From contig OZ024740.1 of the NCBI GenBank assembly GCA_964016885.1, positions 263,748,001-263,812,000 of the forward strand: a DNA stretch of 64,000 bases. Direction: 5' to 3'. Below, piece by piece: positions 1 to 64,000 of this stretch (positions are counted from its first letter, which is position 1; each line of letters begins with the position of its first letter). The notes below the pieces were generated by a model. That model saw nothing but the letters and a program-made list of their open reading frames with translations, did not search any database and was not told where the DNA came from. This DNA is from Eledone cirrhosa. Its lineage: Eukaryota. A program made the translations under genes and the position numbers.

Positions 1-1750
1 TTTGTTCTTGTGGACCAGTAATGTTTGTGCTAATATCAACCATACTGGTATAAGTGTATCTCCTTTAAGAACTTGTTGTAGAGTTCAGTAAGATACCTCC
101 GATAGAATATCAGTTTTTTGTACCAATAGCCGACAATCATGTCTCTTCCTGGTGTTTTCTTACCTTGGAATTTTCCTATCACAGTCTCAAGGGTACCCTC
201 ACTATTTCGTATGTTTTTGTTGTAGTGTAGGAGCTCTAGTTCTTTCGGATTTCTCTTAGCCACACTGCATCTTGGTTGAAATCTTCTTTTTACCCCATAT
301 TTTGCTCCAAACGGAATCTATGTCTTTCTGGGATGGGGCCTCAGTGACACTTATTATTTTGTTCTTCATATCTCTAGAGACTGATGTTTGGTTTCGTCTG
401 AATCTTTTATTAAGCACTTTTTTCTCATCTACCTTCTTCAGGTATCGGCGTTTTTCGCTAACAGCTCTCAATTCTTGTTTGAGGGTCATCAGCTTATATT
501 GAAGAGTTCTGGTTCTACTGTTACCAAACATCGTCTCTATTTTATTTTTCACTCTTTGTTGGTGTGGAGTGAGTTTTTTTGTGTTTGTTTGCATGTAAGG
601 AGCATTGTCACCTATCCTATGGTTTTTCGTAGGTCAGCAATCTTTTTTTCTATTTTAGTTATATATGATTGTATTTTTGGTGGTGTTTTGTTCTTGTTAA
701 TATCTCTGCTATCACCAAGATAATGCTTTAGTGTCGTTGCTAAGGCATATAAACAGGCGTTGATTTGCCAAAATGTTGAGGTTTTTATCCTGCTATTTCG
801 TCAATAACACGTAATATTTCAATGTTTGTTTTTTTTGTTATTAAACATTGTCGTTTTAACACGTTCAGCAAGAGAGATATTTATACATGAATTAATTTCT
901 CTCTGGAAGATTTCGTTGAGGGAAATTTTCAATTGTTTATACTTTTGATTATTATCATTATCGATAGTATTTTCCACAACAGTCGGGGTAGACTCGGATG
1001 GTACACGTGGTTTCAAATTTCTTCGATTATTATTATAATTATTATTATCGATAGTATTTTCCCCAGCATTCGACGTAGATTTAGATGGTACAGCTGGTGT
1101 CAAGTTTCTTACAGGCATAGTTGTTGCAAGATGCTGTTCGACATTGGCTGCTAGGAAGTCTAGTAGCATGACGACCTGTAGCACATGTTGTTGATCCCAT
1201 GTTTTTTGTGGGGCACTTACAATTACTAATATTTATCTTATTTTAACGTTCAACAAACGTCGCTTTTTGGCGTAATTGTTTCGCTGTGAAATAATTTAGC
1301 TCTGGGTGCATTTCGTCCCAGTGTAGCTTCATTCTATTCATATAGCCAATGGAGGGATTGTTTTTTTGCCATTTTATAACAATTGAATAAATCATTATTA
1401 AGTTCCCAACTCCAAGAGAAATGCGATTTGTAATTTCGGTTTCTTCTATAGCTACAACTGAATAAAGTTTGTTTACCTTTCTTGTTGTTTGTCTTCGATA
1501 CTTCCTTTATTTTATTGTTGATATTGTGTTCAGCCATGATGTTTGTAGCAAATCCAATCCTTGTAAAATGAATTATGTATTTAGTCGGATATATCTACGA
1601 ATTCGAATAAAAGGTGTACTCAGAGGATATAGTTAGAAGAATAACGAGTTATCTAACATGACTATAGTTGTGGCATTACTGTCGGAGATAGTATTTATCT
1701 TAAATTTAAAAAAATAGTCTGCCAGGTCAAAATATGCGACTGATCGCGTT
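1..1750 (-). mobile_element. 5' half of a degenerate R4/Dong-like RLE non-LTR retrotransposon (family B), running off the window's left edge
   Basis: Broken ORFs 1334-1537, 819-1184, 256-594 and 36-263 (KKTPGRDMIVGYWYKKL, start of RT). Bases 1-200 match 3936-4135. Putative 5' end abuts a short TATG tract at ~1751. Confidence 0.85.
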
Positions 1751-1768
1751 ATGTATGTTTTATGTATG

Positions 1769-4135
1769 TTCTTCTGGTTTTATAATTTCACAAAGTTTTA
1801 CAATATAGAGAGAGTCGGTTTCTAACATAGACACAAGACTCTCTCATTGGAATTTACACAACATCAACTAGGTAGATATGTATGTATGCATGCATATGTA
1901 GATATGGATGTTATTGTATGTGTGGATGTGTATATTTTGAGTTGTATGTGTGCATGTGTATATGTTTGTATCTGTACATGTGTATATGCAGTTATTAGAT
2001 GCAACATTTTTTGAATGTTTTACATATTTTTACTGTTCCATTAATGAATTGTACTTGTAGTTTCCTAAATATTTGTGTTCTTTCTGTTCCTGTGAAACCT
2101 AGCTTCTCAAGATTTGTATTGAGGCAGTTACTAACATATCCCAGTGCCCCAATAATCACAGGCATAAATCTGAAGGTGTAATCAGAGTGGAATATCTGCA
2201 GATTTCTCACCAGTTCTGCATAAATATTCTCCTTTTCACTAATCTTTGATATTATATTGGCTTCTGCTGGGCAGCTAATTTCCACTTCTGTGCATGTTTT
2301 CTTCTCCCTGTCCCATATCATAATATCTGGTATGTTCTGCCTGCATTTTATTGGGGTTTTTACTGGAACATTCCACCAGTACTCTTTCATATTATGTACA
2401 TAGATGTCTTCCACTTTGTTGTAGCTTTTAATGTGTTTATTTTCGGGGCTATCTTTTTTTACGAAATGCATTGAACAGTGTTTTGGCCACTACATCATGC
2501 CTCATAGGTAGATAGTACCGCGATGACATCTTTGGATAGCTGCTGATGACATGGGTGATATCCTCGATGTTAGTTCTGCAGAGTCAGCACTTGTTATCAC
2601 ATCTCGATGTCTTGCCTGCATCCCTATCTCTTTTGTGATCAGGTATTTCGTGCTAATCTCATGTTCTTGGATTGCAAAAGCGTATCCTTCAAAGTGGGAG
2701 CCAATATAGCGGTTGTTGGTCCAAGATAGACTACTTTCCTTATCTATATTGCTCTCACTCTGGAGCTTCCTGGCAACATATCCATGCATGATTTTTTGCT
2801 GATAGGCATGCAGTTTTTCATCCATGGATTCACTGCGATACTGCTGATCGACATCCCTGGGTGTGAGTTTTTGACTATCACACAGGGAATATCTCTCAAT
2901 GAGTTCCTTGCCAACTCTCATGATCTTATATGTTTCATGCAGATAGACTTGCTCGAGAAGCGGGCTCCTACGCTTCGAGGTTCGAATATGTCGAATTGAG
3001 TATTCCAAACGTTGGTGTTAGGACAGGCACAGCAAACACATTGTGAGCCACTGTTTTGTTTTGCGCAGAGAGTTCAGATGACCAGATCTTTAATCGGGTT
3101 ACGCGATCTTTATTACAGATACCATTATAGGACATGTTCTCATCTATCCCCAGGTATCTGTAACAGTCCGCATCAGATATCGGTGAAACAGTTAGACCAT
3201 TGATGACAATGTTGCTAGATTGGGTTGTTGTTTTTCCTCGCTTTACATTCATGTATGAGCATTTATGTTGGCCAAACTCCATTCCTATATCCTTTGAGAA
3301 CGTTGTAACCAGGTCAAGATTTTACTTCATCCCATCCATGTTCTTGGCATAGAGTTTCAGATCGTCTACAAAGAAGTTATGGGTTAGGTTCGTATTTCTG
3401 TCCTCCTGTGAGCCAATGATGTATCCCTCACATTTCTTGAGCAGAAAGGACAAGGGCTTTAATGACAAGATGAACAATATCACAGAGAGATTGTCCCCCT
3501 GAAATATACCCCTGCAATATTTTATTTTATCAGTGAAAATAGAGTCCTCCCTCTCTGTCTTTAACCTTAGGATAGTAGCCCAAGAAGAAGACAGCCTCTC
3601 TATGGCGCTGACAATAATGTCTGGGACTTTATCGAGTTGGAGGGCCTCTATCATCCAAGAGTGGGGAACAGAATCGAAAGCTTTATTGTAATTTCAGACA
3701 GACTGTAGTCATATTCCTCTTAAGTTGTCGCACCTCCGACATCGCAGTTTTGTTGATTAAGAGTTGTTCAGCACATCCCCAAACCCTTTTCTTTCCAGCT
3801 GCTTGTTCATCTGTGATGATGTTATTATTTTCACAGTGATCTTGGAGGAATAGGTTGAGGCAGGCTGTATACATCTTATACATCAGTTTCTGGCATGCAA
3901 TGGGTCGGAATTTTTTTGCCAAGTGGGTGTCTTTGTTCTTGGGGACCAGTAACGTTTGTATTAATGTCAACCATTCTGGTATAAGTGTATCTCCCTTAAG
4001 AACTTGTTGGTAGAGGTCAGTAAGATACCTCCGATAGAATATTAATTTTTTGTACCAGTAGCCGACAACCATGTCTCTTCCTGGTGTTTTCTTATGTTGG
4101 AGTTTTCCTATCACAGTCTCAAGGGTACCCTCACT
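1769..4135 (-). mobile_element. 5'-truncated, frameshifted R4/Dong-like RLE LINE (family B)
   Basis: RT motifs FRPIAC, IFQGD and FVDDLKLY; RLE region EYWWN..PDIMIWD..EISCP..K (1995-2471). 3' UTR is nearly identical to 32550-32780. Both ends lie in TATG repeats. Confidence 0.9.
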
Positions 4136-4240
4136 TATGTATGTATGTATGTATGTATGTATGTATGTATGTATGTATGTATGTATGTATGTATGTATGT
4201 ATTATAACTGCATGTATGCATGTATGTATGAATGTATGTA
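4136..4240. repeat. (TATG)n microsatellite
   Basis: Direct reading; flanks the family B insertion. Confidence 0.95.
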
Positions 4241-4338
4241 AGTATATGCGCGCGTGTGTGTGTGTGTGTGTTTATGCGTGTGTGTCGATATAGATTTGTA
4301 TAAATGAATATATGAATATGTATATATATATAAACATT

Positions 4339-5087
4339 AAATGGAAAAAATGAAATTACATTTCTCACTCTTAGTACGGCTTAAATATAAGTATGTATAA
4401 GTACATACATATATGTATACAGACGTATACGGGCTGTTTGTTTACAAACAAACCGAACATATAATAAATGTTCGGTAAAACCATACGTACATATATATAT
4501 GTGTCCATGTATGTATGTATATACATACTACTGTACGTCTGTATAAATATATGTATGTACGTATACATACTTATATTTAAGTATCAGCCGTACTAAGAGT
4601 GAGAAATGAAATTTCATTTTTTCCATTTATCGTTTTTGGTAGTACTGGCCGACTAACTGACTCGATATGGAAATTTGGCTGCTCTGCCGTTAATATGCAT
4701 AAGGAAAGTATATACTTTGAAATGTTCAATCGACTGACAGGAAGGTATACAGTCCTGATGACAACTAATCAGTTAGAATCTAGTTCATCGTTCCTTTGTC
4801 AGTGTTGAACAAAAGAGTAACGATGGTTGCCGAACACTGTACGGCTAATTCGGGCTGTTTGTTTACCAACAAATCGAACATTATAATAAATGTTCGGTAA
4901 ACCCATACGTACATACATATATATGTGTGCATGTATGTATGTATATACATACTACTGTACGTCTGTATACATATATGTATATACGTATACAGTATCAGCC
5001 GTACTAAGAGTGAGAAATGAAATTTCATTTTTTCTACTTATCGTGTTCGGTACGCTCGGCCGACTAACTCACTTGATATGCAAATTA
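4339..5087 (+). mobile_element. Non-coding hammerhead-bearing repeat (family E, copy 1): ~1.5 tandem units of 421 bp plus an inverted 5' piece
   Basis: CGGGCTGTTTG recurs at 4430 and 4851. 4339-4427 is the reverse complement of ~4534-4628. Homologous to 60531-61170. Confidence 0.85.
4749..4791 (+). ncRNA. Degenerate type I hammerhead ribozyme motif
   Basis: CTGATGA-c-AACT-aatc-AGTT-a-GAAT-ctagtt-catcgt; GAAA is mutated to GAAT. Homologous to the better-preserved motif at 60881. Confidence 0.6.
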
Positions 5088-5321
5088 GTATAATAAATAT
5101 GTATATACGTATACATACTTATATATAAACATTCATATTTATAATACATACATACATAAATATACATATATATATACACTACAAACACACACATATATAT
5201 ACATATATACATATAGATAATAAATATATATATATATAAATGAAAAGTATAGAAATTATTGTAGCAAGAAGCCAACAGTATTCCATAATATAATATAATA
5301 TACCTATATATATATGTGCAT

Positions 5322-5522
<201 letters not shown>

Positions 5523-5787
5523 CATGCATAGTTGTTTTTCCAAAATTTCCATTTATTATGTCGATAATAATCATTTTTCTTCGGGATAAACTCTATGTAC
5601 ATTTTTCTTATATTGACCTGTAATTTTTTTCATGATTTGATAAAATATATTTTTTATTATATCTTCCATTATGTTTTTCACAAATTTCATTTATTAACCT
5701 AAAGCATATACCTTCTTTAACCTCTATTCATAGTTATTGTATCTCGACTGTATATTGTCACTCTGATCATGATCAGGATCATGAATA

Positions 5788-5806
5788 ACATCATCATCAT
5801 CACTCA

Positions 5807-5874
<68 letters not shown>

Positions 5875-5931
5875 TTACAGAAGATGTTGTTGTTGTTGTT
5901 GTTGTTGTTGTTCTTCTTCTTCTTCTTCTTC

Positions 5932-5993
<62 letters not shown>

Positions 5994-6005
5994 GTTATTG
6001 TTATT
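5788..6005. repeat. Compound trinucleotide microsatellite (CAT)n(ACT)n(GTT)n(CTT)n(ATT)n
   Basis: Direct reading; the ATT block is the left end of the retroelement array. Confidence 0.95.
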
Positions 6006-7271
6006 CCTTGAATCTCAGTCATTGATGTTGGTTAACTGGAAAGTCCGTTGGATTGAATATCAAGCCACTACCTGCAGCCTCAGATATTCAGGACGTATCG
6101 GAGGGTTCTTGCTGTTCCAAGCAAGCATGCCTTTTGAAGCGTTCCAAAAAGCGCGAAGGGGCCGATTTTCTTTAACCATCCCTGGAAACTTTTGGAGATA
6201 GTCCCCAGTGCGCCTATGACAATCGGGATCACTTTGACTTCATGGCAGTTCCAAATCCTTTTCACCTCCCACTTTAGGTCCTGGTATCGGTTAATTTTCT
6301 CCCTCTCCTTCTCTTGCAATCTCGTGTCGAACGGGCAGGCCACATCCATAATCAGACACGATCTTTTTTCTTTGTCCACAACCACCAGGTCAGTTCTATG
6401 GTGCTCCAGTTTTTTGTCCGTCTGTATCCTAAAATCCCACAGCACCTTCACCTGATCGTTCTCCATCACCGCCTCTGGCCTATGCTCATACCATTTCTCA
6501 GAATGTGGTAAATTGTTTACTTTGCACAGGTGCCAGTGGATCACCCTGCCCATCACATCGTGTCTCCAGCCCTTATAGTGGGTCTGGGCTAGGTGTTTAC
6601 ACTCGGACACAATGTGAGCCACAGTCTCCTCTCTCTCTCCACAGATCCTGCACAGTGGGCTAGCCTCCTACTTGTAGATATGGTGCTTCAACCACTTCGT
6701 TTTGAGGGCCTGCTCCTGCGCAGCCATTAGCATTCCTTCTGTAGCCTTTTTGAGGTCTCCTCTTCTCAACCAGTTCCATGTCTGTGGATCTCTAAATTCA
6801 GTTTTCTCAAAGAAGGTACTATGAAGGGATTTTCCCTTAAGGCTGCTCTTCCTCCTTGATGTTATTTCCTCCTTAGACATCCCCTGGCCTACTGTACCCT
6901 CCTTCAGTACAGTTCTGAGCATTGGCTCCTTACTATAGGTCACGTATTTGTATAGGTTGTTTTTCTCCATCTGAACACAGTCCTCTATGATGATAAGACC
7001 TCTTCCACCCTCAGATCTCCTTAGGTAGAGTTTATCGACATCACTCCTTTTGTGGAACATGTTGTAGATAGTCAATAGCTTCCTAGTCTTCCTATCCATT
7101 TCTTTTTGTTCAGCAACATTCCATCTCAGAATTCCCGCACTGTACCTAATAATAGACACAGCTCGGGAATTTACTGCGCTTATGGCATTTCTGCTGTTCA
7201 GATGTGACTTCAATACGCTCCTTACTCTCCGAATGTATTCAGTTCTTAACAATTCCTTCATTTTTTTGTTC

Positions 7272-7275
<4 letters not shown>
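6006..7275 (-). mobile_element. 5'-truncated R4/Dong-like RLE LINE (family A, copy 1)
   Basis: C-terminal region with CCHC knuckle, WRHD and RLE motifs (PD mutated to TD); internal stop at 6668; TTA repeats at both ends. Confidence 0.92.
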
Positions 7276-7304
<29 letters not shown>

Positions 7305-7316
7305 GTTGTTGTTATT

Positions 7317-8393
7317 CCTTGAATCTCAGTCATTGATGTTGGTTAACTGGAAAGTCCGTTGGATTGAATATCAAGCCACTCCCTGCAGCCTCAGATATTC
7401 AGGACGTATCGGAGGGTTCTTGCTGTTCCAAGCAAGCATGCCTTTTGAAGCGTTCCAAAAAGCGTGAAGGGGCCGATTTTCTTTAACCATCCCTGGAAAC
7501 TTTTGGAGATAGTCCCCAGTGCGCCTATGACAATCGGGATCACTTTGACTTCATGGCAGTTCCAAATCCTTTTCACCTCCCACTTTAGGTCCTGGTATCG
7601 GTTAATTTTCTCCCTCTCCTTCTCTTGCACTCTCGTGTCGAACGGGCAGGCCACATCCACAATCAGGCACGATCTTTTTTCTTTGTCCACAACCACCAGG
7701 TCAGGTCTATTGTGTTCCAGTTTTTTGTCCGTCTGTATCCTAAAATCCCACAGCACCTTCACCTGACTGTTCTCCATCACCGCCTCTGGCCTATGCTCAT
7801 ACCATTTCTCAGAGTGTGGTAGATTGTTTACTTTGCACAGGTGCCAGTGGATCACCCTGCCCATCACATCGTGTCTCCAGCCCTTATAGTGGGTCTGGGC
7901 TAGGTGTTTACACTCGGACACAATGTGAGCCACAGTCTCCTCTCTCTCTCCACAGATCCTGCACAGTGGGCTGGCCTCCTCCTTGTAGATATGGTGCTTC
8001 AACCACTTCGTTTTGAGGGCCTGCTCCTGCGCAGCCATTAGCATTCCTTCTGTAGCCTTTTTGAGGTCTCCTCTTCTCAACCAGTTCCATGTCTGTGGAT
8101 CTCTAAATTCAGTTTTCTCAAAGAAGGTACTATGAAGGGGTTTTCCCTTAAGGCTGCTCTTCCTCCTTGATGTTATTTCCTCCCTGGACATCCCCTGGCC
8201 TACTGTCCTCTCCTTCAGTACAGCTCTGAGCATTGGCTCCTTACTACAGGTCACGTATTTGTATAGGTTGTTTTTCTCCATCTGAACACAGTCCTCTATG
8301 CTGATAAGACCTCTTCCACCCTCAGATCTCCTTAGGTAGAGTCTATCGACATCACTCCTCTTGTGGAACATGTTGTAGATAGTCAATAGCTTC
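7317..8393 (-). mobile_element. 5'-truncated R4/Dong-like RLE LINE (family A, copy 2)
   Basis: Open frame 7391-8386: CRICGEREETVAHIVSEC, RHD, NRPDLVVVD..DVACP..EKINRY. Same 3' junction as the other A copies. Confidence 0.93.
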
Positions 8394-8419
8394 GTAATTA
8401 TTATTATTATTATTATTAA

Positions 8420-8459
<40 letters not shown>

Positions 8460-8476
8460 GTTATTATTATTATTGT

Positions 8477-8578
8477 TGTTCTTTTTACACGCAGAAATTC
8501 ACTTTTGTACCGTCCTGTATTGTCCTGTACTGTCCTTAATGTCTACTTTATGTAAACCCTTGTGGTTAATAAAGAAAG

Positions 8579-8579
<1 letters not shown>
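8477..8579 (+). mobile_element. ~100-bp 3' stub of the Tx1-like LINE
   Basis: Matches 14541-14644 (...TGTAAACCCTTGTGGTTAATAAAGAAA.C), followed by (ATT)n. Confidence 0.9.
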
Positions 8580-8615
<36 letters not shown>

Positions 8616-8829
8616 GAATGCCATGGTTGACGGAGGCTCGGCTCTGTAAGGTATAGTAATTTTTAACCGTTAAAACAATTGTAAATTGTTTAAAACTTGA
8701 ACCAAATTGTTGATAAAGACACCCTCCTCCTCGTGAGAGGGGTCTTTCTGTCCGTTGTTTGGCCCTTCGGGGTTAAATAACCAGTTATTGGGGTTTTGTA
8801 CCCAATATTCATTTTAAACAAAAAACAAC

Positions 8830-10926
8830 ATGGCTACGAAAAAGAAATTTCATACGTCACTCCCACTCATTCCGTCTTCTTCTTCCTCAATCATCACTAC
8901 AGCAGAGAGAAGATTGTCTCTCTCCCTCCCTTCTTTAAATGTGTCTCTCTCCCTCCCTTCTCTTTCGCAAGCGACGAAAGAAAAGAAAAGTCTCGTGCAA
9001 AGCGTGCAAGGTTTCTCCACGACGACGACGACAGCGACGAAACAGGTGTGCGGGAAATACGAAAACCCAGTTCATTCGTCTGACGTCAGGAATAATAGCA
9101 GTAGCAGCCGTAATAACAACAGCAACAGTGACAATGAAAACAACAGTAGCAGCCGCAACAGCATCACCAGCAGCATAAACAACAACAGCATTAGCAGCAG
9201 CAACACCAACAACAACCACAGCAACAGCGGCGGAGGCAGTAGTCGTAGTACCTGCAGCAACAACAAAAGTACCAGCAGCTCTGACGACAACAACAACAGC
9301 AGAGAAAAACCAATCTCATTTGCAGGTATTGCGAAAAACTTGGAAACAATCCTCATAACAAATGAGGAATTAGAGGAAGCGAAGAAGATGGTGACAAAGA
9401 ACGGACACCGAGCAATCTGCAAGGCAGCGAAAAATTTTTTCGAAACCCAAGAGCACTGTACGGTCACGTACCGTACAGTAAGTACAAAATCCCGTAGGGT
9501 GGAAAGAGCCACAGAGGCCCAAATACAAAAAGCCTTGGGGTCTGTGTGGCAGAGGAAAACGCACATCACCCGAGGCAAAAAATACGCCACCGTAGACGTA
9601 CTTTTTGCCACACCCCAGGAGGCAAAGGCCCAATCAGTAGTGACCCTAAGGAGCGAGGAAATGGTGTTGGTGCCCTCCTACTGCGGGCAAAAAATTGTGA
9701 GGGTCAAACTGACCCACGTCCCCCCCGGAATGACCCCTTCTTGGCTGGCCGCGTCTGTCCTCGTCGGAATCGAGGACAAAACAACTGTACTGCAAGTACA
9801 GAAAAAAGTAAGAGAAGATTGGGTCGGCTCCTCCATTGAGATGCTAATCCAAACCAACCAGGAGTGCATCGAAGCTATCCCGGATGTGATAGACTTCGAT
9901 AACGGCACTCAACTGCCCATAAGTGTTGAGGGCAAACGCCCGAAATGCTTTCGCTGTGGATCGAAGACTCACCTCAGGGCCTTCTGCAACGAGAAGACCC
10001 TGAGAAAGGAGAAAACCCCCCTCCTTCCGAATCCGGCTCCACGGCTACCAGCAACAGGACAAGCGGCAACCAGGAACGATAGGTCCGTGGCACCCATACC
10101 CACTCCACGGAAATCAAAGACAGCAGCAGCAGTGGAAATATTAACAACAACAACAGCAATACCAAATGCAGCTGCAACAGAGACTCCAGTGCAAACATCA
10201 CCAACAACAACAAGTGAAAGAGTGGAGCTGGTACCCCTCCCCGACCTTACAGAATCAGACATGGAGTGTGAGGTGGGAGAGGGATGGCAAAAGGTCGCAA
10301 GAAGGCACAAACGCAGAAGCAGCGCATCGTCGCCTTTGAAAAGGGAGGAAAGAAATGAGAAAAGGGTAAAGTCTACTGCAAAGAGACCCACAGCAGCAAC
10401 ACCACCAACACCATCACCACCCACACCAGCACCACCATCACCACCGGCGACAACCCCACCGCCAACAACACCTTCAACACCACCACCACAAGCACCAACA
10501 TCGCAAACACAACAACAAAACACACACACCCAGCAACAACGACAAGAAAATAGCAGAACCACACCCCACCCCCAGAAAAACAAATGCACGGCAATAAACA
10601 CACACAACAAGAAACTAATGACTTACATAATTGAACACACAGACATTTCACAACAGGACTACATAATACCAGCACCAATCAAAACGCCAACTAACATAAG
10701 ACTGCTAAAAATAGCACAGAAACAATACACAAACATTAAAACGAAATTCCCCAACGCAGTTGGTGATTTCAGGGACCTAGGAGGAACCATCAATCGAAGA
10801 GTATATTCAGACATTCTCTTAGAAGAGCCGACGACCAGCCGAAGGGACGATTCAACGGTCCCTTCACCAGACGATCAAGTGAAAAGGGATGTAAAAACCA
10901 TCCCTCCTCTACCAAAAGTACGGTAA
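8830..10926 (+). CDS. LINE ORF1p (gag-like nucleic-acid-binding protein, 698 aa)
   Basis: CCHC knuckle CFRCGSKTHLRAFC, basic WQKVARRHKRR segment, N/S- and P/T-rich low-complexity regions; lies upstream of ORF2. Confidence 0.88.
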   Translation: MATKKKFHTSLPLIPSSSSSIITTAERRLSLSLPSLNVSLSLPSLSQATKEKKSLVQSVQGFSTTTTTATKQVCGKYENPVHSSDVRNNSSSSRNNNSNSDNENNSSSRNSITSSINNNSISSSNTNNNHSNSGGGSSRSTCSNNKSTSSSDDNNNSREKPISFAGIAKNLETILITNEELEEAKKMVTKNGHRAICKAAKNFFETQEHCTVTYRTVSTKSRRVERATEAQIQKALGSVWQRKTHITRGKKYATVDVLFATPQEAKAQSVVTLRSEEMVLVPSYCGQKIVRVKLTHVPPGMTPSWLAASVLVGIEDKTTVLQVQKKVREDWVGSSIEMLIQTNQECIEAIPDVIDFDNGTQLPISVEGKRPKCFRCGSKTHLRAFCNEKTLRKEKTPLLPNPAPRLPATGQAATRNDRSVAPIPTPRKSKTAAAVEILTTTTAIPNAAATETPVQTSPTTTSERVELVPLPDLTESDMECEVGEGWQKVARRHKRRSSASSPLKREERNEKRVKSTAKRPTAATPPTPSPPTPAPPSPPATTPPPTTPSTPPPQAPTSQTQQQNTHTQQQRQENSRTTPHPQKNKCTAINTHNKKLMTYIIEHTDISQQDYIIPAPIKTPTNIRLLKIAQKQYTNIKTKFPNAVGDFRDLGGTINRRVYSDILLEEPTTSRRDDSTVPSPDDQVKRDVKTIPPLPKVR

Positions 10927-10961
10927 GTGGTCTTTCCCATCTTTTCCACTCTATTTTAAAC

Positions 10962-13900
10962 ATGACCTCACTCAGAATAGGCAGCATAAATGCGCGTGGC
11001 TTGGGGTCGTCATGGAAGCAGGGTCACCTGCTCAACGACCTCAGGTCACTAAACATAGATGTAGTGGCCATCAGCGAGACCAGAATCTCCGAAGCACGGG
11101 CCTTCGCACCGATCTTCGGCGGCTACGATGTGTACGCATCTCCCAGCCGTCCTGGATCCGGTGGAGGAGTTGCTGTGCTTTTTCGGAGAGGTTTGGATCT
11201 CGCCATACGGGCCATCTTCCTGGACCCAGAGGGTAAGCTGGTGGTGCTGGACGTGACCAGCGGAGACGGGCAAGCTTTCAGGCTAGTGGCCGTCTATGCC
11301 CCGACAGGAGCAGGGCGGCCTGATTTCTTCCGGCGTCTGGAGACCTTTCTTGGAACGTCCCGCTCTTTAGTGTTAGTGGGCGACTGGAACGGGATCTTAG
11401 ATGCACGCTGGGACTGTGTGGGATTAGCGGATAGGGGTGGAGGGTGCAAGAGCCTCACCAACCTGCTCAGGCGTTTTGAACTGTCTGACAGGTACCGATT
11501 GGATTTCCCGAATGTGCCAATGTGGACTTGGACAAACCGCATAGGGTCATCCAGATCATATCTAGATAGAGTATTTTGTAGGGAAATAGATAGGTCTAGC
11601 ATAGGCTGTCCACAATTCAAGATAGTCAGCTACACGGACCACAAATTCGTGATCTGTGTGCTTGACTTAGATAGGCTTCATAGACGAGGACCCGGCTACT
11701 GGAAGCTAAACGCGTCCTTACCAGCGCGCAAGGCCTACAGAGACCGGATTAGCGAACTAGTTAAGCGGGCATTGACGGGGGCCATCGTCAACAACAAGTG
11801 GTGGTTTGCTCTGAAAAGAGCGATTAGAATAGAATCGATTAGGTTTAGTAAGGCTTTAGCAATAGAGAAAAATAGAGCAGAGGGAGAACTAGTTAGAAAA
11901 TTAGACGAGGCGCTTAGCAAAGGCATTGCGACCGACGTGCTTGCGGCGAAATTGGCCCTTGACCAATTCTTCAATGCAAAGCACGAAGGCTGCGTTGTCA
12001 GAGCTAGGGTGCGTGCTCTCAGACACGAGGGGACGAAAGCCGTTCAATGGGCCCGAGTGGCGGAGGCGCGTCGTGGCAACAAAGCCACGATCCGGTCTTT
12101 GGTGGACCACGACGGGCGCATGCTACTCGATCCCGGGCAAATGTGTGAAGCTTTTCAGCGACACTTCGCTCAGCTGTTCGGGGGCAGCGGGGGGCCGGGT
12201 AGAGGGATGGACTTTAGTGTCTACCTCGACGGACTGCCGCGGCTCTCGGCCACTGAGGCGAAGTGTTGCGAAAAGCCGATAACAGCCGCTGAAGTAAGGG
12301 AGGCAATGACTGGCTGCACAAGGGGTAAATCGCCTGGTTTGGATGGTCTGCCCTATGAACTTTACGTACAGATGCCAGACTTGTTCGGAGGCCTCTTGGC
12401 GGACGTCTACTGCAACTGGCAACAGAACGGGAGAATTCCCAGTTGTGTGAGCCGAGGAGCGGTGGCACTGCTGAGAAAGGATCCGAACAAGGGGGATAAC
12501 ATAGAAAATTTCCGGCCCATAACTCTGCTAAACACAGAGTTTAAGATTTTGGCCAAGGTGCTAGCAAAGAGGTTGGCGCTTGTCGTTGGTGGTCTGGTGG
12601 GAGAGGCGCAGACATGCGCCATTCCCGACAGATCCATCCACGACAACCTCCACCTCATGCGATACATCGTAGAGAGGGTAGCTAGGGAACCTGGCACGGG
12701 TGGGTCCTTGATCAGTTTAGATCAGTCGAAAGCTTTCGATAGGGTCGACCATCGTTACCTAGCGGCAGTCCTGAGGGCGGCTGGCTTTGGGCCCGTCTTC
12801 AGAGGCTGGATCGCTGCCATGCACAGCGACATCTGCTCTGTGGTGAGAGTGAACGGTCACCTGTCGGAACCGTTCAACATCATGCGCTCGGTCCGCCAAG
12901 GATGTCCCCTCTCGTCCCTCTTGTACGTATTGACTCTCGAGCCATTACTGCACAAACTGGAGACGTTGAGGGGGGTCCCGCGCGAACTAGGATGCGGAAG
13001 ATCCGTATCAGCATATGCGGACGATGTCACCGTAGTGGTGTCGAACGCCAAACACATCGAGGCGATCGGCACTACACTAAGAGAATACGAAGCGGTGACA
13101 GGAGCAATGATCAACCAGGAAAAGTCAGTGGGCCTGCAGCTCGGCACCTGGAGAGGCAGGTCCATGCCGTCCAACAGCGTCGTCGGACGCTGGACGGACG
13201 GACCGGTTAAATTGCTAGGGGTCTGGTTCGGTCCGGACCTCCAGACGGACAAAAACTGGGACGAGGTGACGAGCAGGGTGGCTTCTCTCACCCAGAAATG
13301 GGCGGAGAGGAAGCTATCCCTGAAAGGTCGAGCGGAGGTGGCTAACGCGTACATCGCGTCTGTCATCTGCTACCGCCTAACCGTCGTACCTTGTCCTAAG
13401 CCTCGCCTGACTGCGCTGGAGCGTTTGCTCTTTCGCTTTTTGTGGAAGGGACGTGCTCCGATGGTCAGGCGGTCCATCTGTTGTCAACACCCGCTACGTG
13501 GAGGGCTGGGCATGCCGTGGCTGATGATGCACAGGCACGCGCTCAGGCTACGACATCTCCACCTCTTCCTCGACGGTGATCAGGTGTGGTCGCCGTTTGC
13601 TAGACGCGTTTTTCCCCAGCTCGTTTCCTTGACGGAGCTGCAGTCCTGGGTCAAGCGAAGACCGAGAGGGAGCGCCTGGAGACTGGAATGTCTTCAGGCG
13701 CTCACAGCCCTCGACCAATCGGGCAATGTGATCGGTGGAAACTCCACCTCGGCATTCTATAGAGGATTAGTGGAGGGGAAGAGCGACGACGTACTTGGGG
13801 AAACTCTAGGCGTCGACGAAAATCAACTAGCCAATCTCTTCGGAAGAACTTTCGGGCCAGGGCCTATGGACAACTTCCAGAAATCTCTGGCCTGGCAGTG

Positions 13901-14381
13901 CTACCGAGGAGCTTTGCCAGTTCGGGATAAACTCTACAGGCATGGAGGTGCCGTCAGCCGGGCATGTCCGAGATGCGCGCATGGCGACGAAACCGTCCTG
14001 CACGCACTCGTCCAGTGTCCGAAAATTGCTGACTTGTGGGTTTATGTCGAACACCTGCTGTCGCGTTTAGGACGGATCCAGCTATCATCTGAGTCTATCG
14101 TGAAGATTGCCCCGCCCTCCTCCTTTAGCCGGGAAGGGCAGGCAGTTTTTATCTGTCTGGTGGCCATGGCGAAAGAGATAGTATGGTGGACACGTTTGAA
14201 AGGGCTGAAGACGAGCACTTACCTCTTCGGTGATGCTCTGATTGACTTTTTCAAATTTCATTTGAAAAGGAAAATCAGAGTAGAGAGGGAAGTGCTCTCT
14301 TCCCAGCATTTTGTTGAAAGATGGGTGAGAGAAGCAAGAATGGCCCGAGTGAATGGGCCGACTCTGAGTATATATCTGTAA
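10962..14381 (+). CDS. LINE ORF2p: AP-like endonuclease + reverse transcriptase + C-terminal zinc knuckle (1139 aa)
   Basis: APE motifs NARGL, SETR, VYAP, GDWN, LDR and TDH; GYWKLNASL; RT motifs KSPGLDG, FRPITLLN, DQSKAFDRV, RQGCPLS and YADD; C-terminal CPRC..ETVLHALVQC. Confidence 0.97.
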   Translation: MTSLRIGSINARGLGSSWKQGHLLNDLRSLNIDVVAISETRISEARAFAPIFGGYDVYASPSRPGSGGGVAVLFRRGLDLAIRAIFLDPEGKLVVLDVTSGDGQAFRLVAVYAPTGAGRPDFFRRLETFLGTSRSLVLVGDWNGILDARWDCVGLADRGGGCKSLTNLLRRFELSDRYRLDFPNVPMWTWTNRIGSSRSYLDRVFCREIDRSSIGCPQFKIVSYTDHKFVICVLDLDRLHRRGPGYWKLNASLPARKAYRDRISELVKRALTGAIVNNKWWFALKRAIRIESIRFSKALAIEKNRAEGELVRKLDEALSKGIATDVLAAKLALDQFFNAKHEGCVVRARVRALRHEGTKAVQWARVAEARRGNKATIRSLVDHDGRMLLDPGQMCEAFQRHFAQLFGGSGGPGRGMDFSVYLDGLPRLSATEAKCCEKPITAAEVREAMTGCTRGKSPGLDGLPYELYVQMPDLFGGLLADVYCNWQQNGRIPSCVSRGAVALLRKDPNKGDNIENFRPITLLNTEFKILAKVLAKRLALVVGGLVGEAQTCAIPDRSIHDNLHLMRYIVERVAREPGTGGSLISLDQSKAFDRVDHRYLAAVLRAAGFGPVFRGWIAAMHSDICSVVRVNGHLSEPFNIMRSVRQGCPLSSLLYVLTLEPLLHKLETLRGVPRELGCGRSVSAYADDVTVVVSNAKHIEAIGTTLREYEAVTGAMINQEKSVGLQLGTWRGRSMPSNSVVGRWTDGPVKLLGVWFGPDLQTDKNWDEVTSRVASLTQKWAERKLSLKGRAEVANAYIASVICYRLTVVPCPKPRLTALERLLFRFLWKGRAPMVRRSICCQHPLRGGLGMPWLMMHRHALRLRHLHLFLDGDQVWSPFARRVFPQLVSLTELQSWVKRRPRGSAWRLECLQALTALDQSGNVIGGNSTSAFYRGLVEGKSDDVLGETLGVDENQLANLFGRTFGPGPMDNFQKSLAWQCYRGALPVRDKLYRHGGAVSRACPRCAHGDETVLHALVQCPKIADLWVYVEHLLSRLGRIQLSSESIVKIAPPSSFSREGQAVFICLVAMAKEIVWWTRLKGLKTSTYLFGDALIDFFKFHLKRKIRVEREVLSSQHFVERWVREARMARVNGPTLSIYL

Positions 14382-14642
14382 ACTAAAGGTGGAAAACTGG
14401 GAGAGGGCACTTGCCTTGGTGGTCAGGGTCATTGTGGCTTTTTACTGGGCTTTCTCCACAAATGTCCCTCCGAAGTCTCCCCCCTATTGGGGAATTTTTC
14501 ATTGTTATTTTCATTGTTATTTTTGTTACATCCTCTGTTTTTGTTTTTTTTACACGCAGAAATGCCCATTTGTACCGTCCTGCATTGTCCTGCACTGTCC
14601 TTAATGTCTACTTTATGTAAACCCTTGTGGTTAATAAAGAAA

Positions 14643-14710
<68 letters not shown>

Positions 14711-14711
<1 letters not shown>

Positions 14712-17700
14712 CTTGAGTCTCAGTCATTGATGTTAGTTAACTGGACAGTCCGTTGGAATGAATATCAAGCCACTACCTGCAGCCTCAGATATTCAGGACG
14801 TATCGGAGGGTTCTTGCTGTTCCCAGCAAGCATGCCTTTTGAAGCGTTCCAAAAAGCGTAAAGGGGCCGATTTTCTTTAACCATCCCTGGAAACTTTTGG
14901 AGATAGTCCCCAGTGCGCCTATGACAATCGGGATCACTTTGACTTCATGGCAGTTCCAAATCCTTTTTACCTCCCACTTTAAGTCCTGTTATCGGTTAAT
15001 TTTCTCCCTCTCCTTCTCTTGCACTCTCGTGTCGAATGGGCAGGCCACATCCACAATCAGACACGATCTTTTTTTTCCGTCTGTATCCTAAAATCCCACA
15101 GCACCTTCACCTGATCGTTCTCCATCACCGCCTCTGGCTTATTCTCATACCATTTCTCAGAATGAGGTAAATTGTTTACTTTGCACAGGTGCCAGTGGAT
15201 CACCCTGCCAATCACATCATGTCTCCAGCCCTTATAGTGGGTCTGGGCCAGGTGTTTACACTCGGATACAATGTGAGCCACAGTCTCCTCTCTCTCTCCA
15301 CAGATCCTGCACAGTGGGCTAGCCTTCTCCTTGTAAATATGGTGTTTCAACCACTTCGTTTTGAGGGCCTGCTCCTGCGCAGCCATTAACATTCCTTCTG
15401 CAGCCCTTTTAAGGTCTCCTCTTCTCAACCAGTTCCATGTCTGTGGATCTCTAAATTCAGTTTTCTCAAAGAAGGTACTATGAAGGGATTTTTGCTGAAG
15501 GCTGCTCTTTCTCCTTGATGTTATTTCCTCCTTGGACATCCCCTGACCTATTGTCCCCTCCTTCAGTACAGTTCTGAGCATTGGCTCCTTACTATCAGTC
15601 ACGTATTTGTGTAGGTTGTTTTTCTCCATCTGAACACAGTCCTCTATGCTGATAAGATCTCTTCCACCCTCAGATCTCCTTAGGTAGAGTCTATCGACAT
15701 CACTCCTCTTGTGGAACATGTTGTAGATAGTCAATAGCTTCCTAGTCTTCCTATCCATTTCTTTTTGTTCAGCAACATTCCATCTCAGAATTCCCGCACT
15801 GTACCTAATAATAGACACAGCTCGGGAATTTACTGCGCTTATGGCATTTCTGCTGTTCAGATGTGACTTCAATACGCTCCTTACTCTCCGAATGTATTCA
15901 GTTCTTAACAATTCCTTCATTTTTTTGTTCTTTATGCCATCAGCCTCCAGAACGCCCAAATACTTGTATCCTTCCTCAGAGTCAATTTACTTTATCATCT
16001 CACCTGTTGGTATCTGGATTCCGTTACTTCTGTTCAACCTACCCCTCCTCATCACAATGACTCCACACTTACTAATACCAAACTGCATACATATATCACT
16101 GCTGAAAATACGCACAGTGTCAACAAGCACATCCAACTCCTTCTCACTCTTCCCGAAGTGCTTAAGATCGTCCATGAAGAGGAGGTGATTGATGGTAAAA
16201 CCTCCCTTTCCCAACCTGTATCCTGCTCTCACTTTTCGCAGTACAGTGGTCAGAGACATCAGGGCAAGGACAAACAACAGAGGGGACAGGCTATCTCCCT
16301 GGAAGATACCTCTCTTGATCTTCACGCTTCCCAAGGATTCTCCAGTTGATGTCAACTCTGTTTCCCAGGACCTCATACTTTTGCCCAACAACTGTCTGAT
16401 GTTATCTGCCACCTTGAAGATCTCCAGGCTTTTGGTGATCCAAGAATGAGGCACCATGTCAAATGCCTTTCTGTAGTCTATCCATCCCATGACAAGATCA
16501 GTGTGTCTCCTCCTGCAATTCCCCATTACCATCTTATCAATAAGTAACTGGTCCTTTGTACCACGGCATCCTTTCTGTTCGTCCGGTAACAAGTTGTTTG
16601 TGTGGAGGTGATGGTAGATTTCCTCAGACACAATGCTCGTCAACAGTTTCCACATTACGGACAGACATGTGATAGGTCTATAGTTGGTAACATCATTACC
16701 CTTGATTCGGTCTTTCATTATCAGAACGGTGGTACCTTTTGTCAACCACTCTGGTACCTCACCTGACATCAAGCATTCATTGAACATGGTTGTCAGTTTC
16801 GGGTGGAGGTATGTTATATTTTTAATCCAATACCCCTGCACACCATCTGGGCCTGGTGATTTCCAGTCGGTTAGTTTTTTGGCCTGCCCCTTAAGAGTTT
16901 CAACTGTGATACTCAAATCAGTTTGTTGGTGTGCCTGTTCACCGATCTCCTTCTGTACTGTCTCAATCCACACTGCCTGGTCATTATGTCTAACATCCTG
17001 TTCCCATATTCCTCTCCAGAATGTTTTAGTTTGTTCCGCCTCAGGGATCAAGTCGTTGCCTCTTTCTTTCCCCTCAAGCTGTCCAAACAGCATCTTCTGG
17101 TTGTTGTCGAACATGCGGTTCTGTTTATACTGACTGACTCTGTTCTCGTATCGCCTGATTTTTGCACTCTTTGCTACAATGCGTTGCTTCAGTTCTTCTA
17201 TGATAGTATTTAGCTTTTTCCTCCTAGTTTTGTACTTTATTTCTAGTCTATTTTTAGTGTCTATGTTTTTTAGTGTCCCATTCAGCAGTGACTCAAGCTT
17301 TCCAATGTCATTTCTCATTTCCCTGATTTGACCACTCAGTCGTTTCTTCCACCAAGGCTCTGCTCTTTCTTGTCTGTTGTTTCCTCTCGCTTTTATACCA
17401 AGTAGTTTCCTCACCGTATTTGCTGTTGCTTTGAGGATATTGTTGCACTGGTGAAGGCTCCTCGCCTCAAGGTATGGGATGACTTTGTTTACCTTAGCTG
17501 TTGTTTCTTTTAACTTTTTCCTGTCTACAAATCTTAGGTTCATAGGTCTCCCACTATCATTGTTCAATTCATCTACCACTAAATTTAGGATGTCAACCAA
17601 ATCTTGTCCTAGCCCGTCAGCATTCATCTCCTCAGTGGCCGTATCTCCCTTCCAGGTATTATTTATCTCAGTATTCAGATCATTGTCTGCTTCGGGTGGT

Positions 17701-18275
17701 TCCTCCGTTCTCTCGACCTCTTCACCTTCATTTCCCACTGGCTCGTTTGCCTGGCATACTCCACCCTCCATCTCCAAGCTAATCTCTCTGCTCAGTTCCT
17801 CCAGTTCCAGTTCGCTTATCCACCCATTAGTTCTTATTACCCGAGCCTGCTCGGCCAATTTTTGTTCATCTAATTTAAATAGACCAATTTTGTTTCAGAT
17901 GTTAAGCATCCGTCTCCTATAGCCCCTCTCCTTGGGGTTACTTTTCAGGTAACATTGTATAACAGTTCTATTCAATTCTTTCGTCCAGTTGGTTCTGGTC
18001 CCTTTCCTTCTTCTTCCTCCGACACCAGCAGTATTTGGTTGACAGCCAGGTCCCTGCTGCTGAGCCAGGGAGCACCTGTTGGGTGAGAGTCTGTCACATG
18101 ACGTTCTAGTCTCCATTTCACCGTTATTCGAACTGTTTAGATTCGACATTTAAACACTCTTATCGAGGATTGGCGAATGTATGGTTACATAACCACCCGT
18201 GGATTCACCGTCTCCGGTGGTTGCGTTGCTCCACGTGGCTCTTGTGTGGCATTATCACGCTGTAGACGAACACAA
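14711..18275 (-). mobile_element. Near full-length but disabled R4/Dong-like RLE LINE (family A, copy 3)
   Basis: Single ORF from ATG 18149, broken at 17895, ~15987 and ~15070 (deletion removes the RPD motif). RT motifs KSPGPDG, YRPITCL, DYRKAFD, IFQGDSLSP and FMDD. 5' boundary uncertain. Confidence 0.92.
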
Positions 18276-19139
18276 ATAAACAAACAAACAAACAGCCAGA
18301 AAAAACCCCCAAAATGAATAAGCATAAGTTTCATTGTAATGTAGTGTTCGAATGTCTGACTTAGTTTTTCCCTTCCCTTCTCTGTCCGTCCGTTTGTTTC
18401 TCTCTTCATTCTTATTTTCTTTATGTGTTTTTGTTTTTGTTTTTTCTCTGTTTGTTTCTTTTTGTTGTTGTTGCTGTGCTGCTTTGGTTTTGATTTTTGT
18501 TTTTTCTTTTGAGTCTATCTATATATTTTGATGCCTTCCTCTTTTTTAGTAGGAATTCTATAATATAGTGGCGGTGCTATGCTAGCAGCAACTAGCAGGA
18601 GGCAATGGGAGAGAATAGCGGCGGTAGCGATACTGAGGCAGCGGTGGATGTGATGTGATCGTATTACTGTAGTGATGGTGTTGTAGCGGTGGTAGCAATG
18701 AAGGAGTGGTGGCGGCGGTGATGGGATAGTGGTAGTAATGATGGATGGGCGGCGGCGGCGGTGACTGTAGTGATGGTGTTGTCGTTACTGATGTCCGTTC
18801 GGTGAATCTATGGGGTTAGTCGCGTACGTGTTGACATAAATTCCCTTAATGTTGGAATTAAACATTTTGTTAAAACTTGGGACAATAATAATAGTAGTTA
18901 TTATTATCATTATTATGTTGAGATTGGTTGTGGTGGTGATGAAATTGCCGTTATCTGGCTGTTGCGTTTAGTGTACACAGAGGGGTGATGGGGTAGGTGG
19001 TGTATCTAGTTTCTGGTGTTGGTGAAATTGTTGTTGTTTGGCTGTTCTATATAGTGTAGACAGAGGAGGGGGGGTTCTTCTTCTTCCATTTATAGCCATT
19101 TTCTTTTTTTGAATATACAATGTTCAATACAAAGTTGAA

Positions 19140-19218
<79 letters not shown>

Positions 19219-19236
19219 GTTATTATTATTATTGTT

Positions 19237-20740
19237 CTTTGCGTCTCGTCATTGATGTTAGTTAACGGGAAAGTTTGTTGAAATGAATATCAAGCCACTA
19301 CCTGCTGCCTCAGATATTCAGGACGTATCGGAGGGTTCTTGCTGTTCCCAGCAAGCATACCTTTTGAAGTGTTCCAAAAAGCAGGGCGGGACCAATTTAC
19401 TTTAACAATCCTTGGAAACTCTTTGAGATGGTACCTAGTGCGCCTATGACAATCGGGACCACTTTGACCTCATGGCAGTTCCAAATCCTTTTTACCTCTT
19501 ACTTCAAGTCCTGGTACCGGTTAATTTTCTCCGTCTCCTTCTCTTGCACTCTCGTGTCGAATGGGCAGGCTACATCCACAATCAGGCACGATCTTTTTCC
19601 TTGTCAAAACCACCAGGTCAGGTCTATTGTGTTCCAGTTTCTTGTCCGTCTGTATCCTAAAATCCCTCAGCACCTTCACCTGATCGTTTTCCATCACCGA
19701 CTTTGGCTTATGCTCATACCACTTCTCGGAATGTTGTAAATTGTTTACTTTGCATAGGTGCTAGTGGATCACCCTGCCCATCACATCATGTCTCTAGCCC
19801 TTATAGTGAGTCTGGGCTAGGTGTTTACACTCGGATACAATGTGAACCACAGTCTCCTCTCTCTCTACAGATCCTACACAGTAGGCTAGCCTCCTCCTTG
19901 TAAATATGGTGTTTCAGCCACTTCGTTTTGAGGGCCTGCTCTTGCGTAGCCATTAGCATTCCTTCTGTAGACTTTTTAAGGTCTCCTCTTTTTAACCAGT
20001 TCCATGTCTGTGTATCTCTAAATTCAGTTTTCTCAAAGAAGGCACTATGAAGGGATTTTTCATGAAGGTTGCTCTTTGTCCTTGTTGTTATTTGCTCCTT
20101 GGACATCCCCTGGTCTATTGTCCTCTCCTTCAGCACAATTCTGAGCATTGGCTCCCTACTATCAGTCACGTATTTGTGTAGGTTGTTTTTCTCCATCTGA
20201 ACACAGTCCTCTATGCTGATAAGACCTCTTCCACCTTCAGATCTCCTTAAGTAGAGTGTATCGACATCACTCCTTTTGTGGAACATGTTGTAGATAGTCA
20301 ATAGCTTCCTAGTCTTCCTATCCATTTCTTTATTCCATCTCAGAATTCTTTCACTGTACCTAATAATAGACACAGCTCGGGTATTTACTGCACTTATGGC
20401 ATTCCTACTGTTTAGATGTGACTTTAATACGCTCCTTACTCTCCGAATGTATTCAGTTCTTATCAATTCCTTCACTCTTTTGTTCTTGATGTCATCAGCC
20501 TCCATATCACCTAAATACTTGTATCCCTCTTCAGTATAAATTTCCTTTATCTTCTCACCTGTTGGTATCTGGATTCCGTTGCTTCTGCTCAATTTACCCC
20601 TCTTCATCAAAAGGAATCCACACTAATACCAAATACTAATACCAAATTGCATACATAATTGCATACACACTAATACCAAATACTAATACCAATTACTAAT
20701 ACCAAATTGCATACATATATCGTTCCTGAAAACTAAGTAA
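19237..20740 (-). mobile_element. Older, more diverged 5'-truncated family A copy (copy 4)
   Basis: ORF 19825-20610 is homologous to A3; 3' end abuts (ATT)n at 19141-19236. Confidence 0.9.
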
Positions 20741-21163
20741 AACAGCATCTGGAGGAAAATTTAGGGAACCGATTAATGACTCAATTCTTAACCCAATAGA
20801 TTGTCTTATATCTGGAGACATATTAAGTCTATTGTGCAAGCTTACTCTCCGAAAATTACCGAAGAACTGAAACATTGTATCAACTGCATTCACCAAAATA
20901 ACAAAAGAACATATTGAAGCCGTATTCGACAATTTCTTGAAGAGAAATGATATGCACATATCTACGGAAGGTGATCATTTCGAATATTTTTTTTAACACT
21001 ATTTAATAGATTTTATTTTTTAAAATTCATACACACATACAACACACATTCTTCCGCGCCACACGCACACACGCACACACGCACACACGCACACACACAT
21101 GGACACTGCAAACACACACAGTGACACACGCAAACATACACGCGTGCGCGCACACACAGGCAG

Positions 21164-21266
<103 letters not shown>

Positions 21267-21349
21267 CACGTTTTATTTACAATCCTTTAACATTTATAAT
21301 GGTATCAGAATGAAATAGTATGGTAGAATATTAAAGGTTAAGTGTTTAT

Positions 21350-21388
21350 TGAACAAGTACTTTCATGCTTTCGCAATCTTCAGGTTCA
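21350..21388 (-). ncRNA. Minimal type I hammerhead ribozyme
   Basis: Minus strand reads TGAAC CTGAAGA T-TGC-gaaa-GCA-T GAAA GTAC TT GTTCA: complete core, 5-bp stem I, GAAA-capped stem II, palindromic stem III (AGTACT). Confidence 0.8.
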
Positions 21389-21555
21389 TATTCTGTGGTG
21401 ACAGTCAAGTCTGCAATTTTCAACTGTGTTGAAAATTGCAAGCGTTTATTAATATATATATATATAAACACACCATAAAGACAACTCATCAGCATTAGAT
21501 ATTGTCGTATTAAACGCATATAGCCCCACCCTCGGACATGCATTCATCACCAACT

Positions 21556-21596
21556 TACTCCATAACCACCAACATGATGTTGGTGGTTATGGAGTA
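21556..21596. repeat. Perfect palindrome, 20-bp arms, 1-nt loop
   Basis: TACTCCATAACCACCAACAT-G-ATGTTGGTGGTTATGGAGTA. Confidence 0.95.
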
Positions 21597-22009
21597 GGAT
21601 ACGGGTGGGATATATATATGCGTTGTCAGTTCATATCCCGCTACGTTCAACGTTACATTTGTTATCTTTTCGGTGACAGTAGAGTTTGGTGTAATGTCTA
21701 TCATTTGCGGTATCAATTCTCGAGTTAACAAAAGCCCTTCACCAGGACATCAGCATTAATTTAAGGGAATTGTAATTCACATGAACACGTGACTGTTAAT
21801 CTTTCACCAGATATAGATTACTCAGATATAGTTTATTCGGAACGTTCCAAATCCATATATATATATATATATATACATATACACACACACATATATATAT
21901 ATATATATAGGAACGATCGACTTTTTTGTCAAATCGGACCGAGGGAACAATGTTTCCGTTGGTCTTTCCAATTGCTAATACTATCTATCGGTCGCAACTC
22001 CAGGTAGAA

Positions 22010-22130
22010 GGAGCAACGTGAAATAAAGTGTCTTGCTCAAGGACATAACGCATCGCCTGGTCCAGGAATCGAACTCACAACCTTACGATTGCGAATACAA
22101 TTCTCTAACCACTCAGCCACACGCCTTCAC
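22010..22130 (-). mobile_element. tRNA-derived SINE, 5' part
   Basis: A box TGGCTGAGTGG and B box GAGTTCGATTCC, followed by TGTCCTTGAGCAAGACACT; related fragment at ~46505-46620 (+). Confidence 0.8.
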
Positions 22131-22138
22131 ATACATAT

Positions 22139-23221
<1,083 letters not shown>

Positions 23222-23377
23222 CTGTTTTGTAGCTTTCTTGAAGCATTGTTTAATAGGAAACTCAAATTTAAATTTTGAAGACTAAATTTGCTGAGGTAAG
23301 ATTCTTTTGTTATCTTGGAAATTTTAACAATCTTCATAACACATTGTGTTGGTCTTCGAAATTTATATTTATGTTTC

Positions 23378-23487
<110 letters not shown>

Positions 23488-23572
23488 ATAATTGTTTCTA
23501 CTAATTTGGTGAAAGCACCGATTCTTTGCTTAAACTTTAATCTGTTATTTTAATAAATATATATATATATAT

Positions 23573-23997
23573 ATAAAATATCAAAAAAATAATGAATAAA
23601 ACAATGAAACAGTTCCTTATATTAAACAAAAAAAGTTCATTATTTAACGATCGTTTCTAGGATATATATGTGTTAGAATTGGCATGCATATTCAACAGAT
23701 CTATGTACAAAAATATACAAAATTATACAAACTATCAAGATTAAATATACATACCAAACACACATATATGCCGTCTTCAGAAATAATCCTTTCAGACGGC
23801 ATATATGTGTGTTTGGTATGTATATTTAATCTTGATAGTTTGTATAATTTTGTATATTTTTGTACATAGATCTGTTGAATATGCATGCCAATTCTAACAC
23901 ATATATATCCTAGAAACGATCGTTAAATAATGAACTTTTTTTGTTTAATATAAGGAACTGTTTCATTGTTTTATTCATTATTTTTTTAATATTTTAT
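23573..23997. repeat. Near-perfect fold-back palindrome (~204-bp arms, 17-nt spacer); the right arm continues as unique sequence to TA at ~24131
   Basis: Arms 23573-23776 and 23794-23997; mirror ORFs in the ORF track confirm the symmetry. Confidence 0.95.
23639..23787 (-). ncRNA. Type I hammerhead ribozyme with an extended stem II
   Basis: ATTATTT CTGAAGA [116 nt containing an ATATATGTGT/ACACATATAT helix near its base] GAAAC GATC GTT AAATAAT: 7-bp stem I, palindromic stem III. Confidence 0.7.
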
Positions 23998-25423
23998 CTT
24001 GACTCTGTATTCCGTTTATCTTTCACCGAAAGTGATTTTTCATTGCATCTCTTCTTTCCATGATATCCGGAATACATTGAGTTCTTCATACGGATTGGAC
24101 ACTACCGTAAACTCTTGGTAGATTTATCTACATATATATATATATATATATATTTAATACAAAAACAGAGATAGTTTAAAGCTAAACTCTGACTGGTAAC
24201 CATTTCACTCAACAAACATTAGGTTATATTAAAATGTAAACCCAATTTAAGTGTTTGGGGTGCTAACAATATGTATAATGTGGAAAAACCAGTTGTATTA
24301 TTTTATGAGATATAATTAAAGTTAAAGTATATCTCTCTTTCCAAACAATTGTTTCATTATAAGTTTTCTACAAGTTTGGGAGAATGTTTCCAGTTTATGT
24401 AGAAGCCTAATATATATTCATGTAAGAATATATTTAGGTGGGCACTTATAAATCATCAGTGGAAGCCCATTAAACATTGATATAAGAAAACAATTTCTTA
24501 CCGCTATCAAATCATGTCCTTAAAGTTGCTCTCTCTCACCTCGAATGACCGCCAAATTTGAAATTCCAGCAGTTTTTGACTGAGGAAGTATCATAGCGAC
24601 ACGAAGCGGGAAGAGGAGACAACCCACGATCCACGAAATGAGGAAAAAAATAATAATATACACGCGGGTTAATTAGTTTTTTTGAAAACATTATCAATCC
24701 AACGTGTTTAAGAATTCAATTGAAAATAAAAAAATAAATATATGCTTGTATAAATTACACACGCATATAGATATTTTCTTAGGCTAAATCAGAAGTTGTA
24801 CCCGATGTATGCAAAAATCAAGAATCAAACGGAAACAACAATGCAAATAAAACAGTACAAAGAAGAAATGTATTATTTTGACGTTTGAAATTAGTAGGAA
24901 AAAAGTCTTTAAATTATGTATAGTACTACTTCACCAGGAGATTGGATGGGAAATAAAAGATGAAATAGAAAGAAGGGGAAGGAACGGAAAAAAAGAAACT
25001 TGAGTAAAACCACGTGAGTATTCAGTGGCCATTCTGACACTCGGGTTTCGCGGGCTTAACTGGAATAAGGCAGCCGTCATATTTATTTATTTCAAACCCC
25101 AAGCATATATTTCATGTTACATTAGTTAAACTAACTTAGCCAAAGGCATGACATGCACTAGTAATTACTCGGCTGAAATGTTTTGAACAATATACTTCCA
25201 AATGGTTTTCGTTCAATATTTTTGACGGAACGTTAGCGTTGCTTCGACTTGATGAAATTCACAAAATGTAAGGAGACTAATTTGAAAGGGAGAAACATGA
25301 AATCATAAATACTCACATACATCTTTCTTTGTGTATGTGCATGCAGACACACACACGCACACACACACGCGCGTATCTATCTATCTATCTACTTCTCTAC
25401 CTCTCTCTCCATCTATCTATCTC

Positions 25424-25510
<87 letters not shown>

Positions 25511-25537
25511 GGTAACACATCAGTTAGTTCAACATAC

Positions 25538-25576
25538 CGAGAAACAATTGTTTCACCTTACCGGATCCTCAGCTCG
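25538..25576 (-). ncRNA. Minimal type I hammerhead-like motif
   Basis: CGAG CTGAGGA T-CC-ggtaa-GG-T GAAAC AATT GTT t CTCG; one extra T before stem I. Confidence 0.65.
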
Positions 25577-25669
25577 CAATGGTCATGGTTATACGTCCCA
25601 TGAACTGAGTGGTCTGCCATTACGGTTATTACCTTCCGGTGTTCTAGCTCTCTCTCTCTGTATCTCCCC

Positions 25670-25744
<75 letters not shown>

Positions 25745-25762
25745 ACATGTATATATATATAT

Positions 25763-25878
25763 ATAGGAACGAGTAGGACCCCGACAGCTGAGCTCAAGCC
25801 GTTTCGACTGCTAATTCAGGCCAGAATTAGCCGTCGAAACGGCTTGAGCTCAGCCGTCGGGGTCCTACTCGTTCCTAT
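25763..25878. repeat. Fold-back palindrome (55-bp arms) containing the 3' half of a hammerhead
   Basis: Apex 25818-25823; right arm reads GCCGTC GAAAC GGC ttgagctca GCC GTC GGGG. Confidence 0.85.
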
Positions 25879-25954
25879 TACCCACTCTACTACCCTAAGT
25901 ATTGAGTACATTGGTGTGTTATGGTCCACCTGGTTCCTTAGCACATTTCCTTTG

Positions 25955-26014
<60 letters not shown>

Positions 26015-26156
26015 CGCGGGAGAAATATAATGAGATAGATTGAGAAATTATGAAGTAGATAGATAGGTGGATGTGAATGTGGATAGGTATATAGATAAAT
26101 ACCATTCGAAACCACGTTAACTACCTCTCCGTTGATGTAATCTCTGTCATATATAC

Positions 26157-26270
<114 letters not shown>

Positions 26271-26350
26271 TTGTGTGTGTGATGAATACGTGTGTGCATG
26301 TTTACGTGCAGATTGGTATATACCCTACATATGACATATATTTATATATA

Positions 26351-26413
<63 letters not shown>

Positions 26414-26766
26414 TATAAGTATATTTATATTTATATAAATGTACACATATATTTATATATGTGTGTGTGAGTGTGTGTGTGTATGTATGCGCACTTTATG
26501 CATATTATGCCTGTATATAAATATGTTTATACGAGTGTGTGTACAATGATCTAAGATGGCCACATTAGGGAATTTACATTGTTTCCTTTACTTTATTGGC
26601 CAGGAGCTTTTCGTCTATACTAGCATGCTCGTCAATTAAACTAATAAATTAATGATTATTACTCTGTTCCTTTATTCTGAGACACGCACACAATTCATAT
26701 ACGATAACATGCCCTTATACAAAGACACAGCCACATGCAAGCATATATATATATATACACACACAC

Positions 26767-26830
<64 letters not shown>

Positions 26831-26839
26831 ATATATATG

Positions 26840-26886
<47 letters not shown>

Positions 26887-27074
26887 CATACATATATGTA
26901 TATATATGTATATGTATATATATATGTATATATATATATTATATACATGTATATTTATATATATGTATATATATGTATATATATATGTATGAAAAAAATA
27001 TGTATATATATTCATATATATATATACATATATATACATATATATATATATACATATATATTCATATATATATG

Positions 27075-27198
<124 letters not shown>

Positions 27199-27743
27199 TA
27201 TGCACACACATATACAAATATATATATTTGTGTGTTTAACTGGAGAAACTTTTCTCCAAAAATCTAATTTTCATTGCAAAGCCATAAGATATTTCAAATT
27301 AGAAGTCGCTGTGAGAAAACCATTAAAGCGTGTCAGATGCACACATATAACAAACTATTATAATTGCAACATAACCTAAAGGACATTTCCACATTTATAA
27401 TTGAAGATGTGGTAATGAAGTGAAAAATCTTCCTTTGTTGTGTTGATTCTAGTACATACTCGTGTTTCTTGTAGCTGTTTTAGTTGTTATTTGACCTTTA
27501 TTATTATTGTCGTTGTTGTTGTTGTTATACTCTATGGTAGATAGTAGTAAGTCGGACAGACAGTTAACTGTGACATCATTAGCTTTTTTGTTTCGATTTG
27601 ATATATGTTTCATACCTTTTGATCCTTTATATAAGAAATGAAATGAAAAATGATGTATGTATTTATATACTTAGATGTGTGAGTGTTCGTGCTCGACGTT
27701 GATAGTGTGCGTGTGTGTATGATGTGGGTTCGTATATATAATA

Positions 27744-27810
<67 letters not shown>

Positions 27811-27819
<9 letters not shown>

Positions 27820-30522
27820 GGAAGCAGAAAATTGCTTACTGTAATGCAGTTCGTGGTTAAGACAGCCAGTTTCATGGGCGTTTTCAACGTATGGTTAGGG
27901 GTAACTCCACAAGTTTGTAAGAATCACGTTCAATCTTGCAGTGTAAAGGATAAAAGAGAAAACAAAGGTAGGCATTAAAAAAAGGATGTTACCCCCACAT
28001 TTAATCTCTAGGACCATAAGGTAAATTTTGATTATAACCCCACAATTAGCCTTATATGCCCGTCCAAATCGGACATGGGGAAAATTAGTAAACATATATT
28101 AGACAGAGTGATAGCACAAATGAAGAATAAACCAGTAATTAAACTATGGGGTAACACTACAGAAACAATTAAATGGTTTAACAATATAACTAACAAAAAA
28201 GTATCTAAGTTTATACAATACGACATTAACGACTATTACTCCTCTCTATCTCCCAACACCTTGGATAAAGACTTAGCATTCGCCAAAGCCAAGTCTGACC
28301 TAACAGACGACGAGATAAATATTATATTAGCTGCTAGGAAAACAATAATTAAATTTGAAAACGTCTATTGGGAACGTAAGGATAGATTAAATATCTTCGA
28401 CATCACGATGGGGGCTAATGACTCTGCTCAAGTCACAGATTTAGTAGGTATTTACATAGCCCATAATTTACAGAGGGTGTTTAGCGAGTTTCACGGTGGA
28501 ATCTACAGAGACGACGCCCTTCTCCTAGTTAAGAGCCTAAATAACCAGAGCATAGAAAGACTATCGGGAAACTGGGCCTTAGCATAACGTATGAATATAG
28601 CACTAAAATAGCTAACTTCCTAGACGCGACGATTAACCTAAATACGGGACTTATACGACCTTTACACAAGATTAATGAAAATTTAGCATACATCAACTGT
28701 AATTCGAACCACCCACTATCCCTTAGGATCTCCCGCCTCTCATCTAACCAACAAATCTTCGAGGAACATGCAGATTACTACAATACCGCACTCGACAAGG
28801 CAGGCCACTTAGATAGAGGAGAATATATATATGAAAGCCTCCACAAAGCACACACGAACACGCATAGCACAAACTCCAGAAACACACGCACACACAAATT
28901 ATAATGAAAATAGAAATACAACATAGAAATCAAGCAGGTCACGCAGTAGAAAATATATTTGGTATAACCCCATATTTAACACCTCTATTAGTACTAACCT
29001 ACCCTCTACCTTCTTTAGAATAATAAATAAGCACTTTCCAGATTCACATAGATACAGCAAAATCTTTAACACTAAATCTATTAGACTATCTTACTCCACG
29101 GCACCAAACATAGCGGCACACATTAAGATGATTAACGCTAAAAAGATACGTAACAACACCAGAACACAAATTTATAACAATAACAATACAATTACCATTG
29201 AACACAACAGGATATCTAATACACAACCACCCACTAATAGGCAAACAAGACGTAACGCACTTGTACAGGTAGCGCAGCCCACTAATAATGCCAAGGTTGC
29301 CCATGACAAGAATTGTAATTGCCACCTACCTGAAACCTGTCCATTGCATAACGAATGTATGCAGTCTAACCTGGTTTACCAATGCACAGTGGAATCAGAC
29401 AACCAGTGATGGTATTACATCGGAACGACGGGGAATACATTTAAAGCTCGTTGGTATACACACCGTTACGCAATGAAACATTCCCAGCATCGTTATGTAA
29501 CTACCCTTGCGAACAAGACCTGGCAACTGAGGGAAAGCAATCATCAATACACCCTGAAGTGGAAAAAAGTATCGAACGCGCCCCCATATCGGAGTGGTAT
29601 GAGAAGCTATCGATTATGTGACCTTGAGCTGTTCCACATTTTGAGTTCGAAGAAAAAGTTACTCAACAATAAAATCGAAAGATCGATTTATTGTAAACAT
29701 AGACTCAAAGAAAAGTTTTCGCACTACAAGTGCAAATCGAACCCTTAACCTCTTACTACTACCACCTGACAAACTGCATATACTTAGACTTTCGACCCTC
29801 CTATTGTATTCAACCCCTTTAATTACCCACAAAACCAATACCTACATCCCTCCCTTCACCTTCATTCCTTTTCTATTTCTTTTCGTTATCTTCCTTTCTT
29901 CTCTCTCCCTTTTTTATGTCTTTTCTTTTCTTCTCTCCTCCTTCTTTATTTATTTATTTATTTATTTATTATTTATTTTTTTTATATATATATATATTTA
30001 TTTATTTATCTCTCTATCTCTCCCCTCTCTCTCTCTTTTTCTCTCTCTCTTTTCTCTCTCTCTCTCTCTCTCTCTCTCCATCCCTCCCACTATAAACCAT
30101 TTAATTCTCTTTAACTCACTACACTCTAAATCAACGACATCATGTCTACATAAACCAAAACTGATCAAAGATTCCTTCAAAATATACCCCTCCCTCCATC
30201 TCAGTTTGTCACCCTACTTCCTAATTATTCTCCCCCTTCCTCTCTCTCTATACTACTCCCTTTGTCCCTCCACTTTCTAATTCCTCTTCCTCTCTCTCTA
30301 TACTAGCAAATACAATTCCAAAAAATGTTTTTCACTATATATTAAGAACTTGTTAAGAGTAACTTATTCACTATTTTGAAAATTTGGACGTGTACAACAA
30401 TTATTATTGAGTGGCTGCTATTTGCAGTATAGCAATATAAGGTTGCACTTACCAATGAAACAGTCGTAAATACCTAGATAAAATCCCTTTTTTAATGTTT
30501 ACCTGTGTTTTCTCTTTTATCC

Positions 30523-30523
<1 letters not shown>
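27811..30523 (+). mobile_element. Degenerate Penelope-like element (RT + C-terminal GIY-YIG) with inverted pseudo-LTR at its 5' side
   Basis: GKISKHILD, MGANDSAQVTDL, YRDD, CNC..CPL..C linker and LVYQC..YIGTT. 27945-27988 is the reverse complement of 30483-30523. Confidence 0.9.
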
Positions 30524-30613
<90 letters not shown>

Positions 30614-31296
30614 CTGGTCCCAATAACTTTTTTTTAGTTATTGCTCGCACCAACCTGAGTTATCTGATTTTTAATGTGATGAAATACCAATGATGGTTGG
30701 AAAATCACTGACGAAGGACTATTTTTATCATATGTAACCTATGTTCCATCACGCAGTTTCTTCTTTCTCATGTTTTTTTTATATATAAACACCTCGGCTG
30801 CGTTTGTCTGTTTCTCTCTTACTGCTTCTCCGTTCTCTCTGTTTCTCTCACCTTCTTTCGCCCCCTCTGTCAGTTACACTTTCTCTCGACTGACCGCTTC
30901 CTCGAACTTCCACTCACTCACTCTCTGTTTCTCCCCTTCTCATTTCCTCCCGTTTGGCTAACAGTGGGTCTCTTCTTGCTTACATCCCAGTCACGCTGGA
31001 CGTGTCTGTACCTCTCGTTCATGAAATCCACCCAGCTTATGCTGACCAGGACTACCATGTTGCTTGTTTATTTCCTTTCTTTGGTTCGCTTTTATCCTTC
31101 TATGTTGTTCACTTGTCCCCTCGATTTACGCGATTTACTGGTCACAATAACTTTTTTTAGTTATTGGTGGCACCAACCTGGGGTATCTGATTTTTAATGC
31201 GATGAAATGCCAATAATGGTTGGAAAATCACTGACGAAGGACTATTTTCATCATATGTAACCTATGTGTAACCACGCAGTATTCTTCTTTCTTCTC

Positions 31297-31303
<7 letters not shown>
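30614..31303. mobile_element. Terminally redundant non-coding element in (TA)n (period 524 bp)
   Basis: ~165-bp direct repeat starting CTGGTC at 30614 and 31138; each copy contains CTGACGAAGGA. Confidence 0.75.
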
Positions 31304-31332
<29 letters not shown>

Positions 31333-31984
31333 AGTGTGTGTGTGTAATATAACACTCCTGAACTCACACAGACACAGACACATCCTCACATCTATATATA
31401 CTCTATATGTAAATTGTTATATACATACATATATGTATGTATGTATGTATGCATATATGTATGTATGTATATATGTATGTATAAACGTGTGTGTGTATGC
31501 TTGTATTTATGCCTTTAAAGTTAATTGCCAATGTCATTACTGTTATACAACTCGTCAACTATAGTAGCAACAGCAATAAAATTGAGTAATCGACACGAGG
31601 AATCTGAAACAAGGTCATAGAAAAATATACGACGGCTTTAGACTTCACATACAGTATGAGTTAATATGGTTGATCAAAGTGTCTCTTGCTTATTTATTTA
31701 TATTGCCTCTGATCATCTCGCCTTTTAGCTCCTTTTCCCCATTCGCTTAATTAACAAGGTATGCTTATAACAAGATGTCATGCGTTTGAACGATAATTCA
31801 ACTAAACGAAACATCTTAAACATGAGATTAAATTAATCAGATATGTGTATGTGGGTTTAGCTTACGTTTTATTTCTATTTTAATGGCAAAAATCAGTGGA
31901 GTCACGAGTCTTTTCTCTCTCTGCAAGTCTAATGAAAAGATACGAAGGAGTTCGTCTCAGATCCAAAGAGTTTTAATTAAGTAG

Positions 31985-32162
31985 GAATCATTCGGTAGAG
32001 CGTCGGACGCCATGCTTTCCAGCATAGTTACGTCCCTCTACGGTCTGAGTTCAAATCCCGCCGAGGTTCACTTTGCCTTTCATCCTTACGGGGTCGATAA
32101 CATAAAGTACCAGTAATACACTGGTTATTTGCTGGCCTTGTACCAACAGTACAAACAATTAC
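31985..32162 (+). mobile_element. tRNA-derived SINE (family with CTTTGCCTTTCATCCTT.CGGGGTCGATAA body)
   Basis: B-box-like GAGTTCAAATCCC; four copies in the window. Confidence 0.85.
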
Positions 32163-32397
32163 TGTTTACCACCAGCCACCCACGATAAAGAAGGATTAAA
32201 TATATGTCATACGTAAGTGATATTTAGTGCGTATTATTCTGTGAAGCAGACGTGAATTTACTATTCGATGCAGTTGTTTAGCCTCAAATTAACCTTGTCC
32301 TTTTAGCCAGAATATGAAAAAAAATACCACTCTTTCTGTTTCTTTTCTTCCTCACTCTCTCCCACTTTTTTGTATTTCTTTTTTTATATCTCATTCT

Positions 32398-32442
32398 AAA
32401 TTCTGATGAAGGAATAGTGTCCGAAACCTTAAGTCATCATTT
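32398..32442 (+). ncRNA. Hammerhead-like motif with an extra A after the core
   Basis: CTGATGA-A-GGA-atagtg-TCC-GAAAC cttaa GTC; stem I is weak. Related motif at 41435-41460. Confidence 0.45.
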
Positions 32443-32549
32443 CTATTATACAGTGTTGAACTAATAAATATCTTCATTGTACTGTATCGTTTGCTATATA
32501 GTTTACCGTTTATTTTTCGAATAAATATGTATGTAGGCATGTATGTATG

Positions 32550-33378
32550 TTCTTCTGGTTTTATAATTTCACAAAGTTTTAACAATAGAGAGAGAGAGTC
32601 GGTTTCTAACATAGACACAAGACTCTCTCATTGGAATTTACACAACATCAACTAGGTAGATATGTATGTATGCATGCATGTGTAGATATGGATGTTATTG
32701 TATGTGTGGATGTGGATGTTTTGAGTTGTATGTGTGCATGTGTATATGCTTTGTATCTGTACATGTGTATATGCAGTTATTAGATGTACAATTTTTGGAA
32801 TGTTTTACATATTTTTACTGTTCCATTAATGGATTGTACTTGTAATTTCCTAACTAGTTGTGTTCTTTCTGTTCCTGTGAAGCCTAGCTTCTCAAGATTT
32901 GTATTGAGGTAGTTACTAACATAACCCAGTGCCCCAATAATCACAGGCATAAATCTGAAGGTGTAATCAGAATGGAGTATCTGCAGATTTCTCATCAGTT
33001 CTGCATAAATATTCTCCTTTTCACTAATCTTTGATATTATATTGGCATCTGCTGGGCAGCTAACTCCCACTACTGTGCATGTTTTCTTCTCCCTGCCCCA
33101 TATCATAATATCTGGTCTGTTATGCCTGCATTTTATTGGGGGTTTTATTAGAACATTCCACCAGTACTCTTTCATATTATGTACATGGATGTCTTCCACA
33201 TTGTTGTAGCTTTTAATGTGTTTATTATCGGGGCTATCTTTTTTACGAACTGCATTGTACAGTGTTTTGGCCACTACATCATGCCTCATAGGTAGATAGT
33301 ACATCGATGACATCTTTGGACAGCTGCTGATGACATGGGTGATATCCTCGATGTTAGTTCTGCAGAGTCTGCACTTGT
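32550..33378 (-). mobile_element. 5'-truncated family B RLE LINE
   Basis: ORF 32780-33313 (YYLPMRHD, HNRPDIMIW); same 3' junction as the copy at 1769; TATG at both ends. Confidence 0.92.
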
Positions 33379-33401
33379 ATGTAAGTATGTATGTATGTAT
33401 G

Positions 33402-36002
33402 TTTTCTCTTTCTCTTAATTTCGAGTATATTTTTTTGACCGGCCACCTTCCTGGTGGGAAGGTTGTAAAAGAAAAGAAATTGTCATCCCTTGAATCGCAA
33501 GAATGTTTTGCAAATTTTGAAGGTGCCAGCTATCGCAGCCATTTGTAGACTATGAATTAGGGAGCTGCGCTTTTTGTCCGCAAATCCAAGTTCAGTCATA
33601 CTTTGGTCCAAGCGGGTTGGTATATAACCCGTAGCACCAATAATGATGGGTATGAAGCTAAAGGTGTATCTTGGATACTGGATTTGTAAACTCCTCATCA
33701 ATGGTCCGTAGATGTCCTCCTTCTCCTGTATTTTTCTGACAACGTTTACATCAAGTGGGCAGCTGATCTCCACAACAGAACACGTTTTCAATGTGTGGTC
33801 CCAAACTACAATATCAGGCCGGTTGTGCTTTAATTTGGTGGCAGTTTTTATTTTCAGGTTCCACCAGTATTCCTTAGTGCCATCTGTCTCAATATATTCT
33901 TCCTCGTTTGTTGTTAATTTTGTTTTCCGAAGTGCGTTCCAGATGGTTCTAGCTATCCCATCGTGTCTCATGGGGAGGTAGTAGCGAGATGACATTCTTT
34001 CGCAGCTGGCAACAATGTGGCTTACATCCTCGATCTTTGTTTTACATAGCCTACATTTATTGTCAGCTGTTGGCCCTCCTCTTTTGTGCAGCAGATATTT
34101 GGTAGGGACTTCTTGTTCCTGTATTGCATAGAGATATCCCTCAAGGTGTGATGTCATAAACTTGTCGGAACTCCATGCCAGACTTTTTGAGTGGTTTATC
34201 CCCTCTATGGTCTGTATTTTACGCCTCAAGTATCCATGCACAACTTTTTCTGTAAATTGGTCAATTGTTTTATCTTGTTTGAACATTGAATAGGATCTTC
34301 CGATTTCTCTGGGTGAGAGATTTATATCAGGCTTTATTCCATATCTCTCCTCCAGATCAGTCGCTATTCTAATGATATTTCGTTTTTCATGGTCATAAAC
34401 CTGGGCAAGATGGTTGCCAACCTTTTTCCTCTGTTGAAGGTGTTGCTTCAGTGTTACTATCCGGGTCTCATATGTTGTTAATATTGATTTTAGACCCCGG
34501 CCACCTTCCTTGCGTGAGAAGTATAGCCTATCCACATCACCATTGATGTTAAAGCTCCCAGTAACACTGAGAAGTTTTCGAGTTCTAACATCCATCTCAC
34601 TTAGTTCTTGCAATGACCAGTTCAGTAGGCCAAATGTTGGCGTTAGAATTGGCACAGCATAAGTATTGTGGGCAATGTATTTGTTGTATGCTGACAGTTC
34701 TGATGACCATATTTTCTTTACTCTTCTGAGGTATTCAGTTCTGGTTCTCTCCTTATTTATGGGTCCATCATATCTGACATTCTCATCCTGTCCAAGATAT
34801 TTGTAGTTGTCACCTGACTGCAGAGGTTGTATTGTCAGGCCGTTCATCTCTAGATTTCCAGAGGAGGGCACAGCTCTTCCACGTTTTACTGCCAAATATG
34901 CACACTTGGACTCACCAAATTTCATTTTGATGTCGGTTGAAAATTGTGTAATGAGGTCCAATTGTTTCTTGATGTCATTGATATTTGGCCCATACAACTT
35001 CAGGTCATCAACAAAGAAAAGATGGGGGATACTTCTGGGCCCACTTCTTTGTCCACCTTGTTTCCTGAGTAGGTAAGATAGTGGATTCAGTGAGAGAACG
35101 AAGAGTAGCACTGACAAGCTATCACCCTGAAAGATGCCCTTCTGGTAATGTATCTTATCAGTCTTAACCTGCTCCTTCTCACCTCTAAGGATCAAACTCG
35201 TGTACCAGTTCTTGGTCAGGCGTTCAACAGCAGCTACCAATGGTTGTGGGACTTTAGCTAACTGTAAAGCCTTAACAATCCAGCCATGAGGTACACTATC
35301 AAATGCTTTTTGATAGTCCAGCCACACGACAGTCATGTTTCTGCGATTCTGTGTTGTTTTTTTCCTGAATCATTTTGTTAGTTAGTAGGTGATCTATGCA
35401 ACCCCACACCTCCCTCTTTCCACTAGCTTGCTCAGGTGTTATGTTGTTGTTGGTAGCACAGTGATCCTGTAAGAACAGGTTAAGGCACCCAGTATATAAT
35501 TTATACATGATGTTTTGGCAGGCAATTGGGCGTTAATTTTTAGCAAGGGTGGTTTGGCTATTTTGGGGAATGAGGAGAGTAGAGGCAGTTGATAACCATC
35601 TGGGCAGTTCTTGTGTGCCCTTAATAGTTTCTGTAAACAGCCGTATGAGATCTTGCCGATAGAAAGTGAAATTCTTCAACCAGTATCCTGTAATGAGGTC
35701 TGGGCCTGGCGATTTCCTATTCGACATTTTCTGTAGAGCTGTTTCCAGTATTGACCCATCTATGTCATATTGTTTTGTCTGGACATGTTGGCAGTAGTCC
35801 TGTTCCAGTTCTTTTAGCCAATTAGCTTGTCTGTTGAATCCGTCATCCGTTTCCCATACAGATCTCCAGTAGCTCTCAACCTGTTCTTTTGAAGGGTGTC
35901 ATTTACAGAGATTGAGCTTTTGCCACCGAAGCTGCGATAAACTGATTTAGGATCTTTGGAAAACAATCTATTCAGCACTTGTCGTTTATGTGCTGTTAAC
36001 TT
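33402..36002 (-). mobile_element. 5'-truncated R4/Dong-like RLE LINE (family C, copy 1)
   Basis: Frameshifted RT N-terminus (KSPGPD) followed by a long open frame; TATG at both ends. Confidence 0.93.
33483..35336 (-). CDS. RT + CCHC + restriction-like endonuclease portion of the family C ORF (617-aa open segment of a disrupted ORF)
   Basis: LDYQKAFDSV, IFQGDSLS, FVDDLKLY, CRLC..EDVSHIVASC, RHD, NRPDIVVWD..EISCP..EKEDIY. Confidence 0.85.
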   Translation of the reverse strand: MTVVWLDYQKAFDSVPHGWIVKALQLAKVPQPLVAAVERLTKNWYTSLILRGEKEQVKTDKIHYQKGIFQGDSLSVLLFVLSLNPLSYLLRKQGGQRSGPRSIPHLFFVDDLKLYGPNINDIKKQLDLITQFSTDIKMKFGESKCAYLAVKRGRAVPSSGNLEMNGLTIQPLQSGDNYKYLGQDENVRYDGPINKERTRTEYLRRVKKIWSSELSAYNKYIAHNTYAVPILTPTFGLLNWSLQELSEMDVRTRKLLSVTGSFNINGDVDRLYFSRKEGGRGLKSILTTYETRIVTLKQHLQQRKKVGNHLAQVYDHEKRNIIRIATDLEERYGIKPDINLSPREIGRSYSMFKQDKTIDQFTEKVVHGYLRRKIQTIEGINHSKSLAWSSDKFMTSHLEGYLYAIQEQEVPTKYLLHKRGGPTADNKCRLCKTKIEDVSHIVASCERMSSRYYLPMRHDGIARTIWNALRKTKLTTNEEEYIETDGTKEYWWNLKIKTATKLKHNRPDIVVWDHTLKTCSVVEISCPLDVNVVRKIQEKEDIYGPLMRSLQIQYPRYTFSFIPIIIGATGYIPTRLDQSMTELGFADKKRSSLIHSLQMAAIAGTFKICKTFLRFKG

Positions 36003-36097
36003 ATGTATGTATGTATGTATGTATGTATGTATGTATGTATGTATGTATGTATGTATGTATGTATGTATGTATGTATGTATGTATGTATGTATGTATT

Positions 36098-36507
36098 CCG
36101 GGAGAGATAACCCCTTAGCCTTTGTCAAGGCAGAATTCTAGGAGAAGGAAAACTCTGATATAACACCTGCAACCCTGATAGTATCCAATGATGTTGACTT
36201 GTTCTTCTTCTTGGTAAATAACTTCTCGGTTAAGAGAGTGGGACTGGATTTGTGCAGTGCCTTTGCTCACTATAAAAGTTTCACGGCACAGGTATTGCTT
36301 TATATCTGTAGATCTCTCTGCACTTGTCATCACATGGTACCATGTGCCCAGCACTATGTGTCAGTAATTGTCGCAAGTGTAGTGTTTGCACCAGAGTTTT
36401 CTAGTCGCTGGCTGGACTATAAACTCACACTCGTTCAGCGCATCAGTAGGGGTTCTCCTACATGGATATAAAGTAGTGGCCGTACTCGAAAACGAGTTGG
36501 CAGCCAC
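36098..36507 (+). mobile_element. 5'-truncated copy of non-coding element D
   Basis: Homologous to 38291-38700; same 3' hairpin, followed by CAT(GTAT)n. Confidence 0.85.
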
Positions 36508-36527
36508 CATGTATGTATGTATGTATG

Positions 36528-37897
36528 TTTTCTCTTTCTCTTAATTTTGAGTATATTTTTTTGACCGGCCACCTTCCTGGTGGCAAGGTTGTAAAAGAAA
36601 AGAAATTGTCATCCCTTGAATCGCAAGAATGTTTTGCAAATTTTGAAGGTGCCAGCTATCGCAGCCATTTGTAGACTATGAATTAGGGAGCTGCGCTTTT
36701 TGTCCGCAAATCCAAGTTCAGTCATACTTTGGTCCAAGCGGGTTGGTATATAACCCGTAGCACCAATAATGATGGGTATGAAGCTAAAGGTGTATCTTGG
36801 ATACTGGATTTGTAAACTCCTCATCAATGGTCCGTAGATGTCCTCCTTCTCCTGTATTTTTCTGACAACGTTTACATAAAGTGGGCAGCTGATCTCCACA
36901 ACAGAACACGTTTTCAATGTGTGGTCCCAAACTACAATATCAGGCCGGTTGTGCTTTAATCTGGTGGCAGTTTTTATTTTCAGGTTCCACCAGTATTCCT
37001 TAGTGCCATCTGTCTCAATATATTCTTCCTTGTTTGTTGTTAATTTTGTTTTCCGAAGTGCGTTCCAGATGGTTCTAGCTATCCCATCGTGTCTCATGGG
37101 GAGGTAGTAGCGAGATGACATTCTTTCGCAGCTGGCAACAATGTGGCTTACATCCTCGATCTTTGTTTTACATAGCCTACATTTATTGTCAGCTGCTGGC
37201 CCTCCTCTTTTGTGCAGCAGATATTTGGTAGGGACTTCTTGTTCCTGTATTGCATAGAGATATCCCTCAAGGTGTGATGTCATAAACTTGTCGGAACTCC
37301 ATGCCAGGCTTTTTGAGTGGTTTATCCCCTCTATGGTCTGTGTTTTACGCCTCAAGTATCCATGCACAACTTTTTCTGTAAATTGGTCAATTTTTTTTTC
37401 TTGTTTGAACATTGAATAGGATCTTCCGATTTCTCTGGGTGAGAGATTTATATCGGGCTTTATTCCATATCTCTCCTCCAGATCAGTCGCTATTCTAATG
37501 ATATTTCGTTTTTCATGGTCATAAACCTGGGCAAGATGGTTGCCAACCTTTTTCCTCTGTTGAAGGTGTTGCTTCAGTGTTACTATCCGGGTCTCATATG
37601 TTGTTAATATTGATTTTAGACCCCGGCCACCTTCCTTGCGTGAGTAGTATAGCCTATCCACATCACCATTGATGTTAAAGTTCCCAGTAACACTGAGAAG
37701 TTTTCGAGTTCTAACATCCATCTCACTTAGTTCTTGCAATGACCAGTTCAGTAGGCCAAATGTTGGCGTTAGAATTGGCACAGCATAAGTATTGTGGGCA
37801 ATGTATTTGTTGTATGCTGACAGTTCTGATGACCATATTTTCTTTACTCTTCTGAGGTATTCAGTTCTGGTTTTCTCCTTATTTATGGGTCCATCAT
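36528..37897 (-). mobile_element. 5'-truncated family C RLE LINE (copy 2)
   Basis: 390-aa ORF 36609-37781 nearly identical to copy 1; same 3' junction in TATG. Confidence 0.93.
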
Positions 37898-37898
37898 G

Positions 37899-37932
<34 letters not shown>

Positions 37933-38078
37933 TGTATGTATGTATGTATGTATGTATGTATGTATGTATGTATGTATGTATGTATATCTGTTTCTATATA
38001 TATGAAATGTGTGTGTGCTTATGAATAAAAACGAGAAGGAAATCTAAGATGCTGAAAATAGAAAGCGGGAAAAGTCTG

Positions 38079-38700
38079 GTCAGGTCAAGGTATGTCAGGT
38101 CACCAGTTGGTGCTACTGGTAACATGTATCCCAGTACAACCTGTCTCATGGTCGAGTCGTTGGCGACTAAACTGGCAACCCCACCAAGGTTTTTTGGTGA
38201 GGAGGGTGGCTTTGGACATCCTGCAGGACTAAAAACAAAACCTGTCAAAGGGCAAAGGAGCTCTTAAGAGTCAATGGCCATCCAAAATCACCGGGAGAGA
38301 TGACCCCTTAGCCTTTGTCAAGGCAGAATTCTAGGAGAAGGAAAACTCTGATATAACACCTGCAACCCTGATGGTATCCAATGATGTTGACTTGTTCTTC
38401 TTTTTGGTAAATATCATATTGGTTAAGAGAGTGGGACTGGCTTTGTGCAGTGCCTTTCCTCACTATAAAAGCTTCACGGCACAGGCATGGCTTTATATCT
38501 GGAGATCTCTCTGCACTTGTCATCACATAGTACCATGGGCCCTGCACTATGTGTCAATAATTGTCACAAGTGTAGCGTTTGTACCTACCAGAGTTTTCAA
38601 GTCGCTGGCTGGACTAAAAATTCAAACTCGTTCAGCGCATCGGTAGGGGTTCTCCTACATATAAAGTAGTGGCCGTACTCGAAAACGAGTTGGCAGCCAC
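38079..38700 (+). mobile_element. Non-autonomous ~620-bp retroelement D (probably RTE-derived) with (TATG)n tail and long target duplication
   Basis: Identical 94-bp repeats at 37985-38078 and 38771-38864; CTAGGAGAAGGAAAACTCTGA motif (recalled from RTE 5' UTRs); 3' stem-loop GTGGC..ACTCG-aaaa-CGAGT..GCCAC. Confidence 0.8.
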
Positions 38701-39126
38701 CATGTATGTATGCATGTATGTATGTATGTATGTATGTATGTATGTATGTATGTATGTATGTATGTATGTATATCTGTTTCTATATATATGAAATGTGTGT
38801 GTGCTTATGAATAAAAACGAGAAGGAAATCTAAGATGCTGAAAATAGAAAGCGGGAAAAGTCTGCTGTTTATGTATTTGTTTAAAATAGTCACACAAATT
38901 CTACTGCTCTAAATGATCTCAGTCGAGTGAAATCAATTTTTAAAGCAAGATCTTGGCAGATTTCGAATCATACGGCTTTGTGGGTGTATTCATTTTATTC
39001 TGTTAACAGAGCTTAGATATACGATGATGGGGAGAAGGGTAAAGAAGGAGAGATTATGAGTTAGAAAATAAATAAATAAATAAAATAATATATCTGTTAT
39101 TTATACACACACTCACACACACACAC

Positions 39127-39205
<79 letters not shown>

Positions 39206-39796
39206 TATATACATATATACATATATGTATAAATACATATATCCACATATGTATGACTCTGTGTGTGAAAACATACATATATACATATATATGGGCGTGT
39301 GCGTATGTGTGAAAGCATGTATGTATGTCATTTGTGTAATAGGTTCTGTTGATATTACCGAACTAAATTTTGTTTTCTACACAAATCAATGATCTCCTTT
39401 CCGGCCTAAAGGATTCGATACGATGACTAGTTCATACCTTTATAGAGGACATTCGACGACCACAATATTAAAGATTTGCCAATTCAAGGAATGAAGGGGT
39501 GAGTGGGTGGCAATTTCCTCTGAACTCTAGATAAGTTCTTATATATTTATACAACTTGAAGCGCTGACAATACGCGCACTTATAAATACACATGTGTTTG
39601 ATATTGCTCAAACACACTCTAACACGTTTATTTGTATATACAACACATATATATGATTCATGTTTGGGCCGTTCTATTTTGTACTTTATATATATATATA
39701 TATACACACACATACGATTAGATCCTCACACACACACGCACACACATGCATACGCAGACACACACCACATACATACACATACATGCATACACACAC

Positions 39797-39836
<40 letters not shown>

Positions 39837-41575
39837 GCGCTCCCTTAAAATTTTGCTGTTTTCATATCACTACTATATGTATATTTATATAGGTTTTCGA
39901 TTTATTTCCAAAACAGAGAGTTTCCTGTCAAATTAGGCAAATCCGTTCTTTACATTTACAGATTCAGGGTCTCATAATGCTTTTCCTTTTATATTCTCCG
40001 GTCTTGTTTCGACTTGATAAGCCAGTGGTATTCTTTCTTCTTTGGGAAACTGTTCCGGTTGTTGTGTTTGCAGACCTGTGGCAATGATATTCTTTGACAA
40101 TCATTCGGACAATAATTATGATATTACATTCGTTTGTTCACCGTAATCGCCAATGTTGCCGATGTTGTTCGTGCTTATTTTTTTCATCTTATTTTATTTT
40201 TGTTGTTAGTAACTCTAAATGTATTGCTCGATTGATGTGTTTTTATTTTTTAGTAGTTGTTTATTATTTTTTTGATATCATGTTCTGTGTTTCGTTCTTA
40301 AAGGGAATATATGTACCGCTATTAACAAACTTAGTCTATAAAAAGGATCAGAAACATAAAGAAAATATTTTTATCGTGGCATTTAAAGAATTGTGGTCAG
40401 GATATACATTTTAAATTACAAATTACTTTAAACTCTTACCAATCTACAAAAGTTTTTTTCATATTTACAAGAAATATCTTTCTTTGTTTCTATCATTCTT
40501 ATCTTATCCAGAAGAAATATGTTGCATTTGATTCATTTGTTTTCGGATTGAAAACATTTCTTTTTTTGGAAAATAATATAAAACCAATTCCAAAACACAC
40601 AAAGCTGGTAGCCATCTAAAATTTGAGTAAATGCATACCATACCTTTCTCTTTGTTTCACATTCATGGCTTTTTTCTGTGATGTATTTCAATTGACAAAT
40701 ATTTAAAGATAGAGGTTTTATCGTTCTTTCTCTATTTCATTCTGTCCATTTATCCTTTATTTCCCCTTTCTTGTATTGTATCAGGAAACGTTAATAAATT
40801 GACAACATTAAATTCACGATAATTATTTACACCGAGAAAGAATAGGCAACTGATTGAACAAACCTATGAATGATGGTTTACTTACCCTATATTTAAGGAA
40901 AGATACTGCCCATGATATTAAAAAGCTTTTGAAAATATTATAACTACTTTTTTTAACATAGCTTCAAAAATGTTCTAACACAGAATGGAAAATTAATATA
41001 TGAATAGAAAATGAAAAGCGTTATATCATTAAACAAGTCTCTTTAGTATCAAAAGTATGGCACACCAATCATAATTATACAATCATTTTATGGAAAATAA
41101 GGCTACTTTATTCAATATGCCTCTTACAGAGCGTTGTTTAACTGCGATGTGACTGCTATTTCTAGCAAATCATACATTTCATTATTGTTCAATCATTGGC
41201 TCAGGTCGATACTTAGAGAAACAGCCAGGTGTGAAATAATCGGCTGTTAGTACAGTGTCAAGATGAGTGAATCGTTTTTGCAGAAAGGCTACATAAATTT
41301 GAATCTGGTATCTATAAGACGAATCTAATCCTGTCTCTCTCACTGCTTTAGCTCAAAAAAACATTGTTTTTGTTTCTTTCAATTGTCACTTTCCGTTTTC
41401 TTTCTATTTCATCGTTTATTTTACATTCTATCTACTGATGAAGAATTACCTCCGAAAGGTAACACTGTATATATATATAATAGTTTTCACCGTATTTTTT
41501 ACTAAAGGAATTTTAGCCTGATAATGGGGTTTAGAACCCTCAGATGAATGGAACATATAGAATGGAACATATATA

Positions 41576-41878
<303 letters not shown>

Positions 41879-42308
41879 TTTAGGTTATCAATAATGTAAT
41901 ATTAATACTACTGCACCAAATGACCAGCCCTGTCCACTGTCCAGTTGGTCAAGTAGAGATTAAAATTGGCACTCCCAAAATTCTTATTTAGATTTACTCA
42001 TGGTATTCTCATTAAAAACCCATTATATACTTGTTTAGCAGTAAATTATTTTACCATCTGTCATATTCTATCCCCTCTGTTCCTTCCTCTTTTACTAATA
42101 TAAATACTTCAATTTTTCTGATTTTATCCAGTTTATCCAAAATCTCTGAAGAAGTGACAACTGATTATACATTTGCTATCGAATACTTGCTAACATTATA
42201 TGATTACGCAAGCAGCGATACATAGGTATTCGGTCTGTTACAGAAACATATGTCAATACCTAATAAATTCCTTTTTTAACAAAAGCACTTTCATTTTATA
42301 TTCATCCT

Positions 42309-42356
<48 letters not shown>

Positions 42357-42756
42357 TATATTAACAAATGGAAACTATATTTATAAAACCATATTTATTT
42401 TATTATACATATTTCAAGGGCCACAAAGGCAGATTATGGTGCGCTTTCATCAGATAAAATATAATACAGATTAGTTTTATAAATAAATATTGATAGACCC
42501 TGAAAGAATGCGACCTTAACGGTTGGAGCTTCCTGGATAGTTTGTTGGGTGCTTTATATCAGTTATAAAAATATTTTAGTTTGTTGTATCCCAACAAATT
42601 AAATATAACCTCTACATATATATATATGTATATTTTCATTTTAAAACTCATATGTATCTTCATTGTAATGTATTTTATGGTTTATTGTTTACTGTTTACT
42701 TTCCGCATATATATATGTACATATATAGTATATATATACATACATACATACATACA

Positions 42757-42968
<212 letters not shown>

Positions 42969-42980
42969 CATATATATATA

Positions 42981-43087
42981 TTTATTAAAATAACAGATTA
43001 AAGTTTAAGCAAAGAATCGCTGCTTTCACCCTTCTGAAACTAAAAAATTCAATTTCTTAAACTTTAATCTGTTATTTTAATAAATAT
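42981..43087. repeat. Inverted repeat (~30-bp arms, 45-nt spacer) of a PLE terminal sequence (family G)
   Basis: ATTAAAATAACAGATTAAAGTTTAAG and its reverse complement; the same sequence occurs at 23510-23560 and 45178-45250. Confidence 0.85.
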
Positions 43088-43177
43088 TTGCTCTACGGTT
43101 CTTATATATCTGATATATATTTATCCTTATCTAGCCCTCTTTGGATTTTAGTCTTCACATTTATTATTATTACTATT

Positions 43178-43372
43178 GGTGGATTGGCAGTATCGGTAGA
43201 GGGTCGGACGCCATGCTTTCCAGCATAGTTACGTCCCTTTACGATCTGAGTTCAAATCCCGCCGAGGTTGACTTTGCCTTTCATCCTTACGGGGTCGATA
43301 AAATAAAGTACCAGTAATGCACTGGATAATTGCTGGCCTTGTGCCTAAAGTAGAAACAATTATTATTACTAT
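43178..43372 (+). mobile_element. tRNA-derived SINE (same family as 31985)
   Basis: Near-identical to 31985-32162 and 62225-62415. Confidence 0.85.
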
Positions 43373-43435
<63 letters not shown>

Positions 43436-43471
43436 ATATATATATATAAACATACATACATATATGTATAT

Positions 43472-43953
43472 ATCTCATCTAAGGCAGGTAAAATTCCCGA
43501 GATCCATGGACGAGTTCTCTCCAGCGGTCTCTGTCCCTCATTATCGCTGCCATGTCCTGCGTCTCCAACAGACTGGTGTCTGTCATTAGGGCATCAACAT
43601 ACGTTAACCTTGGTCTTCCTCTTCTAGTGTGTCCATGTTTTGGTGACAAATACAGTGAAGGAGGCAGAGGATTTGATGCTGGAGGTTGAGACTGTGTCGA
43701 TGAGTGTGGGGCTGAGAATGAATGAGACTAAAACAAAATATCTGGTAGAGAATGTTGAGAAGCCAGAGGGGATCACTAATGTAGGCGAGAAGCCGCTAGA
43801 ATTGGTTGAGGGCTTCCTGTATTTGGGAGCAAAGATTGGGAATACGGAATATGATATGGTTGAGAGGAAGAGCAAGGCCTGGGCGGCGTGCCACAGCTTG
43901 AGATCGGTGTGGAAGTCGGACCTTCGTAGAGACCTAAAAGTCCGCCTCTTCAT
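43472..43953. mobile_element. RTE-clade LINE fragment with 5' inversion
   Basis: Minus 43626-43480 encodes RRGRPRLTYVDAL..MRDRDRWREL (RTE C-terminus); plus 43640-43953 encodes GLRMNETKTKY..FLYLG..DLKVRLF. Confidence 0.85.
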
Positions 43954-44315
43954 ATGTATATATACATGTATATATACATATATATCAAACTACTGATGAT
44001 GGACAGTCCCGTTTCTCGGTCTATTTTCCATTTATATGTATCACACTCGCAACAACGCTGCACACCATTTTTTCGTTCACATATATTTGTTCCCCTTGCT
44101 GTGGTTCGTATTTTGTCTATCACCTTACTGCTATCCTCTTTCTCTCTCCCCCTTCTCTCTGCTTGTACCTCTTGCTTTCTTTCACCCCCTCTGCTGGTCA
44201 TTTGGCCTCATGTTGCGAGATTGGGAACAATTGTGCATATTAATTTCATGGAAGTGAATATATATATATTTTATATATATATTTATATATATATAAAATA
44301 TATATATATTCACTT

Positions 44316-44593
44316 CCATATAAAAAATCAATTAGACCAAGCTATAAGAAGAAAGGCTTTTATGAAGAAATCTCCGACAAATAACCGACAGTGGCCTCTT
44401 CGCGGTGGCCCCAATAGAGTACTTATCCAACATTTCGACAGCATGTAGAAACTGACTAAATGTTTAGTCAGTTTCTACATGCTGTCGAAATGTATTGGGG
44501 CCACCGCGAAGAGGCCACTGTCGGTTATTTGTCGGAGATTTCTTCATAAAAGCCTTTCTTCTTATAGCTTGGTCTAATTGATTTTTTATATGG
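44316..44593. repeat. Fold-back palindrome (~131-bp arms, 2-nt loop, 14-nt indel in the left arm)
   Basis: Apex 44461-44462; extra GAGTACTTATCCAA at 44417-44430. Confidence 0.95.
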
Positions 44594-44786
44594 TTAATTA
44601 TGCTAATTGGAAGAGGAATTAGTATATATTTTATCTAATAATTCTAAGGACATGGTTTATGATATATTGCTCTGATTATTTAATTTATTAATTCTTCATA
44701 GAGCTTAAAAGTGACCGGTTGCAACATATATATCTATAACTGTATGTATATGTAAACCTTTATATTTATATATATATATATATATA

Positions 44787-45147
44787 TTAGAAAGTGAGGG
44801 TTTTTTTACAAATTGAAAAATAACCGAGGTGTCCTAAACGAGTGAAAGTATAAAGAAAAAGAGATGAAATCGAAAATGCAACTGGAGTCTTATTTTTTTT
44901 TAAATATATATATTTATTTGGTTCCTTTACCGGTTTCGCAGTTCTTCTGCTTTTCAAAAGTAGAGTTGAGATGGAGGGTCTGTGGTTTTTCTCACAAGTT
45001 CAGATGTGAGAAAAACCACAGACCCTCCATCTCAACTCTACTTTTGAAAAGCAGAAGAACTACGAAACCGGTAAAGGAACCAAATAAATCTATATATTTA
45101 AAAAAAAAACTAAGACTCCAGTTGCATTTTCGATTTCATCTCTTTTT

Positions 45148-45154
<7 letters not shown>
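44787..45154. mobile_element. Family F element with fold-back palindrome (~150-bp arms, 8-nt loop)
   Basis: Arms 44849-44996 and 45005-45154; TA tracts on both sides. Confidence 0.9.
44923..44964 (-). ncRNA. Type I hammerhead ribozyme, U3-A8 core variant
   Basis: CTT TTGAAAA GCAG-aagaa-CTGC GAAA CCGG TA AAG; the mirror copy at 45037-45078 (+) has one stem II mismatch. Confidence 0.7.
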
Positions 45155-45177
<23 letters not shown>

Positions 45178-45184
<7 letters not shown>

Positions 45185-45502
45185 TAACAGATTAAAGTTT
45201 AAGCAAAGAATAGCTGCTTTCACCCTTAACGGGATCTTCTGAAACTAAAAATGTCAATCCGTGAACGTAGAGGTAAATATTTCAAAAAACGTTGCAACCG
45301 AGGAAGAGAGGAAGACGGTACTTTGGTTGGCGGAAACGTTCCCTGGCAAAAAACGGAAAAAACGAAGATAATACGTCATTATTTGAACCCTTGAAAACAA
45401 TTACACGCAAAGACAAAACCACGTTTATGGTATAAATGAAGTCGTAGACTAATATTCTATTAGGTGGTTCAAGGAGACGTTCTAACTGAAGTCGTAGGCT
45501 AA

Positions 45503-45590
<88 letters not shown>

Positions 45591-46500
45591 TGTATACATA
45601 TAATTAAATAAACGTATATAACGTACGCACACATATACCTACATGTAAATACACATATGTCCGCAGGCGTACGTCGACCAAAACACAAAGTACAGATATA
45701 CACACACCCTACATACGAACGAACCCACGTACTCCCACAGACGCAAAACACGCATACACACATAACCAACCGAACATGTACCAGAATATATAATATATAC
45801 GCCATAACATATACAGACAAATATACGTACGAGAAAGTATACGTACCTTCACAAAACATACAGGTAATATATACTTACCTATACAAATAAGTAATGGTAT
45901 AAACATAACATATACTTAGCTACCACATCAAGACGTAAAATATCCGCGTATAGTTCATACTATCCGTTAGGGTATAATGTAGGGCTGTAATACAGGACAT
46001 CTTTGTGCTATTTATGTTTACAAGCCGAAATTGCCTCAGATTTTTTGTTTAAGATGTGGTCTGTAGCGTAGAGTATTTCCAGGGCCTCAGCGGCGCAGAG
46101 GTAACATGGTCTTTTATTTCCGTTATACGATCTACCCTCTAGCCAGGATCTCCCAGTGTAACTTATATTCGGTGTGGTTGTCTTTTAGGCTCCAGATATA
46201 AGCTGAAAGTGACGTCATATTTCTTTTTAAAGGGTTAAGAAAAGAATGGGCATGCATGTAAAGGCGCTGCTTGAATCTATTGGCGGTTAACCCTATGTAG
46301 GCCCTACAGGACGTGGGTGTTTCAACTTTACACTTGTAGACAATGTTACTAGAGAGGCATTTCCCGGATAGGAGGCAGTACACCCAAATCCTGCAATTAC
46401 AGTTAGTACTAGCTACAGGGTGCACGTGTACTTACGGCTAGGTAGTTTACCTAAATTTGAAGCTGTGATGTTATGTGCTTTTGATAAGCTTCTGATGGTA
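45178..46500 (-). mobile_element. 3' fragment of a Penelope-like element (GIY-YIG endonuclease + 3' region)
   Basis: CNC..C..GKCLSSNIVYKCKV..AYIGLTANRFKQR (46132-46425); inclusion of the 3' non-coding part is inferred. Confidence 0.8.
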
Positions 46501-46754
46501 ACGTCACGAATTCAATTCGCGGTGGCACATTGTGTCCTTGAGAAAAATATTTTGTTTTGCGTTGCTCCAGTCCACACAGCTTAAACAAATAAATTGTACC
46601 AGTAAGTCAAAGGGTTATTATTATTACTAGCAGAAAATTTGCCCTCCGGGGCGGTTTTCTGCTAGCCTATTTAGTGTGCGTATTATTTTTATACACAAAT
46701 ATATATATGCTTATAGATATGATATGTAAATTGAAAAGTAATTTAACAATATCT

Positions 46755-47390
46755 TCTTCTTCGCCCACTTATTTCTGAGAAGGTCATGGGGGAAGAGTCT
46801 TCCTCAAACACGCTTTCCAGTTAGTCTGTCAGCAACAAACATCTCTAACTGATCCAGCTGGATCCCAAAGCGTGACTAGCCAAGCTCATAGATGTTATCC
46901 AACTATCTTGCTCAAGGTCTACCTCTTGGTCTCTTGCTGGCTGGTTTTTCCTGTAAAATGTGTCCAGCGATTCTTTACTGAGACATTATAAGCACATGCT
47001 CAAACTATCAGAGTTGTGATCTCTCAATCCGGAGAAGTAGCGACTCTACCAGGAGTGACTCTCTGATATATGAGCTATGCACTTTATCGAGTAACGTTAC
47101 TCGAAAGACCCTTCTGAGGAACCCCATTTCTGCCGTTTGGATTTGCAATTGTATTATTTCGGTCATTACCCAAGATTCATGACCCTCAATAAGGGTTGAC
47201 AGAAATACCAGCAAGACAGCGAGTTTGGCTTTTACACTTACCTCCCTTCTTCTGATTACTGAATGCTGAAGCTGGCGCATTACTGCACCAGCTTCTGCAA
47301 TACTTTCACTTAATTCAGCCTCCTACCTTCCATCAGTCATGATACTTGAACTTTTCCTGCTGCTTCAGTAGAACTCCATTCACATGTATA
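46755..47390 (-). mobile_element. Degenerate RTE-clade LINE 3' fragment
   Basis: GHESWVMT..AEMGFLRR..IERSQL (47008-47280); GRPR-like segment downstream. Confidence 0.8.
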
Positions 47391-47639
47391 TAAATTTGAG
47401 CGACTTCTGTCCATCCGTCCGTCACAAAAAGTGTGTGTGTGTTTGTGTGACTGTATGTGTGTGTAAAAGGAAGGAAGGGGATACACACATATATGTCTCT
47501 AACTTAAAACGGTAACACATACACACATATATATATATGACACACACATATATATGACACACATATATATATATAACACACACCTCTAATTTAAAAATTC
47601 GACAAACTCACGTGTGCGCACATACACACACTATTCTGT

Positions 47640-48243
47640 TACCACTTAAGAGCTTTGGCCCGGGCAAACATCCCCTCAATTTTGAAACCGTCTGGGTTGT
47701 CCAGAATTGATTTAAAAAGACCTGACGGTCTTACCCTGTGCTCCTGGTCAAGAGGTAAATGCCTTATCTGGGACATCACTGTTGCTTCTTCCAACATCCC
47801 AGATGCAGCAGTAAGGGCGAGAGCCATAACATCCGCAGCTGAACAGAACAAAATCCTAAAATACCGTGTTCTGTTGGCTAACTACATTTTCCAGCCTGTG
47901 GCGTTCGAGACGTTTGGGGAATTCTGGCTACTGACTGCAAGATTCTTATCTCCACTGGCCGCTCGCCTAACAGAGGTAATTGGTGAAGCTCGTGAAGGCG
48001 CTTGGTTGTTCCAGTACCTCAGCCTCGCCTTCACCCAAGGTAATACTGCGAGTGCACTGGCTTGCTTCGAACATTATTTCAGAGACTTCCCAGTGCTCCA
48101 CGCAATATTGTTATCTTTTGCTCTGGTAGTAGCACGTTTGTCCACCCATTTCCCCTGCATTTTGTTGTATGTGGTCCTAGATGAGTGTATTATCTACTTG
48201 TGTGTTGTATGTGGTCCTAGATGTGTGTATTACCTACTTGTAA
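47640..48243 (+). mobile_element. CRE-clade RLE LINE 3' fragment
   Basis: RPDGLTL.SW..G..LIWDITV..AE..K..KY..F.PVAFETFG..QGN; 3' UTR contains a 40-bp tandem duplication. Confidence 0.8.
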
Positions 48244-48372
48244 TGTATGTATATGCACATACGCACACACACGCACACATATACTCATACGCACACACAT
48301 ACACGTCAGCACTTTGAAAAACATCCTAATCTCTTCATTTCTCTCTCTCTCTCTCTCTCTCTCCCACTCTAT

Positions 48373-48415
<43 letters not shown>

Positions 48416-49228
48416 AGAGGTGTAACACACGAGTTGTGATATATTAGTAAAAGGAAAAGAAAATGCTGACAAATTTTTCCCAGTGAAAAATAATTTAATT
48501 AGGAATAGGTATAAATTAGTAATAAGTATTGGTTAGTATTCAGTTTTATTTATATCAACATACGCACACACACACACAAGCGAGACAGCAACACACGCAC
48601 ACACACACAGTAGCATTCCACCATACAAACATACTACACTGCCAATACAGAGGAACAAGGCAACACCACACACACACACACACACTCAAGCGAGACAACA
48701 ACACACGCATACACACACACACAGTAACATTCACCAAACAGGCAGAGAATGGACTGACATCTAGCGCCACCCCACTCCCACAATTGAAAGAACTACTTCG
48801 GCAGCTGACCTCTGCCTGACCGACACCATTTCACGCGCACGCGCGCTCTGCTGAATACCTTAGATATTCAAAACAACGAACAGCGGAGGACACGTTTCGC
48901 ACTTTCGACAGACAACCTTTCCCCACCGCCGGAAAAAAAACTCCACTTGATGGATGTGAATCCGAAATATATAGGGACAATTAAATCTCTCCCAAGGTAA
49001 CTCTTTCTCGTGTTGTTATTTTTATTTTTATCTTTTACGCTCTTTCCTTCATTGCTCTACACGCTACAGTCTTAAACACGCCACACATCTCAACGTACAC
49101 CCGCTTACATCTCTATTTACCACCGGATCTTGTTACCCGGAGATTTACCCATTTGCATTGTCGAGGCCTCCAAACGGCTTAAAGAAATTTAACTTATTAT
49201 TCCACAATGCTTCAAGCAAACTTCAATA

Positions 49229-49269
<41 letters not shown>

Positions 49270-49272
<3 letters not shown>

Positions 49273-49289
49273 GAGAGAGAGAGAGAGAG

Positions 49290-49364
<75 letters not shown>

Positions 49365-50083
49365 AAGAGAGAGTGTGTGAAGAGAGAGATACAACGTGAC
49401 TATGTGACAGATATATATATAAATATATATAACTAGATAGGGAAATAGAACTTCTGCTGGTTGTGAACTAAGTTAATTTTCAAAACAACGCTATATATAT
49501 ATATATATATTAGTAAAAGGAAAAGAAAATGCTGACAAATTTTTCCCAGTGAAAAATAATTAAATTAGGAATAAGTATAAATTAGTTATTAGTATTGGTT
49601 AGTATTCAGTTTTTGTTTTAAGTTTTTACCGGTTGCGCAATTCTAATGCTTTTCAAAAATAATTTTGAGATTGAGCGCCCGTGATGTTTGCTCTAATCAG
49701 ATCAGTTTTGGAAATTCTTCCTGTTTTATGTGAAAGAAGTGGCTCCAGCGGTGTTAAGATTTGGTTGGTTGTTGAATGTCGCGTGAATGAGTACTATAAA
49801 TTTAGTGACAATTTGTGTTGCAAAAATTCTTGTAGTCAAAACAATTTTGATTGGTCGGTAGAGGTTACGTGAATGTTAAAAATTGATTTTACGCCACATG
49901 TAGGTTTGTCGAAGAGTGTCCTTTTTCGCCTGATTGAGAAGTCACTGAAAATTAAGTTTATTAAGACAAATATGTGTGTGTGTGTAGTAAAGAGGTTCAT
50001 TGTTGTGATAATTGTCAGTAGTGATGTGCGTGTGAATTGCAGTCATGTTGAAAGGTCAACAGTTCAGGTGTCTATTGAGACAA

Positions 50084-50141
<58 letters not shown>

Positions 50142-51857
50142 CAGACTGGTTCGTGGTAGAGGTAATATATTCGGTCAGTAGGAATGTGTGTACGTGACGT
50201 GTGTGGGGGATATTTTAACATGTTGAAAGTTATTTTTCAGCTCTTGTCTTATACGGAGAAGTGTGTGTGTGTGTGTGTGTATATGTCTGTTTGTATGTTA
50301 GTATACGCATGTGTATGTGTGTGTGTATATGTGTGTGTGTGTGTGGATGGACCAGTATTTTTGCAATACTGGTAAAAATGGTGTACATTATTCGATATTT
50401 TCTGTAATTTGCAAAAACGATTCTCTCAAAAGAACATAAAAAAACATTAATAATAAAAGGAGAGAAATGATATATAGTATTGTCATAACACCAAGGTGTG
50501 TGTGAGTGTCCAGATTGTACGTACTGCAAGGGGAATGTATTAGGCCTTGCCGTATGGGAAAACTTGTGTACAAATATATATGTGCCTATCAGTGTGCAAT
50601 GCATGTTTGCGTATATCTATGTTTGTGTGTCGGCACGTTTATATCTATAAACATCAAAAGGTATGCAAATTTGTGTATATTTGTGTTGCCCCATAGAACA
50701 TGTGTATTTACGTATGTCATTGTGTTTATATGTGGATAGAAATGTATGTAGGATGTATGCTGATGTAGGTATGTATGTTGACGTGTGTATGTTGTGGGTT
50801 CGTCTTAGGGAGCAGTGTTTAAACGGGCTCCGTATTTGTTAATAAAGTGAGATTCCTTGCTGATGCGCTGGGTGTGTGTGGCATTATATTTAAATTTGGA
50901 GTGGGGAAAGATTCTAAAGTTGGAATGATTTTGGGCGGCACAGGTATCAATGTGTTCACTCAGTGGTATTTTTCTGTATTCCCGTATTTTAATTTGGGAT
51001 CTATGGACAGTCATGCGTTGGCGGAGGCTGTTTTTAGTCTGGCCTATGTATTGTTCTCGACAACCTAAGCAAGTTAATAGATATATTACATTTTCTGATA
51101 CGCATGTGAAATTGGGTTTTACTATAAAACGTTGACCTTCTTTGAAATAGAATTCCGAACCCTCTATTAGGTTGATGTAAATGCCACAGTTGGGCCTATT
51201 GCATTTTTTTACTGTGGCTTTCGTTGTTGTGGTTGGCAGTACTTTGGCATGTGATAGGATGTTTTCATTGACTTAGATTGTCTTTTGCTCTTTATGATAT
51301 CGTGTGTTCGAAGGATTTGGTTCATTCTATGGTCCTTTTTTTAACACAAGGATGTACTAGAGGATGGTGTCAAATGCCTCAATGTTGAGATGGTTGTATG
51401 TGGAGATGTATGGAAGAGATTTCAGTTTCGGTTGATTTACTTTACGGTGTCTAAGGTCCTGGGTACTGAGTTTTAGGGCACGTTGGATTCCATTGTCAAT
51501 TAGTGATACCGGGTAGACCCTGCCTATGAGTGTGTCCTTTAGTTCTTGTAGCCGTAAGTAACAGATATTTTTATTGGAGACTATAGTACATATTCTCTTG
51601 GCTAAGTTGTCGGGAATATTAATTTTAACGTGTCTAGGTGGCAAGAGTTGAAAGGAAGATATTGCTTGGAGTCTGTGGGCTTGTAGTATATGTCTGTTTT
51701 TATTTTTTTGTTATGGATCTTAATGAGGATGTCGAGGAAGGAGAGTTGTTGATGGCTGTATTCCATCGTAAAGTTAATATTTGTGTTGAGCCCATTTATA
51801 AGGATATGAAATTCTTTAAGTTTCTCGATGTTTTCGTGCCAAAGGATGAAGCAGTCA

Positions 51858-51905
<48 letters not shown>

Positions 51906-52069
51906 ACGCGTACACTAACATAGAAACAGACATAAACAAACACACACACACTTCTCCGTATAAGACAAGAGCTGAAATATATCTTTCAATATGTTAAAAT
52001 ATCACCCATACACGTACACACACATTCCTACTGACCGAATTTATTTCCTCTACTCCGAACCAGTCTGCT

Positions 52070-52104
<35 letters not shown>

Positions 52105-52291
52105 TACACACATACACACACGCACATACACACACACACACACACAGACACACACACCCACACACACACATATGTGTCTCAATAGACACCTGAACTGTTT
52201 ACCTTTCAACATGACTGCAATTCACACACACATCACTACTGACAATTATCACAACAATGAATCTCTTTACTACACAGACACACACACACAC

Positions 52292-52333
<42 letters not shown>

Positions 52334-53044
52334 ACACACATACACACACACACACACACACCAACACACACACACACACACACTCACACACACACATACA
52401 CACACACACACCCACACACACACCCACACACCCACACACACACATATTTGTCTCAATAGACACCTGAACTGTTTACCTTTCAACATGACTGCAATTCACA
52501 CGCACACCACTACTGACAATTATCACAACAATGAACCTCTTTACTACACACACATACACACACACACACACATATTTGTGTTAATAAACTTAATTTTCAG
52601 TGACTTCTCAATCAGGCGAAAAAGGACACTCTTCGACAAACCTACATTTGGCGCAAAATCAATGTTTAACATTCACGTGACCTCTCACCGACCAATCAAT
52701 ATTGTTTTGACTACAAGAACTTTTTCAACACGAATTGGCGCGAAATTTATAGTACTCATTCACGTGACATTCAACAACCAACCAAATCTTAATACCGCTG
52801 GAGCCACTTTTTTCACATAAAACAGGAAGAATTTCCAAAACTGATCTGATTAGAGCAAACATCACGGGCGCTCTATCTCAAAATTATTTTTGAAAAGCAT
52901 TAGAAATGCCCAACCGTTAAAAACTTAAAACTAAAGCTGAATACTAACCAGTACTTATTACTAATTTATACTTATTCCTAATTAAACTATTTTTCACTGG
53001 GAAAAATTTGTCAGCATTTTCTTTTCCTTTTACTAATATATAGT

Positions 53045-53137
<93 letters not shown>

Positions 53138-53304
53138 CGTTGTTTTGAAAATTAGGTTTGTTCATAAACAGCGGAAGTTCTATTTCACTATCTAGTTATA
53201 TATCATTATATATATATCCGTCACATAGTCACTTTGTATCTCTCTCTTCACACACTCTCTCTTTCTTTCTCGCTCTGTCTCTCTCTCGCTCTCTCTCTCT
53301 CTCA

Positions 53305-53325
<21 letters not shown>
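49270..53325 (-). mobile_element. 5'-truncated Penelope-like element (Neptune-like) between long inverted pseudo-LTRs
   Basis: Coding remnant 51857-50805: FLDI..TDIYYKPTD, CNRPNC and FTCVSENVIYLLTCLGCREQYIGQT. ~49270-50270 is the reverse complement of ~51940-53325. A partial third copy lies at 48443-48548. Confidence 0.9.
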
Positions 53326-53369
<44 letters not shown>

Positions 53370-54929
53370 AGTGGTGGTGGTGGTTGTGGCGATATACCGG
53401 AAGTATTGACATTTGAATCCTTTAAAAGAAGTGAATCTTGAAATATGCAATAAAACTATTTATGATGAATCATTTGTTTACGAAATTGCGTAGATAAATT
53501 ATGTAATATTCATTCGTTATCTATTCAAAGTAATCCAACTTATTTTACAAACGGGGTTAAAAAATATATTCTGCTCGTTGTCCCGCACTCCTTACTTTAT
53601 TATAGTATAGATTCGTTGTGTCATACAGAATCTCTCCGTGAACTACGTTAAGTTTTCAACCATTTACAAAATAGTCACTTCCGACTACACCACAACCAGT
53701 ATTCGGCATACGAAATGCATACGAAGTAGACAAATCTCTGATACATCAGTCTCACTGCCATATATGAATATTAAAATATACAGAGTTAACTCCCTGTCTA
53801 TTCAGACTCGGTGATAAATTAAATGCCACAAAGTCCTAATAAAGATAAATATTAACAATTACCATTAATGACAAAAGCAAAAAGCAAGATATTTTTTGAA
53901 GCTCAACTGAATGATTCTAATTTAATCAATACATGAAATATATTTTTCAGCTTCTAAGGGTGAATTTTTAATCAGAAAATACATTTACAGAACTAAATAG
54001 TAAATAAAGTAAAAGAAATGTGAATGAGAGAAGAAAAGGGAATGAAGGAAATGTAGATGGAGTTTAAATGACTTAAATGAAAAGATGGGGAAAAGATCGA
54101 GGCTACGAATAAAGTCAAAGATATTTGTGTAAACGCAACTTGTGAATATAAATTCTATAAATTCAAAACCAAAAAGTATATTTGATACCTAACGTGGTTT
54201 CAATTGTCATTGTTATTTATGAACCAAACAAAACAGTTAAAATCTAATAAATATGAACAGCGCGTAATGAATTTTTTCCATATATATTATATATGAATAA
54301 TTTGTGTTGAGATAATTAATCTATCTAACTATCTATCTATCTGTCTTTTACTCCCCCCTCTCTCTCTGTCTCTCCCCATCTCTCTCTCTCTCTCTTAGCG
54401 TCAAATATAGCGAACAATTCTTTCATCGAGAGTATGCTTCTAAACTACTATGATGGTGTAAGGCACAATTATATAGAGGAATGGGTATAGCCAATGAAAA
54501 TGGGATAATTTTAATATTTCTTTGCTACTGTAGGGGACATGGAGTTATACATGAACGAGGAAACCTCAACAAACAAGGTTGGTGTCCTAGATATAGTTGC
54601 AATACTTCCCTCAATTCTCACCCTAACGAGGAATACTTGGAAAAGTGTATCGTACATTCATCTTTATTCAGATAAAATGATATACACAGTTGAAAATATT
54701 TTCATCATATGTTTCTATCAAGACGATGGACCTTGAAATAAAGAGCAATAACAATAGCCCAGAGACGACGAAGCATCCTCTGCTTAATCCGTCAACATAT
54801 TAAAAAGCTCCGCCACACCTCCTTCAAATCACGCGCCCGCATCTTATATAAGGCAAGCACACGTTATAGGATGTTGTTTTACATTCCATTTAAAAGGTTC
54901 TGGCTAATAGAATAACTTTTGAATATTCT

Positions 54930-55105
54930 GGTGAGGCGTTTAATTTCAGATCGTTACGTTCCCAGTTCAAAACTCTGCGAGGCTAACTTTGCATTTTAAC
55001 CTTCCGTGGTCGATAAAAGCGAGAACTAATCAAGTACTGGGGTTGATTAAAACAACTTTCCGCTTCCTGTAATTTTGCTGGCCTTCTGCCTAGAAACGAA
55101 ATTAA
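54930..55105 (+). mobile_element. Diverged SINE (same family as 31985)
   Basis: CTTTGCATTTTAACCTTCCGTGGTCGATAAAA..TTGCTGGCCTT.. Confidence 0.7.
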
Positions 55106-55292
55106 TATCCAGGTATGTTTTGAAACGTAGTATATACAGGTAGCACTAAATACAGCAACTATTTCCTCCTACTCACAGCTATTGCAACAACTAACATCAT
55201 ACCTTCGGTCAACAATAATATTACTATCATTTCTCTCATACATATTCAGACACCCTCACACACACACACATACACACACACACACACGCACA

Positions 55293-55610
<318 letters not shown>

Positions 55611-57675
55611 TGTAAATCAACAGGTTAAAATTAACTTTGTTCATTCATAGTCGGTGATAATCATTATGCAACAGCTATGACCTCATCAGACAGCTAGAAT
55701 TTGAATAGCAAAAAAAAAAACAGAATAATATAATGGTGGAATAAAGCTTACTTCTGTTATTTAGATTTGTCGATATCTTCAGTGCTGTTGTTTTCTCAAG
55801 GCACCGGTAGCATATGATTTAGAATGAACGAATTCACACCATCAGTAGAATTTACCTCCTTGCCATTGGTCAGATTTAGTTTCACCATTTCAATAGCAAG
55901 TCTATTCAATTTCGCATGTCAGTTGTCCTGGTATCAGGTCAGGATTAGGTTGATTTTAGCAGCCAACTGAAGATACTCTTATATAGGAATGTTTTTCGGC
56001 CTCTGTGACCTCTGTAGTTGTATTAGTAGTAGCAGTGTTAATATAATACTACTACTGGTTGTAAGAGAATGTATTGGAATTGTTAGTGAAACTTCCAAAT
56101 ATATAAACAGATATGGGACGATTAGAGAAACGGAAATGTGTATACCTATCAATGGTATTTGATGAAGTCATAACTGTTGTATAATGATTATCACCGAAAT
56201 ATATATAACAGCGATTATGATTAAGCGAAGTTAATATTAACCTGTTGACTTCCACTCCTTATATATATATGTTCATTATCCATATGAAATTTACATTAAG
56301 ATGAAGTTAAAATGTGCAATAAAGCTTGCTAATTTCAGATTCGTATCTCTATATTTGATATATTATGACTAAATGTATTACTATACACCATAAAATACGT
56401 TTATGATGTATTAAAGATCGATTTTATATATAAATATTCAACATTAAATGGTTTATTTGTTCTTATTCTCGTGAAATATCTCGGCAAACATCAAAAGACG
56501 TTTGATATTTCTGTATGATGACATTAGTGGCCTGGTAAAGATATTTGATACACATATTCTCTCAGAAGAACAAAATAATTAGAAATAACTATTCACTGAG
56601 TACATGACTAGTAAAGTATTAATAATTACGGTAAATATGTGTGGCTACTGCAGATAGTTTTCAATCTCATCAAATTTCTTCTGTACCGAGATAATTTATC
56701 GAGGTTTGTGTGTGTTTGTGTACGTGTGTCTCTGTGTCAGTGTTTGTGTGTGTGCTTGCGTGTATGTGTACAGGGCTGCTATCTAAGCTAAGAATAAGAA
56801 TCGATTTACTGTAAACTTATTCAATTGTGTGTCAATCAAATATATATTTTAAATTATTTATGCGATAAAGATAATAGTAAATTAACTTAGTGACAAAGCA
56901 GTGGCACAAACATAACTATACATTTTAATATCGATTGGCTTCTGACTAAGTATTCGCCGTGAATTCATTTTTAATCCATCTATGAAAGAAGACATTAATT
57001 ACTACACTCTAATAACAGATAAACATTCACAGTTCTTGGTATTGAATAATAAAATGTGTCACATGCCTCTATCATAATCAGTTGAAGTCGGAAAAAATTA
57101 TTTACAAAATAAACCTCACATATTCCAAATGGTTACAAAAAAGGGAGCAGTTTATTCAGTTCTTAAATCGAAACAATGGTTTGATTTAAGGTAGCTTTCC
57201 ATATGTAAGGTCATCACATGTTTATTGGATTACGCGATCGTTAAAGAAGTTATAGTTGTGATGTGTGTTGGCTATTATTTACTAATAATAAACTTCTGGT
57301 TGGTCAATTAGGGTGATAAGGTAGAATCGATGCTATACATATTCCCAAAATCCACAACAAAGTTGTTATTGTCTCTTTCCATATGTTACAACAATTGTAT
57401 GCTTAATTATATGAAATTATCGCACCATCTCATTCAACGTTCCTTCCATCAAAAACCTTTGAGTTTCCTTTGGGGAAATAACATCACATGCCCGGTCGCC
57501 CCCCTGTATCAAGAAAAGTAAACCTTTTCCAAATTTAAAATGTTCATATAATATCTCATTACCGTTTCAGGAGCTCGGGTTGCCATAACTGATAGTCCTC
57601 AGCGAAATGTATATTACGGATTCTAATAAACCAAAACCAAATGAATATGGCCTCGGATTTGTATATATGTATATA

Positions 57676-57768
<93 letters not shown>

Positions 57769-58155
57769 GATGTGTGCAATATGCAGTGGAAGGCAGCTAG
57801 GTGGCTGGGTTCATGCAGTATATATGGAACGAATACATGGAACATTACATTCATGTAACCATCTTTTTTACCTTAATTTATATTCCTTTTGAACTTCCGA
57901 TGAACTGCTCCAATTTTAGCTAATATGACAAATTTTACCAATAATGATGTATAATCATTTGATCCAGAAACATTATATGGAGTAGCAAAACAATTGTAAA
58001 CGGACATCATTAGTATTATTATTATTATTATTTACATTCCTTACATTAAACTAAAACTATGTTGACAATCTTTTAATAATGTCTTCCTTGGGAAATTTGT
58101 GGTCTTGTTTTGCTTAACTAATGAATATATATATATATATATATATATAAATATA

Positions 58156-59535
58156 CGAATAAGAAAATGTGAAGTAGTTGCAGATGTTAAAGTCCTTTAA
58201 TGATAATGCTGTGATACATATTTCAATGACAACAGTGGCCACACGCTTCGGTGTACCCAGTGCCGTGACATCATTAGAGAGCTTCTTACATAATAAGGTT
58301 ATGTTTCCGAGGCAATCCAAATTGAATCGACAGGGGAACGAACAAAGCGTGTGTTATTGAATCCTTCGCCCGTTTCCCTGTGAGTCCCAATCCACCCCCA
58401 CCGGTCTGCGCAGGCGCAAGTCCGAAGGAAGTTGACCATCCACTACCCCAAAGTTCTACGAAACTGGCCTAGGCAGATCCCCCTCTCAACCAAACAATTA
58501 CCCTATCCAGGTCTGTAATATGACACGGTTATAGTTTACTGCTAGCCGCCCTGCCAGTGGCAGTTGGCCGAAACCTAGTGGGGGTGGGACAGTATGAGTT
58601 TCGGTAGGTCTCAATACTACCCCTAAATTATACCTGTACAATGAGAATATAAACTTATTTCTAAGTATTATGGTTTCACAGTTGAAATTCTGATTGAAAA
58701 TTAGAAATTTAAAAAAATTACAAGTTAAAATCTTGATTGAAGTAAGTAAAATAATATGTACATATAATAACTAATAAATAGGGAGATGTTTAAATTATAG
58801 TAAGAAGTTTTGAAAGGGGGATCAGTATTACATATATATTATCCATATATTGGACGATAGTACCGTACAGTAGAACGGAGGGTAAATTACAGTATGAGAC
58901 GTAGTAATTAGGCAAATAAATAGTTCATATTTCTATCACATGAATCAAAACAAAACATTCAAAATATAGTATACAAAAAATACAAAAAATACATATGAGA
59001 GAGGCGATATATATGAAAAAAATATTCGAGGAAGGTAAACTGTATGGAAATGAGGGTATAAGTGGTTAAAATGCTTGTCAATATTGTCCATGTAAAGTGC
59101 ATATAAAAATTTGTTATCGGATGAAGTGAGGGGGCTTCCGTTCAAGGCCTCTGTGCAAATGCAATTTGCTGCAGGAAAATAAGGGGTTTATCGTTGTTTT
59201 TAGTTCCGCGTATTTCCCCTGTCGAAAGTTAGTTTATAATTTTATGTCCGTCCAGTAGCAGGGATTTCCAGTGTGTGTCATCAATCGCCATGGTAGAGGG
59301 AATTTCCGTGTGTAGCTGGTGGCTGGTTCCTCTCTTCTCCACTATATCGGTTACACCATAGAGCGCTCAACGCTTTGGAGCTAAATTCTTAAGGTAAACA
59401 TTGATGTAATTCAATTCAAGCTCTCAACGTACGTATTCCACATAGGAGCGACTGAGTATATTTCGAATAAGAAAATGTGAAATAGTTTCAGATGTTAAAG
59501 TCCTTTAATGATAATTCTGTGATACATATTTCAAT
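58156..59535. mobile_element. Terminally redundant element next to (TA)n (period 1308 bp)
   Basis: ~72-bp direct repeat CGAATAAGAAAATGTGAA.. at 58156 and 59464; no recognisable ORF. Confidence 0.65.
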
Positions 59536-59759
59536 AAATATATGTATATATACGATGGACTCTCCCGTCGATATCCGACGTATGAGTGTCCAACAAAAGT
59601 TAAATGAACGAAAGTGAACTGATGTTGAACTACCCATACAAAGTTTTGTTTTGAGTGGTGAAGGCTTGTGTAGGACCAACCACACTTTTTGGAACTGACG
59701 ACACATATCTTCGCTGCAAATGTAAAATACAACGACAGCCCTCACAAAAAGAAAAACAG

Positions 59760-59891
59760 TTACTATTTGGATGGCCGTTGATTCTGCTGAGTTCCTCCGC
59801 CCTATGCCGGGTCTTGTATTTCATCCGGCAGGTTGTCCAAATATAACCCTCTTCACCAAGCAGGCTTGGTGGGGTTGTCGGTTTAGTCACC

Positions 59892-59894
<3 letters not shown>
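59760..59894 (-). mobile_element. Diverged homolog of the element D 5' region
   Basis: GACTAAAC..CAACCCCACCAAG..TTGGTGA.GAGGGT..TTGGACA.CCTGC..GGCCATCCAAA is shared with 38156-38288. Confidence 0.75.
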
Positions 59895-59932
<38 letters not shown>

Positions 59933-60462
59933 TATGCATCCAGAATGTTGCGTGTAAGGAGGCGGAAAAAGTATTTTTTGAGGCGGATAGTGAACACTGC
60001 TCATCTTGAACAGTAGATACTATTGCTGTGGCATATTTTATAAGGATCGCTTCCCATGTGCAGTAATTTCCTCCTATCATTGCGTTCAAATCCCGAAGGA
60101 GTGTAAGCATCTCTAAGGGACTAAAGCTATAGGAATGTATGGGATCGGAGAAGACATAGCCACACTTGTAAGCTGACATTCCTCCATCTTTTTGCAGTCA
60201 CGAGCTGGAATATCCTCGAAAACATTCTAAACAACTCAAATATTTCTAATTGAGCTGTTCCCCGAAGAATTCTCCACATACCGCGGCAGCACCAAGTCCC
60301 AGACCTTGAGATTATGAAGTGGTTGCGCATCCACAGTTTTCGCACATCCCTGTAGACTAATAATGCGGAGTTACTTACCTATCTATTTGTCACTATCGTG
60401 ATATAACATGGTTAATCCACCTTCTGAAACCATCATAAAACTATGAAAAGATTAAGTACTAA

Positions 60463-60530
<68 letters not shown>

Positions 60531-60537
<7 letters not shown>

Positions 60538-60560
60538 TACGTACATATATATATGTGTGC

Positions 60561-60639
<79 letters not shown>

Positions 60640-61078
60640 TATGCATGCTACTGTACGTCTGTATACATATATGTATGTACATATACATACATACTTACAT
60701 TTAAGTAAGTGCCGAATTAAGAGTGAGAAATTAAATTTCGTTTCATTCTATTACAACTTATCGTTTTCGGTGCGCCTGGCCGACTGAACTCACTCGATAT
60801 GCAAATTAGGCTGCTCAGCCGTTAATTTTCATAAGGAAAGTATATACTTTCGAACGTTCAACCATCTGGCAGAAGGGTATACGGTGCTGATGATAGCTAA
60901 GAAGCTTGAAACTAGTACATGGTTCCTGTGTCAGTGTTGAACAAAAAGGTGACGTGGTTGCCTTAACACCGTACGGCATAAATTAGGCTGCCCGTTTGTT
61001 TACAAACGGACAAAGCGGGCGTTATAATAAACGTCCGCTAAACTGATACGTACATATATATATGTGTACCTGTATGTA

Positions 61079-61109
<31 letters not shown>

Positions 61110-61170
61110 GCATGCTACTGTACGTCTGTATACATATATGTATGTACGTATACATACATACTTACATTTA
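60531..61170 (+). mobile_element. Family E copy 2: ~1.25 tandem units (period 509 bp, TA-expanded)
   Basis: AAACTGATACGTAC at 60531 and 61040; homologous to 4430-5087; TA tracts on both sides. Confidence 0.85.
60881..60923 (+). ncRNA. Type I hammerhead ribozyme
   Basis: ACGGTG CTGATGA T-AGCT-aaga-AGCT-T GAAAC TA GTA CATGGT: complete core, 5/6-bp stem I, palindromic stem III (ACTAGT); predicted cut after 60917. Confidence 0.8.
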
Positions 61171-61185
61171 TATATATATACATAT

Positions 61186-61508
61186 ATTAGATAGTGAAAT
61201 AGATCGTCCACCATATTTTTCACTAAGTAAATTAGCCTAATAGTCGGAGTTATAAAAAAAAACAGAATAGAAAAAGGATGAGCATTGACGTACATGGGAC
61301 ACGAACCCACATCTTTGGCTATCATGACCAGTGTCGACCATTACGCCAATACGTCACCCACCAAATCTCCAATCAATTTGAAGCTATATAATCATACCGA
61401 CGATACAAAGATTGGCGTTTTGAAAATTTGTTTGGCTTACAAAGAGCGGAGAATTTGAAAATTAGATAGTGAAATAGAGCTTCCGCCGTATTTTTGACTA
61501 AGTAAATT
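61186..61508. mobile_element. Terminally redundant element in (TA)n (period 275 bp) carrying a tRNA-like unit
   Basis: 48-bp direct repeat ATTAGATAGTGAAATAGA.. at 61186 and 61461. Confidence 0.75.
61287..61355 (-). ncRNA. tRNA-like Pol III unit (non-canonical; anticodon arm ~3 nt short)
   Basis: Acceptor stem GACGTAT/GTACGTC, A box TGGCGTAATGG, T arm GTGGG-TTCGTGT-CCCAT, and a TTTTT run 11 nt downstream. Confidence 0.65.
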
Positions 61509-62131
61509 GTATATATATATATATATATATAGCGAGAGAAAGAGATGGATGGAAAGATAAAGAAAGATAAAGATATATTTAATGCACTAAAATCCTAGGG
61601 AATTCCAGGTGTTAGCTGATCTCCTTGCCTCTTTTCTTCTATCTCATTCTATATTTTTTCTGCCTTCCATTTTTCCCCTCAGGTCAGCTACAAATCACTC
61701 GTTCTCAGTGTTCAGCTACTCTACACAGTGTCCATATCGTCTTGCTGTTTTGTCTTTCGACTAACATCCAAATTTGTTACATTTTTTTCCTTTCCATTTT
61801 CTCCCGGCTACTGATTGCACACTGTATCTCGTTTTATCGTTTTTAGTCTTAGTTAGAAGCACCCTGGAATGTATGTATACCTTTGACCATGTATGTATGA
61901 GTTTTATCGAAGATACTCATTTCATCGTATTTTACTGTGTTCTGCCATCTTGTCATGTCTTGCAATCACTGATACACTGGGAGGAATGATACTAATTATA
62001 AGGCACTAAACTCTTTGAGATCTCCAGTAGTTAGCTGAGGAAAATGATGCGTTCGTGATTTTCTTTTGTTACGCGTATTCACATTTTGAATCATACAAGC
62101 ATAAATATTAGGGTGGGTTAGAAAGTTCATT

Positions 62132-62206
62132 CATGCACAATTTCATAGCTCTATCACTCCATTATAATGACTATAATGGAGTGATAGAGCAATGGAATTG
62201 TGCATG
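62132..62206. repeat. Imperfect palindrome (35-bp arms, 5-nt loop)
   Basis: CATGCACAATT..CTCTATCACTCCATTATA-atgac-TATAATGGAGTGATAGAG..AATTGTGCATG. Confidence 0.9.
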
Positions 62207-62224
62207 CATTAATTTCAATTCTTC

Positions 62225-62415
62225 TTATCAATAACTGTCTTTACTTTAGGCACAAGGCCAGCAATTACCCAGTGCATTACTGGTACTTTATTTTATCGAC
62301 CCCGTAAGGATGAAAGGCAAATTCAACCTCGGCCGGATTTGAACTCAGATCGTAAAGGGACGTAACTATGCTGGAAAGCATGGCGTCCGACCTTCTACTG
62401 ATACTGCCAATCCAC
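62225..62415 (-). mobile_element. tRNA-derived SINE (same family as 31985)
   Basis: Reverse complement of 43178-43372. Confidence 0.85.
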
Positions 62416-62841
62416 ATTAATAACGGCATCATTTCTGTCCAGGGACTATGCTGAAAAATAAACTTCATTTGGTCTTTCCATGAGAGTATCTTGGTCAGCC
62501 TAAAGCATTTTCAGTCGACCCTGGTACATACATAACTTCATATATATACACACACACACACACACAACCACACATCCCCATACAAACATTTACACACACA
62601 TGTACATACTTTCCCACTCACGGTTTTCATTCTATCAAGCCTGCTAGCCTGCTGTAATTTGTTTCTTGTTTGTCCGTTTCTTATTTTCGTTTCCTACATA
62701 ACTTTACAGCCAACCGCCGACATACAGAGTTAATGCCCCCAACACACTGACACAACGATTTATATATATTAATTCTCAATAATATTTAACACAGCATATC
62801 AACTACGGGCAGTTTTTTTCTAATTTATATATCTCTCTCTC

Positions 62842-62945
<104 letters not shown>

Positions 62946-63097
62946 CGTGCGTGTGCTTATGCGTGTGTGTGAGGTTATGCGAGTGCGCTATTGTGTGTGT
63001 ATGTAAGTATGTATGTGTGTATGTATGGTTGTATGCGTGCGCGTATATGTGTTTGTGTATGTAGTCGTATATTCAATCACGAACATTCAGACGCCCA

Positions 63098-63134
<37 letters not shown>

Positions 63135-63240
63135 TTGAATTTTGTACATGGATACGATCAAATATTGTATATACATCGATATATAGGTGTTTACATACAC
63201 ACAAATATGCCCAAACACTCCCCCCCCCCCAAACATAATG

Positions 63241-63276
<36 letters not shown>

Positions 63277-63888
63277 TACTCACCACACACACACATATAT
63301 GTATATATATATATACTTATAAGCATACATTCATATATAGTGTATATAAGTGCAGTGACTACTATGGATTCAAATCCGCTCAGAGCTTCCAAAATTTGTT
63401 TGTTACTAAACAATACACAACATAGATGAACTACCCTACGTTACTTGTTTTTCCTCTTCTTCTCTGCACTTGTATCTCCCTATTTTTTCTTGCTTCTTAT
63501 TAACCTCCCTCCTACTGGCTTCTTTTCGTTACCATATTAGCTATTATGACCCATAGCTATGCCACTTCATTCTTTGCTCTATAGCGCAGCACTGTTTATA
63601 GGCTTGTCAGTTCCGGTTGATATACTTGTTGTTATCGTTGCTACTGTAGATATTTTAGTTGTTTTGCTGTACAAGTTTTTTTGTTTGTTATTATTATTGT
63701 TACATCTGTTTTTTTTCTGTTGTTATGGGTTTGTAATGTTATTTTGTTGCTGGTGTCCTTGTTTATATTAGTTAGTATTCCATATAAGATCACCACCATT
63801 TTCTATCTTATTCTCTTTTCCCATCCATTTCCAATCCTGCTTTCTCCACCTGTACACCTTTACCCGGGGAGTATATATATATATATTC

Positions 63889-63921
<33 letters not shown>

Positions 63922-64000
63922 CATATATATATATGTGTGTGTACATACATACATATATACATACATATATATATATATACATATATATATATGTGTGTAT

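Follow-up and report, generated by a model that had tools for sequence, protein, structure and literature searches.

Two loci of a 64,000-nucleotide stretch of DNA (the window) carry hammerhead motifs in TA-rich surroundings, which raises the question of what kind of repeat they belong to and how it was inserted. The genome measures 3.0 Gb in 1,796 contigs, and the surroundings of the loci are rich in microsatellites and retrotransposon pieces. Judged from their sequence, the two loci are copies of one non-coding, putatively mobile repeat with a predicted self-cutting RNA motif. The best explanation, which we regard as somewhat probable, is a high-copy hammerhead repeat, likely a non-autonomous parasite of Penelope-like elements (PLEs), that was probably copied from a small RNA circle.

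The two loci and their family

The features of both loci (A and B) are as follows, where S and T are the two sites at which most 3' ends of the repeat lie:

4338..4427, minus strand: inverted arm of locus A, about 178-275 of the subfamily A unit; its outer 3' end is site T and runs into TA-rich DNA
4427..5087, plus strand: forward arm of locus A, about 1.6 units, period 421, 5'-truncated at unit position ~66
4452..4476, plus strand: hairpin of locus A, with three double-sided changes relative to the B hairpin at 61015-61038
4733..4812, plus strand: decayed hammerhead of type I whose stem I is extended; the core begins at 4755 and reads GAAT in place of GAAA
60463..60530, no strand: target flank on the left of locus B, a (CA)n/(TA)n microsatellite
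60531..61170, plus strand: single arm of locus B, about 1.26 units, 5'-truncated at unit position ~123; its 3' end is site S and runs into (TA)n
60695..60703, plus strand: internal copy of the 3' end site S, a small hairpin
60704..60761, plus strand: 'tail' between sites S and T, with site T at 60761
60855..60943, plus strand: hammerhead of type I, likewise with stem I extended; its core begins at 60887 and the predicted cut follows 60917
61171..61190, no strand: (TA)n-like right target flank of locus B

The loci are 77% identical (548 columns), have TA-rich flanks and hold no ORF. Both are non-coding partial tandems, as the original prediction had described them, with periods of 421 and 509, the latter inflated by an internal TA tract. 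For locus A the tandem stood, but not its simplicity, since 4338-4427 is an inverted arm that had been overlooked, joined head-to-head to the forward arm at 4427. The 3' end of this forward arm (unit position ~321) is atypical; it recurs in one other insertion (L245) and, nearby, in a second (L021). The locus A core differs by 7% from the A majority sequence and is thus an older copy, and that of locus B, at 1.7% from the B majority, a young one.

Hammerheads were confirmed in both loci, with cores starting at 4755 and 60887. In the decayed locus A motif, the A15.1-U16.1 pair is lost and proximal stem I pairs are broken; the cut would follow 4785. The locus B motif has a 4-bp stem II closed by U.U, a palindromic stem III (60911-60916) and a private C-to-G change at 60921 that mismatches stem I, and its predicted cut site agrees with the cleavage after 60917 that had been proposed. 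The hairpins at 4452-4476 and 61015-61038, the long-range helix and the closing helix were likewise all recovered at their positions. The pairing AACT/AGTT in stem II, put forward as covariation with AGCT/AGCT, did not hold up: among 46 A hammerheads the double change occurs once and each single change in three others, and the commonest form is AGCT/AGCT, the same as in B. Because the change is private to a decayed copy and AGCT/AGCT is commonest in A, it is not evidence of covariation.

Genome-wide, locus 4427-5087 falls into a subfamily A with a unit of ~429 nt and locus 60531-61170 into a subfamily B with a unit of ~459 nt, and intermediate lineages between the two are also present. A 20-mer of B had 1,050 exact matches and one of A had 4,030, far more than chance would give, as neither reversed control had any. 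The family is also present in contigs of one sequencing run, which bears on its expression in neither direction. A search for the hammerhead-core pattern returned 39,477 matches (control, 1) and brought up a subfamily C (7,806 matches), whose unit of 466-469 nt has a canonical G10.1-C11.1 pair and the same helices as A and B; its architecture is conserved at 75-79% identity to A/B over the alignable part. Across the family, units measure 422-469 nt, TA expansion aside, arms range from less than 1 to 31 units, GC is about 0.33 and no ORF of at least 150 aa was found in the units except microsatellite frames. In ORF content and GC, the repeat agrees with metazoan non-LTR retrozymes, which are non-coding, low in GC and devoid of LTR-type structure, and its copies are dispersed head-to-tail tandems of few-hundred-base units, from dimers to multimers. 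By its sequence, the repeat is therefore best described as a young, very abundant and apparently non-autonomous retrozyme family with one hammerhead per 420-470-nt unit; it is a further animal non-LTR retrozyme, and the class is already known.

We compared 19 monomers of the A, B and C lineages, two of which (L108 and L101) are C-type despite their labels. The core and stems I-III are present in 19/19. All lineages have a proximal stem I of 5-6 bp with a long distal extension spanning the cut site, a stem II of 4-5 bp and a palindromic stem III of 6 nt, the arrangement of dimer-type hammerheads in the available text of PMC4209133. The 10.1-11.1 pair is G-C in the 5 C-type monomers and mismatched (U.U or C.A) in all 14 A/B monomers. 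All Rfam hammerhead matches fell under the gathering score: the B motif gave an E value of 0.76, the C motif matched Hammerhead_HH9 at 4e-8 and the A motif was unmatched. For the whole window, the 150 of 248 Rfam matches listed contained only microsatellite hairpins below gathering scores.

Pairing across the 19-monomer alignment is retained in 96.5% of cells, with double-sided changes in 17 of 70 pairs. The covariation score (0.246 vs 0.147) was reached by none of 500 shuffles, and the number of double-changed pairs was matched by 50 of 500, with a structure taken from the same alignment as was tested. Most compensatory cells stem from a single split, A/B vs C; a few pairs also vary inside a lineage, such as a stem I pair that takes four forms. 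Covariation across the family is genuine but based on few lineages. Folded as circles, majority units gave z-scores of -11.4 (B) and -9.4 (A), or -6.6 and -5.1 when the TA part was left out (40 shuffles each).

Against the best explanation count the mismatched 10.1-11.1 pair of A/B, the active fold, which is the minimum-energy fold in no monomer, and the Xenopus retrozyme dimers, of which 1 of 9 is reported to cleave (10.64898/2026.07.22.740005, as far as its text was covered). In its favour, an axolotl retrozyme whose stem II likewise has U.U at its base is described as cleaving to 22% as a monomer and better as a dimer, with circles of that size (PMC7229834).

Insertion ends and the two arms

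Insertion ends were mapped most fully in subfamily B. For this, the first 100 matches of the B 20-mer on C1 (~60 loci) were taken and all but the last fetched; the 20-mer sits downstream of the cut, so that crossing of the cut site was not preselected. From 85 mapped groups we removed 12 overlapping or partial views (one multi-unit array was lost in this step), 4 at locus edges and 6 below 90% identity, leaving 63 insertions that include three pairs of local duplicates. For subfamily A, we combined 20 loci matching its 20-mer and 7 matching the hammerhead core with locus A itself.

Among 101 B arm 3' ends, 41 lay at site S (unit 230-246) and the same number at site T (288-304); of the remainder, 13 fell within the internal TA tract and 6 at other positions. 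TA repeats follow 75 of the 82 S or T ends. Across the family, S and T are spaced by about 50-75 nt. The 5' ends were scattered around the unit; in B, a single one of 83 came as close as 3 nt to the cut, and ~64 of the 101 arms cross the cut site. The original prediction had read the two loci as different circular permutations of the unit and had named fixed termini in all copies among the outcomes that would speak against it. Fixed termini were found for one half of the ends: 3' ends sit at the two sites (82/101 in B) and only 5' ends vary, so that the permutation claim was mostly wrong. The apparent permutation of loci A and B is due to 5' truncation and one atypical end.

Two arms in head-to-head orientation were present in 38 of the 63 B insertions, and tail-to-tail arms in none. 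In these 38, one arm ended at S and the other at T in 25 cases, S+S and T+T pairs were absent, and 13 had one or both ends elsewhere. The same S+T pairing was found in 9/13 two-arm insertions of A and 15/17 of C, that is, in 49/49 cases where both ends were S or T, among 68 two-arm insertions of the three subfamilies. Locus A itself combines a T end with the atypical end near unit position 321. This strict one-of-each pairing suggests that, within a single event, either end takes a site of its own.

Inverted insertions with a tail at one end only are a hallmark of PLEs (PMC8557442 and PMC3846280, in the parts covered). One S and one T per insertion is this 'tail' signature, and mobilisation by PLEs is therefore well supported. 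The AT-rich and microsatellite targets are also those of a non-autonomous element mobilised by PLEs. A PLE protein from an anole was shown in vitro to cut both strands of AT-rich DNA and to extend them, beginning at two internal sites of the RNA by which the tail is defined; the available account saw no strand difference (PMC11167929). Altogether, the DNA gives strong evidence for a PLE-type two-ended insertion, and the element was very probably mobilised by a PLE reverse transcriptase; the S/T tail signature and inverted arms make a non-autonomous retrozyme moved in this way, as first proposed, the most likely reading.

The two arms are independent cDNAs, since the S arm is the longer one in 10 of the 25 S+T B insertions and the T arm of one insertion (L091) reaches outside its S arm. 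That the second arm arises by fold-back (self-priming) was rejected as a general rule; some junctions do lie in palindromes. At 15 of 25 unambiguous B junctions the arms overlap by at least 2 nt, vs 17% expected, a figure that alignment ends may inflate. Divergence was 2.3% within arms, 2.4% between arms and 4.3% between insertions, lineage variants being common to all units; of the rare variants, 41 were shared and 165 unshared. By these measures, both arms of an insertion derive from one template lineage.

The DNA argues strongly that a PLE endonuclease/reverse transcriptase cuts both strands of a (TA)n tract, and that one DNA end primes cDNA at the internal RNA site S and the other at T. 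Each cDNA runs backwards through the unit and, as the arms show, over the cut site, for 0.1 to many units, presumably on a circle. The structure of the insertions shows the variably truncated cDNA ends joined, often at short microhomology, into head-to-head arms, one with the tail and one without.

Circle, multimer or monomer as template

Long arrays bear most closely on the template. In one C insertion (L316, C1:30,831,600-30,840,900), the 6 full units of the S arm and the 12 of the T arm, 18 in all, are identical to each other and differ from two other arrays of their type at 4 and 7 positions and from a third at 60. Two further arrays (L317 and L320) show only single changes, and three (L282, L284 and L125) are uniform outside the TA hairpin. 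Because the identical units of L316 span both arms, a circular template is favoured, not proven, and we consider it moderately probable; the identity of L316 could be sharpened by assembly polishing. Rolling-circle copying, as proposed in the available text of PMC4209133 and PMC7229834, predicts arrays whose length would be set at insertion from one sequence, and the transcript of a uniform array would look alike. The circle is better argued by read-through of the cut site together with identical multi-unit arms than by permutation.

In its source, such a circle would begin with transcribed tandem copies, in which two hammerheads may pair through the palindromic stem III and excise monomers; the monomer ends, held by the long stem I, could then be ligated by a host ligase. 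A fuller version, in which an RNA circle is copied in rolling-circle fashion from both broken (TA)n ends by an asymmetric PLE dimer with its subunits fixed to S and T, seems to us evenly balanced between right and wrong.

Not all arrays are uniform. A C insertion at C1:5738327-5752443 (L273, L274) is very uneven, one arm carrying 31 hammerheads and its partner a single one. Unit haplotypes recur within the 31-unit array, possibly through higher-order duplication or error hot spots, and in three other insertions (L096, L018 and L023) variants are partly shared among units. These four cases indicate that local duplication or heterogeneous templates also act. Long arrays alone, once considered as proof of rolling-circle copying, were discarded in this role given the mixed 31-unit array.

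A PLE two-ended insertion could also have copied an uncut linear multimer, a transcript reading through tandem arrays already present; the hammerhead would then be weak or just a passenger, and a circle would be unnecessary. This would explain read-through of the cut site and the S/T ends just as well, and the recurring haplotypes of the 31-unit array speak for it, as does the fact that A and B reached tens of thousands of units despite a mismatched 10.1-11.1 pair. It also fits the anole PLE in vitro, for which the available text of PMC11167929 gives uncut RNA as the preferred and dominant substrate and no reads starting at the cut site. However, daughters copied from a linear multimer would be no longer than their source, so that long arrays need another origin; moreover, every young array is homogeneous for its own haplotype in both arms, and A, B and C all retain the catalytic core and stems I-III, with changes that compensate each other. 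We therefore hold a linear multimer to be rather unlikely. Linear self-cut monomers, on which the reverse transcriptase would jump from a 5' end to the next 3' end, are the direct product of a hammerhead, and end-to-end template jumping is known for some retroelement reverse transcriptases. Yet 5' truncations do not pile up at the cut (1/83 in B; 0/41 in C, in a sample biased towards crossing), and at 295 of 295 hammerhead cut positions examined, some of them in overlapping loci, the sequence passes into the start of the unit free of indels. Monomer jumping is largely refuted by these cut-site data and is highly improbable.

Two other readings were weighed. The high self-pairing of the unit and an architecture conserved at the identity noted above for C vs A/B would suit a viroid-like replicon, with a circle integrated at random permutations and perhaps replicating from RNA to RNA, but 3' ends are fixed and non-random and RNA-to-RNA copying is neither needed nor shown by the data, which leaves this reading scarcely credible. 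The last reading, in which the unit amounts to no more than a pseudo-LTR or 3' remnant left by a coding PLE, or to a satellite that local DNA recombination has expanded, draws on some local duplication and on 5'-truncated PLE copies (family X, below) that also give short inverted insertions with S/T ends. It is nevertheless very unlikely: what precedes a unit is a further unit, the junction of an inversion or DNA of no relation to it, the 25 single-arm 5' flanks have no common body, and the loci read contained no ORF-bearing element ending in the unit. When three PLE proteins from two clades served as probes, a PLE protein match in the flank (RT or GIY-YIG) continued into the unit in 0 of the 63 B insertions, which bears out the original view that the unit is not merely such a pseudo-LTR. 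Young copies, moreover, are dispersed and have fresh S/T ends within TA tracts new to the family, which requires transposition. The small RNA circle copied by a PLE thus stays our preferred reading.

Known retrozymes, PLEs and neighbouring elements

The family resembles the metazoan non-LTR retrozymes of coral, mussel and axolotl (Cervera and de la Pena 2020, PMC7229834; 10.64898/2026.07.22.740005, in the parts covered): its tandem units are non-coding, low in GC and self-paired when folded, each has a single type I hammerhead, copies number in the thousands and PLEs coexist with them. The axolotl HHR_Amex2 motif likewise has U.U at the base of helix II (PMC7229834). Mussel units are given as 350-390 bp, and those of A/B/C, at 420-470 nt with an internal TA hairpin, are slightly longer. 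Two-armed insertions, two fixed 3' start sites and (TA)n targeting go unreported for non-LTR retrozymes in the covered text of the same two sources. Cleavage and circles were shown for known retrozymes and are predicted for A/B/C; and 24 of 57 Xenopus families are homologous to a PLE pseudo-LTR (10.64898/2026.07.22.740005, as available), whereas for A/B/C no such homology was found among the three PLE families compared.

Endonuclease-bearing PLEs (Penelope/Poseidon, Neptune, Hydra, Naiad) share 5' truncation, partial tandems, inverted head-to-head arms, a tail at one end, two internal reverse transcriptase start sites, AT or (TA)n targets and a hammerhead with palindromic helix III (PMC8557442, PMC3846280, PMC11167929, PMC4209133, each in part). 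Unlike them, A/B/C have no ORF, a tail of ~50-75 nt vs 30-40 and up to 31 units per arm, and their hammerhead is of canonical size with an extended stem I, whereas that of PLEs is minimal. Chlamys elements such as MRC1 are similar in being non-autonomous PLE derivatives with pseudo-LTRs and multicopy head-to-tail insertions. As described in the available parts of PMC8557442, these Chlamys elements usually have 3' sequence in common with an autonomous family, and most are devoid of hammerheads; every A/B/C unit, by comparison, has a hammerhead, and no partner homology was found among three PLE families.

Earlier proposals of PLE mobilisation and a circular template were based on co-occurrence and pseudo-LTR homology (PMC7229834, PMC4209133, 10.64898/2026.07.22.740005, as covered). 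The vertebrate survey of Li, Clavereau and Pollet (2026) argued for a PLE origin in 35 animals, by its own description with no mollusc (10.64898/2026.07.22.740005), and in squid 235 hammerheads were counted, with nothing further in the text available (PMC6962438). Insertion anatomy as evidence for PLE mobilisation or a circle is absent from the portions of the literature covered. The original note knew of no description of the family, and our search among published papers likewise yielded none, nor one of two-armed retrozyme insertions.

The family provides countable footprints (two start sites, one-of-each pairing, independent arms, read-through, identical multi-unit arms), a short RNA substrate for PLE assays in vitro and, in its canonical C and weakened A/B hammerheads, a natural contrast. 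If the circle is indeed copied by an asymmetric dimer, the genome would preserve natural records of PLE priming in their tens of thousands, and no DNA evidence so far would point more directly to animal retrozyme circles as a transposition template.

Candidate helpers exist, as the genome holds intact PLE open frames of 784 and 800-801 aa. The unit was compared with three of the PLE families of the genome, which holds more, and which we take from their motifs to be one Neptune-like and two Hydra-like, and with a minimal-hammerhead family at 32403; no sequence common to the unit and these four families was found beyond nested copies. In the window, a GIY-YIG PLE fragment (50805-51900, minus strand; presumably Neptune-like by motif) belongs to a family with many intact 784-aa frames and a long CA-rich 3' UTR. 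A broken PLE at 28012-29760 (plus strand), which we assume from its motifs to be Hydra-like, has relatives with 800-801-aa frames; many copies stop at a single fixed position within (TA)n, and others extend more than 120 nt beyond it.

Family X is a hammerhead-bearing 3' end of a coding PLE that targets TA repeats (L085:881-1216, L095:3255-3734 and L126). It has two 3' ends about 95 nt apart and is twice joined head-to-head to a B arm (L085, L095); nesting in shared TA targets explains these junctions equally well, and we regard them only as a lead.

Other repeats of the window have hammerhead-like cores as well, at 32403 (plus), 41435 (plus) and 25572 (minus). The first belongs to the minimal-hammerhead family, which is old and high-copy, its 40 best matches (self aside) being 74-80% identical. 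A two-armed hammerhead repeat with a 310-bp period was also seen at L341:5462-6118. A near-perfect long inverted repeat at 44957-45044 matches other window copies in part. Partly duplicated non-LTR fragments with RT and C-terminal zinc motifs lie on the minus strand at 5937-8542, 14642-20657 and 32780-38018. Finally, the window holds an apparently intact LINE (8818-14381, plus strand), which we take to be L1/Tx1-like, with open frames of 702 and 1204 aa, the second with endonuclease, RT and zf-RVT domains.
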